Source of the DNA: Bacteroidota bacterium | GTDB taxonomy: Bacteria > Bacteroidota > Ignavibacteria > UBA10030 > UBA8401 | Direction: 5' to 3' | Assembly: GCA_019455105.1 (NCBI GenBank) | Contig: JACFMZ010000003.1 | Span: 4,895 to 67,926, forward strand | DNA: 63,032 nucleotides | Part shown: positions 1 through 63,032 of the stretch, piece after piece | Layout of the letters: each line of letters starts with the position of its first letter | Numbering within the stretch: the first letter of the stretch is position 1 | Notes under the pieces: generated by a model | Databases searched by the model: none | Told to the model about the DNA's origin: nothing | What the model saw: only the letters and a program-made list of their open reading frames with translations | Translations under genes and position numbers: made by a program

Positions 1-396
1 AAATTGACGGAGATAAATTTTCCTCTTCCCTATTGGATAGTTGTTGTTAATCCGAATATTCATGTTTCAACACCGTGGGCTTATATGTCTCTTGCCGAAG
101 CACGCGGCGGAAATTTTCCTGTTCGTGCTTCGTTATTAGAAGACTTTCGCCGGCGTGATCTTTCAAAAATTTTAACAAACGATTTTGAACCGGTTGTGTT
201 CGAACATTATCCCGTGACAGCACAATTAAAACAGGAGCTGCTTACTCTCGGCGCTGCCTATGCCTTAATGTCCGGCAGCGGTTCATCGGTTTTCGGACTT
301 TTTGAAACACAGGAAAAAGCACAACGGGCGGCAGAAAATTTTGCTGCCTCATTTTTTGTACATATCACCGAACCAAATTTTCTTCCCGAAGAATGA
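1..396 (+). CDS. ispE: 4-diphosphocytidyl-2-C-methyl-D-erythritol kinase, C-terminal part (5' end outside window)
   Basis: Frame is open to the window edge. GHMP-kinase motif 'LMSGSGSSVFGLF' is present. The stop overlaps the next start (ATGA at 393-396). Confidence 0.7.
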   Translation, partial: KLTEINFPLPYWIVVVNPNIHVSTPWAYMSLAEARGGNFPVRASLLEDFRRRDLSKILTNDFEPVVFEHYPVTAQLKQELLTLGAAYALMSGSGSSVFGLFETQEKAQRAAENFAASFFVHITEPNFLPEE

Positions 397-2483
397 ACCG
401 TTTTTCTCTCATAGCGATATTTCTATTTCCTCTTTTTATATTTGCCAATGAAAAAGAACCGTCCCATTTTGATACGACAAAATTTTCTGCGCAGGATTCA
501 GTCCATCATTCAGCGATTAATTTTTCGGACAGCATAACAATCGGCGCCGGCGATTCACTTTCTTATGCTAAAAATGATTCGTTGAACATTCCACAGAGAG
601 ATTCGCTGTTAAAAATAATCCCTATTCCACACATCGGTTCAATTCTCGGCAGCAACACTTCTGCCTGCACTATTGCCGATTCACAAATTTTATGGATTGA
701 TAACCGCACACTGTCCGATATTTTATGGAAAGTTCCGCATGTTTATATTTTCGATTTGTTCACCCAGGGACAAAATAATAATATTACCTTCGGCGGATTA
801 GATAACCGCTATGTGCGTATTTTAATTGACGGACGAAGCGAAGAAGATCCGATCACCGGCATCCAAAATATCTGGACGATTTCTCCCGATGAAATTGAAC
901 GCATTGAAATTATTTCCGGACCGGAAGCCGCATTTTATGCGCAGAACGGAAATGCTTCCGTTATTAATATCATTACCAAAAATTATTATACCAATAAACC
1001 GTACACGCGATTACGATACACGCAGGGCGTTGACAGCTATACCCAGACCGATGCGCTGTTTACCCAAAATATTATCCGCGGCGGTAACCTGACAATCGGG
1101 CTTTCCCATGCGGGGTATGGTTCCAATAAACTCTATGACAGTTACCGCGGACGTTATCCAAATTCATATAATGACGGATGGAATATCCGGACAAAGTTCC
1201 GTTACAACATCATGAACAATTTAAATATTTCTCTATCGTACCATTATAATAAAGCCACAACAAATTTAAATGGAGGAGTAAATATTCTTAAAACATCCAG
1301 CGCCGATGTTTTTAATGATTTAAATGCGGTGGTATATAATTATGAATCGTACGAAAAAGTCACCAATCATCATCTCGATCTCACCATTGCGGTGCATCCT
1401 TTCGGAGATACGACAGAAACCGCAACGTTGACCGGCTATGCTTCAAATTTTCTCCGCGAGTACCGCGATGAAGAAAATCGTTACGGCATGTCTCCTTTCG
1501 GATTAAACGGAATTTTCAAAAAAATAAATTATGACAGCGAAGTGCGCGGCACAAAATTTCAATTTATTTCCAACAATTCTTTTAACACCGTTACGGCTTT
1601 TGCACAATACGAAGAAACCCCGTACGGTCTTGCGGTTGGAGGAAAGAAAACACAAACTCCGCTGCTCGGACTAAAGGATGATGTTACCTTCAGAGATATT
1701 CTCTCTCTTTCTTTGTTTATCAATTCGGCAGGGAATACTTTTGATAAAAATTTCGGCGGTTCGGCAAAAATATTTATCACCGATAATTTTTCCGTGAACG
1801 GCGGAATGTCAAAATCTGTTTATACTCCGTTTATTATTTCTTCTTTTATGCCTTCAGGCAGCGGCGCCGCCGTTCCTATAAACAAAAGTAATTTCACTTC
1901 TCTTCAAGCCGGCGCCGGATTTGAAACTCCTTTCCTTTCAATGCACGTTTCTGCTTTACAACAAAAAATTGAGCATCCGTTTGTTTTGGATACTTCTGCG
2001 GCAATAAATCTTTCTTATTATTCTCCCGCACAATATACTTATAACAGCATCTCAGCAGACGTTCATGCCGTGATAGGCAGTTTTCATTTTGAGGGTTTAG
2101 GAAATTTTCTTCTGCAGCCGGATATTATTCGGAAAAATTTAAAGATGACATTGCTGCCTCGGCTGTCTCTGAACGGTTCCGTGTACTATGAAGGAATTCT
2201 TGTTAAAGGAAATTTACATTTGAAAACAGGATTTCGCGGAAGATTTATTTCCGAGCAGGACGGTCTTCGACCGTTTGATGAATACGGCGTGTGGATTCCG
2301 TATGGAATTACTTCATACGGGCCGAGCAGTACGGTGGATTTTTTTGCAACGGGAAAAATCGGCAACGCCTATATTCATCTCATTGCGGAAAATATTACCA
2401 ATTCGCAGTATATGCTTGCGCCGATATATCCGGCGAACGATACAAATATCCGTTTCGGTATTTCGTGGGAATTTTTTGATTAA
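393..2483 (+). CDS. TonB-dependent outer-membrane receptor-like protein
   Basis: N-terminal signal peptide. Plug-domain signature 'DGRSEEDPITG...IERIEIISGPEAAFYAQNGNASVINIITK'. A long Gly/Tyr/Asn-rich beta-barrel-like remainder follows. Confidence 0.75.
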   Translation: MNRFSLIAIFLFPLFIFANEKEPSHFDTTKFSAQDSVHHSAINFSDSITIGAGDSLSYAKNDSLNIPQRDSLLKIIPIPHIGSILGSNTSACTIADSQILWIDNRTLSDILWKVPHVYIFDLFTQGQNNNITFGGLDNRYVRILIDGRSEEDPITGIQNIWTISPDEIERIEIISGPEAAFYAQNGNASVINIITKNYYTNKPYTRLRYTQGVDSYTQTDALFTQNIIRGGNLTIGLSHAGYGSNKLYDSYRGRYPNSYNDGWNIRTKFRYNIMNNLNISLSYHYNKATTNLNGGVNILKTSSADVFNDLNAVVYNYESYEKVTNHHLDLTIAVHPFGDTTETATLTGYASNFLREYRDEENRYGMSPFGLNGIFKKINYDSEVRGTKFQFISNNSFNTVTAFAQYEETPYGLAVGGKKTQTPLLGLKDDVTFRDILSLSLFINSAGNTFDKNFGGSAKIFITDNFSVNGGMSKSVYTPFIISSFMPSGSGAAVPINKSNFTSLQAGAGFETPFLSMHVSALQQKIEHPFVLDTSAAINLSYYSPAQYTYNSISADVHAVIGSFHFEGLGNFLLQPDIIRKNLKMTLLPRLSLNGSVYYEGILVKGNLHLKTGFRGRFISEQDGLRPFDEYGVWIPYGITSYGPSSTVDFFATGKIGNAYIHLIAENITNSQYMLAPIYPANDTNIRFGISWEFFD

Positions 2484-2489
2484 GAAAAA

Positions 2490-3218
2490 TTATTGAATAA
2501 GCCCGCTGATAGTGACGAACGTAAATCCTCTTTTTCGAAGTCGTGAAATCATTTCCGGCAGTGCTTCCGCTGTATGCCAGCCTCTTTTATTCACATGCAT
2601 CACTATAATAGAGCCGTTTTTTGCACAGGCAGAAACATAGTCAATTAATTTTTTTGCCGTCGCATTTTTATCCGGATCGCCGGAAGGCAAATCATACTCC
2701 ACGGAAGTTAACCCTAATGTTGCAACCGTAGAGAGCATTGAAGAATCATACTCGCCGTACGGCGCGCGAAAATATAACGGCTGTTTTTTCGTCAGCGTAA
2801 AAATAATATCTTGTGTTTTTTTTAATTCGGCAGTAAAAGCTTCCGGCGTAAGTTTTGTGCAGTGAGGATGAAGATAAGAATGACTGGCAATTTCAAAAAA
2901 ATCATGTGAGGCAAGAAACTTTGTTTCGTTCGGGTGGTCAAGCGCCCATCTTCCACATAAAAAAAACGTTGCCGGAATTTTTTCCTTTACTAAAATATCC
3001 ACCACGGCAGAATCGTATTTGCTTTTCCTGTTTGTTGCGCAGGCATCAAAGGTCAATGCAAGGCGTTTTTCTTTTCGGGAGCCGTGCATAATAATTTTCG
3101 GCTGTGTTGCAGAAAGTTTCGGCGCACTGATAATAGAAAACGGCTCGGATAAAACCGGTTTGGCTTCTTCCGTGTGGTTCGGCAAAATTAACAAATAGAG
3201 AATAAAAAGAAAATTCAT
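2490..3218 (-). CDS. polysaccharide deacetylase (NodB-homology) family protein
   Basis: Signal peptide. NodB-type motifs 'LTFDACA', 'HSYLHP' and 'FRAPYGEYD' are present. Confidence 0.7.
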   Translation of the reverse strand: MNFLFILYLLILPNHTEEAKPVLSEPFSIISAPKLSATQPKIIMHGSRKEKRLALTFDACATNRKSKYDSAVVDILVKEKIPATFFLCGRWALDHPNETKFLASHDFFEIASHSYLHPHCTKLTPEAFTAELKKTQDIIFTLTKKQPLYFRAPYGEYDSSMLSTVATLGLTSVEYDLPSGDPDKNATAKKLIDYVSACAKNGSIIVMHVNKRGWHTAEALPEMISRLRKRGFTFVTISGLIQ

Positions 3219-3239
3219 TTTCTTCTTTTAGCTATTGAA

Positions 3240-5081
3240 TTACAATGTATCTCCGCGCAGCTGGCGAATTCTCTTTCGGGCAGATTCCGCATAGAGCGAG
3301 AGAGGATATTTTTCAAGCAGTAATTCATATTGTTGTATTGCCTGCGCTTTATCATTCAAATAGAATTGGTACAGCTCGGCAATTTTAAATTGTGTCTTTT
3401 CAATTTCGATGCTTTTAGGATAATCGCTGAGAATTTTTTTGTAGGCAGTTAATGCATCGCTGAACCGCTTCAGCACAATGGAGTAATCGGCAATCTTTAT
3501 CAAGGCATCATCGCAGAGCGGCGCATCGGCAAAGGCGCTAATCGTAGAGGTGAGAAGCACAATTGCTTCGGAGAGTTTTAATTGGCGCGCCAGCAATTCT
3601 GCGTGCGCATAATTTCGCAGAGCCTCGGGAAATGTTGTTTTATTTTCGTTGATAAAATTTTGCAGCAACAGCGCATCGTTTGTTTCATCAGCTTTCAGGT
3701 TTTCCGTTATCTTTCCGAACAGAACATTGGCGCTGTCAAATCTTCCCTGAAAATATTGAATTTCTGCAAGCCGGAACTCCCCTGTTGTTTTTTGTTCCGG
3801 AGTTGAAAATTGTGAAACGGATAATTCATAATATTTTTTTTCGGCAGAAGAAAATTCTCCTTTCATTTCATACAAATCTCCAACCGTTGAAAGCACCTGC
3901 GGAATCATCGGTCCCACTCTGACAACGGTAACAACCGAATCAAACATTTGCAGCGCTCCGTCAAGATCGAACAATTGTTTATATCGAATCCAGCCAATGC
4001 GATACAGGGCATTGGCGGCAATTGAAGTGTAGGGATATTCTTTCACAATGCTTTCATACAACAGTACAGCTGCATTAAAAGTCGGCTGCGTTTCTAACAA
4101 CGAAGAATTTTCTCTCTGCTGATGCCGCGTAATGGAATCCGCCGGTAGACTTAATTCTTCTACACACCGGGCGTAGCCGTATTTTGCCGAAGACGCAAAC
4201 GGCATTTTTGGCCCTAATTGCAACGCAAGAGTGTATGCCGAAGCGGCAACCGTGTAACTATTTTCCCGAAAGGCGCGCTCCGCAAAAGAAAATATTTCCG
4301 TGCCGTTGGTGTGAATTTTTTCTTCCAATGTTTTAGAAACAGCAAACGCATCGGCATAATTTGCATCTTCCATATACGACCATTGAAGCAGTCTAAGAAT
4401 GCCGACATCATTTCCATTCTTTTTATTTTCTTCCTGAAGAACATGTTGAATGGCAGAAAGCCCGTCTTTCTTTGAAGCAAACTGTGCAAGGCGGGACTGC
4501 ACAAAATCCATTTGCTGCGGATTCTGTTTGAGCAGCAAGAGATATTCCTTCGCCGCATTTTGATAATCCATCATAAAGGTATAATAATATCCCAGTTCGC
4601 CGGCAAACAAAAACGGGTCGCCGATTTTTTTTCTGCCGGAAAGATACGTTGCAATGGCTTTATCAAATAACCGCTGATTGACCTGCTCGCCTGCCACAGC
4701 ACGATACAACATCTGGTTTCCTATACCGGAAAGAAGAACGGCGTTCCAAACAGAATCAGCTTTCGTTTCACTGCCGGACATATAATAGATTCCGCCTAAA
4801 CTTGCCTGCAAAGTAAAATCAAACGGCATTATCGTTAACCGAGAACGTGTAAGAGCAATTGCATTATCATATTGTTTTAACTGCAGATAACAGCGGCGAA
4901 GACCGTCAAAATACGAATAGTTCAGTGTATCATTTTGATACAACGAATGATAAAGATCAGCAGCGCGCTCAAACTCACTGCTCTGCTCAAAAGACTGGGC
5001 AAGACGAAGCAGATTTTGCGCATCTTGAGATTGAGCAAAAACCGATACTAAAAAAAAAGTAAGAACTATCAGTTTTTTCAT
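3240..5081 (-). CDS. secreted TPR-repeat protein
   Basis: Signal peptide 'MKKLIVLTFFLVSVFAQS'. Repeated 34-aa Ala/Tyr/Leu helical pattern throughout (e.g. 'AIQQYELLLEKYPLSLYAESA'). Confidence 0.65.
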   Translation of the reverse strand: MKKLIVLTFFLVSVFAQSQDAQNLLRLAQSFEQSSEFERAADLYHSLYQNDTLNYSYFDGLRRCYLQLKQYDNAIALTRSRLTIMPFDFTLQASLGGIYYMSGSETKADSVWNAVLLSGIGNQMLYRAVAGEQVNQRLFDKAIATYLSGRKKIGDPFLFAGELGYYYTFMMDYQNAAKEYLLLLKQNPQQMDFVQSRLAQFASKKDGLSAIQHVLQEENKKNGNDVGILRLLQWSYMEDANYADAFAVSKTLEEKIHTNGTEIFSFAERAFRENSYTVAASAYTLALQLGPKMPFASSAKYGYARCVEELSLPADSITRHQQRENSSLLETQPTFNAAVLLYESIVKEYPYTSIAANALYRIGWIRYKQLFDLDGALQMFDSVVTVVRVGPMIPQVLSTVGDLYEMKGEFSSAEKKYYELSVSQFSTPEQKTTGEFRLAEIQYFQGRFDSANVLFGKITENLKADETNDALLLQNFINENKTTFPEALRNYAHAELLARQLKLSEAIVLLTSTISAFADAPLCDDALIKIADYSIVLKRFSDALTAYKKILSDYPKSIEIEKTQFKIAELYQFYLNDKAQAIQQYELLLEKYPLSLYAESARKRIRQLRGDTL

Positions 5082-5263
5082 AAAAAGAATATACTTCTTT
5101 TGAATATAATGACCAACATATCTTTACATTGCTTCACACGCCCTATTTCTCTATTTTGTTAAAGTAAATCTCTCGCAGAGACGCAAAGTCGCATAATAAA
5201 TTATTTAATTTTTAAGTCTCCGCGTCTTTGCGTGAGAAAAACCATTAAATTTTACAGCAAAAC

Positions 5264-6406
5264 GTGAAAAAATTAGCTATTCTCGGCTCCACCGGCTCTA
5301 TTGGAAAACAGACATTAGAAGTTATTGAAAATTTCCCGAAAGAATTTCAAGCAACCTATCTTTCCGCCAATAATAATATTGATCTTCTGAAACAACAGAT
5401 TCAGAAATTTCGTCCGAAAGCTGTCGTAATATTAGACGAACAATGTGCAAAATCGTTAACAAAAGAATTCGGCGGAACAACAAAAATTTTAAGCGGCGAG
5501 CAGGCGCTGCAGGAAATTGTTCAACAGGATGATGTGGATATTGTGGTCAGCTCGCTTGTCGGGTTTGCCGGTTTAAAGCCGACCATAAAAGCCATTGAAG
5601 CAAAGAAAAAAATTGCTCTTGCGAACAAAGAAACCCTGGTGGTCGCCGGAGAAATTATGATTCCGCTTGCCGAAAAACATAATATTGAACTGCTTCCGGT
5701 GGACAGCGAACACTCGGCAATTTTTCAATGTTTGGTCGGCGAGCTTCCGAATAAAATTGAAAAAATTATCCTTACCGCATCAGGCGGTCCGTTTCGCAAT
5801 CATTCGCTGAAAGAATTGGAAACCGTTACCATTGCCGACGCGCTCAATCATCCGAACTGGAAGATGGGAAATAAAATTACGATTGATTCGGCAACGCTGA
5901 TGAATAAAGGATTGGAAGTGATTGAAGCGCATTGGCTCTTCGGCGTTCGGGCAGAAAAAATTGACGTCGTCGTTCATCCGCAGTCCATTATTCACTCCAT
6001 GGTAGAATTTGTGGACGGCTCTATTAAAGCGCAGCTCGGCGCTCCGGATATGAAAATTCCCATTCAGTATGCGCTGACTTATCCTTCGCGCGCACAGGCA
6101 CAATGGCCGCGGGTTAATTTTTCAAAACTGAAAGAAATGACATTTTTTGAACCGGATACGAAACGCTTCCCCTGTTTGGAACTGGCGTATTCAGCACTAC
6201 GCTCCGGCGGAACGATTCCTGCCGTTATGAATGCAGCGAACGAAATTGCCGTTGCAAATTTTTTAACCGGAAAAATTACGTTTAATGATATTCCGCGAAT
6301 TATCCGGAACGTGATGGAACAGCACTCATCAGAAAAGCAGCCGACACTCGATGCTATTTTTGATGCGGATACGTGGGCGAGGAGAAAAGCACTGGAATAT
6401 ATTTAA
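5264..6406 (+). CDS. dxr: 1-deoxy-D-xylulose 5-phosphate reductoisomerase
   Basis: GTG start. N-terminal 'ILGSTGSIGKQTL' NADPH-binding motif, plus 'LPVDSEHSAIFQC' and 'NKGLEVIEAHWLF'. Confidence 0.95.
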   Translation: MKKLAILGSTGSIGKQTLEVIENFPKEFQATYLSANNNIDLLKQQIQKFRPKAVVILDEQCAKSLTKEFGGTTKILSGEQALQEIVQQDDVDIVVSSLVGFAGLKPTIKAIEAKKKIALANKETLVVAGEIMIPLAEKHNIELLPVDSEHSAIFQCLVGELPNKIEKIILTASGGPFRNHSLKELETVTIADALNHPNWKMGNKITIDSATLMNKGLEVIEAHWLFGVRAEKIDVVVHPQSIIHSMVEFVDGSIKAQLGAPDMKIPIQYALTYPSRAQAQWPRVNFSKLKEMTFFEPDTKRFPCLELAYSALRSGGTIPAVMNAANEIAVANFLTGKITFNDIPRIIRNVMEQHSSEKQPTLDAIFDADTWARRKALEYI

Positions 6407-6528
6407 AGAAGTCAAATTATTATTCCGGCTTGCACTGTTTTAATTTTTAGACGTTTCAAGACTTTGCTATTAGAAGAAGAAATCTGCCGCTTCTTATCTT
6501 CCAACCTGTCGAACTTACCAAATCCGGT

Positions 6529-7173
6529 TTACGATGCTTTGAGCTGACGCATCTTATCCAACCGCAGTTTATCTTTTGATGAAATATGTCCGATAACGAC
6601 ACCGACAATTTTAAACTGTTCATCATTCTTGCTGATGATAATCGGTTTGTATTTTTTATTTGCCGGAATAAGCGTAATAATATTTCCTTCCTGCTTAAAC
6701 CATTTTAATGTCGGCTCTCCTTCAACAAGAGCAACCACCATTCTGTTTCTTCTCACCGTTTCATTCGGATCGACAAAAACTAAATCGCCGGTAGAAAGTC
6801 CGGCATCAATCATACTGTCTCCTTTTACATACAATCCGAAAATTCCGTCGCTGTTCGAGAGATAATTTTGCAGTTCAAACGAGTCAACAATATTTTCCTG
6901 TGACATGAACGGATGTCCGGCGGGTACCGTGCCGTAAATCGGAATGCCGATTGTCGGAGGCTGCAACAGTTCAATTCCGCGGGCGATATTCGGCGTATAA
7001 CGTATAACATTTTTTCTTGCCAATGCGAGAACATGATCGCGTGCACCGTTGGTTGACATAGCAAGAAGCTCGCTGAGTTCAGCAAAGGTGGGGGGAAGAT
7101 TATTTTCCTGAATATATTGAGTAATAACTTTCAGCACTTTGTGCTGGGTCTTGGTCAATTCCGTTTTTGCCAT
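6529..7173 (-). CDS. lexA: LexA repressor (S24 peptidase)
   Basis: Winged-HTH N-terminus. Cleavage/catalytic region 'VPAGHPF...GDSM...K'. I chose the ATG at 7173 (MAKTEL...) because AGGAGAA lies 7 nt upstream; the tracked TTG at 7188 is less likely. Confidence 0.9.
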   Translation of the reverse strand: MAKTELTKTQHKVLKVITQYIQENNLPPTFAELSELLAMSTNGARDHVLALARKNVIRYTPNIARGIELLQPPTIGIPIYGTVPAGHPFMSQENIVDSFELQNYLSNSDGIFGLYVKGDSMIDAGLSTGDLVFVDPNETVRRNRMVVALVEGEPTLKWFKQEGNIITLIPANKKYKPIIISKNDEQFKIVGVVIGHISSKDKLRLDKMRQLKAS

Positions 7174-7213
7174 TGGTTTCTCCTGCAATACATTGTTTTA
7201 CCTAACGAATTTC

Positions 7214-7233
7214 TACTTCACAAATATACAGTA
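7214..7233. promoter_or_regulatory. candidate LexA (SOS) operator upstream of lexA
   Basis: TACTTCACAAATATACAGTA matches the gammaproteobacterial SOS box TACTGTATATATATACAGTA at 16 of 20 positions, but one half-site is degenerate. It lies 41-60 nt upstream of the lexA ATG and overlaps an 8-bp inverted repeat (TGCAATAC 7184-7191 / GTATTGCA 7231-7238). Confidence 0.3.
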
Positions 7234-7247
7234 TTGCAATGCGGCTG

Positions 7248-7958
7248 TCAAGCTAATTTTCTTTCAGCGGCTCCATACATTCTCTGCCTTGGTTTTTTTG
7301 AATTGCTGACATACGGCGAGACGCGATAAGCTTTCATTTTTTCTGAGGGAAACGGAACGAGAAGTTTTTTCAGAGCATCCGTGTCATTATAGCTCGGGTC
7401 GAGCCATTCTTCATAATTTTTTTTATGAAGAATAACCGGCATACGGTTGTGAATTTCGGACATCAGTTCATTCGGCGTTGTGGTAATAATTGAAAAACTG
7501 GGTTTTTCTTTTTCTGCCTCATTGTTTTTCCAGACTGAATAGACGCCGGCGAAAAAGAATGGCTGTTCATCGCGCCTGCGAATGCACATAGGATGTTTTT
7601 CTTTTTCGGAAATTTTTTTCCATTCGTAAAATCCATCGGCAGGAATAAGACAGCGGCGTGCTTTAAAATATTTTCCAAAGAGTTTACTTTCAGCAATTCC
7701 TTCTGCCCGTGCATTAAACGACGCGAATTTCATATCAGGATTTCCATCTTTCGACCAATGCGGAATCAACCACCACACCGCTTCAAGCGGCTGAGGTTCG
7801 TTTTTTTCTCTCTGCACCACAATGGGAAGTTTTTGTGTGGGCGCGGCGTTGTAGCGCGGAATTTCCAGATACGGAATTTGCTGTTCGTGTAATGTTTTTA
7901 ACAATTCAGTGGTGGCAAATATTTTTTGCCCGCTGATGATTATATAGCGTCCGCACAT
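7248..7958 (-). CDS. SOS response-associated peptidase (SRAP/YedK family, abasic-site processing)
   Basis: The family-defining N-terminus 'MCGRY' is at the internal ATG 7958, so the tracked upstream extension is unlikely. 'WGLIP'-like 'WWLIPHW' motif. Sits directly upstream of lexA. Confidence 0.85.
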   Translation of the reverse strand: MCGRYIIISGQKIFATTELLKTLHEQQIPYLEIPRYNAAPTQKLPIVVQREKNEPQPLEAVWWLIPHWSKDGNPDMKFASFNARAEGIAESKLFGKYFKARRCLIPADGFYEWKKISEKEKHPMCIRRRDEQPFFFAGVYSVWKNNEAEKEKPSFSIITTTPNELMSEIHNRMPVILHKKNYEEWLDPSYNDTDALKKLLVPFPSEKMKAYRVSPYVSNSKKPRQRMYGAAERKLA

Positions 7959-8167
7959 TTGAAATTCCTTTTTATTAAACGTAAAAAAGAGAAATGAGTT
8001 ATGCAAATTGCCGGTGATAAATAGCATACTGTTAAAATTTCAAAAATAGTACGGAAGGGAAGAATGATACTGCGGTGTAACATTAGGAAAGAGAACAGCC
8101 GATCTATCGATAATTATTACGAACTATTATTGAGTACCAGATACTGTGTTTAATAATAATCCCTTTA

Positions 8168-9355
8168 CTATTCATAAATATAGATACTGGCAACAATTGG
8201 GTCGAACTGGTGGTGGGAAATAATTCGTTCAATATGATGCAAGCTCATTACCGTATCTTTTGTAAGAAGTTTTGTTCCGCTGCCGGTGCTTAAATCGGCG
8301 GCAAGTTTCATTCCCGGAATAAGATCGTTAACACCAACGGCTCTCTTTCCGATAAGCCAATCTTTTTCTTCGACAACCAGAAAAAATTCTTCCACCAGCT
8401 GAGTGATAACAGGATCCAGTATAGAACCTCGAACTTTTTTTAATGCATTTAAGAGAGAATCTTTTGTTTGAAATTTATCGCTGTTATGCTCAATAAAGTT
8501 TATTGCCCGCAGCACTCGAGCGCCGACAGGAATTTCTTCTCCCATTAATTTATCCGGATACCCCGAACCATCGAAGTTTTCCATCTGGTGGCGGATTAAA
8601 ACAGTAACATCGTGAAGTTTGGGTATTTTTGACAACAGTGATTCGCCGGCAAGCGGATATTGCATTCGCTCCTGCGGTTCATGGAAAGCTTTTTTCTCTT
8701 CCGGCTGCGCATCAAAGATTGCAATTTTTCCGATTTCGTGCAGCGCCGCCGCACTGGTGAGAAGCTGCTGTTCTTCAGGGGCGAGCGACAATTTTTTTCC
8801 AACCCAGTCAATAATTTTCTGCGCTTGTTCGGCACGTTTTACCGCACCCGGCACGTGAATGCCGATAAGAAGCGTGAGAAGATTTAAAACTCCGCTGTAA
8901 CTTTCTTCAAGAATAATATTTGTTTCTGCCAGTTTCTTTTTTTCTGCTTTAAGGTCTTCTTGTAATTTTACCGTACGAAAACTTGCCCGCACGCGGGATA
9001 ACAGCTCTTCCGGAAAAATAGGTTTTGAAATAAATTCATCTGCGCCGCTGTCTAATCCTTTAACTTTGTCATCAACACCGGTAGCAGCGGTCAAAAGAAT
9101 AAACATTCCTTCGCGAAGAATCGGGTGTTCTTTAATTTTTTTACAGAGTTGAATGCCGTCAAGTCCCGGCATATAATAATCGGAAATAATTATTTGCGGC
9201 GATTGTAATTCCGCCAGGCGCAGAGCATCAGTTCCGCTTTGCGACGTGATAACCGAATAATTTTTATCTCCGTGTAATATTTGCGCAATCAACAAGAGCT
9301 GTGTTGCGTCGTCATCTACCACTAAGATTGTGCACTTTTTATTGTTGTCCGTCAT
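8168..9355 (-). CDS. response regulator with REC domain and HD-GYP-type output domain (variant HD motif)
   Basis: REC: 'ILVVDDD...ISDYYMPGLDG...KP'. Output domain: 'LHEIGK' and 'HQMENFDGSGYP'. The start overlaps the motB stop by 17 nt. Confidence 0.85.
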   Translation of the reverse strand: MTDNNKKCTILVVDDDATQLLLIAQILHGDKNYSVITSQSGTDALRLAELQSPQIIISDYYMPGLDGIQLCKKIKEHPILREGMFILLTAATGVDDKVKGLDSGADEFISKPIFPEELLSRVRASFRTVKLQEDLKAEKKKLAETNIILEESYSGVLNLLTLLIGIHVPGAVKRAEQAQKIIDWVGKKLSLAPEEQQLLTSAAALHEIGKIAIFDAQPEEKKAFHEPQERMQYPLAGESLLSKIPKLHDVTVLIRHQMENFDGSGYPDKLMGEEIPVGARVLRAINFIEHNSDKFQTKDSLLNALKKVRGSILDPVITQLVEEFFLVVEEKDWLIGKRAVGVNDLIPGMKLAADLSTGSGTKLLTKDTVMSLHHIERIISHHQFDPIVASIYIYE

Positions 9356-10109
9356 ATTTCACCAGAATGCTGATTCTGCGATTTGTGAGATCAAAAGGAT
9401 CTGCCGTGTTTCTTAACCGCGTATCGGCGTATCCTCGAATTTCATCTAATTGTTTGTTGTGTAATCCATTTGTCATTAAAATACGCCGCGCACTGTTGGC
9501 GCGGTCGGCGCTGAGTTCAAAGTTTGTATATCCCGCAGTATTGGAATACGGGCGCGCATCGGTGTGTCCTTCAATGACGACATGATTTTTTATATTGCCG
9601 AGATTTTCCGCAATAGCTTTAAGAATATCAACCGCTTCCGGTTTTAGGTTTGCCGTACCGACATCAAAAAAGAATGCCTGAGACGATTCAACAAGTTCTA
9701 TTCTCATTCCCTCTTTTGTAAATTCAATTTTAATCTGCTTGGAGAGATCTTTTAAATTGGGAATGCGGGAAACATCATCGAGAATTTTCTTTGCAACATC
9801 CTGCATTGCTTTTTCCTGGCGTTTCAGCATTTCATCGCTTATGCGTTCGCCAAGTTCTATTTCTTGTTTCTCAAACGCTCCGCCTCCTTTGGTATTTTCA
9901 AAAAATGCGCCGGGGTCTTTAAAATAATTTGCAATATATTCTTTTACTTGTTTACTTTGACCGACGATCCACAGCACAATAAATAATGCCATCATTGCCG
10001 TTACAAAATCGGCATACGCCACCTTCCAGGCGCCGCCATGATGGCCTCCGTGATGTTTTTTTACTTTCTTAACAATTCTAATAGGTGTTTCTTTAATCTG
10101 CTGCTTCAT
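9339..10109 (-). CDS. motB: flagellar stator protein MotB (OmpA-like C-terminus)
   Basis: 'AWKVAYADFVTAMMALFIVLW' TM segment with the conserved Asp. OmpA-like 'IEGHTDARPY...ELSADRANSARRIL'. Confidence 0.9.
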   Translation of the reverse strand: MKQQIKETPIRIVKKVKKHHGGHHGGAWKVAYADFVTAMMALFIVLWIVGQSKQVKEYIANYFKDPGAFFENTKGGGAFEKQEIELGERISDEMLKRQEKAMQDVAKKILDDVSRIPNLKDLSKQIKIEFTKEGMRIELVESSQAFFFDVGTANLKPEAVDILKAIAENLGNIKNHVVIEGHTDARPYSNTAGYTNFELSADRANSARRILMTNGLHNKQLDEIRGYADTRLRNTADPFDLTNRRISILVKYDGQQ

Positions 10110-10112
10110 AAT

Positions 10113-10976
10113 TTACTTTGCCGCCTTTAAAGTTTTCACCGCATCTTCTAATTCACGGAACGTCGGTCTGAAATCGTTAAAAATAACTCTTCGTGCAAAT
10201 TCAACAACAATCATGGGGGCATTGCCTTTTGCGTAAGAAAGAACGCCGACTTTAATGCATTCGAGATACCGCATTTCCGACTGATGGGTAATTTCCAAAT
10301 TAGTTGTCAAAGGACCGATAAATCCGTAGGACATTAACACGCCGAGAAATGTTCCGACTAAAGCGGCGGCAACTTTCATTCCGACTTCTTCCGGCGGACC
10401 GTCAATTGCCTGCATGGTGATAATAATTCCCAATACGGCGGCAACAATTCCAAGACCCGGAAGCGCATCTCCCATTTTCTGTAAAATGCCGGGAGCTTGG
10501 GAACCTTCAATTAATGTTGTCTCTGCATCGGCATCCAAAATTGCTTCCAAATCATGAGCCGGAACTCCGCCGCTGAGAAGAATTTTTAAAGTATCGGTTA
10601 AATAATACAGTGCATGGTGATTTTTTAGCAGAAACGGATTTTTCGAAAAAATTGTACTGCTTTCCGGTTTTTCAATATGCTGTTCAATGTTCATTAAACC
10701 ATCGCGGGTGGCAATGTTAAAAAGTTCAAACATTGTCTTCAGTAAATTAAGATATTCTTCTTTTGTGTACGGGTCCCCTTTGAGCAGCGACATTAAGTTG
10801 CCGGCAAGGTGTTTTAAAATTCGAGGCGGCGCGCTGACAAGCATTGAGCCGATAGCGGCTCCGCCGATAATTAAGAATTCATTTACCTGAACCAACACTG
10901 CCAGCGGTCCTTCGTGCATAACAAATCCGCCGAGAACACACGCAATAACGACAACAATTCCGATAATGACAAACAT
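10113..10976 (-). CDS. motA: flagellar stator protein MotA
   Basis: Four-TM MotA/TolQ/ExbB architecture. 'ALPGLGIVAAVLGIIITM' and 'ALVGTFLGVLMSYGFIGP' are present. Confidence 0.9.
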   Translation of the reverse strand: MFVIIGIVVVIACVLGGFVMHEGPLAVLVQVNEFLIIGGAAIGSMLVSAPPRILKHLAGNLMSLLKGDPYTKEEYLNLLKTMFELFNIATRDGLMNIEQHIEKPESSTIFSKNPFLLKNHHALYYLTDTLKILLSGGVPAHDLEAILDADAETTLIEGSQAPGILQKMGDALPGLGIVAAVLGIIITMQAIDGPPEEVGMKVAAALVGTFLGVLMSYGFIGPLTTNLEITHQSEMRYLECIKVGVLSYAKGNAPMIVVEFARRVIFNDFRPTFRELEDAVKTLKAAK

Positions 10977-10994
10977 TGTTTAATCCTTTTTTCG

Positions 10995-11249
10995 TTACCG
11001 TGAAGGTTGTTTTGTTTTTGATTGTTGTTTTAAGAATTTGATAGTCGATGATAACACTTCTTTTGAAGTCTGTGCCGCTTCTTTATTTTGCTGCTGAATT
11101 TGTTCATACACTTCTGCTCGAAATATTTTAATTTCTTTCGGAGCTTCAATGCCAAGGCGTACCTGCCCGTCTTGCACACCGAGTACTTTAATAGAAATAG
11201 TATCGCCGATTTTTATTACTTCTTCAATTTTTCTGCTGAGAATAAGCAT
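10995..11249 (-). CDS. csrA: carbon storage regulator CsrA
   Basis: 'MLILSRKIEEVIKIGD...IKVLGVQDGQVRLGIEAPKEIKIFRAEVYEQI' is the canonical CsrA sequence pattern. Confidence 0.95.
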   Translation of the reverse strand: MLILSRKIEEVIKIGDTISIKVLGVQDGQVRLGIEAPKEIKIFRAEVYEQIQQQNKEAAQTSKEVLSSTIKFLKQQSKTKQPSR

Positions 11250-11251
11250 GG

Positions 11252-11665
11252 CTACCCCGCTAATGAGTCTGTTAATAAGAGAAGCGGGGTTCGTACATCC
11301 AACGCCTCATCATCAAGAATAATTTGTTTTCCCGTTCGATCTTCGTTATTGATAAGCAGCGGACTTTTCAAATTAACCGTTGAGGTCTCAATATGTTCGT
11401 TAATAGAAGCAACGACAAAGAGCGTAACATCTTTTCCTTGAACATATTGTTCGTTGAACTGCGCGTGTACCATTGAAGGTTCAATCAGCGGAAAACTTAA
11501 TTCCGGATCTTCAAGGGAAACAAGCCAGCGAAACGGTTCACTCGATTCATCATTAACAATGATAAACTTTTTATTTTCTTCAAACCCGATGATGCCGCCG
11601 GGAAAGTGAAGAATATGTTTCTCTTCAAATTCAAACTCTCCAAAAATTCTGTTCGTCCATTTCAT
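11252..11665 (-). CDS. fliW: flagellar assembly factor FliW (CsrA antagonist)
   Basis: 'ILHFPGGIIGFE...FIIVNDESSEPFRWLVSLEDPELSFPLIEP' is a FliW signature. Adjacent to csrA. Confidence 0.9.
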   Translation of the reverse strand: MKWTNRIFGEFEFEEKHILHFPGGIIGFEENKKFIIVNDESSEPFRWLVSLEDPELSFPLIEPSMVHAQFNEQYVQGKDVTLFVVASINEHIETSTVNLKSPLLINNEDRTGKQIILDDEALDVRTPLLLLTDSLAG

Positions 11666-11670
11666 AGTTC

Positions 11671-12408
11671 TTACTCCCCGTGTAATGCTTGTTGTCGTTG
11701 TTGGTTAAGTGTCTGCGTTAACTGCGACATTAATATCACAATATCTACTCTTCTATTCAATGCCCGGTGTGCTTCCGTATCGTTCGGCGCTACCGGTTTA
11801 TTCTCTCCATAGCCGACGACCGAAACTCTCTCCGGGTCTAGCTGATATTTATCCATCATATAAAACGCAGTGTTAATTGCCCTGCCGACGGAAAGATGCC
11901 AATTAGAAGGAAATGCCGCCGAATGAATCGGAACATTATCCGTATGACCTTCCACGCGAATTTCATTCGGAAGCGTGGATAATACTTTGGCTAAAGAATC
12001 TAACGTTTGATACGAACTTCTTTTCAATTGAGATTCGCCGGATGAAAATAATAATTCTTCCTGAATATGAACCGTAACACCCCGCTCATTCATTGTTACC
12101 GAAATGCGCGAATCGCCGTTTTTAATGCCGAGTGATTCATCCAGCAATTTTTCTATTCGCAATTGTTCTTCAAATCCTTCCAGCAAACCTTTTTGCCCGA
12201 TTCCTTTCTGCAAATCTAACGTGTTTGAACCGAACACTCCGCCGAAGGCTTCGACTAACTGCGCATATTTTTTTGTGTCAATGTTCGACATTGCGTACAG
12301 AATAACAAACAATCCGAGCAGCAGCGTAATTAAATCGGAATACGTGAGCAGCCAGCGATCGCTTCCTGATTCTTCTGCATGTTTCTTATTCTTTTTTCTC
12401 ATTGCCAT
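11671..12408 (-). CDS. second MotB/PomB/MotS-family stator protein (OmpA-like)
   Basis: 'RWLLTYSDLITLLLGLFVILY' with the conserved Asp. 'VEGHTDNVPI...NWHLSVGRAINTAFYM...ALNRRVDIVI'. Confidence 0.85.
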   Translation of the reverse strand: MAMRKKNKKHAEESGSDRWLLTYSDLITLLLGLFVILYAMSNIDTKKYAQLVEAFGGVFGSNTLDLQKGIGQKGLLEGFEEQLRIEKLLDESLGIKNGDSRISVTMNERGVTVHIQEELLFSSGESQLKRSSYQTLDSLAKVLSTLPNEIRVEGHTDNVPIHSAAFPSNWHLSVGRAINTAFYMMDKYQLDPERVSVVGYGENKPVAPNDTEAHRALNRRVDIVILMSQLTQTLNQQRQQALHGE

Positions 12409-13180
12409 CGATAGATTGTAATTCTTTAGGAAGCATACTGTTCAACTTCGAGCGAATAATGGAAGGAATTTCTCCTTCTTGAATTCCGACGATACCTTCG
12501 GTTACTAAATCCATAAAAATTTGTTCTTCCGCGTCAATGCTTCGCAGTTTATCCGCAATGGGAAGCCAGACAAGATTTGCCATGAACACGCCCCACAACG
12601 TAGCAATAAATGCCGTGGCAATGTGTTGAATTAATTTCGTCGGGTCTTCACCGGCATTTGCCAGTGTTGCAATCAATCCCATTACCGTTCCGATAATTCC
12701 CATGGTCGGCGAATAGCCCCCCATACGTTGAAACAGAGAAATATGTTTTTCATGTCGTTCACTGACATACTGCGCTTCTGTTTCGGCAATGGAACGAAGA
12801 ACCTGAATATCAATTCCGTCAATTGTATACCGCAGAAGTTTTAACAAAAACGGATCGCTGACTGCCGACAAATGTTTTTCAAGAACCAACAAACCTTCTT
12901 TTCGCGCTACCATAGAAAATTCCACAATGGAATTTATAATAGAGCGGTAATCTCGTTCCGGCGGCCGTATAGTAATCATTATCAGCGTAAAAAATTTTTT
13001 CATTATCGCCAGCGGCGTGCCGATCATTGCTGTGGCAAATGTACCGCCGAAGACGATTAACATTGCCGGCAGAAGAATCAGCGCTCCAATCTCTCCGCCT
13101 TCCAAAAGAAATGAGCCGAAGATGGCAAGAAGCCCTATGGTTAACCCCCCGACGGTTCCGATATCAAATTTTCTTTTCAT
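12386..13180 (-). CDS. second MotA/PomA/MotP-family stator protein
   Basis: MotA/TolQ/ExbB-type TM pattern. 'SPTMGIIGTVMGLI' and 'AFIATLWGVFMANLVWLPIADKL' are present. Confidence 0.85.
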   Translation of the reverse strand: MKRKFDIGTVGGLTIGLLAIFGSFLLEGGEIGALILLPAMLIVFGGTFATAMIGTPLAIMKKFFTLIMITIRPPERDYRSIINSIVEFSMVARKEGLLVLEKHLSAVSDPFLLKLLRYTIDGIDIQVLRSIAETEAQYVSERHEKHISLFQRMGGYSPTMGIIGTVMGLIATLANAGEDPTKLIQHIATAFIATLWGVFMANLVWLPIADKLRSIDAEEQIFMDLVTEGIVGIQEGEIPSIIRSKLNSMLPKELQSIDGNEKKE

Positions 13181-13181
13181 G

Positions 13182-14069
13182 TTACCGCAAATAATCTAAT
13201 AACGATTTCGGAATAATTCTGCCGCCGGTATTCAATGCGGCATCAAGCATCGTTTCTTCTTGTTTTAACTGCATCACTGCCTGTGCAACATCGGTATCTT
13301 GTGTAATAGAAAGATACTGAACAATCTGGCTTTGCTGAGAATCTAAGTTTTGGCTGACTGCATCAAAATGATTGGCGTACGAAGCGGCGTAGCTTGCCGT
13401 ATCCAAAATATTGTTTATTGACTGATCGACCTGCGGAGAATAGACCGAAGCATCAAACGAACCGTTCTTCATCGCATCACGAATTTGAACAAGCAAATCG
13501 AAATACTGCGTTCCTTTTAATCCCTGCTCGCCGCTGATGTTTGCCTGATGGGCAATTGAATCGCCGATCTGAAATTTAATAACACCGTCTATCCCTTTCG
13601 GATTTTTCGTCACCGCTGAGCCGTCCGGCGCTAACGTGTACGGAAGATCGAGAGACTGGGTTCCGCCGAAAATAAATTTGCCGTTAAATTTTGTATTGGC
13701 AATATCCACTCCTTCGGATAACAGCTGGTTCACTCGCTCGCTTAACGTTGCTAAATCCGATTCGTTCTTTGTGCCGGAAGCTCTTACCAAGACTTCTTTT
13801 ACGCTTGTCATCATATCGGCAAATTGACTGAGAATATCGGCAGTGGTATCGGCAAGTTCCTGTCCTTCAAGAGCATTTTTTTTGTACTGCTCTCTTGCAC
13901 TTTTCAATTCATTTAAACGCAGCACGGTATCGGCAACCTGCGGATCATCCGATGCGTTTTGAATTTTTTTTCCGCTGGCAAGCTGCGATTGTAAATTCAC
14001 TATTCGTTCGCGGGATTTATTCAGCGTAAAAAGAAAATTGGTGGCAATTGTTCCTTCGGTAATTCTCAT
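13182..14069 (-). CDS. flgL: flagellar hook-associated protein 3 (FlgL)
   Basis: Flagellin-like N-terminus 'MRITEGTIATNFLFTLNKSRERIVNLQSQLASGKKI' and C-terminus. Position after flgK. Confidence 0.85.
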   Translation of the reverse strand: MRITEGTIATNFLFTLNKSRERIVNLQSQLASGKKIQNASDDPQVADTVLRLNELKSAREQYKKNALEGQELADTTADILSQFADMMTSVKEVLVRASGTKNESDLATLSERVNQLLSEGVDIANTKFNGKFIFGGTQSLDLPYTLAPDGSAVTKNPKGIDGVIKFQIGDSIAHQANISGEQGLKGTQYFDLLVQIRDAMKNGSFDASVYSPQVDQSINNILDTASYAASYANHFDAVSQNLDSQQSQIVQYLSITQDTDVAQAVMQLKQEETMLDAALNTGGRIIPKSLLDYLR

Positions 14070-14071
14070 GG

Positions 14072-15439
14072 CTACCTCATATTCAATAATGTTTCAAACA
14101 TTTCATTCACCGTGTTTACAACACGGGCAGCCGCATCAAAGCCGTGTTGATATTGAATTAAGTTCGTCATCTCTTCATCCAGCGATACACCGGCAACGGA
14201 ATTTTGCTGAGTTTGTAATTGTTCAAGCACAAGCTGCTTGGAAGTAGATTCGGTATCTAACAATTGAATTTCCGAACCGAGACGGCTGACAATACTATTA
14301 TAATACTGCATCACCGAACTTGTGTTGCTGTACATTAAGCGCTCATTTTGAACGCCGGAAATTTCCAGCGCCACTTCATTATTGCCGGGCGATCCGTCTT
14401 TTGAAGCGGCAATTAAATTAATATTACTCAGCAGCGCCGGATTGAGTTCAATAGAAACGGCATCCGTTCCGGTAAAAAAATCTACTCCCGTGCTCGGCGG
14501 ATTGCCGATACCGTAGCCGGCGGAATGAATTTCGTTTATCCGGTCAATCATTGCTTTCGCCACCGAATCCAACTGTTCGCGGTATCCTGAAATTGTTGTA
14601 TCGTACAATGTCGTCAGTGCGCCGAGTTCACCGCTGGTTATTGTTACTTCCGTTGAAGAATTATTCGGAAGAATTTTAATTTTTCCTGCTGTTGAAGTAA
14701 TAGAAAGCGTAACGGCATTTCCGTTTGTTACCACGGTGGAACCGCCGATTGCAATTGTTGTTCCGCCCTGCTCGTTTTCCGTTGCTTTAATATTAACAAG
14801 CTGCGCTAAATCCGTAAGAAGTTTATCCCGCTGATCTTTCACATCATTGGGCTGCAAGCCTTGAGAGACCGCCGAAGTAATAGTATTATCTAATCCGGCA
14901 ATTGTTTTTAAGAAGCCGTTAATTTTATCAACTTTGGTGACGGCTTCATTATACACTTCTCTTTCTAAATCCGTTAAACCGCTGGAAAGGCGGTGAAAAG
15001 AATCATTCATTATAGTAGCGTTTTGTATCACGGCATTCCGGCTTGCGCTTTCTTCAGGATGCAGCGAGAGATTTTGAAACGCATTAAAGAAATTTGTCAT
15101 CATAGCATTTAAACCGCCGGATGACGGTTCTTGAAAATATGATTCTGCAAGTTTCAGCATCTGTTCTTTTTTTGCCGCCTGACCGTAATCCATAGTCGCA
15201 ATCTGTGTCTGCGCGTCAAGAAATTTTTCCCGCATACGCTGAACGGTTGCCGGTGTTACGCCGGTTCCAAGATATCCGAACATTGTTTTTTCCGGAAGCG
15301 ATGCAGACATTGTCAGACGCTGACGCGAATAGCCCGGCGCGCTGGCATTTGAAATATTATGCGAAGTAACGCTGATGCCGACTTGATTGGCGTTTAATGA
15401 TTTTTTTGCAATTTCTAATATTGACGACAGACTCGACAT
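14072..15439 (-). CDS. flgK: flagellar hook-associated protein 1 (FlgK)
   Basis: 'LNANQVGISVTSHNISNASAPGYSRQ' rod/hook N-terminal motif. C-terminal 'LIQYQHGFDAAARV'. Confidence 0.9.
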   Translation of the reverse strand: MSSLSSILEIAKKSLNANQVGISVTSHNISNASAPGYSRQRLTMSASLPEKTMFGYLGTGVTPATVQRMREKFLDAQTQIATMDYGQAAKKEQMLKLAESYFQEPSSGGLNAMMTNFFNAFQNLSLHPEESASRNAVIQNATIMNDSFHRLSSGLTDLEREVYNEAVTKVDKINGFLKTIAGLDNTITSAVSQGLQPNDVKDQRDKLLTDLAQLVNIKATENEQGGTTIAIGGSTVVTNGNAVTLSITSTAGKIKILPNNSSTEVTITSGELGALTTLYDTTISGYREQLDSVAKAMIDRINEIHSAGYGIGNPPSTGVDFFTGTDAVSIELNPALLSNINLIAASKDGSPGNNEVALEISGVQNERLMYSNTSSVMQYYNSIVSRLGSEIQLLDTESTSKQLVLEQLQTQQNSVAGVSLDEEMTNLIQYQHGFDAAARVVNTVNEMFETLLNMR

Positions 15440-15441
15440 CG

Positions 15442-15882
15442 TTACACCTTATGATCTAACAGCGGATGCTGAAAATTATTTGTTAACACAGAAAGCGTAT
15501 GCTGCACAAACGCCAGCGAGTGTTGAAGCAGATGTTGATTCTGCGTATTCCGTTTTTTAACAATTGTGGAAGCCGAATGCAGCCGATCGAACTGGCGGCG
15601 TAATTCTCCGCTTTCATCCAATGCGCCAAGATCGTTTTTTGTTAACAATGCGCCGTCCAATAAACAGTCCGCAGAAATTGTTTCAAGAAGAGCAATACGC
15701 CGGCGCTCTAATTTTTGAAATTGGGCGATAAGAGTTTCTTCTTCTGCCGTTACCTGTTCCAGCTGAGTTTTATTCCAGCAGATAAATGCTTCAAGTTTTT
15801 TATCCAATAATTGTTCTAATTGCACCGCTAAATCCGCTTCTTTGGAAATTACGGTCGTAAGCTGGCGAATATGGTCCGTCAT
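15442..15882 (-). CDS. flgN: FlgN-like flagellar export chaperone
   Basis: 146-aa helical protein immediately upstream of flgK-flgL. FlgN-like N-terminal pattern. ATGA overlap with flgJ. Confidence 0.55.
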   Translation of the reverse strand: MTDHIRQLTTVISKEADLAVQLEQLLDKKLEAFICWNKTQLEQVTAEEETLIAQFQKLERRRIALLETISADCLLDGALLTKNDLGALDESGELRRQFDRLHSASTIVKKRNTQNQHLLQHSLAFVQHTLSVLTNNFQHPLLDHKV

Positions 15883-16715
15883 TTTTTATTCCCTTCCGAA
15901 AATATTTCCTTAAATTGAAACACTCTTTTTACGTAATTCTGCGTTTCTGCTATCGGCGGAACGGTTCCGTGTTTTATTACGCGCTGCGGTCCGGCGTTAT
16001 ACGAAGCCACCGCCAGACGCACATCGCCGTCGAACGTATCGAGCAGTTGTTTTAAATATTTGGTTCCGCCGAAAATATTTTGTTCCGGATCCCACACATT
16101 TTTTACGCCCACCATTGCCGCCGTTGAATCTATCAGCTGCATTAATCCTTTTGCATTTGCCGAAGAAGCAGCACGCGGATTTCCCGCCGATTCGCTGGCA
16201 ATGACTGCTTTAATTAACGTAGAATCCACATTGTATTTTTCGGCAGCTTTTTGAATAATCGGCTCGTATTTTTCAACGGCACTTTTTACCGGCGTTGAAG
16301 TTTTTCCATTTCGCTGTTCAACAAGTTTTTTCAATTCATCAACAGGGTTTGTGTTTTTCGGCAGAGTGCGTTCTGCATCCGGCACCGTATAAGAACGAAT
16401 GTTCGGAAGTGATTCATTCGTTACATTTTTATAGACCGCCTCAGCAATGCCGAAATTAGAAGTGCGGGAAATATGTTTTGCCAATTCAAAATCCATCATT
16501 TCCTGCATCATCTCTCCGCCGAAACCATCGCTCTCGTTATCTTCATTTATTTTATTTGTCGATTCGCGCAGATTCTTTAAAAGATAATTCACAAACATTG
16601 CTTCAAAATCGCGGGCGGCTTTTTGCAGTTTCGCCTTTGATTTTTCGTCAAGTTTCTGCGGCGCTTTCGAAGCGTTTGTTGCCGCATTCAGCAAGATGTT
16701 TGTTTCGCTGTTCAT
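15879..16715 (-). CDS. flgJ: FlgJ-like protein: rod-binding domain fused to a lytic transglycosylase (SLT) domain
   Basis: Rod-binding motif 'AARDFEAMFVNYLLKNLRES'. SLT motif 'ASESAGNPRAASSANAKGLMQL...YNAGP'. Confidence 0.8.
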   Translation of the reverse strand: MNSETNILLNAATNASKAPQKLDEKSKAKLQKAARDFEAMFVNYLLKNLRESTNKINEDNESDGFGGEMMQEMMDFELAKHISRTSNFGIAEAVYKNVTNESLPNIRSYTVPDAERTLPKNTNPVDELKKLVEQRNGKTSTPVKSAVEKYEPIIQKAAEKYNVDSTLIKAVIASESAGNPRAASSANAKGLMQLIDSTAAMVGVKNVWDPEQNIFGGTKYLKQLLDTFDGDVRLAVASYNAGPQRVIKHGTVPPIAETQNYVKRVFQFKEIFSEGNKK

Positions 16716-16720
16716 AAGTT

Positions 16721-17812
16721 TTAGAGAATAACAAGCTCTGCTTTTAATGCACCGGCTTCTTTAAGCGCCTGAAAAATGGCAATAATATCTCTCGGCGTAA
16801 CTTTTAATGTATTTAATGCTTTGGCAATTTCTTGAACGGTTGCCGCGCCGTTAATGGCAACAACCGAAGTTGTATCAATATTCGTGGAAATTGTTGACAT
16901 CGGCGTTACAACGGTTCTTCCGTTGGAAAATGCCGGCGGCTGAGAAATAATCGGCGTCTGTTGAATTTCAATATTTAATCCGGCATGAGATATGGCAACC
17001 GGAAGAATCTGCACATTTCCGCCAACAACAATAGTTCCGGTTTTTTCATTAATCACAACTTTTGCGGAAACATCCGGAGTAATTTCGAGCAATTCAAGAA
17101 TGGAAATAAATTCTACTAATTTTCCTTCCGCCGTATAGGAAGCCGGAACATCAACAGCAATTGTTGAAGCATCAATGGCATTTGCCGAAGGAGTTCCCAG
17201 CGCCGTATCAATAGCACCGGCAATTCGCTTTGCCGTTGTAAAATCTGCCTGCCATAAGACAATAGAAATTTTTCCGTTTTCAACTAACTGAACGGTTAAC
17301 GGCTTTTCAATAATTGCACCGCCGGGAATTCTTCCGGCGGCTGTGTGATTGCGCCGCACTTCGCTTCCGTTGGAACGCACATTCATTCCGCCGACAGAAA
17401 TTGCTCCCTGCGCCGAAGCATAAATTGCTCCGTTGGTTGTAGAAAGAGGCGTAACCAATAATGTTCCTCCCTGCAGTCCCGTGGCATCGCCTAACGAAGA
17501 AACTGTTACATCCATAACTCCGCCGGATTTAGAAAACGGCGGCAACGATGCCGTTACCATTACGGCGGCAACATTGCGAAGCCGTAAATCATTTTGCGGA
17601 ACAGTAATACCGAACCGTTTCAGCATACTTGAAACTGATTGAATGGTAAAGGTGGAACGCTGACTGTCGCCGGTTCCATTTAACCCGACAACCAATCCGT
17701 AGCCGATTAATTGTTCGGAAACCATTCCCTGAATGTACGCGAGGTCTTTAATTCTTGTGGCAGAAAAAAGAAATTCCGCCGCGAACAAAAAAAGTATTAG
17801 TAAGCGTTTCAT
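16721..17812 (-). CDS. flgI: flagellar P-ring protein FlgI
   Basis: Start set at the ATG 17812 signal peptide (MKRLLILFLF). 'RIKDLA...QLIGYGLVVGLNGTGD' is the FlgI signature. Confidence 0.92.
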   Translation of the reverse strand: MKRLLILFLFAAEFLFSATRIKDLAYIQGMVSEQLIGYGLVVGLNGTGDSQRSTFTIQSVSSMLKRFGITVPQNDLRLRNVAAVMVTASLPPFSKSGGVMDVTVSSLGDATGLQGGTLLVTPLSTTNGAIYASAQGAISVGGMNVRSNGSEVRRNHTAAGRIPGGAIIEKPLTVQLVENGKISIVLWQADFTTAKRIAGAIDTALGTPSANAIDASTIAVDVPASYTAEGKLVEFISILELLEITPDVSAKVVINEKTGTIVVGGNVQILPVAISHAGLNIEIQQTPIISQPPAFSNGRTVVTPMSTISTNIDTTSVVAINGAATVQEIAKALNTLKVTPRDIIAIFQALKEAGALKAELVIL

Positions 17813-17814
17813 AA

Positions 17815-18387
17815 TTAAAATATCCAATGAAAAAATTTTGTTAACCATCCCGGCTCCTGCGCATCACTAATCATTCCTTTTCCTTCAATCACAATCACCG
17901 CATCTGAAATATTGTAGGAATAGACACTGTTATCCGATTGAATATCCGAAGGACGCACGACGCCGGAAAGTTTTATTGTTTGATTTTCTCCGTTCACGCT
18001 GATTACTCGGCTGCCGCTGATGTAAAGATTTCCGTTGACTGCCAGCGAATCAACTTTGGCAGAAATTTTTGTCTGCACAGAACCTTTCGTTGCGGCGGAA
18101 CCAATTCCTTTAAAATCATTTCCTGTTCCGATTGATGCACCGACATCCAGCAGCGATTTTGTTCCGCTTTTTGCGCCGGAACTAAGAGATAAATTACTTT
18201 CCCGCGAAGCAGCCGTGCGCGTATCGTTCGAAGCGGAGGAAGATTCCACCACCAGCACCGTTACCGCATCGCCGATACTGCCGGCTTTTTGATCCGCAAA
18301 AAGAGAGCGTAAAGAATTTTGCCGCAAATCTTGAGCCGTGCCGACCGCAAGTATGACAAAGAAGAAGAATACAAATTTATGTTTCAT
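17815..18387 (-). CDS. flgH: flagellar L-ring protein FlgH
   Basis: Start set at ATG 18387 (MKHKFVFFFF signal peptide), 4 nt after the flgA stop. 'SLFADQKA...GDAVTVLVVESSSAS' and 'NGNLYISGSRVISVNGE' are present. Confidence 0.9.
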   Translation of the reverse strand: MKHKFVFFFFVILAVGTAQDLRQNSLRSLFADQKAGSIGDAVTVLVVESSSASNDTRTAASRESNLSLSSGAKSGTKSLLDVGASIGTGNDFKGIGSAATKGSVQTKISAKVDSLAVNGNLYISGSRVISVNGENQTIKLSGVVRPSDIQSDNSVYSYNISDAVIVIEGKGMISDAQEPGWLTKFFHWIF

Positions 18388-18391
18388 ACCA

Positions 18392-19084
18392 TCACCGTGC
18401 GATAATTTCAACTGTTTGTTTTCCAATAACTTTTGCCTGAACAATTTCTTTTGAGCCGCTGCGAACGACAGGAATTTTTCTTCCGAGAAATCCTTCCTGA
18501 CGCGCAATTCCTGTTGAACGAAGAAGAACGTTGTTCGATTTTACCATAATTGTTACCACATCATCCCGCTGAATAACGGGAAGCTCTTCAACAACAGACG
18601 GAACAATAACCGAATTTTCTTTCACATTTTTTTTCATCCGCTTTTGTTTCAACGGTTCAACGGACGTTATCGGCGCTTCGCGGAAAAATGTTGTTTCAAG
18701 GTTTCTGCGTGTTAATGACGTAAGATCAATTTCTTCATTCTTTTCAAACATACGGTTGGTAACATACACCGTTTCAAATGTCCGAATCAGCACCGAACAC
18801 ATAACGGTTTGCAAACATGCAGAGCCGTTCCAAATTTCCACCGGTAGAGAGACATATCCTTTTAACGCCGGCGGCCGCTGAGATGTGATACGTAACGTAT
18901 AGTCTCCCTGCGGAAGAATAATTTCTTTGGGAAGCGATCGGTATTCAATATGATATTCAACGCCGCTGTTCTGTAATTCATTCACAAGATAGTGCTGCAC
19001 GGTATTCTGAAATGCGCTTTCAGAAATCGTCTCCGTCCGCCCAAAAGCAAAAATAAAACTGAGAATGTACAGAAACAGATTCAT
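18392..19084 (-). CDS. flgA: flagellar P-ring assembly chaperone FlgA
   Basis: Signal peptide. C-terminal 'IQRDDVVTIMVKSNNVLLRSTGIARQEGFLGRKIPV' FlgA/SAF-like pattern. Confidence 0.8.
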   Translation of the reverse strand: MNLFLYILSFIFAFGRTETISESAFQNTVQHYLVNELQNSGVEYHIEYRSLPKEIILPQGDYTLRITSQRPPALKGYVSLPVEIWNGSACLQTVMCSVLIRTFETVYVTNRMFEKNEEIDLTSLTRRNLETTFFREAPITSVEPLKQKRMKKNVKENSVIVPSVVEELPVIQRDDVVTIMVKSNNVLLRSTGIARQEGFLGRKIPVVRSGSKEIVQAKVIGKQTVEIIAR

Positions 19085-19088
19085 GCTT

Positions 19089-19880
19089 TTATCCCTGTTT
19101 CAAATTATTTGCCATTGCCAGCATTTCTTCAACGGTTTTAATGGTCTTTGAATTAATTTCATAGGCGCGCTGCGCAACAATCATGTTCACCATTTCTTCA
19201 ACGACATCAACGTTGGAAGATTCGAGCGAACCCTGCATTAACTCGCCGAATCCTTCGGAACCTGCCGCGCCGATAATCGGATTTCCCGAAGCACTCGTTT
19301 CGATAAATAAATTATTTCCGATGGAATGCAGACCGGCAGGATTTACAAATTTTGCCAATTCCAACTGACCGAGACGAACGGCGGCAGTTTGTCCGGATTC
19401 CATTGCTTCAATGGTTCCGTCTCGCGAAATAGTTATTTGATTTGTATTCGGCGAAAAAACGACGCCCGGTTCCACAACATACCCTTGAGCATCAACAAGC
19501 TGCCCTTCTGCAGAAATTTTAAATGAACCGTCCCGCGTGTACGCAATCGTTCCGTCCGTTCTGCGAATTTGATAAAATCCTTCTCCCTGAATCGAGACAT
19601 CAAGCGGATTATTGGTCGGCTGAACATCGCCCTGCCGGAAATTTTTTAATGTTGCCACAGGAACAACACCGTTGCCGATTTGAATTTCGGTCACTTCATT
19701 GGTTGTTCCGTCCTGATTTGTACCGCCGGTTTTAATTGTTTGGTACATTAAATCCTGAAATTCCGGACGGCTCTTTTTAAAACCGGTAGTATTAACGTTT
19801 GCAATATTGTTGGAAATAAGATCGACATTCATCTGCTGGGCAAACATTCCGGTGGCGGCTGTGCGTAACGCTCTGTTCAT
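19089..19880 (-). CDS. flgG: flagellar distal rod protein FlgG
   Basis: 'MNRALRTAATGMFAQQMNVDLISNNIANVNTTGFK' and C-terminal 'LESSNVDVVEEMVNMIVAQRAYE'. Confidence 0.92.
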   Translation of the reverse strand: MNRALRTAATGMFAQQMNVDLISNNIANVNTTGFKKSRPEFQDLMYQTIKTGGTNQDGTTNEVTEIQIGNGVVPVATLKNFRQGDVQPTNNPLDVSIQGEGFYQIRRTDGTIAYTRDGSFKISAEGQLVDAQGYVVEPGVVFSPNTNQITISRDGTIEAMESGQTAAVRLGQLELAKFVNPAGLHSIGNNLFIETSASGNPIIGAAGSEGFGELMQGSLESSNVDVVEEMVNMIVAQRAYEINSKTIKTVEEMLAMANNLKQG

Positions 19881-19907
19881 GGTATTTATCCTTCTTTAAA
19901 AAAATTA

Positions 19908-20651
19908 TTAAATTCTTCCGACTTCTAATGCTTTTTCCAGCGTACCGTCTTGGTAGCGCATTGTCCGCTGATCGGCTTCAAAACTTCTAGACAACTCAAC
20001 CAGTTGAATCATTTCTGAGAGCGATTGCACGTTGGATTCTTCAAGATAGCCCTGACGCAATGTGGTGTCGCTGTCATTATTTTTTATATCTCTTGGCGAT
20101 TCATCTGCTGCAAAGAGTGTTCCGCCGACCTTTAAAAGCTTTTGCATCTCTTGAAACTTTACAATTTTAATTTTCCCGATTTGGTTTTTACCAATATATA
20201 TTTCACCGTTTTTATTAATCGTAATATCGGTTTGTTGAATTGTTGAGGCATTCGGAATGGTAAGATGACCGCCGGTGCCGACAAGAAAATGTCCGTCGGA
20301 ATTGACAACATCGCCGCTGTCATCCAGTTTAAAATTTCCGTTACGCGTATAGCGCGGACCTTCGGGTGTTTCCAGCACAAAAAATCCGTTTCCCTGAATG
20401 GCAACATCCAGCGGATTGCTTGTCGGTCGAAACGAACCTTCGGAAAAATCGGTAAACTCTTTCACATCTAAACCGGCAAATTCGCCGGCTTCAGTGCTTT
20501 TGGCAATTCCGGCATTTTTTAATATCTGCACAAAAATATCGTTCTTCTTAAAACCTGTCGTATCGGCATTCGCAATATTGTTCGCCACAACATCCAGCTT
20601 CAATAAGCGCGGCTGCATTCCCGAACTTGATGAATAGATACCTTTAATCAT
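19908..20651 (-). CDS. flgF: flagellar proximal rod protein FlgF
   Basis: 'SGMQPRLLKLDVVANNIANADTTGFK', C-terminal 'LEESNVQSLSEMIQLVELSRSFE'. 247 aa. Confidence 0.85.
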   Translation of the reverse strand: MIKGIYSSSSGMQPRLLKLDVVANNIANADTTGFKKNDIFVQILKNAGIAKSTEAGEFAGLDVKEFTDFSEGSFRPTSNPLDVAIQGNGFFVLETPEGPRYTRNGNFKLDDSGDVVNSDGHFLVGTGGHLTIPNASTIQQTDITINKNGEIYIGKNQIGKIKIVKFQEMQKLLKVGGTLFAADESPRDIKNNDSDTTLRQGYLEESNVQSLSEMIQLVELSRSFEADQRTMRYQDGTLEKALEVGRI

Positions 20652-21676
20652 ACCGCTGCCTCCTGATCAATTTTTTTATTTTTCAGTTTAGAAATATTTG
20701 CCGCAAGATCAAGCTCGCCGACGGAGACGCCGAGTTTTTTTGCGGTGATAATTTTTTCTGTTTTATTTTCTTTCCGGTTTTTCACTAACTGTGCGCCGTT
20801 CTTTTTTATCATTTGAATTTCAGATTTTTCAAACCATGCGCGAAGTTCCGCTTCCCCCTGCATACGAAGTGTCTCTTCTTCTGCGTGTTCTTCATCGCGT
20901 TCTTCTTCATACCATTCGCCGGAGTGTACTTTCACAGGTTCTGCATTGTTTCGCTGAACAACTTCAGTCGCACGCGCAAGATTTTCTTCAAACTTTACCG
21001 CCGGCATTCTATTGTTACCATTTATTTTTTCAGAACGCCGGTGTTTAAGAATAAAGACATACATTAATGAACCGGTGCCGAGCGCCAAAACCAAAAATGT
21101 AATACCCACTAACCCAAAAGCGCCGCCGGCACTCAACGTGTTCGGAATTTTCGGCTCCACGGAAATTTCCGCGGCAGCGATGATTTTTTGAACTTCTGCC
21201 GGCGCGGCTGCCGGTGTATCATTACTGCCGGATTCTAACGCGATTTTTGGAATATCCAGAACCGGCGCTGCCTTCGGCTGCTCTTGTTTCTTTTTTACGA
21301 TAAGTTTTTTCTGCGGATAGAAATCAATGATAATACGGTTCGCCCCTTCTTCTTGAAATATTTTATACTCCGTCTCTGCGCTTCGTAATTGCAGTGCAAT
21401 ATTTTCGCTTCCATCCGGATCGGCACGCATAATAAATTGTTTTACCGTTCCGTCGTTAAAATTATACGTTGCATTTTTTACTATAAAATCCGCCGGTTTT
21501 CCGAGCAGCGAAATTTGCATAGATGTTCCGTTTCGCATTTCCTTCCATTCAACGGCGCCGCGCACGGCAATAACAATGCGGTGATATTCCGGACGCACGG
21601 TATAGGTTAACGGTAAGTTTCCCGCCGGAAGGAAACAATACAAGAGCAGAACAAAAAATATTAAACGTGTTTTCAT
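20648..21676 (-). CDS. uncharacterised bitopic membrane protein with an AMIN-like periplasmic domain
   Basis: Start set at ATG 21676 (MKTRLIFFVLLLYCF), which overlaps the kinase stop as ATGA. The roughly 110-aa N-terminal domain ends in 'ANRIIIDFYP' (AMIN-like). One TM segment ('FGLVGITFLVLALGTGSLMYVFIL'). Charged cytoplasmic tail. ATGA overlap with flgF. Confidence 0.6.
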   Translation of the reverse strand: MKTRLIFFVLLLYCFLPAGNLPLTYTVRPEYHRIVIAVRGAVEWKEMRNGTSMQISLLGKPADFIVKNATYNFNDGTVKQFIMRADPDGSENIALQLRSAETEYKIFQEEGANRIIIDFYPQKKLIVKKKQEQPKAAPVLDIPKIALESGSNDTPAAAPAEVQKIIAAAEISVEPKIPNTLSAGGAFGLVGITFLVLALGTGSLMYVFILKHRRSEKINGNNRMPAVKFEENLARATEVVQRNNAEPVKVHSGEWYEEERDEEHAEEETLRMQGEAELRAWFEKSEIQMIKKNGAQLVKNRKENKTEKIITAKKLGVSVGELDLAANISKLKNKKIDQEAAV

Positions 21677-23058
21677 GCTTTCTTCATCGTCCTTTGTAAT
21701 GGAAGGTAAATGGTAAAGGTTGTTCCTTTTCCAAGCTCGCTGGTTACTTTTATTTCGCCGCGATGATTGGTAATAATTTTTTTGCAAATCGATAAGCCGA
21801 GTCCCGTTCCTTTTCCTTCTTCTTTTGTCGTAAAGAAAGGAGCAAAAAGCTGCGTCATATTTTCTTCGGCAATTCCTACGCCGGTATCGGAAATATGAAT
21901 CTGCAGCTGGAAATCTTTTACTTCCGTTGCCAATCTCAGCGCTCCTCCTTCAGGCATGGCATCGCGGGCATTAATGAGCAGATTGAGAAATACCTGCTGA
22001 AGCTGTTGTGCGCTTCCTTGAATGCCCGGAAGTTTTTCGGAAAGCGCGTATTCTACGGTAATTCTTTTTGTCTGCAAGTCATGTTCAATAATATCGCCGA
22101 TGAATTTCAATTCCCGATTCACATCAACAATATCCTGAAGGCTTTCTTCGCTGAAGCCGCGCGAGAAATTCATTAAGCGGCGCGTAATTTCCGCCAAACG
22201 CTGAATTTGTTTCTGAAGCATCGGCAGCGCATCTTCGCCTCCCTTGCCCATCATAATAATTTCTATCTGCATGGAGAGAATTTGAATCGGATTTTTTATT
22301 TCGTGCACAATACTGGCGGCAAGTTCGCCTAACGCAACAAGTTTTGCCACCTGCAGCATTTGTGATTGATATGATTTTAATTCGTTGTTGGCTTTTACTA
22401 ACTGCATCTGCGTCCGCCAGTTTTCAACGCCGACCGCCGCCTGATTTGCCAGCACGGTAAGAAGCTGAATATCCTGATGCGAAAATTCTTCCTGCTTCTT
22501 TTCAGTATGAATCATATACACGCCGATTCCCTGACCGCGCAGCATCAGCGGAACCATGACATAATTTTTTGTTGCGCCGTTTTTCATTAAGTGCGAAAGG
22601 TCGGGAATGATAACGGTTTTTTTCTCGGAAAAAATCCAGTCAACAATTCCGGCTTCCAAATGCTGCTGCGCTTCTCTTTCCAGCTCCGCCGAGCCGTGCG
22701 CCGTTAACGGAACCAGACGTCTGGTGGTGCTGTCAAACAAAAAGATAGAAGCTTCAATAACAGGAATAACCTGCTCGGTTAATTCAATTAAAGTTTTAAT
22801 AATGGAATTCGGTTCCTGCGCCGTGCCGATAATATTGGAAAGCCGCTGCATTGCCACCAGCTCATCAATAGAAGTTTTTATATCTCCCTGTTGATTCACA
22901 ATATGCTGATGTTCGCCGACCACCGCTTTTAATGTTTTTTCCAGCGCCTGAATATAGCTTTCCCGGCTTTCAATAAACTTTTCGAACTGCGGCACAACGC
23001 TTTCAAGAATTTCTTCTCTGGATTGTTTTGCCGCGTGATTTTCTTCAATTGATTTCAT
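21673..23058 (-). CDS. cytoplasmic sensor histidine kinase with GAF domain
   Basis: No TM segment. GAF-like region (aa ~85-215). H-box 'LAASIVHEIKNPIQIL'. N/G boxes 'LINARDAM', 'DTGVGI', 'GTGLGLSI'. Confidence 0.85.
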   Translation of the reverse strand: MKSIEENHAAKQSREEILESVVPQFEKFIESRESYIQALEKTLKAVVGEHQHIVNQQGDIKTSIDELVAMQRLSNIIGTAQEPNSIIKTLIELTEQVIPVIEASIFLFDSTTRRLVPLTAHGSAELEREAQQHLEAGIVDWIFSEKKTVIIPDLSHLMKNGATKNYVMVPLMLRGQGIGVYMIHTEKKQEEFSHQDIQLLTVLANQAAVGVENWRTQMQLVKANNELKSYQSQMLQVAKLVALGELAASIVHEIKNPIQILSMQIEIIMMGKGGEDALPMLQKQIQRLAEITRRLMNFSRGFSEESLQDIVDVNRELKFIGDIIEHDLQTKRITVEYALSEKLPGIQGSAQQLQQVFLNLLINARDAMPEGGALRLATEVKDFQLQIHISDTGVGIAEENMTQLFAPFFTTKEEGKGTGLGLSICKKIITNHRGEIKVTSELGKGTTFTIYLPLQRTMKKA

Positions 23059-23060
23059 AA

Positions 23061-23954
23061 TTAAAAATTCGCTAAATGAGAAAGTAAGGCAACATCACGG
23101 GTATCTTTTTTTACTAAATCGGAATATTCTTTTACATATTCCTGAATCAATTCTTCATCGTTTAATTGTAATATCTCCAGTGCATCCGGGTGAAATTCAA
23201 TTCCTTTATCAAATTCAATCTCTTCGCCGGAAATTAATTTTGCAAACACATCCGCGCAGTGAATAATTGATACCAACTGCGAATGTTCTTTTGCTTCGCC
23301 CGGATTGTGGTGATAGCGGATTGCTTCCACCAAATGGTCCGGAAGATTCCAGCGTTCGCCGAGCCAGCTGCCGATAACGGCATGCGTAACGGGAAACACG
23401 CTTTCCTCGGCTTCAAAAAATGTTAATTTACTGTCCCGCACAATTTCAATCATCCGGTGAAATTCCGGCGTGAAATATTTATTGAGAATAGAAATTCCCA
23501 TATCGTGAAGCAGTCCGGCAACGAACACTTCACCCGTTACGCGGTAGCCGACATCGCGGGCAAGACGGCGGGCAATAACACCGGTGCCGATTGCGTGATC
23601 CCAAAATAATTGAGAGTTAAAATACAAATCGTTTTTCTTTTGCAGAGAACTGACCAGCGCAATACTGATGACAATCTCCTTTAATGCGTCGAAACCGAGA
23701 ACGATAATGGCAAAATCAATCGTCGATATTTTTTTGGGAAATCCGTAGAACGGCGAGTTCGCTATTTTTAAAACTTTTGCGGTCAGCGCCTGGTCGGTCG
23801 AAATCAGCCTGCCCAATTGCTGCGCGCTCGTTTTCGGATTGTCAACCATTTCCACAATATCCATGGCAATAGCCGGCATTGCGGGAAGTTGAATAATGGT
23901 TTTTACGCGCTCTTGAATTTGTTCGGAAGTCAATATTTGTCGTACTGCGCTCAT
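23061..23954 (-). CDS. HDOD-domain signalling protein
   Basis: 'LPAMPAIAMDIVEMVDNPKTSAQQLGRLISTDQALTAKVLKIANSPFYGF' followed by 'GLLHDMG' is a typical HDOD pattern. Confidence 0.8.
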   Translation of the reverse strand: MSAVRQILTSEQIQERVKTIIQLPAMPAIAMDIVEMVDNPKTSAQQLGRLISTDQALTAKVLKIANSPFYGFPKKISTIDFAIIVLGFDALKEIVISIALVSSLQKKNDLYFNSQLFWDHAIGTGVIARRLARDVGYRVTGEVFVAGLLHDMGISILNKYFTPEFHRMIEIVRDSKLTFFEAEESVFPVTHAVIGSWLGERWNLPDHLVEAIRYHHNPGEAKEHSQLVSIIHCADVFAKLISGEEIEFDKGIEFHPDALEILQLNDEELIQEYVKEYSDLVKKDTRDVALLSHLANF

Positions 23955-23959
23955 AAACT

Positions 23960-24667
23960 TTATGCTGTTACTCCGTTCTCAACAAAGAGCGTGCGTAAGG
24001 AAAGAATTGCTTCCGCATGAAGCTGAAACACTCTCGATTCCGACAGGTGCAGAACCTGTCCGATTTCCTTAAACGTTAAATCTTCGTAGTAATAGAGCGT
24101 AAGAATGAGCCGCTCTTTTTCCGGAAGGCGCTGAAGCCCTCCGACTAATTTTTTATTCATTGATTCTTGGCTCACAATTTCGAACGGAGAATTGCTTTCC
24201 TCATCCGGAATATCTTCGAGAACCGTAATAACATCTGCCTGTCGTGTGGTTTTCATTGATTCACCTTCGATCTCTTGAATGAAATGATGATAATCTTCTG
24301 AGTTCATATGTAAGAACGACATGGCGCGTTGAGCCGCCTCGTGTTCCAGTGCGTAAGAATCTTTTACTTCTTTTCGCTGCCTTCTTGAAAGAACATCGGC
24401 GGAACGAAGGCCGTCAAGAATTGCCCCGCGTATTCTGTAGATTGCAAAGGTTTCAAACTTTGCTCCTTTGTGCGGATCGTACCGGTCAAAAGCATCCAGC
24501 AAACCAATCATTCCGTACTGCACAAGATCATCAAACGAAAGAATTGAACTTTTCACGTTTTTTGACGCAATGGTTTTTGCCACGGATTTTACCAATCCGA
24601 TATACTGAGCAACCAGTTCGCGCTTTCCGGCGGGGCTGAGATGAAATGTTGAATTCTTAAGAGCCAT
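23960..24667 (-). CDS. fliA: flagellar sigma factor FliA (sigma-28)
   Basis: Sigma-70 family regions 2-4: 'DLVQYGMIGLLDAFDRYDP...FETFAIYRIRGAILD', 'LTFKEIGQVLHLSESRVFQLH'. Position after flhF-flhG. Confidence 0.9.
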   Translation of the reverse strand: MALKNSTFHLSPAGKRELVAQYIGLVKSVAKTIASKNVKSSILSFDDLVQYGMIGLLDAFDRYDPHKGAKFETFAIYRIRGAILDGLRSADVLSRRQRKEVKDSYALEHEAAQRAMSFLHMNSEDYHHFIQEIEGESMKTTRQADVITVLEDIPDEESNSPFEIVSQESMNKKLVGGLQRLPEKERLILTLYYYEDLTFKEIGQVLHLSESRVFQLHAEAILSLRTLFVENGVTA

Positions 24668-24674
24668 AATTTAC

Positions 24675-24884
24675 TTATGCAAGCTTTTCTGCTTCATTGG
24701 TTTCTTTGGGTTTCACCGTCATCATAGAGGCGACAAAAACAACGCCAAGCAGTGCGCCGATGGTGGCAATAAAGACGACAAAGGCTTTTGCGATAATTTC
24801 CACAATATCCATTCCCATTGAGGCATACACTACCGCCGTAACGCAAAATGCCAGCAAGCCGATTTGAAAAATAATTTTATTCAT
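24675..24884 (-). CDS. small two-TM membrane protein (uncharacterised)
   Basis: 69 aa with two hydrophobic helices. ATGA overlap with the flhG stop. Ends 7 nt before the fliA start. Confidence 0.5.
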   Translation of the reverse strand: MNKIIFQIGLLAFCVTAVVYASMGMDIVEIIAKAFVVFIATIGALLGVVFVASMMTVKPKETNEAEKLA

Positions 24885-25741
24885 ACATACACCGTTGAAG
24901 TTTGTGGTTCTTCCATTGCCTCTTCAAGCAGCAAACGCTGAGCCGCCGCCTGAATGCACAACGCGGAAGATGATATCGGATATTTTTTTAATAATGGTAT
25001 CTGCGCCTTCACTGAATCGGCAACGCTTTCATCAAACGGAATAAAGCCGATGTAAACAATTTCCTGCTTCAAAAAATGTTCTGCGGCTTTTTGTAATTTC
25101 TGCGCCGCTTCTTCGCTTTCCAATGGTTGGTGCACATTGTTCATAATAAGGTTGAAACGAGCGCCGTGAACTTTCCGGGAAATTATTTTTACTGCCGCGT
25201 ACGCATCCATTATTGCCGTCGGTTCAGAATTTGAAATGAGCACAATATCGTTGGCATACGATGCATACTGAAGAACATCATCCCGAAGTCCCGCCGCCGT
25301 GTCAAAAATAATATCGGAAAATTCATGCGTGCTGCCGACCATTCCGGAATAAAGATAATCTCTATCCGAAGCAGAGATTTCAGCATATTCAAACGAACCG
25401 GAATTTCCGCACATCATAAAAACATTTCGTGAACTTTGATACACGGCATCATCAATGGAAGTTTTTCCTAACAGGATATCGTTTATTCTGTACTTCGGCG
25501 CCGCGCCGGTGAGAACATCAAGCTTTCCAAGATTTTCATCCGCATCCACCAGTAAAACTTTTCGCCCGCTCTTTGCCAATGTCATTGCCATACCAACAGC
25601 AAAAACACTTTTCCCGACTCCGCCTTTACCGCTCACAATCGTCCAAACATGAGGCAGCGCCGGATTGGCAACGGATTCTCTCTTCGACATTAAGGTGCGA
25701 AGATGGTCCGCTTGATCGTATGACAATGATAAATTATGCAT
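24881..25741 (-). CDS. flhG: MinD/ParA-type ATPase FlhG (FleN/YlxH)
   Basis: Deviant Walker A 'VSGKGGVGKSVFAVGMA'. Position after flhF. Confidence 0.9.
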   Translation of the reverse strand: MHNLSLSYDQADHLRTLMSKRESVANPALPHVWTIVSGKGGVGKSVFAVGMAMTLAKSGRKVLLVDADENLGKLDVLTGAAPKYRINDILLGKTSIDDAVYQSSRNVFMMCGNSGSFEYAEISASDRDYLYSGMVGSTHEFSDIIFDTAAGLRDDVLQYASYANDIVLISNSEPTAIMDAYAAVKIISRKVHGARFNLIMNNVHQPLESEEAAQKLQKAAEHFLKQEIVYIGFIPFDESVADSVKAQIPLLKKYPISSSALCIQAAAQRLLLEEAMEEPQTSTVYV

Positions 25742-27020
25742 GTGCTAATATTCCTTGATATAACATAGCGGCAAACTTTGTGCCATTAGCAGCGCAAATA
25801 TCATCAGGAACTGACTGTCCTAGAGTGAAAAATGAAACCGGTAATTTTGTTTTCTGCATAATATTATACAGTGGACCAAAAGTAACCGCCTCATCGAGTT
25901 TTGATAAAATTAAATGCGTGGGTTCTAAAATTTTATATTCTTTAACAATAGATTGAAGCGTTGCCGTATTGCTTTGACTGCCGGTCACAAGATGAACTTC
26001 CGTAGCATGCGCAGCTTCTACCATTTTCTTTAATTCCAGTAATTCCTTCTTTGCACGATGACTTCTGCCGACAGTATCAATCAGCACAACATCGGCGCGG
26101 TTGATTTTTTTTAATGCGGCGGGAAGTTCAGAAGAACGATAAACAACCTGCATCGGAATATCGGCAATGGAAGCAAAGGTCTTTAATTGTTCAATAGCGC
26201 CGATTCGGTACGTGTCACATGTTATCAGCGCAACAGATTTGTTGTTCACTAACTTTTCAATAGCCGCCAGCTTTGCAATGGTTGTTGTTTTTCCGACTCC
26301 CGTCGGTCCGACCAACGCAATAATTTTTCGCTTTGCTGTTTTTGCGGAAGATTGCTGCACCGGAAATTTTTCTGCTAACAATTGCAGAACTAAAGTATCG
26401 GCGCTTACGGGAGAATCTTTTCGGCTGCGGGAAAGTTTTTTTTCTATTTCACTGGTAATATCCAAAACATATTTTTCTTCCACATCCTGCTGAAGCAGCG
26501 TGAGATAAATATCTTTCACAGAATCCGGCAGCTGCCCGAAACTTTTATATTGAAGCTGGCGGGAAAGAGTCGTCAGCATCGATTTCATATCTTCCACATC
26601 CGACTTTAACTGCACAATTTCTCCGGCATCTTTTACCTGCTGCGGAAGAGCTTTCATGGGAGTTTTTTCTGTTTCTCTTTCTTCAAAAGCTTCGGTCATT
26701 TTCCGCAGACTTTCAATAACGTCTTCCGGTTTCGATTCGTTGTTAGCAATTGCCTCTTTCATCGCCTTATCATACGAATGACGCACCGCATGTTTTGAAT
26801 AGGTCGGCTGAAACTTCGTCAATGATTTTTCATCATTTAACGGATGAGGAAGCTCATCAATAGCGGCGGTAATTTCAACGCGCTCTTTACCGATTGTTTT
26901 CAACAAAGAATTTTTCGGCAGTTTTCTGGTGTGTAAAATAATGGCTTCAGGACCGAGTTCCTGTTTCATTTGCTCGGTGGCTTCTTTTAAGCTCTCCGCT
27001 ACATATTTTTTAATTTGCAT
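25734..27020 (-). CDS. flhF: SRP-type GTPase FlhF
   Basis: 'LVGPTGVGKTTTIAKLAA', 'DTVGR' and 'SKLDE' G-motifs. Position after flhA. Confidence 0.92.
   Translation of the reverse strand: MQIKKYVAESLKEATEQMKQELGPEAIILHTRKLPKNSLLKTIGKERVEITAAIDELPHPLNDEKSLTKFQPTYSKHAVRHSYDKAMKEAIANNESKPEDVIESLRKMTEAFEERETEKTPMKALPQQVKDAGEIVQLKSDVEDMKSMLTTLSRQLQYKSFGQLPDSVKDIYLTLLQQDVEEKYVLDITSEIEKKLSRSRKDSPVSADTLVLQLLAEKFPVQQSSAKTAKRKIIALVGPTGVGKTTTIAKLAAIEKLVNNKSVALITCDTYRIGAIEQLKTFASIADIPMQVVYRSSELPAALKKINRADVVLIDTVGRSHRAKKELLELKKMVEAAHATEVHLVTGSQSNTATLQSIVKEYKILEPTHLILSKLDEAVTFGPLYNIMQKTKLPVSFFTLGQSVPDDICAANGTKFAAMLYQGILAHA
25771..25785 (-). promoter_or_regulatory. sigma-54-type -24/-12 element inside the 3' end of flhF, upstream of flhG
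   Basis: The minus strand reads TGGCAC-AAAGT-TTGC. The -12 GC lies 30 nt upstream of the flhG ATG, and AAGGAA is positioned as a Shine-Dalgarno sequence. Confidence 0.45.
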
Positions 27021-29118
27021 TGGTAACCTCCAAAGTGGTGATAAATTCTATGTCTGTTTCCGGCGGAAGTTCCGTAAACGAAAGCACGGTAATCATCGGA
27101 AACGTTGTATGAATTAAGCGGTAGAAATAGGGACGCACAGTTGCCACGCATAACACAACCGGATGAACGCCCTTCATTGCGGCAACTTCTACGCCTTGTT
27201 GTAAATTCTGTTGAATCTCATTAATAATTTCCGGCGCCAAGCCGAGACTCGGACTGGTATCGCGGGAATTTTGAAGCGCGGTGGTTAATAATTGTTCCAA
27301 TTTCGGATGCATGCCGATTGCGCGAAGAACGCCGCCGGCATCGGTATATAATCTGGCAATTGTTTCAGAAAGCGAATGACGCACATATTCCGTCAGCACA
27401 TCAACATTCTTTGTTACACGTGAATAATCTATCAACGCTTCAAGAATTGTTACGAGATCGCGAATCGGAATTCCTTCACGCAAAAGATTCTGCAATACTT
27501 TTTGAATGGAGCCAATCGGCAGCGTTTCCGGATTTACATCTTCCACCACGGCGGGAAATTCTTTTTTCAGATTTTCCACGAGTTTTTTTGTATCCTGCCG
27601 GGATAAAATTTTGTCCGCATGAATACGAAGCACTTCCTGCAGGTGTGTTGAAAGAACGGATGCCGGTTCCACGACAGTGTAACCAAGTACTTCGGCTTCA
27701 GTTTTATTCGCTTCGGTAATCCAGAGCGCCGGCATTCCGAACGCCGGTTCTTTTACTTTAATGCCTTCCACTTCGCGTTCTGTCTGCGTCGGTGTCATGG
27801 CTAAGTAGCGTTCTACCAATAAATGATCGGAAGCAATAACATTTCCGCGGATTTTAAATACATACTGGTCGGCTTCTAACTGTAGATTATCCCGCACGCG
27901 AATGGGAGGAATTATTATTCCCAAATCAATCGCCAGTTGTTTTCGTAAGTTTGTAATTCGATTGAACAAATCTCCCCCCTGCGCTTCATCCACAAGAGAA
28001 ATTAAGCCGTACCCGATTTCTAACTCAAGCGCATCCACTTGAAGATATTCTTCAATGCTCTCTTCTTTCTTTTTTGTTTCTTTCGGTTTTTCGTCGAGCT
28101 TTTGTGTTTCATCAATCGATTTTTGTTTTTTTGTATTTACGTAACCGATTGTTCCTGTTAATCCCGCCAACGCAAGAAATGGAATGGTCGGCAGTCCGGG
28201 AATAATGGCAAACACGCCGAGCGTTCCGGCAGCGATAAGAAGAACTTTCGGTTTTCCGAAAATTTGTCCGCGCACTTCCTGGTCCAATTTATTTCCGGAA
28301 GCGCTGCGCGTTACTACCATACCGGCGGCAGTGGCAATAATTAACGCGGGAATCTGCGTTACCAATCCGTCGCCGACGGTGAGCATGGTATAGGTTTTTA
28401 ACGAAGCGGAAAAACTTAAATTCCGCTGTACCATGCCGATAATAAATCCGCCGACAATATTTATGACATTGATAATTAATCCTGCCATGGCATCGCCGCG
28501 GACAAATTTGCTGGCGCCGTCCATTGCGCCGTAAAATTCTGCTTCGCGGGAAATCTGCGATCTGCGGTTGCGCGCTTCGGTTTCGGTGATAAGACCCGCA
28601 TTCATATCGGCATCAATCGCCATTTGTTTTCCGGGTAGAGCATCCAAAGTAAAGCGGGCGGCAACTTCGGAAATTCTGCCGGAACCTTTAACGATAACCA
28701 CAAACTGAATTAAGATGAGAATGATAAAAATAATGAAGCCGACAACATAATTTCCTTCCACCACAAACGTTCCGAACGAAGTAATAACTTCTCCGGCATA
28801 TCCTTCGCCGAGAATTAAACGCGTGGAGGCAACATTTAATGATAAACGGAAAATTGTGAGCACCAGCAGCAACGCGGGAAAGATTGAAATTTCCAACGGG
28901 TGCGTAATATACAGCGACACCATGAGAATGAGAATGGCAATAGTAATATTTGCCGCCAGTAAAATATCCAGCAGTACCGGCGGAAGCGGAATAATCATTA
29001 ACCCAAGAATTGCAATAACGGCAACAGCAAGAAGAATATCTGTATTGTTGCTGAATGTCTTCATTAAAGAAGTATTCATAAATCCCGAAGGAACCGTGGT
29101 TGTTGAAGATGTGCTCAT
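27010..29118 (-). CDS. flhA: flagellar type III export gate protein FlhA
   Basis: 702 aa. FHIPEP signature 'RFTLDALPGKQMAIDADMNAGLI...FYGAMDGASKFVRGDA'. Confidence 0.97.
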   Translation of the reverse strand: MSTSSTTTVPSGFMNTSLMKTFSNNTDILLAVAVIAILGLMIIPLPPVLLDILLAANITIAILILMVSLYITHPLEISIFPALLLVLTIFRLSLNVASTRLILGEGYAGEVITSFGTFVVEGNYVVGFIIFIILILIQFVVIVKGSGRISEVAARFTLDALPGKQMAIDADMNAGLITETEARNRRSQISREAEFYGAMDGASKFVRGDAMAGLIINVINIVGGFIIGMVQRNLSFSASLKTYTMLTVGDGLVTQIPALIIATAAGMVVTRSASGNKLDQEVRGQIFGKPKVLLIAAGTLGVFAIIPGLPTIPFLALAGLTGTIGYVNTKKQKSIDETQKLDEKPKETKKKEESIEEYLQVDALELEIGYGLISLVDEAQGGDLFNRITNLRKQLAIDLGIIIPPIRVRDNLQLEADQYVFKIRGNVIASDHLLVERYLAMTPTQTEREVEGIKVKEPAFGMPALWITEANKTEAEVLGYTVVEPASVLSTHLQEVLRIHADKILSRQDTKKLVENLKKEFPAVVEDVNPETLPIGSIQKVLQNLLREGIPIRDLVTILEALIDYSRVTKNVDVLTEYVRHSLSETIARLYTDAGGVLRAIGMHPKLEQLLTTALQNSRDTSPSLGLAPEIINEIQQNLQQGVEVAAMKGVHPVVLCVATVRPYFYRLIHTTFPMITVLSFTELPPETDIEFITTLEVTNAN

Positions 29119-30200
29119 ACAAGTTTATTTTTTCGTGTTTTTAATCGGTAGATATAAGCAAGAATCTGCGCGACAGCCTGGAATAATTTTTCGGGAATAT
29201 ATTCTCCGATATCCACGGTTTTATACAATGCCTGCGCCAGCGGCTTATCTTCCACCGTTGGGATGTTGTGCTGCTTTGCGACCTCTTTAATTTTCTGCGC
29301 CATCAAATCGGCGCCTTTTGCCAGAACTTTCGGCGCGTGCATTTTTTTTGCATCGTATTGCAGCGCAATGGCAAAGTGCGTCGGATTTGTTACCACCACA
29401 TCGGCTTTCGGCACATCGGTCATCATTCTGCGGTAGGCAATCTGGCGCTGAAGCATTTTAATTCTTCCTTTTATTTCCGGATTACCTTCCGTCATTTTTG
29501 TTTCTTCTTTTACTTCCTGCTTGGTCATGCGGAGATTTTTTTCAAATTCAAAGCGCTGATAACCGTAGTCGATAATGCCGATGACGACAAACGCAATTCC
29601 GACTTTCACAAAAATTTCCATAGTAGAGGAAATTAAAAAATTACCGATCTGCGAAGCATCGGAATCTACCAGCATTACTGCTCGATCCAGCAAATCGGAA
29701 ATAATGAAATACGCAACAATACCGACAACCGTGGCTTTGAAAATACTTTTCAGCATTTCAACTAATGTATGCGTGGAAATCATAATCCGCTTAATGCCGG
29801 CGAAAGGATTGAGCTTATTCCATTTCAAGCGAAGCGCCTGCGGCGTAAATTTAAAACCGACCTGCGCAATATTGGAAATCATTCCAATAACAAAAAAACC
29901 GGCAAGAATCGGAAGAAGCGTTGCCGCAAAAAAGATCATCAGTTTTCCGAAATAATATTGAACGGTTTCGCCGGTTAATTCAATAGTCGGAATAACCATA
30001 ACAATTGTTTTAAATAAATCATTGATGTGTGAATAAACCGACGAGCCGAATAAATACACAACAAAAAATCCGGGAAGAAGCATGGCAATGGCATTTAAAT
30101 CCATACTTTTCGCCACCATTCCCTTTTCGCGGGAATCTTCCCGTTTTTTTCCTGTCGCCGGCTCAGTACGTTCTTCTTTATCGGGTGCTTCGTCTGCCAT
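29115..30200 (-). CDS. flhB: flagellar export switch protein FlhB
   Basis: N-terminal 'EERTEPATGKKREDSREKG'. NPTH autocleavage site 'VVVTNPTHFAIAL'. Confidence 0.95.
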   Translation of the reverse strand: MADEAPDKEERTEPATGKKREDSREKGMVAKSMDLNAIAMLLPGFFVVYLFGSSVYSHINDLFKTIVMVIPTIELTGETVQYYFGKLMIFFAATLLPILAGFFVIGMISNIAQVGFKFTPQALRLKWNKLNPFAGIKRIMISTHTLVEMLKSIFKATVVGIVAYFIISDLLDRAVMLVDSDASQIGNFLISSTMEIFVKVGIAFVVIGIIDYGYQRFEFEKNLRMTKQEVKEETKMTEGNPEIKGRIKMLQRQIAYRRMMTDVPKADVVVTNPTHFAIALQYDAKKMHAPKVLAKGADLMAQKIKEVAKQHNIPTVEDKPLAQALYKTVDIGEYIPEKLFQAVAQILAYIYRLKTRKNKLV

Positions 30201-30967
30201 TACATCATCCTGATTAATTCTATAATTGAAGTTTCAAATACCGTTAACATTTTTTTGAACACAAAAACAATAACGGGAATGGTTGCGCTGAGCACAATCA
30301 TGCCGACAGTAATTTTCAGCGAAAAAATAATTCCGAAAATATTCATTTGCGGCATTACTTTATTGAGAATTCCCAGCGAAATATTTGTCAGAAAAAGCGA
30401 AACGAGAATCGGCGCCGCAATTTTTACGGCAATAATAAAAATCTGTCCGGTAATTGCCACCACTTGGTTCACAACGGATTCCGTAACGACCCACGTGCCG
30501 ATCGGAATCGCCGCATAACTTCCGCGAAGCGCTTCAAGCATAAAATGATGACCGTTCAGCAAAAGAAAAATCATTAACAAAAAGAGATAGAGCAGTTCGC
30601 CGAGCACGGGAAACGATGCGTTGTTTTCCTGGTCGTACATCATTGCCATTGAAAATCCCATATCAATGCCGATTAAATCTCCGGCGTAACGAATGCCCGC
30701 AAAAATTACCGTCATCATAAACCCAATGGCAAGACCTGCGACAATTTCTTTCAGCCCTAACAACACGAGACCGATAAGCGTAATGCTGCCAAGCGAAAAA
30801 GTATGCTGCACGAGAGCATACATAACAAACGCCAAAAAAACAGAGAGCGCCGCTTTAATCTGCAGCGGTACGTTTTGATGTCCGAACACCGGCGCGGCAA
30901 TAATCATGCTGGCAATGCGGATGAAGAGAAGAATAAAAATTATAAATTGTTGAACGTAAATTTCCAT
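30200..30967 (-). CDS. fliR: flagellar export protein FliR
   Basis: 255-aa polytopic protein between fliQ and flhB. The stop overlaps the flhB start (TAATG). Confidence 0.88.
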   Translation of the reverse strand: MEIYVQQFIIFILLFIRIASMIIAAPVFGHQNVPLQIKAALSVFLAFVMYALVQHTFSLGSITLIGLVLLGLKEIVAGLAIGFMMTVIFAGIRYAGDLIGIDMGFSMAMMYDQENNASFPVLGELLYLFLLMIFLLLNGHHFMLEALRGSYAAIPIGTWVVTESVVNQVVAITGQIFIIAVKIAAPILVSLFLTNISLGILNKVMPQMNIFGIIFSLKITVGMIVLSATIPVIVFVFKKMLTVFETSIIELIRMM

Positions 30968-30979
30968 TGCGCCTGTTCG

Positions 30980-31246
30980 TTATTTTAAAATGCTGATCTG
31001 TTGAAATAAATTTGTTGTAAAAGCAATCATTACATCCATCATCCACGGCAGAGCAAGAACCAGCACAATGGCAATAGCAATCATCTTCGGCACAAAGGTG
31101 AGCGTTACTTCCTGAATTGATGTTGCCGCCTGAATAATGGAAATAATTAAACCGACAATTAACGAAAGAAGAAGTACCGGCGATGCTAACAGCAGCATTG
31201 TATAAAATGCTTCACGAATTAAATTCACCACAAATGCTTCGGACAT
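30980..31246 (-). CDS. fliQ: flagellar export protein FliQ
   Basis: 88 aa with two TM segments. 'SIIQAATSIQEVTLTFVPK' motif. Confidence 0.92.
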   Translation of the reverse strand: MSEAFVVNLIREAFYTMLLLASPVLLLSLIVGLIISIIQAATSIQEVTLTFVPKMIAIAIVLVLALPWMMDVMIAFTTNLFQQISILK

Positions 31247-31255
31247 ACTGCACCT

Positions 31256-32008
31256 TTAATGAAAACTTGAAATAAGCGAACCGATAACCAGATGCCAGCC
31301 ATCCACCAGAATAAAAAGAAGAATTTTAAACGGCAGAGATACCATACTCGGCGGCAGCATCATCATACCCATAGACATTAAAATGCTGGCAACAATTAAA
31401 TCGATAATGAGAAACGGCACGAACAAGATAAACCCGATTTGAAACCCGATGCGCAATTCACTAATGGCAAACGCCGGAACCAGAACTTGAAGCGGAATAT
31501 CGGCGCGCGTTTCCGGTTTGGGCATGCTGTTCATTTTCACAAACAGCGCCAGATCTTCTTCACGGGTTTGCTTCATCATAAATTCCCGCAGCGGCACAAC
31601 GGCTTTTTCATACGCCTGGGTGGTGGTAATTTTATGATTCATATACGGTTGAATTGCCGTGGTATTCATAACATCCCATACCGGCGCCATTACAAAGAAC
31701 GTTAAAAACATTGCCAGCCCGACGAGAATCTGCGCCGGAGGCATTTGCGGCGTTCCCATTGCCTGTTTTAAAAAGTGAAGCACAACAATAATGCGCGTAA
31801 ATGCCGTGGTGAGAATTAAAATTGCCGGCGCTAACGAAAGAATCGTCATTAAAAACAGTATCTGCAGCGTTACGGAAACATCTTCCGGCTTGGAAGATTT
31901 TCCGACTTCAATATTCACTTTCGGCAGAGGAAGCTGCGGGTTCTGCGCGCTGACAAAATTGTAGCAGAAAAAAGCGACGATAAGAATTAAAAGAATTTTT
32001 TTACCCAT
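31256..32008 (-). CDS. fliP: flagellar export protein FliP
   Basis: Signal peptide. 'TILSLAPAILILTTAFTRIIVVLHFLKQAMG' and 'FLIIDLIVASILMSMGMMMLPP' are present. Confidence 0.95.
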   Translation of the reverse strand: MGKKILLILIVAFFCYNFVSAQNPQLPLPKVNIEVGKSSKPEDVSVTLQILFLMTILSLAPAILILTTAFTRIIVVLHFLKQAMGTPQMPPAQILVGLAMFLTFFVMAPVWDVMNTTAIQPYMNHKITTTQAYEKAVVPLREFMMKQTREEDLALFVKMNSMPKPETRADIPLQVLVPAFAISELRIGFQIGFILFVPFLIIDLIVASILMSMGMMMLPPSMVSLPFKILLFILVDGWHLVIGSLISSFH

Positions 32009-32451
32009 TGCGCCAATCTCTGTCTGCGTTCCTGCAATAACGGTGTGAATGATTGCTCGGCACTATTTTTCGACTGCGCGGCAGCACTCCCCATGAGCGT
32101 ACCAAGATCCGGCAGACGGAAAAAAATACTTTGCGAACTGTTTGAAATTGACGGCACTGAAGTTGATTCAAATTCTGTTGAAGCACGCACCACTTCCTCC
32201 CCATCCATTTCCCCCAAGACTGTTAAGCCGTTTTCTGCAGAGCCGAGAACGTACACCGTATTTAATACTTTCACCACGTGAATTGCCCGCTTCGGGGTAA
32301 GATTTTTTTGCCCGAGAACATCAATTGCCACTTTGTGATTTTTCTGCGGGGAAAAAAGACCGACATATTTTTTCATGAGTTTGCTGATGCCGAACATTAA
32401 GGCGATGACTACGCCGAGAGATGCCAGCATTTGTACGACGAGCATTGTCAT
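31987..32451 (-). CDS. fliO: FliO/FliZ-like flagellar biosynthesis protein
   Basis: Single N-terminal TM segment. Position between fliN and fliP. Start set at ATG 32451, 1 nt after the fliN stop. Confidence 0.5.
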   Translation of the reverse strand: MTMLVVQMLASLGVVIALMFGISKLMKKYVGLFSPQKNHKVAIDVLGQKNLTPKRAIHVVKVLNTVYVLGSAENGLTVLGEMDGEEVVRASTEFESTSVPSISNSSQSIFFRLPDLGTLMGSAAAQSKNSAEQSFTPLLQERRQRLAQWVKKFF

Positions 32452-32452
32452 A

Positions 32453-32767
32453 TTACATACCAAGATTTTTTAAGCGTTCCGAAGAATCTACTAAACTGGT
32501 AATGCGGATGCCGAAATGTTTTTCAATAACAACCACTTCTCCTTCCGCAACCTTTTTTCCGTTCACAAGAATATCCACCGGTTCGCTGGCAAGTTTTTCT
32601 AATTCAACAACCGAACCGCGCTGGAGACCGAGAATATCTTTTATCTGCATTTTTGTCCGCCCAAGTTCAATTGAAACTTGTAAGGCAAGATCGAGAAGAA
32701 TATCCATTTTAATATCCTTTGCTTCCTGTCCTGCCGGCTGCGGTGCTTTTACTTCTTGTGTTTCCAT
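32453..32767 (-). CDS. fliN: flagellar switch protein FliN (SpoA domain only)
   Basis: 'LLDLALQVSIELGRTKMQIKDILGLQRGSVVELEKLASEPVDILVNGKKVAEGEVVVI'. Confidence 0.93.
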   Translation of the reverse strand: METQEVKAPQPAGQEAKDIKMDILLDLALQVSIELGRTKMQIKDILGLQRGSVVELEKLASEPVDILVNGKKVAEGEVVVIEKHFGIRITSLVDSSERLKNLGM

Positions 32768-32785
32768 AAACTTATTCCTTACTTT

Positions 32786-33784
32786 TTATTGCTGTGAATT
32801 TCCGCGTTCAATGCGTATTGCCAAATGGCCGTTTGATGCCCCCGGTTTCCCGTAAAACCGCGTTGCACCTCCAATGTTAAGCTGAACATCGCCGTTTATG
32901 GAAATATTCGTTTTCACCACATCGCCAATTTCTAACCGTAAAAATTCTTTCATGGTAATTGAAGCGTTCCCAAGAACGGCGGAGACCGAAACTTCGGTCT
33001 GCGTTACTTTTTGCGCAAGAATATTTGACCATTCTTTCTTTGAATTATTAATTGCAATGCCGGCGGCTGCCCCCTGAGTGTTAATTTTTGTCAATTCATC
33101 TTCCAGCGCAAAGGTTGGGAAGCAGACATTCATCATAAATTTTTGATCGCCGACTGTGACTTCCAACGAAACAAGCAGCACAATTTCACTTGCCGGGGCA
33201 ATTTGAATAAATTCTCCTTCCGTTTCGTACCGCTCAATTTGAAATGTTAACGGTGCAATAGTCTTCCATGCTTTTTGAAGATCGGCAACTGCGCGCTGCG
33301 TAATTCCGCGAACAATAGTCTGCTCAATTTCCGTCAGCAGCCGCGCTTTCTTTTCTTTGCCGATTGGTCCGCCGAGCAGACGCGAAACCATACTGAGAGC
33401 AAGCTGCGGACTTATTTCCAAAACGGCGAGCGCATCATTTTCTACAATGCGGAAAACAAATAAACTGCTCGGATTGCCGATGGACAATACAAATTCCGAA
33501 TAGAACAGCTGGTCAATCGATGCAAGCGTAATATTAACGGTTGTTTGAAGCCGAGAGATTAAATACGAACTGAATGACTCGGCAAAACTTTCATGAATTG
33601 CCTGTAAGGTCCGCATTTGATTTTTTGACAGCCGGTGCGGAAGACGAAAATCAAAAGTGACCGCATCTTTATCTGTTCCCTTCGCTTCCGGCTTCGTCTG
33701 TTCTTCTGAAGACATGGCAACGGAGCCGCTGTTAATTCCGGCAAGAAGATTATCGATATCTTGTTGTGAAAGTAAATCTGCCAT
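32786..33784 (-). CDS. fliM: flagellar switch protein FliM
   Basis: N-terminal CheY-P-binding motif 'LSQQDIDNLL'. FliM middle domain and C-terminal SpoA-like domain. Confidence 0.93.
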   Translation of the reverse strand: MADLLSQQDIDNLLAGINSGSVAMSSEEQTKPEAKGTDKDAVTFDFRLPHRLSKNQMRTLQAIHESFAESFSSYLISRLQTTVNITLASIDQLFYSEFVLSIGNPSSLFVFRIVENDALAVLEISPQLALSMVSRLLGGPIGKEKKARLLTEIEQTIVRGITQRAVADLQKAWKTIAPLTFQIERYETEGEFIQIAPASEIVLLVSLEVTVGDQKFMMNVCFPTFALEDELTKINTQGAAAGIAINNSKKEWSNILAQKVTQTEVSVSAVLGNASITMKEFLRLEIGDVVKTNISINGDVQLNIGGATRFYGKPGASNGHLAIRIERGNSQQ

Positions 33785-33790
33785 AGGTTT

Positions 33791-34303
33791 TTATTGAATG
33801 ATGAACTTGCTAAAATAGACGTTGCTGATTTTTCCGCTTCGCAGCATAGTGTTAATTTTATCGGTAATTTCTTTTCGAAGACTTTCTTTAAACATCGGAG
33901 AAGAAAGCTCTTCTAAATTTTTATTTGTTAAAATGGTATTCAGCACATCGCGGGTTTGAATTTCTTTCTGCTCCAATTCTCCTTTTACTTCTATGGTTGG
34001 AACTTCAAGACCGATTGTGGTAAGAAGGAAGCGCGTTCCGTTTGTTCCGGCCGGATTTACAATAATATCTTTCACGACAATAACCTGCGCCGGAGAAGCT
34101 TCGGATTTTACTTCTTCTTTTATTTCAACCGGTTTTGCGCTTGAAGCTGAAGGGGCAACAAATTTTGCAAAGATAAAATAAAGCAGCACGGACTGTATGA
34201 GAATAATCGGAATACCAATGATTAAAATCTTTTTCAGCGAAAAAGAATCTTTTGCCGGTGCTTCTTGAACGGGTGCTTGTGTTGGGGTTGTTTCTTTTGC
34301 CAT
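33791..34303 (-). CDS. fliL: flagellar basal-body-associated protein FliL
   Basis: Single TM segment. 'DIIVNPAGTNGTRFLLTTIGLEV...' FliL pattern. Position upstream of fliM. Confidence 0.85.
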   Translation of the reverse strand: MAKETTPTQAPVQEAPAKDSFSLKKILIIGIPIILIQSVLLYFIFAKFVAPSASSAKPVEIKEEVKSEASPAQVIVVKDIIVNPAGTNGTRFLLTTIGLEVPTIEVKGELEQKEIQTRDVLNTILTNKNLEELSSPMFKESLRKEITDKINTMLRSGKISNVYFSKFIIQ

Positions 34304-34332
34304 AATTTTCTCCTATTACTCATACTGCTTTT

Positions 34333-34347
34333 ACAAAGCGTATGCCA
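34333..34347 (-). promoter_or_regulatory. near-consensus sigma-54-type element upstream of fliL
   Basis: The minus strand reads TGGCAT-ACGCT-TTGT, so the -12 reads GT rather than GC. It ends 30 nt upstream of the fliL ATG, with AGGAGAA in between. Confidence 0.3.
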
Positions 34348-34456
34348 TCAATTTTAGAAGAAAACAGGCAAAATTACGTTATTTTAACGGGTTTTTTGTG
34401 TGTGAAAAAAATTAATAATCAGCATCTTGGCTATTATTAGCCAGATGAACATAATA

Positions 34457-34486
34457 CTTCGGGCAGTCTATTCAGACTGCCCGAAG
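34457..34486 (-). terminator. strong hairpin (intrinsic terminator or attenuator) downstream of flgE
   Basis: Perfect 13-bp stem CTTCGGGCAGTCT / AGACTGCCCGAAG with a 4-nt loop. It starts 11 nt after the flgE stop and is followed on the mRNA strand by UAUUAUGUU. Confidence 0.6.
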
Positions 34487-34497
34487 AGCTTAATTAA

Positions 34498-35760
34498 TTA
34501 TCGTTTCAAATTTACAACTTCATTAAGAATTTCATCGCTTGTTGTAATAACGCGGGCGTTCGATTGAAATCCGCGCTGTGCAACAATCATTTTTGTAAAT
34601 TCGTCCGGAAGGTCAACGTTTGATTGTTCAATTGAACCGGCAGCAATAAGCGAACGAGAAGTTCCGCCGGCAGAAACCGTGACCGGAATTCCTGAGTTCG
34701 ATGAAACATCAAACAAGCCGTCTCCGGCTTTAGTCAGTCCGCTCGGATTATTAAATTCCGCAAGCATCACTTGACCGAGACGAAGCGATTGCCCGTTGGA
34801 AAATGTTGCATTGATAAATCCGTTCTGATCAATATTCCAAGAAGAAAGTTCTCCGGCTGTATATCCGTCTTGTTCACGGGCAGTAACATTCATCGGACGA
34901 TTGTTTTGACTGATACCGTTCGTTTCGTTTGGTTCTCCGAAATTTAAAGTAATTGCCAAATCAGAAGTTCCGGCGTTTGTAGAAATAGCAAGATTTGTTG
35001 CACCGCCGCCGTATGCCATTGTGTTTAATGTTCCGTCTGCATTAAAAGTTAATGTACCGGTTCCGCCGGAATTAATAGTTGCAGGACTTGGAACATCCAC
35101 GCTCCACGACCATTGATTACTCGCCGTCTTTGTATAAACAACAGAAAGCGAAATCGGATTTCCCTGCGAATCGTACACCGTTACCGTTGAGTTTGCCGTA
35201 TCGCCGACGGCGGCATCAGTTTTCAAATTTCCGGAAAATTTTGCAAGAGTGGTTGCTTTTGCCGGAGATTTTTTATCGAGATTAATTTTCAAATCTTCCA
35301 GCTTTGTGCCGCCGGGAATATTTCCTAATGCATCAGCCATTTTTCCTTGAAGCACTGCGCCGGTTCCCGGTAAGACTAATCTTCCCGATCCGTCGCGTTC
35401 AAAAGTACCGATACGAGTGAAGTACGGTTTTCCGCCGGCGTTAACAATAAAGAACCCTGTTCCCTGAATGGCAAGGTCGCTGTCTTTTCCGGTGGTTTCA
35501 ATTCCGCCCTGCGTAAAATTTGTATCGAGTGAATTAATTTTAGATCCAAGCCCGATTTGAATCGGGTTTGTGCCGCCGCTGACATCAGTTCCGCCTGATG
35601 CGCCGCGCAAAGTCTGCGCAAACATTTCCGAAAATGTTATGCGGCTTCCTTTGAATCCGATGGTGTTAATGTTGGCGACGTTATTTCCGATAACGTCCAT
35701 CATTAATGTGTGGTTGCGCAGACCGGTAACGCCTGCCGAAAGTGAGCGTAAGAACGCCAT
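34498..35760 (-). CDS. flgE: flagellar hook protein FlgE
   Basis: 'MAFLRSLSAGVTGLRNHTLMMDVIGNNVANINTIGFK' and C-terminal 'IEQSNVDLPDEFTKMIVAQRGFQSNARVI'. Confidence 0.95.
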   Translation of the reverse strand: MAFLRSLSAGVTGLRNHTLMMDVIGNNVANINTIGFKGSRITFSEMFAQTLRGASGGTDVSGGTNPIQIGLGSKINSLDTNFTQGGIETTGKDSDLAIQGTGFFIVNAGGKPYFTRIGTFERDGSGRLVLPGTGAVLQGKMADALGNIPGGTKLEDLKINLDKKSPAKATTLAKFSGNLKTDAAVGDTANSTVTVYDSQGNPISLSVVYTKTASNQWSWSVDVPSPATINSGGTGTLTFNADGTLNTMAYGGGATNLAISTNAGTSDLAITLNFGEPNETNGISQNNRPMNVTAREQDGYTAGELSSWNIDQNGFINATFSNGQSLRLGQVMLAEFNNPSGLTKAGDGLFDVSSNSGIPVTVSAGGTSRSLIAAGSIEQSNVDLPDEFTKMIVAQRGFQSNARVITTSDEILNEVVNLKR

Positions 35761-35899
35761 AGTAGTACCCCTTCTATTAGGTATGTTGTTGATTCTGCGT
35801 CAAGTCTCTGTCGTTCAACTTGACGAAGGGGCTTCCTTGCTCTTATGAAGAGTTGAAGGACCAGCCCGGTGATTTATTGTTTGTTATTGAGAAATTTTT

Positions 35900-36289
35900 T
35901 TATTCAGCAATTACAGCGCTGTCGATATTTGTAAAAACATTCTGCTGTAAATTGGCTTTATCAATTGCCGTTACCACGGTTCGGTTTTTCACGCTGACGA
36001 TGAACGCCATATCCCGAAGAAAAACGAGCGAGTCATTCGATCCTTTTTGTTCCGCCATGGAAACCGCATTTTGTAATTTCATTTTATCTGCATCGTTCAG
36101 CGAAATGCTGCGCGAGTCCAAACGCTGCTGCGCATGTTTGGAAAACTTGAGTTCATCCAGTTCCTTTTCAAAGACATTCTGAAACGTTTCCTTCCCATCC
36201 ATACCGACAGGAATACGCTGCGGCGAAGAATCAACGCCGCGCACAGGCACAAAAGGAACACGAACATTATTAATCATTGTGTCGGACAT
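35900..36289 (-). CDS. small conserved flagellar-operon protein (the type often found between flgD and flgE)
   Basis: 129 aa. 'FSKHAQQRLDSRSISL' motif. Position between flgD and flgE, as in Firmicutes and Thermotogae fla operons. Confidence 0.45.
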   Translation of the reverse strand: MSDTMINNVRVPFVPVRGVDSSPQRIPVGMDGKETFQNVFEKELDELKFSKHAQQRLDSRSISLNDADKMKLQNAVSMAEQKGSNDSLVFLRDMAFIVSVKNRTVVTAIDKANLQQNVFTNIDSAVIAE

Positions 36290-36291
36290 TG

Positions 36292-36960
36292 TTATCCTTT
36301 CATTATTTCAAGAATGCTGGCAATCGGAACTTCCATTCCGTCAATCACAAAAACAGTTCCATCGGGTTTGAAGCGTACGCCGGAAACTTTTCCGACAAGA
36401 TACTGCACGGCGCTTAATTTATTATCGGAAGCATCGCGCGCATCAACTTGGAACGAATAATTACCGACAGCAATTTTTTCGCCGTTATCGTTCGTCCCGT
36501 CCCACTCTAAAGAATTATCGCCGCTGGAAGTATTACCGGAAATTGTTTTCACTAATTTTCCGTTTGTATCGAAAATTTTAATTTTTACCGAATCTGCCGC
36601 TGCAGCTAAATTATAACCCAGCGTAACATCTCCTTCACCGGTAAAGCGGAACGTGTCGGTGTTGGCGCGGACATTATGCCCGATAAAAGTTGCAGATAAC
36701 GCATTGTTAATCGATTGCGTTAAGTAGGCATTCGCATTCACTCCCTGCTGCGTTACCTCATTCAGATTCGTCAACTGTTCCAGCGAGCTGAATTGCGCAA
36801 GCTGTGCGGCAAACTCTGTTCCCTTCATCGGGTCCAGCGGATCTTGGTTTTTCATCTGCGTAACCAGCAGATTCAAAAAATCTTGTTTTCCTAACGTGTT
36901 TTGCGGCTTTCGCGATGTCGGAGAAATACTGTTTGAAACTTGAGCAATATCCATATTCAC
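36292..36960 (-). CDS. flgD: flagellar hook capping/assembly protein FlgD
   Basis: 'LGKQDFLNLLVTQMKNQDPLDPMKGTEFAAQLAQFSSLEQ' followed by an Ig-like FlgD C-terminus. Confidence 0.93.
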   Translation of the reverse strand: MNMDIAQVSNSISPTSRKPQNTLGKQDFLNLLVTQMKNQDPLDPMKGTEFAAQLAQFSSLEQLTNLNEVTQQGVNANAYLTQSINNALSATFIGHNVRANTDTFRFTGEGDVTLGYNLAAAADSVKIKIFDTNGKLVKTISGNTSSGDNSLEWDGTNDNGEKIAVGNYSFQVDARDASDNKLSAVQYLVGKVSGVRFKPDGTVFVIDGMEVPIASILEIMKG

Positions 36961-36963
36961 CTC

Positions 36964-38565
36964 TTACATTAAATATTCAACGGTATTGTAACCGTATAAT
37001 TTTGATTCATCGGCTTCGAACTTTTCCTGTTCTTCAAAGAACGTGCGGCTCGAAGAATGTTTCTGCTGTCTGTTCCCCTGCGAATGCTCTGCGGATGAAT
37101 TCAATGTTGTATAGATATCAATCTTATCGAGCGTTAATCCTTTTTCGGTCAGCGCGCTGCGCAGCATCGGAATATTTGCTTCGATAAGAGATTTTACCTG
37201 CGGCTGCTGCACATCAAGCTGTGTAGAAATTTTTCCTTCTTCCATTGTTACTTTAACATGCACTTCGCCGAGCAATTCCGGTTTTAAGATAATTTTTATC
37301 TGCGATTTTCCTTCATCAACCGATAAAGCAATTTGATTCGCCGTTTGTTTCATTATAGAAGAAGCCGTTTCAGATTTCTGCAGCAGCGTTTGCACATCAT
37401 GCAGTTTTGTTTGTTGAATTTCCGGCGACGCATGTTTTTCTGTCTGAATGTTGAACGGTATCTGCTCGCCGGCAGTTTTCTCCGTGCTATTTTTTACTTC
37501 TGCCGGACGGGAAACAAACGGCTCTCCCTCTTTTATAAATTCATTGTTCTTCGTTGCACTCTCTGAGGAAGAACTTACCTGAACTTTTTTAACTTCTATT
37601 CCCTCAAGTTTCAACTCCGGCGTTTCGTTTGTTTTTTCATTCTTTCTAATCTCCTGTGCAATTTCTTTTATCGGCTCCGAAGCAAGCGAGAGTTCTATCT
37701 TGCTGTTTTTTACAATTTTTTCTGTACTGTTTAATTCAGAATGCTGCCTGCTCGACTGAACTTGCTCAACCGATACTTTTTCCTCTTTCTCTTTAGTCGC
37801 AGCACGGTTTAACTTTTCAAGCTCCGGTGTTTTTATTTTTTGTTCACTATTATTTTTCTCGTTGAATGCCAATGATAGATTCGGAGATTCGCTCTTCTTT
37901 ACTTCCGTTTTCAACACCGTTTCGGAAATTACTGCCGCAACCGTCTGTTCATTCTTTTCAACGGAAGATTTTGCAGCCGCTACGTTTTCAATATTGTGAG
38001 AATTATTAATCGCCGTTCCTGCCGAAGCAATAACTCCTTCCGAAAAATCTAGCTGTATTTGAAGAAGTGCCGTTGTTGTTTCGCTGCTGTTTTTTATTTC
38101 ACCATTCTTTGTCTCAACCGTCTGCGCCGAAGGTGTTTCGCTGCTGTTTGCAGATTTTACTGATTTAATCTTTGGCGCTAAAACAACAGGCGTTTCGGTA
38201 ATAACCGGCGGTTTCAAAAACCCGAATTCTGTTTGAGAAGAATTTTGATTTTGAGCAGCAGGTTCCGCTCTGCCGAAAAGCATTCGAAAAATATTTTTCT
38301 CATCCTTCGCCGTAAGATGTTCTGGCTCTGCAGCCGCTTCTTCTTCTCCCGGATTTACATCAGGCGGTACAGGCGATTGTTTGTGTTTCGGGTTTATGCT
38401 GTTCAACTGATTTTTCGTTAACATCTGCATCAATAGCGGCGAAAATTCAGAAACACCGGCTTCAGCTTCTGCCTTCGATGAATTTTCCGATTCTGCCGGC
38501 TTCACGAATCCGAAAAGAATCGATTTTAATTTGTTTCCGAGCGAATCTGAACCAAGATTTATCAT
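36964..38565 (-). CDS. fliK: flagellar hook-length control protein FliK
   Basis: Low-complexity Ser/Glu/Lys-rich body. C-terminal Flg_hook-type region 'IKIILKPELLGEVHVKVTMEEGKISTQLDVQQPQVKSLIE'. Confidence 0.8.
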   Translation of the reverse strand: MINLGSDSLGNKLKSILFGFVKPAESENSSKAEAEAGVSEFSPLLMQMLTKNQLNSINPKHKQSPVPPDVNPGEEEAAAEPEHLTAKDEKNIFRMLFGRAEPAAQNQNSSQTEFGFLKPPVITETPVVLAPKIKSVKSANSSETPSAQTVETKNGEIKNSSETTTALLQIQLDFSEGVIASAGTAINNSHNIENVAAAKSSVEKNEQTVAAVISETVLKTEVKKSESPNLSLAFNEKNNSEQKIKTPELEKLNRAATKEKEEKVSVEQVQSSRQHSELNSTEKIVKNSKIELSLASEPIKEIAQEIRKNEKTNETPELKLEGIEVKKVQVSSSSESATKNNEFIKEGEPFVSRPAEVKNSTEKTAGEQIPFNIQTEKHASPEIQQTKLHDVQTLLQKSETASSIMKQTANQIALSVDEGKSQIKIILKPELLGEVHVKVTMEEGKISTQLDVQQPQVKSLIEANIPMLRSALTEKGLTLDKIDIYTTLNSSAEHSQGNRQQKHSSSRTFFEEQEKFEADESKLYGYNTVEYLM

Positions 38566-38568
38566 GCT

Positions 38569-39024
38569 TCACCTTAATAATTTTGCAGCGCGTTTGGGTT
38601 CTAACGTTGCCAGAATCTTTGCAGCGGTTTTTTTTCTCATACCGGATAAGATTCCTTTGGCTTCGGTATCATTCATTGTTTGAATAATTTTTGATGCATC
38701 ATCAACATTCATTGCCTCTAAAATTTTTGCCCGCTGCGAATAATCCGGCGACGGCGCGGTATTTTTCTGCTGTTCCGGAGCAGCGCTTTTTTCTTCTTTC
38801 TTCACTTCTACGACCTTTACCGGCTCTTCGGATTTTATTGAATCGAGTTTCACCGTTTCCGTTGTTTTCAGCGTTTCTGTTGAATCCGCCGGTTCCGTTT
38901 TTTTCTGCTCTTCGTTCTGAACGCCGAACAATTCCGGTTTATTAATCATCAATCCGTACATAACGCCGGTAAGTAGAAGCAGACTGAAAAACGAACCGAC
39001 GATAAGTATCAAAAACGGCTTCAT
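38569..39024 (-). CDS. YlxF/FlbB-like flagellar protein (MgtE-N-like helical region)
   Basis: N-terminal TM segment. C-terminal 'KILEAMNVDDASKIIQTMNDTEAKGILSGMRKKTAAKILATLEP'. Position between fliJ and fliK, as for Bacillus ylxF. Confidence 0.45.
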   Translation of the reverse strand: MKPFLILIVGSFFSLLLLTGVMYGLMINKPELFGVQNEEQKKTEPADSTETLKTTETVKLDSIKSEEPVKVVEVKKEEKSAAPEQQKNTAPSPDYSQRAKILEAMNVDDASKIIQTMNDTEAKGILSGMRKKTAAKILATLEPKRAAKLLR

Positions 39025-39026
39025 AG

Positions 39027-39461
39027 CTATTTCACGCCTCCGCGCTGACTCAGCATATCAATGGTCTGCTGTTCTTTGTGATTTTGTTCTTTCATGATTT
39101 CTTCAGTGAGTTTTTCTTTTAATTTTTCCACAACATTTTTCGCCTTCACCCGTTCCAGCAATTCTTCGCGTTTTGTTTCTTCTTTCGATTCAATTTCTTT
39201 TAAGTGTTCTTCCTTCTTTTGAATGCTGTCGGAAAGTTTTTCGATAAATGCGCGGTGCGTCTGCAATTCCTGGGCATTTGCCTTGTGCGAATAAGTTTCG
39301 CCCTCCAGCACGCGTTCCTGTTCGCTTTTCATCGTTGTCAGCTGATCAATGTTCGACTGCTTCTCATTTAAAATTTTCTGCAATTCTCTTGTTGCCGCTT
39401 TTTTTTGATGATCTCGTACCGAAATAATGGTATCGAATCGTGTTGACCGATTAACTTTCAT
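39027..39461 (-). CDS. fliJ: flagellar export chaperone/stalk protein FliJ
   Basis: 144-aa coiled-coil protein immediately downstream of fliI. Confidence 0.65.
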   Translation of the reverse strand: MKVNRSTRFDTIISVRDHQKKAATRELQKILNEKQSNIDQLTTMKSEQERVLEGETYSHKANAQELQTHRAFIEKLSDSIQKKEEHLKEIESKEETKREELLERVKAKNVVEKLKEKLTEEIMKEQNHKEQQTIDMLSQRGGVK

Positions 39462-39470
39462 AATTTCCCG

Positions 39471-40823
39471 TTATTGTTGTGTTATCACTGCTTCTAAATA
39501 GGCAATGCTTTCTTCGATCGATGTTTTTTCTTCCCGCTTTTGTTTTAAAAATGTTCTGTATGTATCAATGCGTTTTACTGCTTCATCAATTTTTGAATTA
39601 CTTCCCTTGGCATACGCGCCGATGTTTATTAAATCTTCCGCTTCACGATACGTTGCCAGCGTATCTAAAAACTGATGCACGTGAGTCCGCTGTTTTTCCG
39701 ATGTTACCGAAGTCATAACGCGGCTGATACTGTTGAGCACATCAATTGCCGGATATTGTCCGGCTGACGCCAGCCGCCGGGAGAGAACAATGTGTCCGTC
39801 CAGTATCGAGCGCACGGTATCGGCAACCGGATCGTTCATATCATCTCCTTCCACCAGAACCGTAAATAAGCCGGTAATGCTGCCGTTTTTTGAAGTTCCC
39901 GCCCGCTCAAGCACTTTCGGCAGAAGCGCAAACACCGAAGGCGTATAACCTTTTGTGGTCGGCGGTTCGCCGATAGCAAGGCCTACTTCGCGCTGCGCCA
40001 TGGCAAGGCGCGTAATGGAATCCATCATGAGCATTACATTCAAATTCTTATCGCGAAAATATTCTGCTATGGTCATTGCCAGAAGCACTGCTTTAATTCT
40101 AATCAGCGCGGCTTGGTCGCTGGTGGCAACAATAACAACCGAGCGCTTCAGTCCTTCTTCCGTTAATTCGTGATCAATAAATTCTCCCACTTCGCGTCCG
40201 CGCTCGCCCACCAGACAAATAACATTCACATCGGCATTTGTTGTTCGCGCAATCATTCCGAGTGTAACGCTTTTTCCGACGCCGCTTCCGGCAAAGATAC
40301 CGACACGCTGTCCTTTACCAATGGTCAGCAGCGAATCAATAGAACGAATTCCGGTTGAAATCGGCTGAGTAATTCTTTTTCGTTCCAGCGGATTGGGAGG
40401 CGCATTGTAAATACTTCGTTCTTCTGTTGAAAGAATCGGTCCTTTGTTGTCAATCGGGTTTCCTAATCCGTCCAGCACTCTTCCCAGAAGCGATGTTCCG
40501 ACATGCGCAAATAATGTTTTGCCGGTTGAAACAATTTCGCAGCCGGGGCTTATACTGGCGGCTTCGCCGAGCACCATTGAAAGAACGCTCCGCTCCCGAA
40601 ATCCCACTACTTCCGCTTTACAAATTTCAAACCCTTCTTTGGATTTAATAATACAGACTTCGCCGATGGAAGCATGCGGGCCGGTTGATTCAATTAATAA
40701 CCCTATCACTTTTGTTATTCTTCCGTTCACCTTAAGAAGATCTGCAACGCGGATGCGCTTTGCGTACCATTCCGTCCGCTGAACAAATTCCTGAATCCGT
40801 TCTTGTTGGTATTGGTCAATCAT
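39471..40823 (-). CDS. fliI: flagellum-specific ATPase FliI
   Basis: Walker A 'GIFAGSGVGKSVTLGMIA', Walker B 'VMLMMDSITR'. F1/T3SS ATPase fold pattern. Confidence 0.97.
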   Translation of the reverse strand: MIDQYQQERIQEFVQRTEWYAKRIRVADLLKVNGRITKVIGLLIESTGPHASIGEVCIIKSKEGFEICKAEVVGFRERSVLSMVLGEAASISPGCEIVSTGKTLFAHVGTSLLGRVLDGLGNPIDNKGPILSTEERSIYNAPPNPLERKRITQPISTGIRSIDSLLTIGKGQRVGIFAGSGVGKSVTLGMIARTTNADVNVICLVGERGREVGEFIDHELTEEGLKRSVVIVATSDQAALIRIKAVLLAMTIAEYFRDKNLNVMLMMDSITRLAMAQREVGLAIGEPPTTKGYTPSVFALLPKVLERAGTSKNGSITGLFTVLVEGDDMNDPVADTVRSILDGHIVLSRRLASAGQYPAIDVLNSISRVMTSVTSEKQRTHVHQFLDTLATYREAEDLINIGAYAKGSNSKIDEAVKRIDTYRTFLKQKREEKTSIEESIAYLEAVITQQ

Positions 40824-40828
40824 TTTGT

Positions 40829-41167
40829 TTACGATACAAATCCGACTGATTCTTTTTCAGCAAAGAAATCAATAATCAGTTCTAGTTTTTCAAACGGCGT
40901 AAAGAAAAAATATTTTTCGGCAAATGCCAGCGTTTCAAAAGCCGCCGGTGCACAGCTCCCTTCATACAGCCGGCAGATGCCGCCGCCGCTCCGATTTGCT
41001 ACGGTATGATGCAGCAAGGAAAGGAAAACATCGAACGAAACACAGACTGTTTTAATCTCTGAGTTTTGCATTAACAAGCCCGTGCTGAGCCGGATAATGT
41101 ATTCTTCCCATTGTTTTCCCGCTTCAACGCATTTACAGTTTACTTCAACCGGTTGTAATGAATTCAT
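40829..41167 (-). CDS. uncharacterised 112-aa protein between fliH and fliI
   Basis: ATG at 41167 lies 13 nt after the fliH stop, with GGGGAAA upstream. The ORF ends 5 nt before the fliI start. Five Cys residues. I recognise no family motif. Confidence 0.5.
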   Translation of the reverse strand: MNSLQPVEVNCKCVEAGKQWEEYIIRLSTGLLMQNSEIKTVCVSFDVFLSLLHHTVANRSGGGICRLYEGSCAPAAFETLAFAEKYFFFTPFEKLELIIDFFAEKESVGFVS

Positions 41168-41180
41168 ATAATTTTCCCCG

Positions 41181-41864
41181 TTAATGATATGAATTGTTAA
41201 TAATTGATCGAACCTGTTCGATCTGAGTGGCAATACGCGCATCCACATTTCCGATATCGCTTTCCAGAATGCAGCCGCCTCGTTCAATTGCCGGATCGTC
41301 TAGAAATGTAATTTCACGCAGTGATTCCGACGCTGACTGCAGCGTATGTTTCTTTTCACGAAACAGCGCCGCATCTTGAGGATTTAACGAAATGGTAATT
41401 TTTTCTATGCCGATAATTTTTCGAATGCCGTCTTTAATAATCTGTTCAATAATTGAAGTATCAATCTGCACTTCTTTACGAATAATATTTTCCGCAACGG
41501 CGAGAGAAAAATTTGTTAATGCTTTTTCTACATCCGGACCGGCAAGCGCCAGACGCTGTTGAAGAGTTTCCATTAATGCCGTTAAGCGATCATGCTCTTG
41601 GGCAATTCGTCCGTTATATTCCTGCTGAAGTAATTCAGCCGCTCTCCGGTTTCCTTCTTCAATTCCGCGCTGAAATGCTTCATTCACCGCCTGTTCATCA
41701 TAAATCGGCGAAATAGAAGAAAATACTTTTTCATTGTTTCTCACTTCTTCTTCCGCCGTTCCGTTCATCGGTTCTGTTTCCTGCTCGGTCTGCACAACGG
41801 GAAAGCGGAGAATTTTAACGCTGGCTGCATTACGCTGAATTTTAATTGTCTCAGACGATGACAT
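41181..41864 (-). CDS. fliH: flagellar export ATPase regulator FliH
   Basis: Start set at ATG 41864, with GGAGGAG 7 nt upstream. Glu/Gln-rich helical centre. C-terminal 'IERGGCILESDIGNVDARIATQIEQV' FliH/YscL pattern. Confidence 0.85.
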   Translation of the reverse strand: MSSSETIKIQRNAASVKILRFPVVQTEQETEPMNGTAEEEVRNNEKVFSSISPIYDEQAVNEAFQRGIEEGNRRAAELLQQEYNGRIAQEHDRLTALMETLQQRLALAGPDVEKALTNFSLAVAENIIRKEVQIDTSIIEQIIKDGIRKIIGIEKITISLNPQDAALFREKKHTLQSASESLREITFLDDPAIERGGCILESDIGNVDARIATQIEQVRSIINNSYH

Positions 41865-42864
41865 CTTCAACTCCTCCTCTGCCGGCAACAATAATTTCTC
41901 CGTTTTCTTCCAATTGTTTTACAATTAACACAATGCGGGTCTGCGCGGATTCTACTTCTTTTAATCTGACCGGACCCATAAATTGTAATTCTTCTTTCAG
42001 CATTTCCTGCGCTCGTTCGGACATATTTTTGAGAATTTTTTCTTTCAGTTTTTCATCGGCAACCTTTAATGAAAGCGCAAGATCTTTTTTATCAATTTCC
42101 CGAAGAATACGCTGAATGCTTCTGTCATCTACATACAGCAGATCTTCAAACAGGAACATCAGCCGTTTTATTTCCATCGCCAGATTTGCATCTTGTTGAT
42201 CGATAAATTCTAAAATTTGTTTTGCCGTAACGGTGTTAATTTTATTCAGCACGCTTGCCACAGATTTTGTTCCGCCTAAAGAAGAAATGCTTTGGCTGAT
42301 TTCGGCTTCCGCAACATTGGTGAGCACTTCTTCGATTTCCGATACAAGCGAGGGAGAAACTTTTCCGAGTGTTGCCATGCGCACCACCACTTCATTCCGC
42401 AGTTCTTCATTCAGCTCACCGAGAATTTTTGCCGTTTGATCCAGTGTTAAGTTCGAAAGAACCAGTGCAATAGTCTGCGGATGTTCTTTTTGCAGAAAGC
42501 TGGCAATCTGCTGGCTGTCCGCTTTTTTCAAAATGCCGAAGCCGGAAACCTGCGTCAGCGAGCGCACTTTATCCATAATATTTTTTGCCTGTACAGTACC
42601 GAGCGAACTTTCGAGAAGTTTTTGCGCCTGTTCAATACCGCCTTGAATAATATATTCACGCGCTTTAATGAGATTGTGAAATTCTTCATTCACCTCATCC
42701 AATTGATTGGAATGTGCCCCGCGCATATTGGAAATTTCAATAGTTAAATTTTCCACTTCATCCTGCGAGAGACCGCGCATGAGACTTGTTGCGGTTTCAA
42801 CATCCAGCGACATCATTAAAATCGCTGCTTTCTGTTTGTTCGTTAAGACTCGTTCTGCTTTCAT
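41851..42864 (-). CDS. fliG: flagellar rotor/switch protein FliG
   Basis: 'KAAILMMSLDVETATSLMRGL' and 'MFLFEDL...DDRSIQRILREIDKKDLALSLK' are present. Confidence 0.95.
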   Translation of the reverse strand: MKAERVLTNKQKAAILMMSLDVETATSLMRGLSQDEVENLTIEISNMRGAHSNQLDEVNEEFHNLIKAREYIIQGGIEQAQKLLESSLGTVQAKNIMDKVRSLTQVSGFGILKKADSQQIASFLQKEHPQTIALVLSNLTLDQTAKILGELNEELRNEVVVRMATLGKVSPSLVSEIEEVLTNVAEAEISQSISSLGGTKSVASVLNKINTVTAKQILEFIDQQDANLAMEIKRLMFLFEDLLYVDDRSIQRILREIDKKDLALSLKVADEKLKEKILKNMSERAQEMLKEELQFMGPVRLKEVESAQTRIVLIVKQLEENGEIIVAGRGGVEDVIV

Positions 42865-42870
42865 ACGTTT

Positions 42871-44406
42871 TTACACTTGTACGTCATCTGCTAACCAGAC
42901 TTTAATCAAGCGGGTTGCATCGTCGGTATTTTTCTTTATATAGTCAGCAATCTGTTCTTTGCGCTGCGTTTTTAACAATACTTCTTCCGAAATTTCTTCT
43001 TCCACCGGCGGCAGATGCAGTGTTTTCCCTTTTAACGCTCCGGACTCGTTAACATCCTGATCAACGTCATCGCTCCATTGCGAATTACGAACCTGCACTT
43101 TGAACTTCACTTTATTTAATAACGACCGGACGATAACAATTGCCGTAATCATTGCAAGGGCAAGAACAATCTTCACAATTAAATTCTGCATATTGTCATT
43201 CGTTGTATTGTTCGTCAGCAGTCCGTCGTTTGTATCTTCGCGGAACGAAACATTTACAACCGAAATATCATCATTGCGCTGCGAATCAAAGCCGACCGCC
43301 TTTTTCACAATTTCTTCAAGCTGCGACATTTCCTGCGGATCACGCGGTTTGTATTCTGTTGATTTTTCTCCGTTCACTTCTTTCGTTACCGATTTATCAT
43401 TCACCATAGCGGCAATAGAAAGGCGCTTAACATTTCCGACATTTTCTATAATATGTTCAACGGTTTTATTGACTTCATAATTTGTTACGCTGTTGGAATG
43501 TGTTGAAGGGGGAAGCGAATCCCGCAGCACGGATTTATCTTCCGAAGTTTGTTCGCTTCGAACTGCCGTTTTCTCCGGATCGTACAATTCTGAATTTCGT
43601 TCAACCCGGCGGAAATCAAGTTCCGCATTCACCTGCACAACGGAATTACCCATTCCCAGCGCGCTGTTTAACATGGACTGCGCTTTGGATGCCAGATACG
43701 TTTCCACTTTCTGCTGCAATTCATACTGCGTTGAAGTCAGCGATGCCAGAGAATTTTGCCGGTTTGTTTCCGAAAGAATATTTCCGCGCGTATCAAGAAT
43801 AGTGACATTCTCCGATTCTAATCCTTCAACGCTGCTTGCCACCAGATGCGCAATTCCCTGCGCGGCATCACGGCGAAGCGGCTTTCCGGTTTTTAATTTT
43901 AACACTACGGAAGCAGTAGTCGGTTTTTCATCTTCTTTAAACAGCGCTTTTTCCGGCGATACAATATGAACGCGCACTCCTTCAACTTCATCAAGATTCA
44001 AGATTGTCCGCGACAGCTCGCCTTCTAAAGCACGCCGGTAATTAACTTTTTGCACAAAATCCGAAACGCCGAAATTTGTCCGGTCGAAAATTTCATAACC
44101 AATTAAGCTTTGGTTCGGCAGTCCGGAAGAAGCAAGATCAAGGCGAAGTTCATACAACTGCTGTTTGGGAACAAGAATTGTTTTGCCGCCGTCTTCCAGC
44201 GAATACGGAACCGATTTTTCTTTTAACGACTGAACAATTTTTGAAGCATCCTGCTCGTTCAGGTTGGAAAATAAAATTCCGTAACTCGGTTTATTAAAAA
44301 CCGTCACCAGCAGAATAAGAGCCGTTAACGCGGCGGCAGAAACGGCGGCAATAATAAATTTTTGCCGCGGAGTGAAACGCTGGAACAACACTGCTAATTG
44401 GTTCAT
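42871..44406 (-). CDS. fliF: flagellar MS-ring protein FliF
   Basis: 511 aa. N-terminal TM segment, 'LDLASSGLP', 'ELSRTILNLDEVEGVRVHIV', C-terminal TM segment. Confidence 0.95.
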   Translation of the reverse strand: MNQLAVLFQRFTPRQKFIIAAVSAAALTALILLVTVFNKPSYGILFSNLNEQDASKIVQSLKEKSVPYSLEDGGKTILVPKQQLYELRLDLASSGLPNQSLIGYEIFDRTNFGVSDFVQKVNYRRALEGELSRTILNLDEVEGVRVHIVSPEKALFKEDEKPTTASVVLKLKTGKPLRRDAAQGIAHLVASSVEGLESENVTILDTRGNILSETNRQNSLASLTSTQYELQQKVETYLASKAQSMLNSALGMGNSVVQVNAELDFRRVERNSELYDPEKTAVRSEQTSEDKSVLRDSLPPSTHSNSVTNYEVNKTVEHIIENVGNVKRLSIAAMVNDKSVTKEVNGEKSTEYKPRDPQEMSQLEEIVKKAVGFDSQRNDDISVVNVSFREDTNDGLLTNNTTNDNMQNLIVKIVLALAMITAIVIVRSLLNKVKFKVQVRNSQWSDDVDQDVNESGALKGKTLHLPPVEEEISEEVLLKTQRKEQIADYIKKNTDDATRLIKVWLADDVQV

Positions 44407-44408
44407 AC

Positions 44409-44717
44409 TTAAACCTGCATCCTCATAATTTCACGATACATATCAATTGTTTTGTTGCGTATTTCCATTAACAGATCGAAACTGGTTCGGGCTTTTTCTA
44501 CGGCAATCATTACTTCGTGAAGATCAGAAGCTTCGCCGGTAACCATTTTTTCAATCGCTTTGCCGGCTTCATTTTGCAGATCGTTCACATCCGTAATAGT
44601 TTTGGAAAGCACTTCGCCGAACGATTGCTGTGTAGATTGCAGCGCTTTATCAACCGCTTTCTTTGATACCGTCTGTTGAACATCCGGAAGCAGCGCCAGT
44701 CCTTGGCTGATTTTCAT
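44409..44717 (-). CDS. fliE: flagellar hook-basal body protein FliE
   Basis: C-terminus 'LHEVMIAVEKARTSFDLLMEIRNKTIDMYREIMRMQV'. Confidence 0.93.
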   Translation of the reverse strand: MKISQGLALLPDVQQTVSKKAVDKALQSTQQSFGEVLSKTITDVNDLQNEAGKAIEKMVTGEASDLHEVMIAVEKARTSFDLLMEIRNKTIDMYREIMRMQV

Positions 44718-44719
44718 AA

Positions 44720-45001
44720 CTATCCTCGCGCGTCGATAATGGTTCCGAGCGCCACGTGTTTTTTCATTCCGCCGGGGCTGTACGCGGCGTAAGAACGAAT
44801 CTCTTCCGTTGCGTCGGGAAAAAGTTTTTCAAAATATTTTTTTTCTTCAGGAGTAATTACTTCCTGACCGCCGACTGCGGAATTTTCTTTCAGCATTTCC
44901 GTAAACGGCACGGCGCCCGGCGCCGCAGTATTTTTCTTAATCACCGAAGTCTGCATTGACTGCAGTGAAGCACCGGCGGGCTGTATTGATTGTATTGACA
45001 T
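44720..45001 (-). CDS. uncharacterised 93-aa protein between flgC and fliE
   Basis: Tightly packed, with 2-nt gaps on both sides. No TM segment and no recognised motif. Confidence 0.5.
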   Translation of the reverse strand: MSIQSIQPAGASLQSMQTSVIKKNTAAPGAVPFTEMLKENSAVGGQEVITPEEKKYFEKLFPDATEEIRSYAAYSPGGMKKHVALGTIIDARG

Positions 45002-45003
45002 TG

Positions 45004-45501
45004 TTATATCTCCAGACTGTCTTTTGCCATTGATTTTGATGCGTTAATTGCGGTAACGTTTGCTTCGTACGAACGCGTTGCGGAAATCATATCCACCATT
45101 TCGGTTACCACATTCACATTCGGCATTTGCACATAGCCTTCTTCGTTGGCATCGGGATGACTCGGATCGTACACCATTTTGAACGGAGAAGCGTCAACAT
45201 CTTCATTCGCTTCAACGCCGCTGGCTAAGGAACCGTTATCAACTCCGCTTTCCGCGGCAAACGAAAAATGATTTTTATTTGTTGCTTCTAATTGAAAAGA
45301 ATTTTTTGTAACCATTGAGGCAAAATCTTTTCCCTGCTGCTCGCTCATGTGAACAACCTTACGAACATACGGTCCGCCTTCTTCGGTGCGTGTTGTCTCG
45401 GCATTGGCAATATTTGACGCAATGGCATTCATTTTTTTTCGCTGCGCCGTAAGCCCTTTTGCGCTGATATTTAATCCCGCAAATATTCGATCAATATTCA
45501 T
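45004..45501 (-). CDS. flgC: flagellar proximal rod protein FlgC
   Basis: 'LNISAKGLTAQRKKMNAIASNIANAETTRT' and 'NVNVVTEMVDMISATRSYEAN'. Confidence 0.95.
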   Translation of the reverse strand: MNIDRIFAGLNISAKGLTAQRKKMNAIASNIANAETTRTEEGGPYVRKVVHMSEQQGKDFASMVTKNSFQLEATNKNHFSFAAESGVDNGSLASGVEANEDVDASPFKMVYDPSHPDANEEGYVQMPNVNVVTEMVDMISATRSYEANVTAINASKSMAKDSLEI

Positions 45502-45920
45502 AATGTCCCCTTAATACTTTTTTCTATTCCCATAAATGTTGAACTGAGCAGCCGCGAAGCATACTTAAACCGGATTTGATTTTTTGCCAGCTCCGCCATT
45601 TCTGTATCAATATCCACATCGTTGATTCCGCTCATCATTTCATTATTATCCGCAGCATTTTTATTTTCTTGAACAATGGAAATTCCATCTTTGCCGGCAA
45701 GACTTTCAGCGCTGGAAAGATGCCCTTTGTTCGTTGTTTCCATTTGCAGCGAAGAACCCTGCATGGTTTGATTCAAAAGATTTTCAAACTCTACGCTTTT
45801 CGATTTATATCCCGGCGTTCCGATATTGGCAATATTCGACGAGGAAACTTTCTGACGAAGCGCATACGCATCCAGCGCTTTTGAAAGCAGCGGAATTTTT
45901 GTTTCTTCAAACATGCTCAT
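45498..45920 (-). CDS. flgB: flagellar proximal rod protein FlgB
   Basis: 'LDAYALRQKVSSSNIANIGTPGYK', C-terminal 'EMAELAKNQIRFKYASRLL'. GGAGAAG Shine-Dalgarno sequence. Confidence 0.93.
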   Translation of the reverse strand: MSMFEETKIPLLSKALDAYALRQKVSSSNIANIGTPGYKSKSVEFENLLNQTMQGSSLQMETTNKGHLSSAESLAGKDGISIVQENKNAADNNEMMSGINDVDIDTEMAELAKNQIRFKYASRLLSSTFMGIEKSIKGTL

Positions 45921-45931
45921 TGTTCTTCTCC

Positions 45932-46075
45932 TTAAATTCCAAGAGGAATATCGTTGAGATCATCGGCAACGGAATAAGATTTTTTCTTTGCAGCAGCATG
46001 TCCGGGGGAAACAAAGGCGCTGAGAATTAGTAACAGCCCCACGGTAACCATTCCTATTGTAATTGATTTTTTCAT
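45932..46075 (-). CDS. possible 47-aa signal-peptide-bearing leader ORF (below the ORF-track size cutoff)
   Basis: My hand translation gives MKKSITIGMVTVGLLLILSAFVSPGHAAAKKKSYSVADDLNDIPLGI*. It lies between the sigma-54 promoter and flgB and ends 11 nt before the flgB ATG. An in-frame ATG also exists at 46081. The Shine-Dalgarno sequence is weak. Confidence 0.35.
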   Translation of the reverse strand: MKKSITIGMVTVGLLLILSAFVSPGHAAAKKKSYSVADDLNDIPLGI

Positions 46076-46100
46076 TGGCATCTCTTTTTTTATTACTTAT

Positions 46101-46116
46101 TGCAATCAAAGTGCCA
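46101..46116 (-). promoter_or_regulatory. sigma-54 (RpoN) -24/-12 promoter of the flgB-led flagellar operon
   Basis: The minus strand reads TGGCAC-TTTGA-TTGCA, a perfect match to TGGCAC-N5-TTGCW. It sits in a 125-bp AT-rich intergenic region, about 25 nt upstream of the first downstream ATG. Confidence 0.65.
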
Positions 46117-46200
46117 AAGATTTTGAAGAATATTTTTGAAAATAGAAGCGAATTTGCAGGTGAGAAGAAATGTTGGTGGTGAATATTAGCCAGATGCTAA

Positions 46201-46470
46201 TTATTCAGCGGCATATTCTAAATAAACGGTTTTCGATTTGCCGCATGAACAAATAAACTCAATACTTTCAATGGTCTCGCCGTTTTTATGAAAACGAACT
46301 TCCGGCTCGCTCTCATGGATATGTTGAATTTCAGGAAAGGTAAATTGTGTTTGTTCCGATGAAGAAGTTTTTAAAATATTTCCCTCAACCACAGAAGTCG
46401 TTACATTTTCTTTGTTTAATGAAGCAAGGTCAACAAATTCAGTGCTGGAGGACTGGCCGTTCTGATTCAT
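46201..46470 (-). CDS. uncharacterised 89-aa protein at the 3' end of the che operon
   Basis: The only ATG consistent with non-overlap logic is at 46470, which overlaps the cheB stop by 32 nt. C-terminal 'IESIEFICSCGKSKTVYLEY'. The upstream part of the tracked ORF lies inside cheB. Confidence 0.4.
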   Translation of the reverse strand: MNQNGQSSSTEFVDLASLNKENVTTSVVEGNILKTSSSEQTQFTFPEIQHIHESEPEVRFHKNGETIESIEFICSCGKSKTVYLEYAAE

Positions 46471-47578
46471 AAGATTTCCCTGTGGTAATTTGATATAACA
46501 CCGAATGCATCTCATCCAGAGGAACAACAGCGTCGGCAATTCCTTCATCCACCACTGCTTTCGGCATTCCGTACACAACGCACGACTCTTCATTTTGTGC
46601 CGCAACATAACCGCCGCGCGCCTTTACTTTTTTCATCCCTTCCAAACCATCTTTTCCCATTCCCGTCATTATCACTCCAAGAAGAGGCGCATTAATTGTT
46701 TCAACAGCGGAGCTCACCATAATATCCACGCTCGGCCGGTATAATGTTTCTGCCGGCTGTTCTGAAATTTTTATGGCAATATCGCCGCCGGATTTTCTAA
46801 AGGTCATGTGCTTGCCGCCCGGGGCAAGAAAGACAAAACCCGGTTCCAAAATATCGTTCTCTTCCGCTTCACGCACCGAAAGAGCCGAGAAAGAATTTAT
46901 TCTTTCCGCCAGTGATTTTGTAAAGCGCGGAGGCATATGCTGAACAATGGCAATACCGAGCGGAAATGATTCCGGAAGTTTCGGAATCATTTGCAACAAA
47001 GCAAACGGTCCGCCGGTAGAAATGCCGAGCACCAAAGCGCGAAAATCTCTCCGCGAAGGAGTGTTTACCATCCGGCTTTGATGCGCTGTTGACGAAGTTT
47101 TTTTTGTTAACTGCGGCAGTTCTAAACTTTTTTTTCTGCTGTTCTTTAAGCGAAGGCGAAGCGCCGCGTTTCTTCCGATGCTTTTTACTTTGGCAATTAA
47201 CTCGCTCCGCTTATTGGTAATGTTCAGCGAAACGTACGAAAGATCTTTTGAAATAAAATCAACGGCGCCCAAGTTTAACGCTTCAATGGTGGCATCGGCT
47301 CCTTCGGTAGTTAGCGAACTGAACATTAACACCGGAAGAGGCATTTCATTCATAATAATTTTCAGCGCCGAAAGCCCGTCCATACCGGGCATTTCAATAT
47401 CCATTGTTACAACGTCGGGACGGAATTCTTTAATTTTTTCAATTCCTTCTTTTCCGTCGCGCGCGGTGGCAACAATTTTTATTTCCGGATCAGATTCAAG
47501 CATCATGGAGATTGATTTCCGCATAAATGCCGAATCGTCAATAATAATTACCGTTACCGGTCTAATCAATGAGTTCAT
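46439..47578 (-). CDS. cheB: chemotaxis methylesterase/deamidase CheB (REC + CheB catalytic domain)
   Basis: 'VIIIDDSAFMRKSI...VTMDIEMPGMDG', 'LGISTGGP', 'GVIMTGMGKDG' are present. Confidence 0.95.
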   Translation of the reverse strand: MNSLIRPVTVIIIDDSAFMRKSISMMLESDPEIKIVATARDGKEGIEKIKEFRPDVVTMDIEMPGMDGLSALKIIMNEMPLPVLMFSSLTTEGADATIEALNLGAVDFISKDLSYVSLNITNKRSELIAKVKSIGRNAALRLRLKNSRKKSLELPQLTKKTSSTAHQSRMVNTPSRRDFRALVLGISTGGPFALLQMIPKLPESFPLGIAIVQHMPPRFTKSLAERINSFSALSVREAEENDILEPGFVFLAPGGKHMTFRKSGGDIAIKISEQPAETLYRPSVDIMVSSAVETINAPLLGVIMTGMGKDGLEGMKKVKARGGYVAAQNEESCVVYGMPKAVVDEGIADAVVPLDEMHSVLYQITTGKSYESERPVLQH

Positions 47579-49379
47579 TGGGCTGCTGATAAAATTCCGG
47601 GGCGGCGGCGGATGTTTTCTTTGCCACTTCCATAAATTGTGCTACATCAATAATTAAGATTACTCTTCCATCACCGAGAATTGTTGAACCGGCAATACAG
47701 GGAATGGCGCCGAGATATTCGCCGAGAGATTTTATCACAACTTCACGCTGCCCGAGAAGCGAATCGACAACAATGCCGAGACGTTCTTCGGCAATACCGA
47801 CAACGACAATATAATCCCACTCAGATTGTTTCTTCTGAATATCAACATTGAAGATAGTATTAAACCGCGCCAGCGGCAGCACCGAATCGCGCAGGCAAAT
47901 CACTTCTCTTCCGTGAATGGTATCAATGTCGCTTTTTCGCAGACGAACAACTTCCAGTACGGAATTTAACGGAAGCGCAAAAACTTCTTTATTCGTTTCC
48001 ACCAGCAGCCCTTGAATAATGGCAAGCGTGAGGGGAAGTTTAATAATAAATTTACTTCCAACGCCGACTTCCGATTCGATATCCACAATGCCTTTAAGTT
48101 TTGAAATGTTTGTTTTAACCACATCCATTCCCACGCCGCGCCCGGAAACATTGGTAACTTTTTCTGCCGTGCTGAAACCGGGAGCAAAGATAAGATTTTG
48201 CGCCTCTTTCTTGCTCATTTCAGCGGCTTGCTGTTCGGTAATTATTCCTTTTTCAATCGCTTTCTTTTTTATTTTTTCCGGATCAATTCCTTTTCCGTCG
48301 TCTTTTATGGAAATAACAATATGGTTTCCTTCGTGCTCGGCGGTAATTTCAATGGTTCCCTTTGCCGGTTTTCCTTTTGCCAGACGCTCTTCTTCGCTTT
48401 CAATTCCATGGTCGGCGGCGTTGCGGAGAATATGAATCAGCGGATCATTAATTTCTTCAATAATGGATTTATCAAGTTCCGTTTCTTCGCCGGACATTTG
48501 CAGATCAATTTCACGAGAAAGCTCGCGGGAAAGATCGCGGACCAGCCGGGGAAGTTTGTTAAACACTTTTGCAATCTGCACCATTCTGGTTTTCATCACT
48601 GCCATTTGAAGTTCAGTAGTAATTAAATCTACCTGCGAACTTGTTTCGGCAAGATCTTTCATCAGCACGTCCCCTTCAAATTTTTCGTTGAGCGTAAAGT
48701 TCAGCTGCGCCAGACGGTTTCTTCCCAACACAAGCTCGCCGACAAGATTCATCAATTCATCAAGGCGTGTTACATCAACACGAATGGTGGATTCAATAGT
48801 ACGGGCGGGCTGATGATGAGCGGAATGAACTTCCTGAGATTCCCGTTCGTGAACGGCTTTTCGAGTCTCATCTTTTTTCTCCGGCTCGTCAACTTCATAC
48901 GCCGACGGCTCCTCCTCCTCTTCCGAATGTATTTCCGGCGGAAGATTCTGCACCGGCTGCTCCTGAGCGGAATCATTTCCCGATGCAATGGCGGAGAGCC
49001 GTGATTTTATTTCTTCAAGTTCCAACGGCGTGCCGTTGCGCTGCTCAATGCGAAGCAGCAGTTCTTTCAACAAATCAAACGCGCGGAACATTACATCCAT
49101 GCGCGCCGGAGTAACATTCAGTTCGCCGTGACGGATTTTATTCATCACATCTTCAAAACTGTGAGCAAGTTCGGTTAACTGCTCGAAGCCTAAAAATGAT
49201 GAGGTTCCTTTTACGGTATGCACCGCGCGAAAAATAACATTATGCAGTTCTTTATCGTCCGGCGTTTGTTCTAACGCTACAAGATCGTTGCCGAGTTTCT
49301 CTAAAATTTCATTGGATTCTACAATGAAGCTGTCGAGAATTTCCGCCATCTCTCCGTCGTATTCTGGAAATTGAGACAT
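47562..49379 (-). CDS. cheA: chemotaxis histidine kinase CheA
   Basis: Hpt 'RAVHTVKGTSSFLGF'. HATPase 'HILRNAADHGIE', 'DDGKGID', 'GRGVGMDVV'. C-terminal CheW-like domain. Confidence 0.96.
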   Translation of the reverse strand: MSQFPEYDGEMAEILDSFIVESNEILEKLGNDLVALEQTPDDKELHNVIFRAVHTVKGTSSFLGFEQLTELAHSFEDVMNKIRHGELNVTPARMDVMFRAFDLLKELLLRIEQRNGTPLELEEIKSRLSAIASGNDSAQEQPVQNLPPEIHSEEEEEPSAYEVDEPEKKDETRKAVHERESQEVHSAHHQPARTIESTIRVDVTRLDELMNLVGELVLGRNRLAQLNFTLNEKFEGDVLMKDLAETSSQVDLITTELQMAVMKTRMVQIAKVFNKLPRLVRDLSRELSREIDLQMSGEETELDKSIIEEINDPLIHILRNAADHGIESEEERLAKGKPAKGTIEITAEHEGNHIVISIKDDGKGIDPEKIKKKAIEKGIITEQQAAEMSKKEAQNLIFAPGFSTAEKVTNVSGRGVGMDVVKTNISKLKGIVDIESEVGVGSKFIIKLPLTLAIIQGLLVETNKEVFALPLNSVLEVVRLRKSDIDTIHGREVICLRDSVLPLARFNTIFNVDIQKKQSEWDYIVVVGIAEERLGIVVDSLLGQREVVIKSLGEYLGAIPCIAGSTILGDGRVILIIDVAQFMEVAKKTSAAAPEFYQQPNELID

Positions 49380-49403
49380 ACTCTGTACTCCGTTTTAACG
49401 CTC

Positions 49404-50111
49404 TTATGGATGTTGTGTGAATTGCGCAATAATTGAATCCGCTTCATCTTGACGTGTTGAATCTTTATTGAAACTGGCATTGCTGTCAAAATGTTTTTGT
49501 CCGTTATCTTCCACATCAATTGATTCTCTGCCGTGATATTTTCCGACAACATTATACAACTGGCGTCTTACGGATTCTATCATATGCCGAACGCCTTCAA
49601 TTTGCTGCGTGGTAATATCCTGCACCTGCAATGCCATGGCAATATTCATGGAAATTTCTCTCACATCGGAAAGATGCTGACATAAATCGCCGATGGTTTT
49701 GCTGTTATCGGTGTGTCCGGCAAGTTCTTCTGCTGCCTTTGCAAAATCCGGAAATGCCGATTGTGTTTCCGCCGGCAGCTTTTTAAATTCTTCAATAAGC
49801 ACAGAAAATTTTTTCTCCCGCTCTTCAACAATATCTTTAATTGAGATTAACTGCTGCTCAACTTTTTCAAAACGCTGCCCGAGTTCATCCAGCAGATTGA
49901 GAATTTCTATGGTAGCGGTTTCCGTTGCCTGTGTAACATTGGTCAATTGCTGCGATGCTTTGGGAATTTTGCTGGAAGTGTGTTCGACCGAAGTTTTTAT
50001 TTCATCCAGCACCGGCATAACTTTGCGCAGCGTTTCCAGCAGCTGCTGCATTCCGGTAATATTTTCAGCTTCCGCATTTTCGGGAAGATCCTGAACGTGT
50101 ACATTTTGCAT
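49404..50111 (-). CDS. CheZ-like CheY-P phosphatase
   Basis: Helical 235-aa protein between cheY and cheA. Contains 'ALQVQDITTQQIEG' (D165-x3-Q169, encoded at 49605-49619), matching the CheZ catalytic 'QDLTGQ' pattern. Confidence 0.6.
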   Translation of the reverse strand: MQNVHVQDLPENAEAENITGMQQLLETLRKVMPVLDEIKTSVEHTSSKIPKASQQLTNVTQATETATIEILNLLDELGQRFEKVEQQLISIKDIVEEREKKFSVLIEEFKKLPAETQSAFPDFAKAAEELAGHTDNSKTIGDLCQHLSDVREISMNIAMALQVQDITTQQIEGVRHMIESVRRQLYNVVGKYHGRESIDVEDNGQKHFDSNASFNKDSTRQDEADSIIAQFTQHP

Positions 50112-50147
50112 AATAGGCCTGTAAAAAATTATTTAAATAAGTTATGC

Positions 50148-50522
50148 TTATGCAGCTTTTAATATTTGGTCAATCTTTTCTTTTAATGCTTGCGGCGTAA
50201 AGGGCTTAATAATATAATTGTTCGCTTTTGCCTGCATTGCTTCAATAACATCCGTTTTGTTGCCGCGCGTTGTTACCATCAGCACGGGAAGCATTCCGTA
50301 CGCATCGGTTGACCGGATTGCCTTCACCAAATCCAGCCCGTTCATTTCAGGCATATTCCAATCCGTAATAACAAAGTTTGGATTTTCTTCCTGAAGCTTC
50401 TGCAGCGCTTCTTTTCCGTCGCCGGCTTCCACCACTGTATCGAAACCGATTACTTTTAATGCGTTGATGACAATGCGGCGCATCGTCTGCGAATCATCCA
50501 CAACCAAAAATTTTACTGACAT
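50148..50522 (-). CDS. cheY: chemotaxis response regulator CheY
   Basis: Start set at ATG 50522 (GAGGAG upstream). 'FLVVDDSQTMRRI...ITDWNMPEMNGLDL...YIIKPF'. Confidence 0.9.
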   Translation of the reverse strand: MSVKFLVVDDSQTMRRIVINALKVIGFDTVVEAGDGKEALQKLQEENPNFVITDWNMPEMNGLDLVKAIRSTDAYGMLPVLMVTTRGNKTDVIEAMQAKANNYIIKPFTPQALKEKIDQILKAA

Positions 50523-50536
50523 AGTCTCCTCAATGT

Positions 50537-50908
50537 TTATTCTGTCCAACTTAAATATTTTGAAACTTCATATTGTACTTTTTCAAGACTGAACGGTTTA
50601 TTCAAATACGAGCGAACTCCAAGGCTGGCTCCGGCGTTTTTTAGGGTTTCATCTTTTAAAGAAGTAAGGATGATGATCGGCAGTTCCTTAAAGTCGGTGC
50701 TTTCACGCAGCGCTTTTACCAATTCCAATCCGTCCATATTCGGCATATTCAAATCGGTAATAAGAAGGTCCACCTGCTCTCTCGGAAGTTTTTCCAAAGC
50801 ATCCATACCGTCTTCTGCCGTTACCACGCGAAATCCCTGCATGGAAAGAGAGACCGAAACAAATTTTCTTACCGTTGAAGAATCATCAACAACAAGTATT
50901 GTATGCAC
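50537..50908 (-). CDS. second single-domain CheY-like response regulator
   Basis: 'ILVVDDSSTVRKF...ITDLNMPNMDGLEL...YLNKPF'. Confidence 0.88.
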   Translation of the reverse strand: MHTILVVDDSSTVRKFVSVSLSMQGFRVVTAEDGMDALEKLPREQVDLLITDLNMPNMDGLELVKALRESTDFKELPIIILTSLKDETLKNAGASLGVRSYLNKPFSLEKVQYEVSKYLSWTE

Positions 50909-50913
50909 TGTTT

Positions 50914-51807
50914 TTACTCCTTTTTATAGGCAATGGCTTTTGGAAAATTTAATATTTTAAAGGCGGAAGATATTCCGTGCAGCGATTCGGCATAGCCGAT
51001 AAAAAGAAATCCCCCTTTATTCAAACCGTCATACAGCTGCGAAACAACCTGAATTTTTGATTTCTGATCGAAATAGATTAACACGTTGCAGCAAAAGACA
51101 ACATCAAAATTCGACATAAGCCGCATGCGGTTCTTATCAAACAGATTGAGATGTTCAAAGCGGACTAATTTTCTTGCCGCATCAACCACGGTAAAGACGC
51201 CGTTATTTTCCGTAAAATACTTTTTCAAATAATAGGGAGAAATATTGCGAATGGAATACTGACGGTATTCTCCTTTTGCGGCAGTTCGCAGCACACCGGG
51301 CGCAATATCTGTTCCTACAATTTCAATGCTGAGAGAAGGATATTTCGGTTTAATTTTTTCTAAGAATATCATCGCCAGTGTATGCGCTTCTTCTCCCGTT
51401 GAACTCGCCGCGCTCCAGACGCGAATTTTTGTTTTTCCTGCCGCAACCAGTTCAGGAATTAATGTTTTTTCAAAAATTTCAAACTGCGGCTCATTGCGGA
51501 AGAAATATGTTTCATTAATAGTAATGGCATCAAAAAGAAATTCGCGTTCTTTTTCTTTTCCGGAAACAGAAAGGATATAGCGCACATAATCTTCGTAGCT
51601 TTCTATTTGCAGCATCTGCAGGCGTTTGGAAATTCTGCTTTCCAAAAGATATTTTTTATTATCCTGAAAATAGATTCCCGTCATCGTATAAATATGGCTG
51701 CGCAGTGCGGTAAACGTCGGCTCTGCCATTGCCTGCACTTTGGACGCAAGAGAAAACGCCGGCACTCCGTTATTCTGCGGTGTGGCTGCTTGCTGCGCTG
51801 AAATCAC
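50914..51807 (-). CDS. cheR: chemotaxis protein methyltransferase CheR
   Basis: 'ITINETYFFRN', 'IRVWSAASSTGEEAHTLAM', 'FDVVFCCNVLIYFD' are present. Confidence 0.95.
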   Translation of the reverse strand: MISAQQAATPQNNGVPAFSLASKVQAMAEPTFTALRSHIYTMTGIYFQDNKKYLLESRISKRLQMLQIESYEDYVRYILSVSGKEKEREFLFDAITINETYFFRNEPQFEIFEKTLIPELVAAGKTKIRVWSAASSTGEEAHTLAMIFLEKIKPKYPSLSIEIVGTDIAPGVLRTAAKGEYRQYSIRNISPYYLKKYFTENNGVFTVVDAARKLVRFEHLNLFDKNRMRLMSNFDVVFCCNVLIYFDQKSKIQVVSQLYDGLNKGGFLFIGYAESLHGISSAFKILNFPKAIAYKKE

Positions 51808-51826
51808 AATACCCTCGTCGTCATTC

Positions 51827-53197
51827 TTATACCATTAAAACCGATTGAACAAATTCTCTAACCATCTCTTCCGGATCATCAAGATACCGCATAAGAAGTT
51901 CTCCGTTGCGCTGATGCGTTGCGTTAGAGGCAAGCTGTAAAAATTCCACCCTGCTCCAGCCGTCCATTTCATTAACTAACGGCACAATGCTTTCAAATGC
52001 TTTTTCTTCGTTGAGGAAAAAAAGCACATCAACAATAATTGAACGCAGTTCGTTATCCGCCGAATGCCAATCCTGAAGAAGAATATCAAACAGAGCATTA
52101 TCTTCGCGGCTCGGCGTGTACGTTTCTGTTTGGGTGCGCTCTTTTAAATGCGGCAAAATTTTTATTAAACTTGTTTTCTTTTCATCATTGGAAAATGAAG
52201 AGTACAGCGGAAATAATTCTATAAACGGAATATTCTGCTGCAGCATAACATTTATAAGATAGGCGTCGATATCGCCGTAGGAACCGAAAAGGCGCACAAC
52301 TTCCGGAAGGATTCTCTTTTTTGTAAGAGCAGTCAGCGCGCGCACTCCGGCAAACACAATCTTTTCATCTTCATCGGACAGTATTTGAATAAAATGCGAC
52401 GTGTGCAGTTCATCAAACGGAAGATGATACCGCTCGGCAAGAATAATGTAGGAATAGATTAATACATGCTGCAGTCTTCCGCTCGTATCATCAATAATTT
52501 TCTCTAATTCCGGAATTGCTTTTTCATTTCCGCACTGCGCTAACGCTTCTACAAGAGCGTAGGCAATAAGCGCATTGTCTCCGTCTCTGTTTTCCAATTC
52601 GCGAAGCATGGCAAGAATAATCATGGAAAGCGACACATCGGCAATTTTTCCGAAGGCTTCGGCAACCATTACCCGCGCGTAGGGATAGCAGACATACGCT
52701 GTTGTTAATTGGGGAATAACACTGCGGTCGCGGATATTTCCCAGCGCTTCAATTGCCGCCACCACAACATTTTCATCCGCATCAAAAAACAAAGGAAGCA
52801 GTGATGAAACAGCTTTGGGAGAGCCGATTAGTCCGATGGTATCAATTGCCAGTTTTTTTACATCCGGATTTTCATGATTCACATAATCAAGCAGCGGCGC
52901 AACAGAATCATCGCCGATTTCTACCAGAAGTTTTGACGCAAGATTGCGCGTTGTAAAATTTGAATCCGTAAGATATTCCACAATGGCGAGCGCCGAAGTT
53001 TTATGCGGAAGCTGAAGAAGCGATCTCGAAGCCGCATCGCGCACTCCCTTATCGGAATCCTGCAGCGCTAATGATAAAACCGCCGACACCATTAAATTAT
53101 TGCTCAGCGATAAATCTTCGGCAGCCTGCCGGCGGCGGCTTTCATCCGCATCGGTCAATAATGTTTGAATGTGTTCTTGAATTGAATTCGGTATCAT
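51827..53197 (-). CDS. HEAT-repeat (PBS-lyase-like) protein
   Basis: Repeated 'D.D..VR..A...L' units (e.g. 'DADESRRRQAAEDL', 'DSDKGVRDAASRSL', 'DADENVVVAAIEALG'). ATGA overlap with the upstream REC gene. Confidence 0.75.
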   Translation of the reverse strand: MIPNSIQEHIQTLLTDADESRRRQAAEDLSLSNNLMVSAVLSLALQDSDKGVRDAASRSLLQLPHKTSALAIVEYLTDSNFTTRNLASKLLVEIGDDSVAPLLDYVNHENPDVKKLAIDTIGLIGSPKAVSSLLPLFFDADENVVVAAIEALGNIRDRSVIPQLTTAYVCYPYARVMVAEAFGKIADVSLSMIILAMLRELENRDGDNALIAYALVEALAQCGNEKAIPELEKIIDDTSGRLQHVLIYSYIILAERYHLPFDELHTSHFIQILSDEDEKIVFAGVRALTALTKKRILPEVVRLFGSYGDIDAYLINVMLQQNIPFIELFPLYSSFSNDEKKTSLIKILPHLKERTQTETYTPSREDNALFDILLQDWHSADNELRSIIVDVLFFLNEEKAFESIVPLVNEMDGWSRVEFLQLASNATHQRNGELLMRYLDDPEEMVREFVQSVLMV

Positions 53198-53571
53198 TTC
53201 TCTGTTTCGTGTTCTAATAACTGCAATAATTTTTCTTCAATTTGTTTTTGCGTAATCGGTTTCAGCAGGTAGCCTGAAACGCCGAGCTGCACAACGCTTC
53301 CCACCGTTTCTTTATCGTTCAGTGCGGACATGACAACAACCGGAAGCGTTTTAAATTCCGGCTTATGACGAATACGTTCCAGCATCGTAATTCCGTTCAT
53401 TACCGGCATCCACAAATCCGTAAAAACTAAATCAGGATTTACTATTTCTACAACGCGAAGACCTTCCACGCCGTCTTTTGCTTCAAACACTTCACATTCT
53501 TTTATCTGAAGAATCATCCGCTTCACCAGCAGACGCTGAGCCGTATCATCCTCAACAACCAGAATTTTCAT
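53194..53571 (-). CDS. single-domain response regulator (REC)
   Basis: Start set at ATG 53571. 'ILVVEDDTAQRLL...FTDLWMPVMNG...YLLKP'. Confidence 0.85.
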   Translation of the reverse strand: MKILVVEDDTAQRLLVKRMILQIKECEVFEAKDGVEGLRVVEIVNPDLVFTDLWMPVMNGITMLERIRHKPEFKTLPVVVMSALNDKETVGSVVQLGVSGYLLKPITQKQIEEKLLQLLEHETEK

Positions 53572-53594
53572 GTTGAGCGCCTTTCTCAATAATA

Positions 53595-53795
53595 TTATTT
53601 CTTATGAATCCGGCGCGGCGAATAATATTTACAATGATAATAATGTAATTCTCCGGCTGAATTCCATGGATGTCCGCATACCCGGCAATGCTCTCCCTTA
53701 TAATCAATAGCATTGAGAAAAACCAAAAAGGGTTTTATTTCGGCATAGGATGTTGAAGTCTGTGCCTGCGGTTTTGCATAAGCTGTAGAACGCAT
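53595..53795 (-). CDS. small Cys/His-rich protein (possible zinc-binding), first ORF of the che operon
   Basis: 66 aa with 'CRVCGHPWNSAGELHYYHC'. Strong Shine-Dalgarno GGGGAGG 6 nt upstream of the ATG. A sigma-70-like promoter lies just upstream. Confidence 0.45.
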   Translation of the reverse strand: MRSTAYAKPQAQTSTSYAEIKPFLVFLNAIDYKGEHCRVCGHPWNSAGELHYYHCKYYSPRRIHKK

Positions 53796-53824
53796 GTGAA
53801 CCTCCCCATTGTGAAAATTATTAA

Positions 53825-53853
53825 TACTATACCATTTTCAGATTTCGTGCCAA
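53825..53853 (-). promoter_or_regulatory. sigma-70-like promoter for the che operon
   Basis: The minus strand reads TTGGCA-N17-TATAGT, with TG 1 nt upstream of the -10. The -10 ends about 30 nt upstream of the ATG at 53795. Confidence 0.4.
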
Positions 53854-53992
53854 AATTTTATTGCTATTTCCTCAATATTTTGTTCGTTTCTATCGCTTCA
53901 TTGCATGTTTCATCAAAGTCGTTGAACAATATTAACCAATTGATAAATATTCTCGCTGGACGGGCTGAGTGCTTCAGTAAAGTAAGGTCGGT

Positions 53993-54385
53993 TTACTTAT
54001 CGGGATCTTTACTGTTCTTCAACCAATCAACTCCAACGCTCTCCCAATTAGGAGTTGAAGATTCATCAACGTAGCGCTCCCATTGATAAATACCGGTCTC
54101 TTGCGCAATGCGTTTAAATTGCATTTTAATAACAGGGTTGGCAAGAATAACTACAGATCGTGTCATTCCGCGCTGTTTATAAAGTTTTTGTCCTTCCTGC
54201 ATAAACTGTTGAGATTCCGGCGAGAGAGGTTTTAAAGAACGCATATCAACAAAAATATGAAAAGTATTCGGCGCTGAAAGAAGAATCTTTTTACTATCTT
54301 CCACCCATTTTTGCATTTCTTTCGGTTCTATAAAATCTCGAAACGCTAATTTAAAACCGTAATCGGTTTTGTCTATTTTATACAT
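53993..54385 (-). CDS. small cytoplasmic protein, possibly STAS/SpoIIAA-like fold
   Basis: 130 aa. The pattern 'FHIFVDMRSLKPLSPESQQFM...RSVVILANPVIKMQFKRIA' resembles STAS-like modules. Tentative. Confidence 0.35.
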   Translation of the reverse strand: MYKIDKTDYGFKLAFRDFIEPKEMQKWVEDSKKILLSAPNTFHIFVDMRSLKPLSPESQQFMQEGQKLYKQRGMTRSVVILANPVIKMQFKRIAQETGIYQWERYVDESSTPNWESVGVDWLKNSKDPDK

Positions 54386-54420
54386 TGCGGCCTCCTTGTA
54401 TTGTATGAATATTGATGATG

Positions 54421-56121
54421 TTAGTTGAGTACTGCTACTTTTCTTTTACCGTTTTTTAAACCATCTATTTTTTCTTTTGTTGTTGAAAGCTGCCGCTCGT
54501 TACTTTGCGTTATTTTTTTATCCGTTTTTTGTTCGAATGTAAACCGGTTAACAACAGCTTTCAAACCGTCGGTTAATCTATTGAGCTGTTCTGCCGCGCC
54601 GGCAATCTGCTGAATCGTGCCCGCGCTTTGATGCGCCACCGTGCTGATGGCTTCAATATTTTTTGCTATATGATCTGCTGTTGATGCCTGCTCCTCGCTG
54701 GATGAAGCAATAGTGACAACCATTTCAGTGGTCTTCTGCGAAACATCAACAATTTCCGTTAATGCGTCTCCTGCTTTTTCAGCAAGAAATATTCCGTTCT
54801 CCACTTCCTTGGTGCCGCTGCTCATTGAGTGAACGGCATTGCACGTATCGTTTTGAATCGTCGTAATCATTGTGCTGATTTCTTTTGTTGCTTTCGTTGT
54901 CCGCTCGGCAAGTTTGCGCACTTCATCAGCCACTACGGCAAAACCGCGTCCGTGTTCGCCGGCGCGGGCGGCTTCAATAGCGGCATTCAGCGCCAGCAGA
55001 TTCGTTTGGTCGGCAATGTCATCAATAACAGAAATAATTTCGCCAATTTGATCGCTGGACGCTCCTAAAGTTTGCACCGTTGCCGTTGATTCATGCACAA
55101 CTTCCGCAATACGTTTCATTCCGGTAATAGTGTTGTTCACCGCCGTACCGCCGGATTCGGCAACCGATTTTGCTTTTTTGGCAATCTCGGCGGAAGATAA
55201 AGCGTTTTGAGAATTTTCCGAAATATTTTTTGCCATTTCATTTATTGCGCCGGCAATTTCTTCCGTCTGGCTGGTCTGCTCTTGAGCGCCTGCCGCCATT
55301 TGTTCCGCTGCTCCGGAAATTTCGTAGGTCGCAACGGTAACTTTTTCAGAAGATTCCTGCACCTGCTTAATCAGCGTGCGCAGCGAGTTCAGCATGGTTT
55401 GATAAGCGCGGGCAAGCACGCCGATTTCATCACCGGAATGGATTTTCTTTTCCAGCATCGGCGTCTGCACAAAACTTAAATCTCCGCTGGAAACCCGCTC
55501 CGACTGCATCGCAATTTCCAATACCGGCAGCACCACAATCCGGCGGACAATAAAACGAATAACGCTGACCACCGCACCGACTGAAGCAATACCAATCAGC
55601 AGTGTTATCCATCGAATTTTTGCTTTCTGCGCCGCTACGCCGTTCAGCGAACCGGAAACGCCGAAGACCGCAACTAAATCTCCTTCTTTCTTATCCGAAA
55701 AAATATCTATCCCCGATTCGTTATGGCAGGAGGAACAGGAGGATTGAATTCTTGCCGGAACAAAAACCGCAAGCAGCTCGGAACTATCTGCTGCAATTTT
55801 TACATCAAGCATATTACGTTTCACATCAGCAGAAAATGTTTTGAACGACTGCGCTTCCGCTTGTTCCAATGCTGAAATGCCCGCCGCCTGTCCGCCGAGA
55901 AACCGGTGAAACGTCCATCCTTTTTCAACAGCATACTCTTCGGCAGCACTGTGCGTCATTGCCGTTGAGGTATGCGCCAGCGTTGCCAGCTGTTCACGAA
56001 AACCCTGCTCGGCTTGCGATGCCTGTTCACCGGCAGAGTAAAACCCCCACAGCAGAAAAACGGCGGCAACAATTATTGCGGGAATTAAAAAGAGCTTTTG
56101 CTGAACCGAAAGTGATTTCAT
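54421..56121 (-). CDS. methyl-accepting chemotaxis protein with a periplasmic CXXCH (heme-c) motif
   Basis: Two TM segments flank a roughly 140-aa periplasmic domain containing 'CSSCH' (55723-55737). HAMP domain. MCP core '[38 protein letters not shown]'. Confidence 0.92.
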
Positions 56122-56148
56122 ACATTCCTCAAAATATTTTTTTCATCA

Positions 56149-57795
56149 TTATTCTTTCTGATCAACTAATCTGCCGACCGCGTCAACAGCTTTTTTGGAT
56201 TTTTGATTTTGCAGCCGCGCCGCAGCAGCTTTTTCCGAAGAATATTTTTCGTCGGTCTGTAAATTAAACTTTGCCAGAAGTTCTTGTAATACCGAAGCCG
56301 AGCGATTTAAATCTTCCGCGGTCCGGGCAATCTGCTGAGTGCCGCTGGCGGCTTCCTGTGTTACGGCGCTGATGGCTTCAACATTTTTACTGATTTGCTC
56401 CGCCGCGTGAGACTGCTCTTCGCTCGCCGCCGCAATTTGCACAATCATCTCGGTAACTTTCTGCGAAACAGAAACAATTTCCTTTAAAGATTTTCCCGCT
56501 TCATCGGCAAGAAGAATTCCTTCGTCCACCTGCTGAATTCCCTTCTGCATCGAATCCACAGCACCGTGCGTATCCGTCTGAATTTTTTTAATCATTCCGG
56601 CAATTTCTTTTGTTGCTTTCGTTGTCCGTTCGGCAAGTTTGCGCACTTCATCCGCCACCACGGCAAAGCCTCTTCCCTGCTCGCCGGCGCGCGCCGCTTC
56701 AATGGCTGCATTTAAAGCAAGAAGATTCGTCTGGTCGGCAATATCATTAATCACGCCGATTATTTCGCCGATTTGTTTGCTCGATCTGCCGAGTTCTTGA
56801 ACTGTTTCCGCCGAAGATTTTACCACTTCAGCAATTCTTTTCATTCCGTGAACGGTTTCATACACAACGGCGCCGCCGGTTTCCGCTGCTTCTTTTGCTT
56901 TTTTTGCCGTCGAAGCCGTATCGCCGGAATTTTTTGAATTGCGCAAAATTGTTTCGGTCATTGATTCTACGGCATGAGCCACTTCGGAAGTCTGTGCGGT
57001 TTGTTCGTGCGCCGCCGCTGCCATCTGTTCTGTGGCGCTGCTGATTTCTTCGCTGGCTTTTATCACGGCGCCGGAAGAAGCGGAAACTTGTTCCAGCGTT
57101 TCCCGAATCTGTCTGACGAATCCGTCGAACGCCCGCTGCAGCTCGCCGACTTCATCTGCCGTTCTGCTGCTGAATGAAGAATTCAAATCAGCATTTCGAA
57201 TTGCCTGTATCACATCAGCAATCGGCTGAATGGTAGATTTCTTGATAATAATTTTTAAAACCACCAGACCGGAAGCGAGAAGAATAATTGTTAACCCAAC
57301 CGACCAGCCGATGGCGCTGTTTCTATGCGCATAGAGTTCGCTGCGCGAAACGGCAACCGAAACAAAACCGGCCGCCTCGCTTCCCGAAGAACGCATATAG
57401 ACGGGAGACATAAAAATTTCAACCGGGTCCCCCTGCGCGGTTTCTGCGGAAAAGGATTTGCCGGAAGTTATTTTTGCAATGGTATCAAGCGTGCTGTTTT
57501 GTATCGGCGTTCCTTTTCCGTACAAACGTTTCCCGTTATTATCATAAAAAGTAACATTGCAAACGTCGGGATCTTCGTTTGCTAATTCTGCGGACTTGGC
57601 AATTAACGAAGTATCCTGCATCAGCACGCCGATCTTTCCCGCCGACGCAAGATTGGCGGCAAGACCAATTCCATTTTTATCAAACTGCTCCAGCGCTACC
57701 CCGCCGATGAAGAGAACATACAATACGCTGAGCGTTACCGTAAGCAAGAGGGCAAGCACGGCAACCGGTGTAAGAATTTTTCCTTCAAGCTTCAT
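56149..57795 (-). CDS. methyl-accepting chemotaxis protein (periplasmic sensor of unknown type)
   Basis: TM segment, roughly 150-aa periplasmic domain, TM segment, HAMP domain, then MCP core '[38 protein letters not shown]'. Confidence 0.92.
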
Positions 57796-57803
57796 ACTTC
57801 CTC

Positions 57804-58355
57804 CTATTTCACAACGTAATCAATGGATGGATTTTCTTCTTTTGGAATTGCCGCGCCGACAAAAGCGGAGATACGCTGATTAACATACGCTTTAATCTTT
57901 CCTTCTTCTTTTGTAATAAAACAGAAGGCGCCCTGCGAAAGATAACTCACATCCGGCACGCACAAGCCGATTTTATCGACAACCGTATTTTCTTTAAGAA
58001 AATCAAATCCGAAGCGAAGCATCATATCATCATCCGCAGAAGGAATGAGAATAATTTGCGCTTTCTTTTCGGAAACTAATTTTTTATAAAATTGCGCAAT
58101 ATCCTGCGGCTTTGTTATCTGCGCAACAAATAACTTCAATCCCTGCTGTGTTGCCGTGCGGGTGATATTGGCTATTTCTTTTTCATTCAGCGTGCTGGAC
58201 ATAACACCCAGCACCTGAAGATCGCTTTTCAGCGATTTTAAAACCGCTACCTGCTGGCCGAAACTGACGGCAGGCTGTGCAACTAAAACATCAGGAAGGC
58301 TTCCAACAAGGATAAGTATGAGGCTTACCAAAAGCAGCATTGAATTCCGTTTCAT
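57804..58355 (-). CDS. small periplasmic protein, single-lobe ABC_sub_bind/YfiR-like (tentative)
   Basis: Signal peptide. An alternating beta-alpha pattern ('LQVLGVMSS...GLKLFVAQI...[11 protein letters not shown]...IGLCVP') resembles one lobe of a periplasmic binding fold. 8-nt gap to the MCP start. Confidence 0.4.
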
Positions 58356-58418
58356 CGTTCACTCCTTTTTAATATTTTGTTACGTTAGTTTATTGCCCTC
58401 ACCGAAACGCTGCATTCC

Positions 58419-59453
58419 CTAAAATCGTGTTTGAATTTCAAAAATTAATTTATCAGGATTTACGGCTCCGCCGGCATAATTAAATTTTTCGTAGTTTACT
58501 CGAAACTGAGCAAACGATAGCTTTGCAAATTCCAAAGAAACACCGGCAGTTATGCGGCTGACTTCATCCAGCGTAACGGCCGTATTCGCATCATATTGTT
58601 CATACCGCACCGCAGGAATAACGCTTTGAATTTCGCTTCCTTCAAAAACAAACGCATAGAGAACGTAAACAAAATACGCGGAAGAGGTTATTGTTCCTGC
58701 CGGAAGCGCTGAGGCGCGCATAGCAAATTCTCCGTCAACAAAAAAATTATCGCATGCCCAGTCAAAACCGAAATCGTAAATTGATACATCGGTCGTTCCG
58801 TTTTTCCCGCCGTAATAGTTTGCCGAAACATTGGCTCCTTTCACCGGCGAAACGGACAGTCTGCCGGCATACGTTGCGCTGCGATCGTCTTCAAGTTTAT
58901 TTTGCCCCGTTCCGTTAAAGATTCCTGCAGTGAATTCGGACGGCACGTTCCCGTTTCCTTTGTAAGAAAGCGAGAATCCGACATCACGCAGTGCCGGCGC
59001 AACGGAGGTTAAGAGCGGACGATTGACAAAATCAAGACTTGCGCCGCCGCGTAAATTATCGGTACTGAACGGAACTTTGAATTGACCAAGCGAGAACGAA
59101 ATATTTTCAACGGGAGTGATTGTGCTGTACGCATCCAGCAGAATCTGCGGATACACAGAAGAAGCGGAGGTGAGAATTTTTTTTCCTGAAAGCGTATCCG
59201 ATGAGGCTGCAAATTTTCCGAGCGGCGCCGCATCAACCAAAAATTTATACGAAGCAAATTGATTAACATTACCTGCAACGCCGACTCTCGCCATTTTTAC
59301 CAAAAACTGCGATTGATGTGTTGAAAAATCCGACTGCTGCCATGTGCGAATGTAGCCGGAAAATTTCGGCGTGGTATTCACTGTTTTTTCCTGCGCGCCG
59401 GCAAAACAAATAGTGAGCGCTGTAAGAAGGAATACCGATTTCCATTTTTTCAT
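58419..59453 (-). CDS. outer-membrane beta-barrel porin-like protein
   Basis: Signal peptide. Alternating amphipathic strands rich in Gly/Tyr/Phe. C-terminal '...IFEIQTRF' with a terminal Phe. Confidence 0.6.
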   Translation of the reverse strand: MKKWKSVFLLTALTICFAGAQEKTVNTTPKFSGYIRTWQQSDFSTHQSQFLVKMARVGVAGNVNQFASYKFLVDAAPLGKFAASSDTLSGKKILTSASSVYPQILLDAYSTITPVENISFSLGQFKVPFSTDNLRGGASLDFVNRPLLTSVAPALRDVGFSLSYKGNGNVPSEFTAGIFNGTGQNKLEDDRSATYAGRLSVSPVKGANVSANYYGGKNGTTDVSIYDFGFDWACDNFFVDGEFAMRASALPAGTITSSAYFVYVLYAFVFEGSEIQSVIPAVRYEQYDANTAVTLDEVSRITAGVSLEFAKLSFAQFRVNYEKFNYAGGAVNPDKLIFEIQTRF

Positions 59454-59509
59454 ATATTTTTCTTTTCCATTTTAAAATTGTGTATGATAATTCTTTCTGA
59501 TGATTTTTT

Positions 59510-61252
59510 TTAATTGGTTTCATATTGAATTTCAGGCTGAGAAGAATATGCTTTGACTCCATTCTTTTCAGCGGTTGCCGTTCGATGAACCGGTTTTGCC
59601 GTTCGCGCTTCGCCGTTCAGTTGAAACTGCGCCAAGAGTTGCTGCAATCCTTCCGTAAGTCTATTTAAATCTTCCGCAGAGCGGGCAATCTGCTGAGTGC
59701 CGCTCGCGCTTTCCTGCGTTACAACGCTGATTCCTTCAACATGTTTGCTGATTTCTTCCGAAGCGCTTGCCTGCTGCGCGCTTGCCGCCGCCACGCTTTC
59801 AATCATTCCGGCAACAGTTAGGGAATTGCTGACGATATTTTCCAGCATTGTTCCGGCTTTCCCCGCCAGCGTAATACCGGCTTCTACTTCCTCTGTTCCT
59901 TTTTCCATTGAAGAAACCGCCTGGGTTGTATCAGTTTGAATCTGCCGGATCATTGAAGCAATTTCTTTTGTCGCTTTGGAAGTCCGCTCCGCTAATTTTC
60001 TTACTTCATCGGCAACAACGGCAAACCCGCGTCCCTGGTCGCCGGCACGCGCCGCTTCTATGGCGGCATTTAACGCCAGCAGATTTGTCTGGTCGGCAAT
60101 TTCATCAATCACATCAATAATTTCTCCGATTTGCTTGCTCGATTCGCCGAGAATTTTTACCTGTGAAGCGGATTGATTGACGACATCGGAAATACTTTTC
60201 ATGCGGCTCACTGTCTGGGTAACAATTTCTCCCCCTTTCAGCGCGGCTTCTTTTGCTTCATGAGCGCCGCTTTCTACATTTCGAATGTTGTCTAACGTTG
60301 CGGTCAGCGTTTTCGTCATTTCTTCAATGGCGGCGGCAACTTCACCTGCCTGCGAACTTTGTTCATGCGCGCCGGCGGCAAGTTCTTCAGTCGAAGAACT
60401 GATTTCCGTGCTGGCGCTCGCTACCGCTGCAGAAGTTTCGGTAACCTGCAGCAGCGCATTTTTAATCTGATCAACAAAACTGTTGAACGCTCTCTGCAAA
60501 TCTCCAATCTCATCGAACCGGTTGGAATGAAACCGGAAATTCAAATCGGCATTCAGCATTTTTACCGCTACTTCTTTTACCGGATTTGCCACCGCGCGGA
60601 TAACCAGAAAACCGATAATTCCTGTTCCCCAAAAAGCAATAAAAGAAATAATCCACATATTGCGCGAAGCTTCATCGCGCGATGTTTCGGCGCTGAGAAA
60701 TTCCTGTTGGGAAACTTCTTCAACCGCTTCGGTTAATTGATCAATAACATCACGCGCTTTTTCAAAAGAAGCGTTCGCTTCACCGAAGGATAATTCTACC
60801 GCCCGCTCTCTGTTCCTCCCCGATTCGAGCAGTGCGGTTATTTCCGTTGATTTTTCTTTCCACTCCTGATACGACGCATCATACAAAGGAAGAAGCGTTT
60901 TTTCTTTTTCTACTTTGGGAAGCGCTTTATATTTTTCCCACCGCTCAAACGCCTGGCGGATATTATCGTTTTGATCTTTTTTGAGATCATTAAATTTTTT
61001 TGTTCCCGGCTGAGCAAAAAATAATGACCGTTCCGCAACCAGCGCCTGCTGCATATCCCTGTCGATTTGCAGAATAAGATCCGTTCCGGGTAAGCGGACA
61101 TTCGTTATCTGTTCGGTGTTTTTATAAATTGAACCGATATCGTTATTTAATATTGTTGCGACCGAAGTAATGCCGATTAACGCAACCAGAATAAGAATTG
61201 TTATTTTTATACTTAACTTTAAATTGTTAAACCACGCCACCGCTGCCTCCAT
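59510..61252 (-). CDS. methyl-accepting chemotaxis protein (4-helix-bundle-type periplasmic sensor)
   Basis: Start set at ATG 61252 ([16 protein letters not shown] + TM); the tracked extension runs into the repeat region. HAMP domain and MCP core '[38 protein letters not shown]'. Confidence 0.9.
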
Positions 61253-61411
61253 TTTTTTGAATATTAATGTATTGTTACTGTGTTGATATTTTTTTGCGCG
61301 CAAAAGAATTTCACAACTCTTCTGCGCAATGGAAAACATAAAGCATATCGAATACTTTGTCATTCCGAATGAAGCCACAAAGTGGCGAGTGAGGAATCTC
61401 ACTCTCGATTA

Positions 61412-61642
61412 CTTTGTCATTCCGTCTACGACTCGTAGAGAGAGCAGCGCGACGAGGAATCTCATTCTCGAATGCTTTGTCATTCCGAGTGTAGCCCGGA
61501 GTGGCAAGCGAGGAATCTCACTCACGAATGCTTTGTCATTCCGAGTGTAGCCCGGAGGGGCAAGCGAGGAATCTCATTCCCGAATATTCATCACTCTTTA
61601 GATTCCTCTCCGGCAAAAAGCGCCGGATTCGGAATGACAGTG
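61412..61642. repeat. copy A of a 231/232-bp direct duplication
   Basis: 61412-61438 equals 61677-61703, and 61445-61642 equals 61711-61908 (198 bp identical). The copies differ only in a 6 vs 7-nt patch. Confidence 0.9.
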
Positions 61643-61676
61643 AATAACCAGTAGCAAAATATTTCACTCTCGAGCC

Positions 61677-61908
61677 CTTTGTCATTCCGTCTACGACTCG
61701 TAGAAAGGAGCAGCGCGACGAGGAATCTCATTCTCGAATGCTTTGTCATTCCGAGTGTAGCCCGGAGTGGCAAGCGAGGAATCTCACTCACGAATGCTTT
61801 GTCATTCCGAGTGTAGCCCGGAGGGGCAAGCGAGGAATCTCATTCCCGAATATTCATCACTCTTTAGATTCCTCTCCGGCAAAAAGCGCCGGATTCGGAA
61901 TGACAGTG
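61677..61908. repeat. copy B of the 231/232-bp direct duplication
   Basis: See copy A. The copies are separated by a 34-bp spacer (61643-61676). Confidence 0.9.
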
Positions 61909-61919
61909 TTTATTTTCTC

Positions 61920-63032
61920 TTAGTAATTTTCCACCAGATGCCCGTTCTCACTCACCGCCTTGCGGGATTTCGGCGCAAAGCTCTTCTGAGTTTTCTTCAC
62001 CGGCTGTGAACCTTTATATTCAGCTCCCCCAAGATTGAACTTCGATAACAATTCCTGCAAGTTCACCGTCAATCGGTTTAAGTCTTCCGCCGTGTGAGCT
62101 ATCTGCTGCGTCCCGCTGGCGCTCTGCTGCGTTACCGTTGAAATAGCTTCCACGTTCTTGCTGATCTGCTCTGCCGCGCTCGACTGCTGCTCGCTTGCCG
62201 CCGCTATCTGCATTACCATATCAGTCAACTGCTGGCTCACTCCCACAATCTCCCGCAGCGAGTCTCCTGCCTTATCCGCAAGCGCTATGCCGTCATTCAC
62301 CTTCTGCGTCCCTTCATTCATCGACTGCACCGCGCCTTTGGTATCTTCCTGTATCTGCTTTATCATTGATGCTATCTCTTTGGTTGCTTTCGTCGTCCGC
62401 TCGGCAAGCTTTCTCACTTCATCGGCAACAACGGCAAAGCCTCTTCCCTGCTCTCCGGCTCGCGCCGCTTCTATTGCCGCATTTAAGGCAAGAAGGTTCG
62501 TCTGGTCGGCTATATCATCAATCACGCTGATAATCTCTCCGATCTGATCGCTTGAGGTGCCGAGCGCTTTTACTGTCTCAGCAGATTTGTTTACTACTTT
62601 TGCTATATCATTCATTCCCTGAACCGTCTCTTTTACAATATTCCCGCCGGCTTCTGCCGCTTCTTTGGCTTTCTTTGCCGTGCCGGCTGTATCATTAGCG
62701 TTCTTGGAATTTTCACTGATGGTTTTGGTCATCTCTTCTACCGCCGTGGCAACTTCTCCTGCCTGTGAGCTTTGTTCCTGCGCACCGGCTGCCATCTGCT
62801 CGGTTGAAGAACTAATCTCTGTGCTGGCGCTCGCTAAGGCGCTGGAGGCTTCGGAAACTTGAAGCAGAGTCTCTTTTATGGATACAACAAACTTATCGAA
62901 CGAGCGCTGCAGATCTCCTATCTCGTCTTTGCGCGCGCTGTTGAACTGCGAGTTTAAGTCCGCATTCTCAATGTTGTTGACGACTTCCTTCACCGGATTG
63001 GCTATGACGCGTGAAATAAAATAACCGAGTCC
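61920..63032 (-). CDS. methyl-accepting chemotaxis protein, C-terminal part (5' end outside window)
   Basis: The frame stays open upstream of the tracked GTG to the window edge (HAMP-like '...[20 protein letters not shown]'). MCP core '[38 protein letters not shown]'. Confidence 0.9.

What the first reader, a model, noticed from the sequence alone, without database searches (positions are those of the whole stretch)
20648..21676. AMIN-like bitopic membrane protein translationally coupled between the kinase and flgF
The 342-aa protein has a signal/anchor sequence and a periplasmic domain of about 110 aa with an AMIN-like pattern that ends in 'RIIIDFYP'. These are followed by a Pro/Ala linker, one TM helix and a highly charged cytoplasmic tail of about 130 aa.

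Both junctions are ATGA overlaps, with the kinase upstream and flgF downstream.

AMIN domains (AmiC, PilQ) tether proteins to peptidoglycan at specific sites. A flagellar-operon AMIN protein could be an unrecognised basal-body, stator-scaffold or polar-landmark component, functionally analogous to FlgT/MotX/PflA-type accessories.
Basis: inference. Interest (0 to 1): 0.7.

Follow-up and report, generated by a model that had tools for sequence, protein, structure and literature searches.

The report
AMIN-anchored FipA-like flagellar membrane protein
This is a real, previously unnamed membrane protein in an Ignavibacteria-type flagellar gene cluster; it has a probable cell-wall-binding (AMIN-fold) domain outside the membrane and, inside the cell, a duplicated short motif resembling the part of the Vibrio protein FipA that recruits the flagellum-placing GTPase FlhF.

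Summary
Window 20648-21676 (minus strand) encodes a 342-aa protein: signal peptide, ~100-aa beta domain, Pro/Ala/Lys linker, one TM helix and a charged helical tail. ATGA overlaps join it to the upstream GAF histidine kinase and to flgF.

The N-domain is AMIN-like by structure: pLDDT is 93-97, and the top Foldseek hits are the AmiC and PilQ AMIN domains. By sequence it is sub-threshold in Pfam.

This is a duplicated cytoplasmic unit (AEQYxRxQGExELAxRL / AKKLGVGxGELDLAxKL). Across 46 family C-termini, 14 hit Pfam DUF6115 and 8 hit DUF2802, the FlhF-binding domain of FipA. One positional orthologue passes the DUF6115 cut-off.

In FlgF-anchored metagenome loci, a family member sits between the kinase and flgF in 36 of 36 cases. 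Its architecture ranges from a 105-aa form (TM plus one motif) to the AMIN form, so AMIN is a lineage-specific add-on.

Best reading: a peptidoglycan-pinned, FipA-like membrane adaptor that docks a cytoplasmic flagellar factor. FlhF has the best precedent; the co-inherited kinase/HDOD pair is the main rival. The function is untested. I rate it a new variant of a known kind.

The parts
20648..21676 (-). Whole gene: 342-aa type-I bitopic membrane protein (P0001), including the stop codon
21620..21676 (-). Sec-type signal peptide, residues 1-19 (MKTRLIFFVLLLYCFLPAG); no lipobox
   Evidence: Hydropathy; homologues have AxA-like cleavage sites and no conserved Cys
21311..21619 (-). Periplasmic AMIN-fold beta-sandwich domain, residues 20-122
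   Evidence: AF2 with MSA gives pLDDT 93-97 and 9 strands. Foldseek top hits are AmiC 4bin (E 6.4e-4) and PilQ AMIN 4aqz/4av2. Pfam is sub-threshold: PF24837 E 0.037; PF11741 E 0.032 in P0019
21128..21310 (-). Low-confidence Lys/Pro/Ala-rich periplasmic linker, residues 123-183
   Evidence: pLDDT below 50; 17% mean pairwise identity
21236..21265 (-). Conserved periplasmic motif within the linker (PVLDIPKIAL; family consensus hVDIPxhhxxQhE)
   Evidence: Alignment A1; 36% mean pairwise identity against 17% for the linker
21047..21127 (-). Single transmembrane helix, residues 184-210, followed by KHRR
20825..20890 (-). Cytoplasmic repeat unit 1, residues 263-284 (…LRMQGEAELRAWFEK; family consensus AEQYxRxQGExELAxRL)
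   Evidence: 47% mean pairwise identity; hhalign of unit 1 against unit 2 gives prob 95.4%, E 1.9e-8
20687..20749 (-). Cytoplasmic repeat unit 2, residues 310-330 (ITAKKLGVSVGELDLAANISK). A helix-turn-helix-like motif and the most conserved part of the family; A312, G316, G320, E321 and L324 are nearly invariant
   Evidence: DUF6115 / DUF2802 / HTH_8 similarity
21673..21676 (-). ATGA overlap: stop of the GAF-HisKA-HATPase kinase / start of the target
   Evidence: In relatives this junction is a 1-3 nt gap or a 4-nt overlap
20648..20651 (-). ATGA overlap: target stop / flgF start. Present at every junction of a long-form orthologue seen, except L052 (GTGA)
20659..20664 (-). AGGAGG Shine-Dalgarno sequence for flgF, embedded in the target's last codons (…DQEAAV)
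21673..23058 (-). Upstream partner gene: soluble GAF + HisKA + HATPase_c histidine kinase
   Evidence: adjacent in 36 of 36 family loci
23061..23954 (-). HDOD-domain protein, co-inherited with the kinase and the target
19908..20651 (-). Downstream gene flgF (proximal rod)
24881..27020 (-). flhF (25734-27020) and flhG (24881-25741), candidate cytoplasmic partners in the same operon

Best explanation
The gene encodes an inner-membrane adaptor. After signal-peptide cleavage, an AMIN-fold domain sits in the periplasm, one helix crosses the membrane, and about 130 cytoplasmic residues carry two copies of a short helix-turn-helix-like unit (A-x-x-[LY]-G/R-x-x-x-G-E-x-x-L-A-x-[KR]-L).

Shown:
- The conserved core of the family is the TM helix plus the cytoplasmic unit(s).
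- The AMIN domain is a lineage-specific N-terminal addition.
- The unit is remotely similar to Pfam DUF6115 and to DUF2802. DUF2802 is the domain through which the gammaproteobacterial membrane protein FipA binds FlhF and helps bring it to the pole.

Inferred:
- The cytoplasmic units dock a soluble flagellar assembly or regulatory protein at the membrane. FlhF, encoded four genes upstream, is the partner with the best precedent.
- The AMIN domain pins the adaptor to peptidoglycan at a defined site. By analogy with AmiC and PilQ, that site would be septal or new-pole peptidoglycan, which would fix where the MS-ring and export gate are seeded.
- One polypeptide would thus combine what gammaproteobacteria split between HubP/FimV (peptidoglycan-binding domain, TM, cytoplasmic region) and FipA (TM, DUF2802).
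- Tight translational coupling to flgF makes it together with the rod proteins.
For: Architecture and topology.

AMIN fold: with sub-threshold Pfam hits in the same region in two members.

The cytoplasmic units are the most conserved parts and are an internal duplication.

C-terminal regions of 46 family members scanned against Pfam:
- 14 hit DUF6115 (best E 1.4e-7).
- 8 hit DUF2802 (best E 1.8e-5).
- No other Pfam family is hit by more than 2 members.

The positional orthologue L052:5457-5996 (TM + 2 units) scores 31.4 bits on DUF6115, above the 27-bit cut-off. It scores E 1.1e-4 on DUF2802, and the family HMM matches it at E 2e-12.

The matches fall on the C-terminal end of the DUF2802 profile (positions 48-68), where the family's invariant E-x-x-L lies. 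FipA's conserved E126/L129 have the same spacing, and L129A abolishes FlhF binding (PMC11620751).

Like fipA, the gene lies downstream of flhA-flhF-flhG-fliA. Every family locus that reaches far enough upstream has flhF/flhG.

The architecture series runs from a 105-aa form (TM + 1 unit), through a 179-aa form (TM + 2 units) and a form with a disordered periplasmic segment, to the AMIN form, all at the same locus.

AMIN domains target AmiC to the septum and PilQ to future division sites (PMC12403147; PMC5285504).
Against: The window protein itself has no Pfam hit to DUF2802 or DUF6115 at E<=1. The link is transitive and rests on a motif of about 25 residues. Helix-turn-helix-like motifs can also converge.

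I could not obtain real DUF2802 or DUF6115 sequences for a profile-profile test.

No function is published for DUF6115.

FlhF/FlhG also occur in 8 or more loci that lack the family. The family instead co-varies perfectly with the HDOD/GAF-kinase pair, which points to a different partner.

AMIN is absent in many orthologues, so peptidoglycan anchoring cannot be essential to the core function.

No localisation, binding or phenotype data exist. The flagellation pattern of the source organism is unknown.
Confidence: 0.4

Rival explanations
1. It is a membrane anchor or co-sensor for the co-inherited signalling pair. The cytoplasmic units would dock the soluble GAF histidine kinase (and/or the HDOD protein) at the membrane near the flagellar base. 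This would couple envelope or assembly state to phosphorylation of a response regulator, for example the REC-HD-GYP protein at the end of the cluster. The logic is comparable to Campylobacter FlgS sensing MS-ring and export-gate assembly.
For: In the FlgF-anchored sample, a family member is present in 36 of 36 loci where the HDOD/GAF-kinase genes are adjacent, and in 0 of 18 loci where they are not.

The kinase stop and the target start overlap or lie 1-3 nt apart in every locus.

The kinase has no TM segment and is a GAF-HisKA-HATPase protein. A REC-HD-GYP protein closes the cluster.
Against: The co-occurrence may reflect a single ancestral insertion of a three-gene cassette into a wholly syntenic cluster, so it is weak evidence for physical interaction.

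A FipA-like 162-aa TM protein with the same motif lies between fliA and flgF in L074, a lineage without the kinase. That similarity is itself weak: hhalign prob 31%, E 5e-4.

The nearest characterised relative of the motif (DUF2802) binds FlhF, not a kinase.
Confidence: 0.25
2. It is an activator or chaperone of flagellar type III secretion. It would act as a membrane protein transiently at the export gate (FlhA/FlhB/FliPQR), like AMIN-bearing FliO in Campylobacter (which stabilises FlhB) or the monotopic SwrB of Bacillus subtilis (which activates export). The AMIN domain would stabilise the nascent complex in the wall.
For: It has the same topology as AMIN-FliO: periplasmic AMIN, TM, cytoplasmic part (PMC12403147). 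It is encoded downstream of flhB-flhA. SwrB is likewise a single-pass protein encoded after the sigma-28 gene at the end of the fla/che operon (for the papers; the operon position is from my own knowledge). It is coupled to flgF, an early export substrate.
Against: The cytoplasmic part is helical, not the FliO beta-sheet core. A canonical FliO (PF04347) is encoded at 31990-32463. I could establish no sequence link to SwrB. SwrB's cytoplasmic domain is described as poorly conserved, whereas here the cytoplasmic motifs are the conserved part.
Confidence: 0.12
3. It is a periplasmic basal-body or stator scaffold. The AMIN domain would bind peptidoglycan, and the linker with its VDIP motif would contact the rod, the P-ring or MotB. 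It would be functionally analogous to MotK, PflA or FlgT.
For: The domain has the AMIN fold. A conserved periplasmic motif, hVDIPxhhxxQ, is present. The gene sits directly before flgF-flgG-flgA-flgH-flgI. MotK and PflA set a precedent for AMIN domains in motor scaffolds.
Against: The periplasmic part is replaced by low-complexity sequence, or is absent, in many positional orthologues. The strongest constraint is on the cytoplasmic motifs. The protein has no TPR or other scaffold domain.
Confidence: 0.1
4. It is a membrane-tethered transcription regulator or an anti-sigma-28 factor. The C-terminal helix-turn-helix-like units would bind DNA or FliA and be released or sequestered according to envelope state.
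For: There are weak hits to HTH_8 (E 0.0046-0.0062) and HTH_7 (E 4.7e-4) on the motif. The gene lies three genes downstream of fliA. No FlgM was recognised among the cluster genes I scanned.
Against: The motif has two helices, not a complete three-helix DNA-binding domain. The topology (N-terminus out, C-terminus in, with a cleaved signal peptide) is opposite to that of classical anti-sigma factors and of ToxR-type regulators. In FipA, the related DUF2802 mediates protein-protein contact.
Confidence: 0.05

Closest known systems
FipA (DUF2802, PF10975), the FlhF interaction partner of Vibrio, Shewanella and Pseudomonas (PMC11620751)
   Same: - Both are bitopic membrane proteins encoded downstream of the flhA-flhF-flhG-fliA operon and found only alongside FlhF/FlhG.
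- Both have a cytoplasmic C-terminal helix-turn-helix-like motif, …LGxxxGExxL…, with an invariant E-x-x-L.
- 8 of 46 family C-termini hit DUF2802 (best E 1.8e-5), and the hits fall on the profile's C-terminal end.
- The minimal orthologues (105 aa: N-terminal TM, coiled region, motif) have FipA's architecture.
   Different: - The window protein does not reach any DUF2802 threshold.
- It has a cleaved signal peptide, a periplasmic AMIN domain and a long linker before the TM helix.
- The motif is duplicated.
- The lineage is the FCB group (Ignavibacteria-type), not Gammaproteobacteria.
- It is always next to an HDOD protein and a GAF kinase rather than che genes.
- FlhF binding is untested.
DUF6115 (PF19610), an uncharacterised family
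   Same: This is the strongest sequence link. 14 of 46 family C-termini hit it (best E 1.4e-7). The positional orthologue in L052 passes the gathering score (31.4 bits against 27), with two matched stretches, one per repeat unit.
   Different: The window protein itself has no hit at E<=1. The match covers only the last ~40 positions of the 134-position profile. No literature exists on DUF6115, so the link adds homology but no function.
HubP / FimV polar landmark proteins
   Same: The design logic is the same: a periplasmic peptidoglycan-binding domain, a single TM helix, and a charged cytoplasmic region that recruits FlhF and other polar clients (PMC12826062 and PMC12918733).
   Different: The peptidoglycan-binding domain is AMIN, not LysM. 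There is no FimV C-terminal TPR motif and no long acidic repeat array. The protein is roughly a fifth of their size. No sequence similarity was detected. The resemblance is analogy only.
AMIN-bearing FliO of Campylobacterota and other phyla (PMC12403147)
   Same: It is a flagellar-operon protein with an N-terminal periplasmic AMIN domain, one TM helix and a cytoplasmic C-terminal part.
   Different: The cytoplasmic part here is helical with FipA-like motifs, not the FliO beta-sheet core. A separate canonical FliO is encoded at 31990-32463.
MotK (Cereibacter Fla2) and PflA (Campylobacter/Helicobacter) motor scaffolds
   Same: Both have an N-terminal AMIN-fold domain that was recognised only by structure comparison with AmiC and PilQ, in a flagellar accessory protein (PMC10954123; PMC12403147).
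   Different: Those proteins are wholly periplasmic and carry large TPR regions that act on stators. This one spans the membrane, has no TPR region, and is most conserved in the cytoplasm.

Membership tests
AMIN domain (Pfam PF11741 / AMIN-like PF24837) | Sequence match above the curated gathering score | tested here: not met
   Window protein: PF24837 E 0.037, 14.6 bits against a cut-off of 27, residues 75-119. P0019: PF11741 E 0.032, 14.7 bits against 20.5, residues 59-121. A family profile searched against PDB sequences finds no AmiC or PilQ.
AMIN domain (Pfam PF11741 / AMIN-like PF24837) | AMIN fold: a compact beta-sandwich of about 100 residues that superposes on the AmiC and PilQ AMIN domains | tested here: met
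   The AF2 model has pLDDT 93-97 over residues 20-120 and 9 strands. Foldseek ranks 1-3 are 4bin AmiC (E 6.4e-4, prob 1.00), 4aqz PilQ B2 (E 1.9e-3, TM-score normalised to the target 0.56) and 4av2 PilQ (rmsd 3.0 A over 105 columns). The M. xanthus PilQ entry 3jc8 also appears. Lower ranks are generic sHSP/CS sandwiches with rmsd above 10 A.
AMIN domain (Pfam PF11741 / AMIN-like PF24837) | N-terminal, extracytoplasmic location | tested here: met
   The signal peptide covers residues 1-19, the domain follows directly, and the TM helix at 184-210 is followed by KHRR.
AMIN domain (Pfam PF11741 / AMIN-like PF24837) | Binds peptidoglycan and confers septal or polar targeting | not testable with these tools
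   Needs peptidoglycan pull-down and localisation experiments.
FipA / DUF2802 (PF10975) | DUF2802 match above the gathering score (33.5 bits) | tested here: not met
   The window protein has no hit at E<=1. Best within the family: E 1.8e-5 in the scan of C-terminal 100-aa segments; the full-length L052 orthologue scores 22.8 bits, E 1.1e-4. 8 of 46 members hit at E<=1.
FipA / DUF2802 (PF10975) | Conserved G…E-x-x-L residues of the interaction motif (VpFipA G110, E126, L129) | tested here: inconclusive
   E321 and L324 are invariant or nearly invariant and have the same i, i+3 spacing. In P0004 they align to DUF2802 profile positions ~59 and ~62 (residues 323-343 against positions 48-68). These correspond to E126 and L129 only under an assumed gapless mapping of the profile onto VpFipA residues 68-135. 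I could not identify the equivalent of G110.
FipA / DUF2802 (PF10975) | Architecture: short N-terminus, one TM helix, then a cytoplasmic coiled region and a single DUF2802 | tested here: not met
   The window protein has a signal peptide, an AMIN domain and a 60-aa linker before the TM helix, plus two motif copies. The 105-aa positional orthologues (L068, L071, L076 and others) do have this architecture.
FipA / DUF2802 (PF10975) | Encoded downstream of the flhA-flhF-flhG-fliA operon; present only in genomes with FlhF/FlhG | tested here: met
   The window order is flhA-flhF-flhG-(69-aa ORF)-fliA-HDOD-kinase-target. The same order is seen in 13 of 13 genome loci (those long enough to show it) and in the metagenome loci.
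FipA / DUF2802 (PF10975) | Direct binding to FlhF and promotion of its polar localisation | not testable with these tools
   No complex-prediction tool or experiment was available.
DUF6115 (PF19610) | Match above the gathering score (27 bits) | tested here: inconclusive
   The window protein has no hit. The positional orthologue L052:5457-5996 scores 31.4 bits, E 2.9e-7, with two stretches. 14 of 46 family C-termini hit at E<=1, best 1.4e-7.
FliO (PF04347), including AMIN-FliO | TM helix followed by the conserved cytoplasmic antiparallel beta-sheet; one per flagellar system | tested here: not met
   There is no PF04347 hit. The cytoplasmic part is predicted all-helical. A canonical FliO is encoded at 31990-32463.
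HubP / FimV | Periplasmic LysM domain, acidic cytoplasmic repeats and the FimV C-terminal motif | tested here: not met
   No LysM or FimV-type Pfam hit in the window protein or in the other 26 members of alignment A1.
MotK / PflA-type AMIN scaffolds | AMIN domain followed by a large periplasmic TPR region; no cytoplasmic domain | tested here: not met
   There is no TPR hit, and the protein has a TM helix and a 130-aa cytoplasmic tail.

The most novel reading that the evidence does not exclude
DUF2802 (FipA), DUF6115 and this family would be branches of one ancient module: a membrane-tethered module, encoded in flagellar operons, that captures FlhF or another early assembly factor. On this reading, Ignavibacteria-type bacteria fused it to a septal/polar peptidoglycan-reading AMIN domain. 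The result would be a single-polypeptide 'HubP + FipA' landmark that pre-marks the new pole for flagellum assembly. It would be the first polarity determinant for flagella described outside Proteobacteria.
Probability: 0.22. Interest if true: 0.75.

Novelty: new variant of a known kind. Interest (0 to 1): 0.55.

Why it matters
How FlhF finds its site is an open question outside the gammaproteobacteria. The 2025 review PMC12826062 says landmarking beyond monotrichous species 'remains unclear'.

A FipA-like module in the FCB group, physically fused to a peptidoglycan-reading AMIN domain, would give a concrete and testable route from cell-wall geometry to flagellar placement. It would also suggest that FipA-type adaptors are much older and more widespread than the DUF2802 annotation implies.

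The finding attaches a lead to two Pfam 'domains of unknown function'. It also flags a conserved HDOD-kinase-adaptor triad inside flagellar superoperons that nobody has studied.

In practical terms, about 28 protein clusters now annotated only as 'hypothetical protein' can be given an architecture and a hypothesis.

Tried and rejected
**Searches that gave nothing useful**
- Word-indexed homology searches returned only the protein itself or fragments. The low-complexity tail swamps the index. One search found only frameshifted fragments of the same family at the same locus.
- NCBIfam gave no real hit. Single-sequence and profile searches of PDB sequences gave none either. The FliL hit at E 1.2 is driven by the TM segment.
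- The single-sequence AF2 model was too poor to use (pLDDT 58.9). Only the MSA-based model was used.
- A tblastn search of plasmids, meant to fish out annotated DUF2802/DUF6115 genes for a profile-profile test, found nothing. I had no other route to seed sequences.

**Hits rejected as spurious**
- P0016, from the phmmer list, is a repeat protein and was discarded.
- Hits to CD1107-like, FAM176 and similar Pfam families all lie on the linker and TM segment, which points to composition or TM bias.

**Ideas rejected**
- Second FliO: rejected (see the membership test).
- Lipoprotein: rejected. There is no lipobox, and the Cys at position 14 is not conserved.
- SwrB = DUF6115: I recalled this as a possibility but could not verify it, so I do not claim it.
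- L074's FipA-like protein as a family member: only hhalign prob 31%, E 5e-4 over 24 columns. I treat it as a hint.
Full report
**1. Observation**

The feature is a gene on the minus strand. The ATG is at 21676 and the TGA at 20650-20648, giving 342 aa. The mechanically longest ORF starts at a TTG 37 codons upstream, inside the kinase gene. All homologues begin directly after the kinase stop with M-K-x and a signal peptide, so the 342-aa reading is right.

The + strand reads TCAT at both 21673-21676 and 20648-20651, so both ATGA overlaps exist.

| Residues | Feature |
|---|---|
| 1-19 | signal peptide |
| 20-122 | beta domain ending in RIIIDFYP |
| 123-183 | Lys/Pro/Ala linker |
| 184-210 | TM helix, followed by KHRR |
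| 211-342 | helical tail, 38% charged |

There is no lipobox.

**2. Context**

The gene sits in a single-strand flagellar and chemotaxis supercluster of about 43 kb. The gene order is:

cheR-cheY-cheY-cheZ-cheA-cheB … flgB-flgC-fliE-fliF-fliG-fliH-fliI-fliJ-(MgtE_N)-fliK-flgD-(PF12611)-flgE-fliL-fliM … fliO-fliP … fliR-flhB-flhA-flhF-flhG-(69-aa ORF)-fliA-HDOD-GAF/HisKA kinase-TARGET-flgF-flgG-flgA-flgH-flgI-flgJ-flgN-flgK-flgL-motA-motB-fliW-motA-motB-REC/HD-GYP.

The target and the ORF at 46204-46608 are the only sizeable genes scanned here with no Pfam family.

The closest syntenic loci are in Ignavibacteriales and 'Bacteroidota' MAGs. Their neighbouring genes are 60-81% identical to the window's, but the target is only 24-35% identical. 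One distant member comes from a MAG labelled class UBA10030. Every copy that a source has named is called 'hypothetical protein'.

**3. The family**

Word-indexed searches saw only the protein itself. An exhaustive phmmer scan of 1.84 billion representatives found the query itself plus 27 other clusters at 50% identity, one of them spurious.

The alignment (A1) shows five conserved elements:
- a signal peptide;
- the beta domain;
- a short periplasmic motif, hVDIPxhhxxQhE;
- the TM helix;
- two cytoplasmic motifs, AEQYxRxQGExELAxRL and AxKLGVGxGELDLAxKL.

Mean pairwise identity by region is 0.56 for motif 2, 0.47 for motif 1, 0.36 for the VDIP motif, 0.29 for the beta domain and 0.12-0.17 for the linkers. 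The two cytoplasmic motifs are copies of one unit (hhalign prob 95.4%, E 1.9e-8). The 'charged tail' is therefore the most constrained part of the protein, not filler.

**4. The N-terminal domain**

With the family alignment, AF2 models residues 20-120 at pLDDT 93-97 as a nine-strand sandwich.

Foldseek against the PDB ranks the AMIN-containing AmiC structure first (4bin, E 6.4e-4, prob 1.00). The PilQ AMIN/B2 domain is second and third (4aqz, E 1.9e-3, TM-score normalised to the target 0.56; 4av2, rmsd 3.0 A over 105 columns). Lower ranks are generic sHSP/CS sandwiches with rmsd above 10 A.

Pfam gives only sub-threshold matches, but they fall in the right region:
- AMIN-like PF24837 in the window protein: E 0.037, 14.6 bits against a cut-off of 27.
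- AMIN PF11741 in P0019: E 0.032.

I conclude that the domain has the AMIN fold. Membership by curated sequence criteria is not met, and peptidoglycan binding is untested.

AMIN domains in flagellar accessories have precedent: AMIN-FliO and PflA (PMC12403147) and MotK (PMC10954123).

**5. The C-terminal module**

Scans of single members gave scattered weak hits:
- HTH_8, E 0.0046;
- DUF6115, E 0.028;
- DUF2802, E 0.3-0.65, on profile positions 48-68 or 15-68.

I then anchored an unbiased search on FlgF in metagenome contigs and analysed the 80 loci it returned. Wherever the HDOD and GAF-kinase genes precede flgF, the gene in between is a family member (36 of 36 loci). Its architecture varies:

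| Form | Architecture | Example loci |
|---|---|---|
| i | AMIN + TM + 2 units | L027, L039, L047, L059 |
| ii | signal peptide + low-complexity periplasmic segment without AMIN + TM + 2 units, 255-360 aa | L032-L038, L045, L058 |
| iii | N-terminal TM + 2 units, 179 aa | L052 |
| iv | N-terminal TM + basic coiled region + one unit (KSKKLGISTGEMILASKIQ), ~105 aa | L068, L071, L076, L077, L081, L084-L086 |

The L052 protein is matched by the family HMM at E 2e-12. It passes the Pfam gathering score for DUF6115 (31.4 bits against 27, E 2.9e-7, two stretches) and scores E 1.1e-4 on DUF2802.

I scanned 46 non-redundant family C-termini in one run. Fourteen hit DUF6115 (best E 1.4e-7) and eight hit DUF2802 (best E 1.8e-5). 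No other Pfam family was hit by more than two members.

The window protein itself gives no hit at E<=1, so its assignment is by family membership.

DUF2802 is the cytoplasmic domain of FipA. FipA is a 163-aa TM protein encoded after the flhA-flhF-flhG-fliA-che operon of Vibrio, Shewanella and Pseudomonas. It binds FlhF through conserved DUF2802 residues (the G110A and L129A substitutions abolish binding) and helps bring FlhF to the pole (PMC11620751; review PMC12826062).

The family's invariant E321-x-x-L324 falls where FipA's E126-x-x-L129 should lie. That placement assumes a gapless mapping of the profile onto FipA and is an inference.

No literature exists on DUF6115.

**6. What the architecture series implies**

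The conserved core is 'TM + FipA-like unit(s)'. The AMIN domain is an N-terminal addition carried by the Ignavibacteria-type branches. It is missing from some nested sub-lineages and from the outgroup with the minimal form.

This argues against a primarily periplasmic (scaffold) function and for a cytoplasmic docking function that AMIN modulates spatially.

**7. Coupling to neighbouring genes**

The target/flgF ATGA overlap is present at every long-form junction seen except L052, even between members that are about 20% identical.

A Shine-Dalgarno-like GGAG/GAGG/AGGA sits 6-12 nt upstream, inside the target's last codons, in 26 of 28 such junctions. In the window it is AGGAGG at 20659-20664. 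This probably explains the conserved acidic …KEE.. C-terminus.

The kinase/target junction is a 4-nt overlap or a 1-3 nt gap.

**8. Mechanism**

Best-supported reading (confidence about 0.4): the protein is a membrane adaptor. Its cytoplasmic helix-turn-helix-like units dock a soluble flagellar factor at the membrane, and its AMIN domain pins it to peptidoglycan. By analogy with AmiC and PilQ, that would be septal or new-pole peptidoglycan (PMC5285504; PMC12403147).

FlhF is the partner with the best precedent, from the FipA analogy, the shared operon position and co-occurrence with flhF/flhG. The protein would then merge the HubP/FimV logic and the FipA logic in one chain.

- Shown: the architecture, the fold, the conservation pattern, the synteny and the remote similarity.
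- Inferred: peptidoglycan binding, localisation, the identity of the partner and the effect on assembly.

**9. Rivals**

- **Anchor for the kinase pair (0.25).** The family co-varies perfectly with the HDOD/GAF-kinase pair (36 of 36 against 0 of 18), whereas flhF/flhG also occur in loci without it. It may therefore anchor that signalling pair. The caveat is that this could be a single inherited three-gene cassette. A FipA-like 162-aa protein also lies between fliA and flgF in a kinase-less lineage (L074), though the similarity is weak.
- **Export-gate activator or chaperone, like AMIN-FliO or SwrB (0.12).** The topology and position fit. The cytoplasmic fold differs, and a canonical FliO is present.
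- **Periplasmic scaffold (0.10).** The dispensability of the periplasmic part weakens this.
- **Membrane-tethered helix-turn-helix regulator or anti-sigma factor (0.05).**

**10. Verdict**

The protein is a new variant of a known kind: a FipA/DUF2802-DUF6115-like flagellar membrane adaptor with a fused AMIN domain. It belongs to an unannotated, fast-evolving family restricted to Ignavibacteria-type and neighbouring lineages.

I score interest at 0.55. The finding is a solid, testable lead on flagellar placement outside Proteobacteria, but its function rests on remote similarity and synteny only.

Noticed in passing
window 24675-24884 (minus strand); L020:1656-1898; L025:3779-4045: A 69-aa ORF with two hydrophobic segments lies between flhG and fliA and overlaps the flhG stop by 4 nt. 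It is conserved in distant relatives (80-88 aa, starting MNK[IV]IFQIGLL…) and has no Pfam hit on record. It may be another uncharacterised small membrane protein of the flagellar operon.
   Followed up: partly
window 20659-20664 (minus strand) and the equivalent junctions in L027-L064: The Shine-Dalgarno sequence for flgF (AGGAGG) lies inside the target's last codons. An SD-like motif is present in 26 of 28 loci with the ATGA junction. This dual-coding constraint probably explains the conserved acidic …KEE.. C-terminus of the family.
   Followed up: yes
window 21673-23954 and 8168-9355; loci L027-L086: An HDOD protein and a soluble GAF-HisKA-HATPase kinase are inserted between fliA and flgF. 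A REC-HD-GYP protein closes the cluster. The HDOD-kinase-adaptor triad is inherited as a unit: 36 of 36 loci with the adjacent HDOD/kinase pair carry the adaptor, against 0 of 18 without it. Some lineages carry two or three HDOD paralogues (L032, L047, L056).
   Followed up: partly
window 9339-13180: Two complete MotA/MotB stator pairs flank fliW (motA 12386-13180 and motB 11671-12408; motA 10113-10976 and motB 9339-10109). This suggests dual stators, possibly using different ions or serving different loads.
   Followed up: no
L074:4066-4554: A 162-aa protein has an N-terminal TM helix, a coiled-coil region and a C-terminal …GLSSEKIANRLGIAKGEVSLVLDL, which is FipA-like architecture. It lies between fliA and flgF in a lineage that lacks the HDOD/kinase pair. 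Similarity to the family is weak (hhalign prob 31%, E 5e-4). It hints that FipA-like adaptors at this operon position occur in several phyla.
   Followed up: partly
L009, L013, L007, L008 (record titles): Contigs carrying Ignavibacteria-type flagellar loci belong to MAGs labelled 'Synechococcus sp. UW140', 'Chitinophaga pinensis' and 'uncultured Chitinophagaceae'. These are probably mislabelled or mis-binned assemblies.
   Followed up: no
window 46201-46608 (minus strand): A 135-aa ORF with no Pfam family lies between cheB and flgB and overlaps the start of cheB. It may be real or a shadow ORF.
   Followed up: no
L022, L023: Long contigs from samples ERZ25039603 and ERZ25039461 carry the same locus, but many genes are split into fragments (flhA in three pieces, flgI in two). 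This looks like frameshift-rich long-read assembly. The 100-137-aa 'proteins' P0029-P0033 are C-terminal fragments of family members.
   Followed up: yes

Follow-up and report, generated by a model that had tools for sequence, protein, structure and literature searches.

Three consecutive genes between fliA and the rod genes, encoding an HDOD protein, a GAF-containing histidine kinase and a membrane protein, appear from their sequences and surroundings to constitute, most likely, a previously undescribed regulatory module of the Ignavibacteria-type flagellum. The position of the module between fliA and the rod genes is kept in about 60 species, and it is for this reason that we favour a regulatory module. 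Our preferred reading, to which we assign a probability of roughly 0.4, is that the kinase would add a third type to the flagellum-associated sensor kinases represented by FlrB/FleS and FlgS, and that the HDOD protein would be its accessory. The response regulator receiving its signal would be unlinked, an NtrC-type sigma-54 activator being the most plausible candidate. What is understood of flagellar gene control comes from a small number of models among the proteobacteria, epsilonproteobacteria and firmicutes. For Ignavibacteria, which are plentiful in wastewater, sediments and hot springs, we know of no description of such control.

The module lies within a flagellar gene run

The window, i.e. 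the whole 63-kb stretch of DNA that was analysed (63,032 nt), comes from a wastewater Ignavibacteria-type bacterium. On its minus strand, fliA (sigma-28; 23960-24667, 235 aa) is immediately upstream of the module; its product matches Pfam Sigma70_r2 and Sigma70_r4, and the NCBIfam model FliA_WhiG at 191 bits (cut-off 189.6). The first gene of the module (23061-23954, minus strand) encodes the 297-aa HDOD protein, and the second (21673-23058, minus strand) encodes the 461-aa GAF-HisKA-HATPase kinase. The spacers are 5 nt between fliA and the HDOD gene (23955-23959) and 2 nt between the HDOD and kinase genes (23059-23060), and the order and gaps given in the original prediction are thus exact on the ORF coordinates. 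That prediction also described two genes embedded between fliA and the rod genes. The location stands, but the locus holds three non-canonical genes rather than two: flgF is ruled out as the gene directly after the kinase, since an ORF for a 342-aa membrane protein (20648-21676, minus strand, from the ATG at 21676) intervenes. The start of this third gene overlaps the kinase stop (ATGA), and its stop overlaps the flgF start. An additional ORF (24675-24884, minus strand), between flhG and fliA, encodes a strongly hydrophobic protein of 69 aa.

The module sits inside a same-strand run of 32 genes and ~26 kb in which every gap is ≤27 nt. The HDOD and kinase genes, which are non-canonical as had been proposed, are truly embedded in the flagellar transcription unit, and their co-transcription with flagellar genes is likely; the stoichiometric production with the flagellum that was suggested in the original prediction goes further than this. 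Activated-sludge metatranscriptome contigs cover the kinase and HDOD genes and span the fliA/HDOD and membrane-protein/flgF junctions (these are assembled contigs of low depth, with possible DNA carry-over).

The module is conserved in related genomes

We compared the locus with 75 species-level genomes or loci of Ignavibacteria-type "Bacteroidota" metagenome-assembled genomes. The HDOD gene adjoins the kinase gene in 67/70 loci, the other three being divergent or frameshifted; an apparent HDOD-kinase fusion protein was rejected as an assembly artefact. Of 59 related loci, 55 have fliA ≤4 kb upstream of the kinase, and of 63, 58 have flgF or flgG ≤3.5 kb downstream. Homologues are thus linked to flagellar genes in nearly all related genomes, and the original prediction clearly withstands its own refuting condition, a consistent lack of such linkage in other genomes. 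Median identity to orthologues was 65% for the HDOD protein and 54% for the kinase, with 37% for FliA, 43% for FlhF and 46% for FlgF; the HDOD value is on par with those for FlhA, FlgG and FlgI. The HDOD-kinase pair is found without an adjacent fliA in loci L031, L033, L034, L044 and L068. Most flagellar neighbours have been lost from L031, L033 and L068, where the pair stands beside other stand-alone receivers and a hybrid kinase rather than beside a REC-HD-GYP gene.

The 342-aa membrane protein has no Pfam or NCBIfam family. Its hydrophobic windows begin at residue 5 (an N-terminal segment) and at about residues 181-192 (a mid-protein transmembrane segment), and it carries the C-terminal motif AKKLGVSVGELDLA, of the type KLGxGxGE-DLA. 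An ORF with a transmembrane segment and this C-terminal motif follows the kinase in most related loci when these are inspected by eye, and a strict pattern is matched in 34/65; overall identity of the third-gene protein to its relatives is 23-29%. The 69-aa protein likewise has no family in Pfam or NCBIfam. A copy at the same position was found by tblastn in 55 related loci, and the gene directly precedes the HDOD gene in L034 and L044.

The HDOD protein retains a complete metal site

The first protein of the module is a member of family PF08668, with a match over the full profile (positions 1-196 of 196; residues 23-218, E = 2e-63, 213.8 bits) and an all-helical, HD-related fold. It contains a complete H..HD..H..HH..D di-metal site. 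Residues H120, H150, D151, H191, H215, H216 and D235 are kept in 67/67 orthologues, apart from a single substitution at D151 and another at H216; the same ligands occur in 28/28 paralogues (D235 is replaced by E in three). The closest solved structure is 3HC1 of Geobacter sulfurreducens (E = 9e-39, metal ligands aligned), for which we know of no function. An AlphaFold2 model (pLDDT 87.7) also matched 3HC1 best in a Foldseek search (E = 1e-10, 28% identity), with SadB (9qzk), 3mem and Cj0248 (1vqr) among the other top matches, all of them HDOD structures. In 3HC1, five His residues and one Asp coordinate two iron ions. These residues all have counterparts in the HDOD protein, and its site is probably a di-iron site. 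Pfam gives HDOD and generic HD matches only, with neither an HD_5/HD-GYP match nor a GYP lid, and Foldseek places the HD-GYP structure Bd1817 at E about 0.1. By its profile matches, this protein does not belong with the HD-GYP-type c-di-GMP phosphodiesterases.

The second gene encodes a predicted soluble GAF kinase

Judged by its motifs, the second protein is a class I sensor histidine kinase with all catalytic motifs intact. Pfam identifies GAF/GAF_2/GAF_3 at residues 82-213 (E about 1e-11), HisKA at 243-300 (E = 2e-8) and HATPase_c at 350-455 (E = 6e-29). H252, in the H-box SIVHEIKNP, is invariant among 25 family members, as are N359/N363, D391-x-G393-x-G395, F405/F408/F409 and G417-x-G419-L-G421 of the N, G1, F and G2 boxes. 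The kinase has the H-E-x-x-N motif, which marks bifunctional kinase/phosphatases. An AlphaFold2 model has N-terminal coiled-coil helices (14-52 and 59-79), followed by the GAF domain (83-190), a DHp domain (194-303) with long helices (194-269 and 277-303) and a CA domain (309-453). No transmembrane segment was detected, the highest 19-residue Kyte-Doolittle mean being 1.48, reached where charged residues are also present; together with the Pfam GAF match, this agrees with the proposal of a cytoplasmic kinase with a GAF sensor domain.

The top two of 85 NCBIfam matches to the kinase are AtoS (201 bits) and ZraS (166 bits). The cut-offs of the two families (646 and 479) are much higher, and we therefore place the kinase outside both families; it is below every curated cut-off. 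The best PDB match is ZraS, and the family and structure matches (AtoS, ZraS and KinB) cover the core only. Full-length relatives of the N-terminal sensor region occur in only a handful of 50%-identity clusters. AtoS and ZraS are thus the closest catalytic cores, with the HEIKNP H-box in common, but they are membrane proteins with other sensor domains, whereas the kinase described here is soluble and has a GAF domain.

The kinase resembles known flagellum-associated kinases in part

FlhF/FlhG have been reported to co-occur with flagellum-associated two-component systems whose cytoplasmic kinases have divergent sensor regions (PMC7064773; PMC3760246). FlhF, FlhG and FlgH are all encoded in the window, which fits this pattern: a cytoplasmic kinase without transmembrane segments is found in an FlhF/FlhG-positive flagellate with an L-ring. 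By its features, rather than by sequence, the kinase can be likened to FlgS of the FlgS/FlgR systems of Campylobacter jejuni and Helicobacter pylori, which is cytoplasmic, lacks transmembrane segments and has a coiled-coil N-terminus; the hosts of that system likewise have FlhF/FlhG, and rod and hook genes behind sigma-54-type promoters, which here are motif matches (PMC3760246; PMC7064773). Unlike FlgS, the kinase has a GAF domain in its sensor region and is encoded after an HDOD gene in essentially all loci and before a membrane protein gene in most. It is also encoded within the flagellar operon, directly after fliA and the HDOD gene, and an FlgR-like regulator was not found in the window. 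In C. jejuni, the genes for FlgS and FlgR are unlinked.

The kinase also resembles those of FlrB/FlrC (Vibrio) and FleS/FleR (Pseudomonas), in being soluble, with a small-ligand-type sensor (PAS there, GAF here) and an NtrB-like core (PMC7064773). FlrB and FleS are expressed in the sigma-54-dependent flagellar tier (PMC7064773), as we propose for the kinase here. In those systems, however, the regulator gene is adjacent and there is no HDOD partner, whereas the regulator is absent from the present locus. No FlrB, FleS or FlgS model was among the best 25 of the 85 NCBIfam matches to the kinase.

HDOD proteins that affect motility have been described elsewhere (GsmR, Cj0248, SadB, PSPTO_4229, PFL_0554 and PFL_5871). 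Cj0248 (PDB 1VQR), GsmR of Xanthomonas, SadB of Pseudomonas and PSPTO_4229 share the HDOD fold with the protein studied here, and their mutants are altered in swimming or flagellar gene expression; none of the four, however, has been described in a flagellar operon beside fliA with a dedicated kinase. Most of the metal ligands are gone from SadB, whereas the present protein retains all of them. One related locus, L087, encodes a REC-HDOD regulator and a kinase beside flgB.

Sigma-54-type motifs precede flagellar genes

The Pfam scan of the 63-kb window, which covered every ORF of at least 110 aa that was taken to be a gene and several smaller ones, gave no response regulator with a DNA-binding or sigma-54-activator domain, as expected from the proposal that no cognate DNA-binding regulator is nearby. 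An NtrC-type gene was found neither in the window nor within 10 kb on either side of the kinase in 75 kinase loci. The C-terminus of an NtrC-type activator (AAA lid and Fis HTH) is encoded on L085, a short related contig, together with a stand-alone REC, just upstream of the flgB promoter motif.

A sigma-54-type motif, TGGCATACGCTTTGT (34333-34347, minus strand), lies between flgE and fliL, with 30 nt separating it from the start of fliL; it may be the promoter from which the 26-kb run, and the module with it, is transcribed. It is among only three exact matches to TGGCAY-N5-TTG in the window, all on the coding strand. In L034 and L044 the same motif precedes fliL by 48-51 nt and is followed by fliL-fliM-fliN-sm69-HDOD-HK, and in L031 and L033 a sigma-54-type motif is directly upstream of a small ORF, fliE, the HDOD gene and the kinase gene. 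The cheB-flgB gap contains TGGCACTTTGATTGCA (46101-46116, minus strand), a perfect sigma-54 consensus and the only zero-mismatch match in the 63 kb. TGGCAY-N5-TTG(A/T/C) occurs at the equivalent place before flgB in seven loci (L083, L086, L087, L089, L104, L112 and L085). All of these are motif matches, and in most relatives the -12 element is TTGA or TTGT rather than the canonical TTGC.

AtoS and ZraS signal to NtrC-type sigma-54 activators. Given the AtoS/ZraS-type core of the kinase and the sigma-54-type motifs, we reasoned that an unlinked NtrC-type activator is at least as strongly indicated as a c-di-GMP output. A kinase encoded inside an operon that it would itself activate would require a basal or second promoter.

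Alternative readings of the module

The window encodes five receivers, none of which adjoins the kinase: three single-domain RECs identified by Pfam (53194-53589, 50537-50908 and 50148-50549), CheB, and a REC-HD-GYP response regulator (8168-9355, minus strand; Pfam Response_reg and HD_5), which is the last gene of the same gap-free run. The original prediction called the REC-HD-GYP protein the only non-Che receiver; this was overstated, since for two of the single-domain RECs equivalence to CheY is not clear. Its placement at the far end of the supercluster is borne out by relatives, in which it is a conserved terminal gene. In the earlier model, the kinase phosphorylates this protein and thereby controls c-di-GMP hydrolysis near the second stator pair, such that motor behaviour rather than transcription is the output. 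The shared run would suit such a pairing, as would the retention of both genes on the same contigs in Ignavibacteria-type flagellar superclusters; moreover, the REC-HD-GYP protein is the only receiver in the window, apart from CheB, with an enzymatic output, HDOD is related to HD-GYP, and proteins that fuse REC, HDOD and HD-GYP exist (P0339 and P0355). However, the two genes are 12 kb apart, and REC-HD-GYP is coupled to motA2-motB2 by an overlap or a 2-nt gap. In L127 and L128, orthologues (40-60% identity) close the flagellar cluster, directly behind motA2-motB2, and in L129 the gene comes after motA-motB even outside the flagellar cluster, whereas the relocated HDOD-kinase pairs of L031, L033 and L068 adjoin the other receivers and the hybrid kinase. 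CheA would be equally available as a phosphodonor. We consider this model unlikely but a serious competitor of our preferred reading, and c-di-GMP output to be one of several possible targets of the kinase.

Two further readings centre on the HDOD protein. With its gene 5 nt behind fliA, an arrangement typical of anti-sigma partners, it might bind FliA or the anti-sigma factor of FliA, such that its metal or ligand state tunes late flagellar gene expression, modulated by the kinase and the membrane protein. The fliA-HDOD neighbourhood is kept among relatives, and in 39 of 62 related loci one or more genes encoding a FliA-type sigma region-4 domain lie between fliA and the conserved HDOD gene, fused in 26 of the 39 to a full or partial HDOD domain (five loci have two such genes). 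The HDOD-sigma-r4 paralogues retain the metal ligands, and there are weak Pfam matches to the sigma-like domain of PhyR, a known sigma mimic. No FlgM was found in the window, and none of the HDOD protein, the 342-aa membrane protein and the 69-aa protein matched an FlgM profile in Pfam or NCBIfam. Nevertheless, the HDOD-sigma-r4 gene is absent from the window and its closest relatives (gaps of 2-52 nt), the HDOD-kinase pair persists in the five loci without an adjacent fliA, and the fusions are explicable by tandem duplication of the fliA 3′ end plus HDOD. The I. album genome paper does not name FlgM among missing flagellar genes, so FlgM may lie outside the window, which counts against this reading. 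We regard it as improbable. Since HDOD is fused to FliA-type region 4 in many relatives, a PhyR/NepR-like sigma mimicry is suggested, in which HDOD proteins would be metal- or redox-sensing regulators of sigma-28 at a late-gene checkpoint, with the stand-alone HDOD protein and kinase as the core of the switch; we hold this broader version to be a long shot. If true, it would provide the first defined mechanism for the HDOD domain. Alternatively, the HDOD protein could be an active metal-dependent phosphohydrolase whose substrate is a nucleotide messenger or other phosphoester, and the kinase an independent sensor that shares the operon, with no common mechanism for the three genes. The full H..HD..H..HH..D ligand set is strictly conserved, and there is fold-level likeness, at low scores, to HD-GYP (Bd1817) and PhnZ. 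However, HDOD domains are described in the literature consulted as non-catalytic, the protein lacks the lid and HD_5 match noted above, and the HDOD and kinase genes are adjacent in essentially all 70 testable loci, even after relocation, which argues for a joint function. We consider this last reading very improbable.

Discussion

We favour the reading in which the kinase would work like FlgS, FlrB and FleS, the cytoplasmic flagellum-associated kinases of polar flagellates. A cytoplasmic signal would be read by its coiled-coil and GAF region jointly with the HDOD partner. Candidates for this signal are the metal or redox state, a nucleotide bound by the HDOD pocket or by the GAF domain, and the state of the nascent basal body, sensed via the membrane partner. 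In response, the kinase would set how far a response regulator encoded elsewhere is phosphorylated. The most plausible target would be an NtrC-type activator acting with sigma-54 at the sigma-54-type flagellar promoters, that of the module included. The HDOD protein could act in either direction, as kinase input or as effector.

The module is conserved like structural core proteins and placed right after fliA, which makes it a strong candidate for this lineage's flagellar checkpoint or environmental gate. HDOD domains are widespread and repeatedly linked to motility, and to our knowledge their mechanism is not known; the locus offers a clean genetic handle on them, with an invariant metal site, a dedicated kinase neighbour and, in sister lineages, a sigma region-4 fusion. 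Should the sigma-54 motifs prove to be genuine promoters, the "polar flagellate" programme of FlhF/FlhG, a cytoplasmic kinase and sigma-54 would extend to the Bacteroidota-Chlorobi-Ignavibacteria group.

Organization of the flagellar and chemotaxis supercluster

Pfam and NCBIfam scans of ORFs showed that the window carries one flagellar and chemotaxis supercluster, with all genes of interest on the minus strand. In the direction of transcription, MCP genes (61920-54421) come first, followed by a REC gene (53194-53589), genes for a HEAT-repeat protein and CheR, two more REC genes (50537 and 50148), a cheZ-like gene, cheA and cheB. After a 519-nt gap come flgB, flgC, a 93-aa ORF, fliE, fliF, fliG, fliH, fliI, fliJ, fliK, flgD and flgE and, after a further gap of 195 nt, fliL, fliM, fliN, fliO, fliP, fliQ, fliR, flhB, flhA, flhF, flhG and a gene for a 69-aa membrane protein. 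These lead into fliA (23960-24667), the HDOD gene (23061-23954), the GAF kinase gene (21673-23058) and a gene for a 342-aa membrane protein (20648-21676), which precede flgF, flgG, flgA, flgH, flgI, flgJ, flgN, flgK, flgL, motA, motB, fliW, csrA, motA2 and motB2. A gene for a REC-HD-GYP protein (8168-9355) is the last of the supercluster, with SRAP and lexA genes next. From fliL to the REC-HD-GYP gene, every intergenic gap is ≤27 nt across 32 genes and 26 kb, and a scan of positions 17000-30000 found terminator-like sites and generic sigma-70 promoters at chance level only. The module, comprising the HDOD protein, the kinase and the 342-aa membrane protein, is probably co-transcribed. A search of the 63-kb window found no flgM, flagellin (fliC), fliD, fliS or separate cheW gene; these are presumably encoded elsewhere in the genome. 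Two small proteins have no family assignment: the 93-aa ORF product (44720-45001, between flgC and fliE) and the 69-aa protein (24675-24884, minus strand), which is of two-helix membrane type and keeps the same position in 55 related loci.

The ORF coordinates bear out the spacers originally described for the fliA-HDOD and HDOD-kinase junctions (5 and 2 nt), and the domain calls were right: HDOD (E = 2e-63), GAF-HisKA-HATPase_c for the kinase, and Sigma70 r2/r4 with FliA_WhiG for fliA. As also claimed, the kinase has no membrane-spanning hydrophobic stretch, and none of the regulators encoded in the window has a DNA-binding output. The pair does lie between fliA and the rod genes; however, the kinase gene is not directly before flgF, since the membrane-protein gene intervenes, its start and stop both overlapping its neighbours by ATGA. 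The insert between fliA and flgF is thus three genes, not two.

Conservation of the module in relatives

Close homologues of the kinase number in the hundreds, with the same length and 52-71% identity. We assembled a family set of 75 members (identity ≥43%, one genome per species), nearly all labelled Ignavibacteria, Ignavibacteriota or "Bacteroidota/Bacteroidetes bacterium" MAGs, and mapped the window proteins onto their loci. The predicted linkage of the pair to the flagellum across genomes was upheld: homologues are flagellum-linked in nearly every related genome. HDOD is encoded immediately 5′ of the kinase in 67 of 70 testable loci, the three others being one divergent copy and two frameshifted assemblies; fliA lies ≤4 kb upstream of the kinase in 55/59, and flgF or flgG ≤3.5 kb downstream in 58/63. 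The usual order is flhA-flhF-flhG-69-aa protein-fliA-(0 to 2 extra genes)-HDOD-kinase-membrane protein-flgF-flgG-flgA-flgH-flgI. We conclude that the module is conserved and not an accident of one genome. In the most divergent members, L067 (12023-13586) and L063 (4727-6326), additional genes separate flgF from the membrane-protein gene; they encode a FliK-like (Flg_hook) protein and a FlhB C-terminal domain standing alone.

Median identity of relatives' proteins to those of the window was 70% for FlhA, 69% for FlgG, 67% for FlgI, 65% for HDOD, 54% for the kinase, 46% for FlgF, 43% for FlhF, 38% for FlhG and 37% for FliA. HDOD is thus near the level of FlhA, FlgG and FlgI, which argues that selection on it is as strong as on the most conserved structural parts. 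The product of the gene after the kinase has an overall identity of just 23-29% but, in most loci, is of membrane type with a C-terminus resembling AKKLG(V/I)G(R/K)GE(I/V)(D/E)LA (34/65 by strict pattern, others by eye). For the coiled-coil and GAF part of the kinase (N-terminal 215 residues), full-length relatives fall in only a few 50%-identity clusters, the remaining matches being giant multi-GAF proteins; hence, the kinase family is compact and lineage-specific.

The pair also occurs in other settings. Two related loci (L034 and L044) have the order fliG-[sigma-54-type motif]-fliL-fliM-fliN-69-aa protein-HDOD-kinase-membrane protein-motA-motB. Three others, L031 (807-4007), L033 (8367-11377) and L068 (7903-11356), retain HDOD and the kinase together with fliE and a small TM ORF, and no further flagellar genes occur ≤10 kb from the pair. 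The pair in L031 and L033 stands behind a sigma-54-type motif, the small TM ORF, which resembles the ORF after the flgB promoter motif, and fliE (Pfam FliE, E = 1e-19); in L068, the small ORF and FliE-like ORF were recognised by eye, and a search for a sigma-54-type motif found none. Farther upstream in all three are genes for stand-alone receivers, whose C-terminus carries a Cys-rich motif (LPICxxCKKIR...CPxC), and for a hybrid kinase of 1476-1757 aa with an Hpt domain. These loci could be what is left of a flagellar cluster that was lost except for the module, and the layout of L031 and L033 indicates that the pair keeps together, behind a putative sigma-54-type promoter, where the surrounding structural genes are gone.

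An apparent HDOD-GAF-kinase fusion in the databases (P0046, 708 aa, on the contig of L081) was rejected as Rosetta-stone evidence. It is most likely an indel or assembly artefact, since flhA, fliP, flgH and flgI are fragmented on the same contig, and it warns against taking database "fusions" as evidence.

Properties of the kinase and HDOD proteins

Database names are generic ("ATP-binding protein" for the kinase, "HDOD domain-containing protein" for its neighbour). H252 and the N, G1, F and G2 boxes of the kinase are invariant, and its H-box reads H-E-I-K-N, a type of pattern linked with phosphatase activity. In its AlphaFold model (pLDDT 73), two N-terminal helices (14-52 and 59-79) and the GAF domain are followed by a long helix that enters the DHp bundle, and then by the CA domain. 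AtoS and ZraS are the best NCBIfam matches, and ZraS, KinB and ThkA the best among solved structures; all are limited to the core, with scores far under family cut-offs.

The closest solved structure to the HDOD protein is 3HC1 from Geobacter (E = 9e-39), in which, according to the SadB structure paper, five His and one Asp hold two iron ions (PMC12075610). The counterparts of these ligands are H120, H150, D151, H191, H215 and H216, plus D235. They are kept in 67 orthologues, D151 and H216 being substituted once each, and in 28 paralogues, three of which have Glu for D235. The protein gave no HD-GYP profile match in Pfam. Its model is confident (pLDDT 87.7), and the structures closest to it are HDOD proteins without exception; they include SadB and also Cj0248, whose deposited entry names it a "virulence factor". 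HDOD is associated with flagellar loci of this group a second time, independently, in L087 (837-5647, minus strand), where genes for a 449-aa REC-HDOD response regulator and a 1196-aa kinase with REC and four PAS domains adjoin flgB and diverge from its operon.

Near-verbatim copies of the stretch occur in metagenomes from wastewater, activated sludge and bioreactors, as well as in two metatranscriptomes. Segments of the kinase gene (21941-22386 and 22578-23028) and the HDOD gene (23099-23582) are covered by assembled RNA contigs, which also cross the fliA/HDOD (23842-24154) and membrane-protein/flgF (19852-20761) junctions. Given their low depth and possible DNA carry-over, these contigs support expression and are compatible with co-transcription.

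Sigma-54-type promoter motifs

The cheB-flgB gap contains, on the coding strand (46101-46116, minus), the sole perfect match to TGGCAC-N5-TTGCW in the 63 kb. Upstream of flgB in relatives, the strict consensus with GC at -12 had no matches; reading these sequences revealed a conserved variant, TGGCAY-N5-TTG(A/T). The motif before flgB is TGGCACTAGGCTTGA in L083, TGGCACCGCGATTGA in L086 and L087, TGGCATTTGAGTTGT in L089, TGGCATTAGTTTTGA in L104 and L112, and TGGCACACCACTTGA in L085. We estimate the chance of an exact TGGCAY-N5-TTG match at ~0.003 per 400-nt region, and the flgB motif in seven further loci is therefore not due to chance. The window has just three exact matches to TGGCAY-N5-TTG, every one on the coding strand: before flgB, before fliL and inside the flhF 3′ end. 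That before fliL, at a distance of 30 nt (34333-34347, minus), has the same place in L034 and L044, and a weaker fourth site (53838-53852, minus) lies ahead of the REC gene that opens the che operon. The site TGGCACAAAGTTTGCC (25770-25785), at the flhF 3′ end just before flhG, was discounted as a promoter: only 11/54 relatives have the motif, and it coincides with a conserved FlhF peptide, DGTKFAA, so that coding constraint explains it. Likewise, L030 and L040 have TGGCAC...TTGG matches where the membrane-protein gene ends, and a coding motif, GTGIGE, accounts for them.

Directly upstream of the flgB promoter motif, L085 encodes a stand-alone REC and the C-terminal portion of an NtrC-type activator, with an AAA lid and a Fis HTH. 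The same locus gave the one match when an approximate NtrC central domain query was run by tblastn on 1.7 Mb of locus sequence. The motifs suggest a sigma-54-dependent flagellar hierarchy in this Ignavibacteria-type group. The cheB-flgB gap also holds two conserved small ORFs without a family: one of ~89 aa (about 46201-46470, minus) after cheB, with a C-x-C-G motif (also in L083, L089, L104 and L112), and one of ~49 aa (45932-46081, minus) directly after the sigma-54 motif, TM or lipoprotein-like (counterparts in L083, L086, L087, L031 and L033).

A sigma-28 consensus search gave numerous weak matches, of which only one before flgN was sensibly placed. This site, TAAAACACGGAACCGTTCCGCCGATA (15951-15976, minus), has one mismatch to TAAAG-N14-GCCGATA. 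It falls within the 3′ end of flgJ, 69 nt ahead of where flgN starts, and could serve flgN-flgK-flgL as an internal late promoter.

Possible targets of the module

The original prediction had the kinase feeding into motility or c-di-GMP control, for example through the REC-HD-GYP protein. Kinase-locus flanks of 10 kb end at motB or fliW, and we therefore traced conservation of this protein through its own homologues. Orthologues with 40-60% identity occur commonly within this group and often share a contig with the kinase. The gene follows motA2-motB2 with an overlap or a 2-nt gap in the window (8168-10976) and in three related loci, as the terminal gene of the flagellar cluster in L127 and L128 and, in L129, after a motAB pair at another place in the genome. 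Because it always follows the second stator pair, even outside the flagellar cluster, we regard it as stator-linked, and its product looks like a stator-linked c-di-GMP phosphodiesterase regulator. Sequence context fits CheA or the GAF kinase alike as donor to its receiver. We rate phosphotransfer from the kinase to this protein as a less probable alternative to the reading given in the Discussion.

Action of the module on sigma-28 or FlgM, which we consider less probable still, would be in keeping with the genes that lie between fliA and the conserved HDOD gene in relatives. A FliA-type Sigma70 region-4 domain is encoded there in 39/62 related loci, fused in 26 to a full or partial HDOD domain that keeps the metal ligands; five loci have two such genes in tandem, and the others encode region-4-only proteins of ~95 aa. 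Examples are L019 8025-9098, L067 8384-9073, L049 8521-9093, L013 8810-9091 and L039 8833-9120. The literature searched held no description of this architecture. The window has no such gene, fliA and HDOD being 5 nt apart, and no flgM was found in it. Least probable to us is that HDOD, with its conserved metal site, and the kinase, its near-constant neighbour, have independent enzymatic and sensing functions; the rest of the probability is assigned to no particular reading.

Discussion

The module is conserved, co-located and inside the flagellar regulon; its members are an HDOD protein with a metal site, a cytoplasmic kinase that is intact, and a small membrane protein. What had been observed at this locus is confirmed, whereas the interpretation is only partly supported. 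We give a probability of about 0.4 to the module being a functional counterpart of FlgS, FlrB and FleS, signalling to an unlinked NtrC-type sigma-54 activator. In FlhF/FlhG-positive flagellates, these cytoplasmic kinases, whose sensor regions differ, gate sigma-54-dependent flagellar transcription (PMC7064773, PMC3760246). The module kinase would do the same, with the HDOD protein as its sensing or modulating partner. The kinase core type, the putative sigma-54-type promoters and a precedent in Campylobacter, where flgS and flgR are unlinked, all fit this counterpart reading. Four features set the module kinase apart from those of the FlgS/FlrB/FleS type: its sensor domain is a GAF domain, it comes with an obligatory partner, HDOD, and with a membrane partner, and its position after fliA is fixed. 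It may best be regarded as a flagellum-associated cytoplasmic sensor kinase, likened to FlgS/FlrB by its proposed function rather than assigned to their families.

No description of the module was found in the literature searched, including Ignavibacteria with sigma-54 and HDOD with anti-sigma factors. HDOD proteins have repeatedly been tied to motility without a mechanism. The locus described here encodes a regulatory module that is solidly established across its lineage, in a phylum that is unstudied, and it offers good access to the function of HDOD.

Follow-up and report, generated by a model that had tools for sequence, protein, structure and literature searches.

The minus-strand open reading frame (ORF) at positions 54421–56121 of the window, by which we mean the whole 63,032-nucleotide stretch of Bacteroidota DNA that was analyzed, encodes a 566-residue MCP whose periplasmic domain is very probably a heme-binding sCache_heme domain carried on a transmembrane chemoreceptor, with covalent attachment of the heme suggested by sequence, a structural model, and analogy with characterized proteins. 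The receptor would most likely serve to direct the bacterium's movement in response to nitric oxide (NO) or to redox changes, whether towards or away from them. It is a divergent member of an already described heme-binding Cache family rather than a new kind of system, and the idea that MCPs can carry heme-c sensors in the periplasm has been established since 2005–2008 and was systematized in 2026. At least four chemoreceptors feed the single che/flagellar supercluster of this uncultured, Ignavibacteriales-like wastewater bacterium, and for one of them the assignment suggests a likely cofactor and class of signal.

Motif, topology, and conservation

The sequence-only reading had placed Cys129-Ser-Ser-Cys-His133 (positions 55723–55737) in a loop of about 140 residues between the two transmembrane (TM) helices of the MCP. 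Reading of the strand, translation, and hydropathy bear this out: the codons TGT TCC TCC TGC CAT run from 55737 to 55723 on the minus strand and encode C129-S-S-C-H133, and the remaining features of the receptor are arranged around them as listed in Table 1. C129 and C132 are the sole cysteines of the loop (residues ~31–170). Because two hydrophobic segments flank the loop and the HAMP and MCP signalling domains follow TM2, it is predicted to be extracytoplasmic, and the charged residues before TM1 and after TM2 fit the positive-inside pattern. The two-TM topology with HAMP and then PF00015, from Pfam and hydropathy, is that of an MCP. The same evidence places the motif in the periplasm, as the earlier reading had supposed, and not in the cytoplasm, so that the predicted topology provides the extracytoplasmic location that is needed for covalent attachment of heme c to CXXCH.

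Table 1. Features of the receptor gene and of the che genes downstream, with positions in the window and the basis of each assignment.
Feature	Position	Strand	Basis
MCP gene: TM1, periplasmic heme-c Cache-type sensor (predicted), TM2, HAMP, MCP signalling domain	54421..56121	-	ORF, Pfam
TM1, residues ~10–30, with K2 and K9 before it	56032..56094	-	Kyte-Doolittle hydropathy, 19-residue windows, maximum 2.46
Periplasmic sensor domain, residues ~31–170, predicted divergent sCache_heme (DUF3365/Tll0287-like, PF11845)	55612..56031	-	Profiles, homologues, AF2 model
CXXCH motif C129-S-S-C132-H133, predicted heme-c attachment	55723..55737	-	Sequence, conservation, model
M55-T-H57 at the α1/α2 kink, candidate distal (sixth) heme ligand	55951..55959	-	Conservation and spacing
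R73 where β1 ends (F-H-R motif), may contact a heme propionate	55903..55905	-	Conserved in 63/64; role inferred
TM2, residues ~171–192, with R190, R194, and R195 after it	55546..55611	-	Hydropathy, maximum 2.43
HAMP, residues 192–248	55378..55548	-	Pfam PF00672, 32.7 bits, E 9.3e-8
MCP signalling domain, residues 312–495	54637..55188	-	Pfam PF00015, 180.3 bits, E 3.8e-53
Downstream che genes: response regulator, HEAT-repeat protein, CheR, two CheY-like, CheZ, CheA, CheB	46439..53589	-	Pfam

Relatives of the sensor domain were collected by an exhaustive HMMER search of 1.84 billion representative proteins, which returned 46 homologue clusters at E<=1e-3; of these, 37 reach E<=1e-10. Nearly all of the homologues are 500–830 residues long and match the domain at residues ~30–175, as two-TM MCPs or histidine kinases. 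Most are MCPs, the histidine kinases including P0035 and P0044; the MCPs P0005 and P0010 have an extra C-terminal hemerythrin domain, and the MCP P0016 has a CZB domain. The occurrence of the sensor on both MCPs and histidine kinases, some of them with extra domains, therefore marks it as a portable module. Of the 45 true homologues in the HMMER set, all but one have CXXCH (44/45), and the exception, P0047, appears to be frameshifted at the motif. P0040, a protein of 2817 residues with 17 repeats, was rejected as a homologue, its match being a low-complexity repeat match to a 12-residue segment. A word-indexed search of proteins missed almost all of the subfamily, giving one match with the domain as the query, three with the profile, and none with a fragment of Tll0287.

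Conservation was assessed in an alignment of 39 sensor domains (A1) and in one of 64 domains, obtained by adding 25 loci from species-representative genomes that had been searched with a 7-sequence alignment of sensor domains. Across the 64 domains, C129, C132, H133, H57, G147, and F153 are invariant, and M55, R73, and A60 are each kept in 63. The nearest sensor-domain relatives, at 46–53% identity, come from metagenome-assembled genomes (MAGs) labelled Ignavibacteriae, Ignavibacteriales, or Bacteroidota, and remoter ones, at 34–43% identity, are mainly from Holophagaceae; the lowest identity to the window protein among the aligned relatives is ~27%. This pattern bears on the proposal that the motif is a chance occurrence or relic, serving no function, in a classical small-molecule-binding Cache or four-helix domain. 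With background frequencies taken from the window's own long ORFs (Cys 0.41%, His 1.6%), CXXCH is expected by chance 3.5e-5 times per 140-residue domain and 0.005 times across the 18.7 k residues of long ORFs, values that are so low because Cys is very scarce in the proteins of the window, and no CXXCH was found in the other plausible genes of the window. Given this expectation, the invariance of the motif down to the most distant aligned relatives, and transcribed strain variants that leave it untouched, the proposal is vanishingly improbable and is effectively refuted by conservation.

Relationship of the sensor domain to the sCache_heme family

The sequence-only reading had named the DUF3365/Tll0287-like profile as one against which the domain should be compared, and the kinship it anticipated is found in the subfamily as a whole, whereas the window protein itself falls short of the family threshold. 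The gathering score of PF11845 (Tll0287-like, formerly DUF3365) is 24.1 bits, and the window protein scores below it both at full length (15.4 bits) and with the sensor domain alone (20.3 bits, E 7.8e-4); precomputed Pfam lists for the protein contain HAMP and MCPsignal only, and no NCBIfam model matches the sensor domain. PF11845 matches 37 of the 39 subfamily members at E<=1, with a best E of 2.1e-10, and 8 of 15 relatives scanned at full length pass the cut-off: P0002 (28.5 bits), P0009 (25.2), P0022 (38.0), P0031 (24.2), P0035 (25.3), P0044 (27.9), P0028 (34.8), and P0027 (31.0). P0002, which lies above the cut-off, is the closest relative of the window protein and is 51% identical to it over the whole domain. 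Alignment of the subfamily profile to Tll0287 with hhalign, for which the target was a 76-residue fragment (residues 73–148) rather than the full DUF3365 alignment, gave a probability of 77% and an E-value of 1.9e-5; the alignment extends over 72 columns and pairs the two CXXCH motifs. Together, hhalign and Pfam point to a domain family shared with Tll0287 from Thermosynechococcus (5B82), the founder of PF11845, although Tll0287 is a stand-alone, soluble protein with a redox-type role and the window protein is a membrane chemoreceptor.

Searched against PDB sequences, the subfamily profile returned 5b82_A at E 0.14 and 3b42_A at E 1.5, neither of which is significant, along with segments of cytochromes c that match only around CXXCH. 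Searches of the same sequences with phmmer gave nothing at E<=10 for the sensor domain alone and only spurious matches for the relative P0022.

An AF2 model of the sensor domain built on A1 (pLDDT 92.2, pTM 0.85) has a long N-terminal helix, a second helix, β1, a helix, β2, β3, a short helix, a loop, β4, and a C-terminal helix that leads into TM2. The short helix, at domain positions 102–106, consists of exactly the five residues CSSCH and lies between strands at positions 87–97 and 122–131. The sCache_heme domain has been described as a Cache core with a CXXCH-carrying insertion between β3 and β4 (PMC12889525), and the modelled placement of the CSSCH helix matches this description. In a Foldseek search of the PDB with the model, the first two matches were both to GSU0935 from Geobacter sulfurreducens (3b42), with E-values of 2.7e-3 and 9e-3 and probabilities of 0.85–0.97, which supports the earlier choice of this protein as a precedent. 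The next matches were the Cache domains of PctC, a formate sensor, CitA, and DcuS, and Tll0287 (5B82) fell outside the top 50. Foldseek E-values overall were only ~1e-3 to 1e-2 and TM-scores to 3b42 were 0.33–0.39; we tentatively attribute the low TM-scores to the crystal dimer, in which the N-terminal helices are domain-swapped (PMC8396549). GSU0935 and GSU0582 (3B42/3B47), which have been assigned to DUF3365/sCache_heme (PMC12889525), share the layout of the window protein, with a TM helix, a periplasmic domain of ~135 residues bearing one CXXCH, a second TM helix, HAMP, and an MCP domain. Identity to GSU0935 is ~16% in the structural alignment, and comparison of sequences does not detect the match, which has an E of 1.5 with the subfamily profile.

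On the strength of transitive homology and predicted fold, and not of its own Pfam score, the sensor domain is assigned to the sCache_heme (DUF3365/Tll0287-like) family as a divergent member. The same evidence can be set against a reading in which the domain binds no heme, and CXXC instead switches between thiol and disulfide in the periplasm or combines with H133 and H57 into a metal site (Zn/Cu/Fe), in a Cache domain otherwise free of cofactors. The window protein does miss the PF11845 cut-off, its heme is only predicted, and the invariant extra His and Met could also bind metal. However, the full C-x-x-C-H spacing, His included, is present in 64/64 domains, and relatives pass the threshold of PF11845, heme c being experimentally established for Tll0287, GSU0582, GSU0935, and two Pseudomonas proteins (PMC12889525, PMC8396549). 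In addition, the motif occupies the same structural insertion in the AF2 model, and the profile picks up the CXXCH segments of cytochromes c. A domain free of heme is therefore very improbable. The family assignment also shows that a sizeable heme-Cache clade lies at or below the PF11845 threshold, and therefore that standard annotation leaves its MCPs without a recognized sensor domain. The sCache_heme family has been described in papers of 2008–2026, and a 2026 preprint counts 5,000–20,000 members, with CXXCH 99% conserved, and reclassifies the fold as Cache (PMC12889525).

Candidate heme ligands and predicted signal

In the mechanism that we propose for the heme-binding receptor, the cytochrome c maturation machinery would attach heme to C129 and C132 by thioether bonds after Sec export, and H133 would serve as the proximal axial ligand of the iron, a role that a His has in the heme c of Tll0287. 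A labile sixth ligand would be provided by M55-x-H57, in the kink where the N-terminal helices that extend TM1 meet. A diatomic gas, NO being the likeliest candidate and CO another, and/or a change in the redox state of the iron would exchange this distal ligand, and the exchange would shift the helices that flank the domain and continue into TM1 and TM2. The signal could then travel by way of TM2 and HAMP to the tip of the signalling domain, from there to the CheA encoded just downstream, and finally to flagellar rotation.

M55 or H57 is proposed as the labile sixth ligand because the two residues are conserved, have a comparable spacing from the proximal His, and come close to Cys68 of Tll0287 in the hhalign register. 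In the AF2 model they occupy positions 28–30, where the first N-terminal helix gives way to the second. They lie 76–78 residues ahead of H133, and the corresponding ligand spacing is 77 for Cys68–His145 in Tll0287 and 84 for Met60–His144 in GSU0935 (PMC12889525, PMC8396549). The hhalign register puts Cys68 2–4 residues upstream of M55-x-H57. The distal-ligand role of M55/H57 is thus an inference from conservation and spacing, and a contact between R73 and a heme propionate is speculative.

The characterized members of the family differ in how they complete the coordination of the iron. The heme c of Tll0287 has Cys68/His145 ligation (PMC12889525), and in GSU0582 and GSU0935 the proximal ligand is His143/144 and the distal ligand is water or Met60 (PMC8396549). 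Both Geobacter proteins bind NO, and also CO when reduced, with displacement of Met60 (PMC8396549). As in GSU0935, where Met60 is located in the N-terminal helices, the candidate distal ligands M55/H57 of the window protein are in this region, but an invariant M-x-H element sets the window's subfamily apart from the two Geobacter proteins. Compared with Tll0287, the window protein has T53 at the position of the axial Cys and no RNPxN stretch. Because an invariant His and Met are found where Tll0287 has Cys, and the RNPxN stretch is missing, this clade-specific element may indicate that the ligation chemistry of the subfamily differs from that of every characterized member. The M-x-H element offers a concrete target for mutagenesis of the distal-ligand chemistry.

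The signal that the receptor detects is tentatively taken to be NO or another diatomic gas, by analogy with family members that are fused to signalling modules. A stand-alone sCache_heme member behaves like a redox protein, and a TM-HAMP-linked member binds NO with a koff of 6e-4 s-1 and forms no stable complex with O2 (PMC12889525). The experimental model for signalling-fused members, with its tight binding of NO and lack of a stable O2 complex, is the sCache_heme-HAMP receptor from Pseudomonas azotoformans, which resembles the window protein in having two TM helices, an sCache_heme domain without an axial Cys, and HAMP (PMC12889525; bioRxiv 10.64898/2026.05.25.727664). The likeness is one of architecture: the P. 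azotoformans receptor ends after HAMP and relies on a separate kinase, whereas the window protein has its own MCP domain feeding CheA. O2 is an improbable signal, and a signal of some other kind is only slightly less so.

Redox or energy taxis, which the sequence-only reading had predicted, is only one option, and recent work on signalling-fused members points to NO sensing (PMC12889525). This alternative retains the architecture and the covalent heme, but the input would be periplasmic or quinone-pool-linked redox potential, and the receptor would be switched solely by the binding of M55 or H57 to the iron, or its release, as the heme is reduced. By analogy with known proteins it is possible, if rather unlikely. 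GSU0582 and GSU0935 are high-spin when oxidized and become low-spin on reduction through binding of Met60, and DcrA from Desulfovibrio, an MCP with a periplasmic heme c, has been proposed as a redox or O2 sensor (PMC8396549). The invariant M-x-H would further suggest a hexacoordinate heme, which is typical of redox proteins, and the relatives are concentrated in Ignavibacteriales and Holophagaceae, groups reported to be rich in multiheme cytochromes and porin-cytochrome complexes (PMC7399161). Against these points stands the only direct comparison made within the family, in which stand-alone members were redox-like and the signalling-fused member was a selective NO binder (PMC12889525). The parallel with DcrA of Desulfovibrio vulgaris is one of functional concept, that of a chemoreceptor with a periplasmic heme c, covalent there (PMC8396549) and predicted here; DcrA has an additional cytoplasmic PAS domain. 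Sensing of a gas does not preclude sensing of redox state.

A more specific variant of redox sensing would treat the clade of ~46 clusters as a distinct sCache_heme subclass, with a hexacoordinate His/His or His/Met heme tuned to periplasmic redox potential and not to NO, and this we consider unlikely. The marks of such a subclass are the invariant M-x-H at the helix kink, the near-invariant R73, the lack of both the axial Cys and RNPxN, and borderline PF11845 scores. If this were true, metal-respiring Ignavibacteriales and Holophagaceae could use the receptors for energy taxis, moving towards electrodes or electron acceptors.

Occurrence and gene context

An identical protein is encoded on five public contigs, and the exact gene is present in metagenomes from wastewater, sludge, and bioreactors and in three metatranscriptome runs. 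Such wastewater organisms live beside denitrifiers and anammox bacteria, amid NO and steep redox gradients, and a heme-c receptor would be a plausible means of positioning themselves in these gradients. An RNA contig that covers 55412–56235 spans the motif and has seven substitutions elsewhere and none within it. These data are supportive of transcription of the gene in situ rather than proof of it, since metatranscriptomes can contain DNA. A joint in RNA run X16 that goes back from 59498 to 56305 was judged to be an assembly chimera between paralogous MCP genes.

The receptor gene belongs to a series of four consecutive MCP genes on the minus strand (54421–56121, 56149–57795, 59510–61402, and 61920–62993), of which the third encodes a 4HB/TarH sensor and the fourth is cut by the end of the window. 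The adjacent che system to which the earlier reading had linked the receptor lies directly downstream on the same strand (Table 1) as a complete set of che genes and is presumed to be its output pathway. Within 46439–51807 it comprises CheR, two CheY-like regulators, CheZ, CheB, and a CheA that includes a CheW-like P5 domain; the window ORFs that were scanned contain no stand-alone CheW. After the che genes comes a complete flagellar set that includes FlgB/C, FliM, FliP, FliR, FlhB, FlhA, FlhF, FlgG/H/I/K, a FliA-like sigma factor, and two MotAB pairs. The arrangement resembles the single large cluster of flagella and chemotaxis genes in Ignavibacterium album (PMC3362086). No cytochrome c maturation genes (Ccm/Ccs) or other c-type cytochromes lie within the 63-kb window. 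Indirect support for a maturation system comes from the kinship of the closest loci with Ignavibacteriales/Bacteroidota MAGs: as c-type cytochromes, I. album has caa3 and cbb3 oxidases, NrfAH, and the tetraheme NO reductase CytS (PMC3362086), and Ignavibacteria MAGs encode 18–20 multiheme cytochromes (PMC7399161). The order of genes around the receptor recurs on a contig from an Ignavibacteriales MAG (L007), where a 183-residue protein, a second MCP (MCP2), the heme MCP, a response regulator, a HEAT-repeat protein, and CheR follow one another, and the CheR is 67% identical to that of the window.

Sensor architectures of the heme MCP and its relatives

The heme sensor domain of the MCP recurs in proteins of other architectures. 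Two MCP relatives that bear it, P0005 and P0010, end in a C-terminal hemerythrin domain, a third, P0016, carries a C-terminal CZB zinc-binding domain, and the same sensor domain is found in the histidine kinases P0035 and P0044. In the JGI metagenome contig L001, free hemerythrin genes (7742-8143 and 11758-12165 in locus coordinates) adjoin MCP genes. Together, these arrangements suggest that two different kinds of iron-based sensor for gas or redox have been paired repeatedly. The heme-sensor receptors also occur as two or three paralogues in tandem at ~2400-6450 (locus coordinates) in the Holophagaceae MAGs L014, L017, and L019, with tblastn matches at 2419-2928, 4191-4685, and 5929-6444.

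The 130-aa ORF that lies beside the heme MCP gene has no match in Pfam or NCBIfam, and among the fetched loci its homologues occur only in two contigs of the same organism (L027 and L028); it looks like an orphan gene. In the metatranscriptome run X16, one contig contains a 1-nt insertion after position 55173, within the heme MCP gene, while another joins 59498 back to 56305. The likeliest explanation for both is misassembly across the signalling regions of paralogous MCP genes, or else variation between strains.

A possible binding-protein-dependent chemoreceptor

The gene for a 183-aa protein is located directly upstream of a second MCP gene (56149-57795, minus strand). Judging from its N-terminal hydrophobic segment, this protein is probably exported, and it resembles ABC substrate-binding proteins (ABC_sub_bind, TrpX SBP) only weakly. 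The ~135-aa periplasmic domain of the MCP matches none of the Pfam or NCBIfam models. The two genes remain paired in an Ignavibacteriales MAG (L007, 3701-4786) and in L001 (1578-3755). The pair at 56149-58355 may form a chemoreceptor that works through a binding protein and has a sensor domain not yet described.

Che operon and stator genes

The che operon is headed by the genes for the CheY-like response regulator and the HEAT/PBS-lyase-repeat protein, which overlap by 4 nt; the pair is kept in L007 with 53% and 42% identity, respectively. A scan of ORFs in 45000-63032, including part of the small ORFs, found no stand-alone CheW, and the only CheW-like domain of CheA (47562-49379) is its own P5 domain. 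Elsewhere in the window, FliW is encoded between two consecutive MotA/MotB pairs (9339-13180, minus strand). These two stator sets may correspond to two ion specificities or load regimes.

Coordinates of chemotaxis and motility features in the window
Feature	Position	Strand	Context
RR-HD (HD_5) protein	8168-9355
MotB	9339-10109	-	first stator pair
MotA	10113-10976	-	first stator pair
MotB	11671-12408	-	second stator pair
MotA	12386-13180	-	second stator pair
HEAT/PBS-lyase-repeat protein, 456 aa	51827-53197	-	head of che operon
CheY-like response regulator	53194-53589	-	head of che operon
130-aa ORF	53993-54385	-	36 nt downstream of heme MCP
183-aa protein	57804-58355	-
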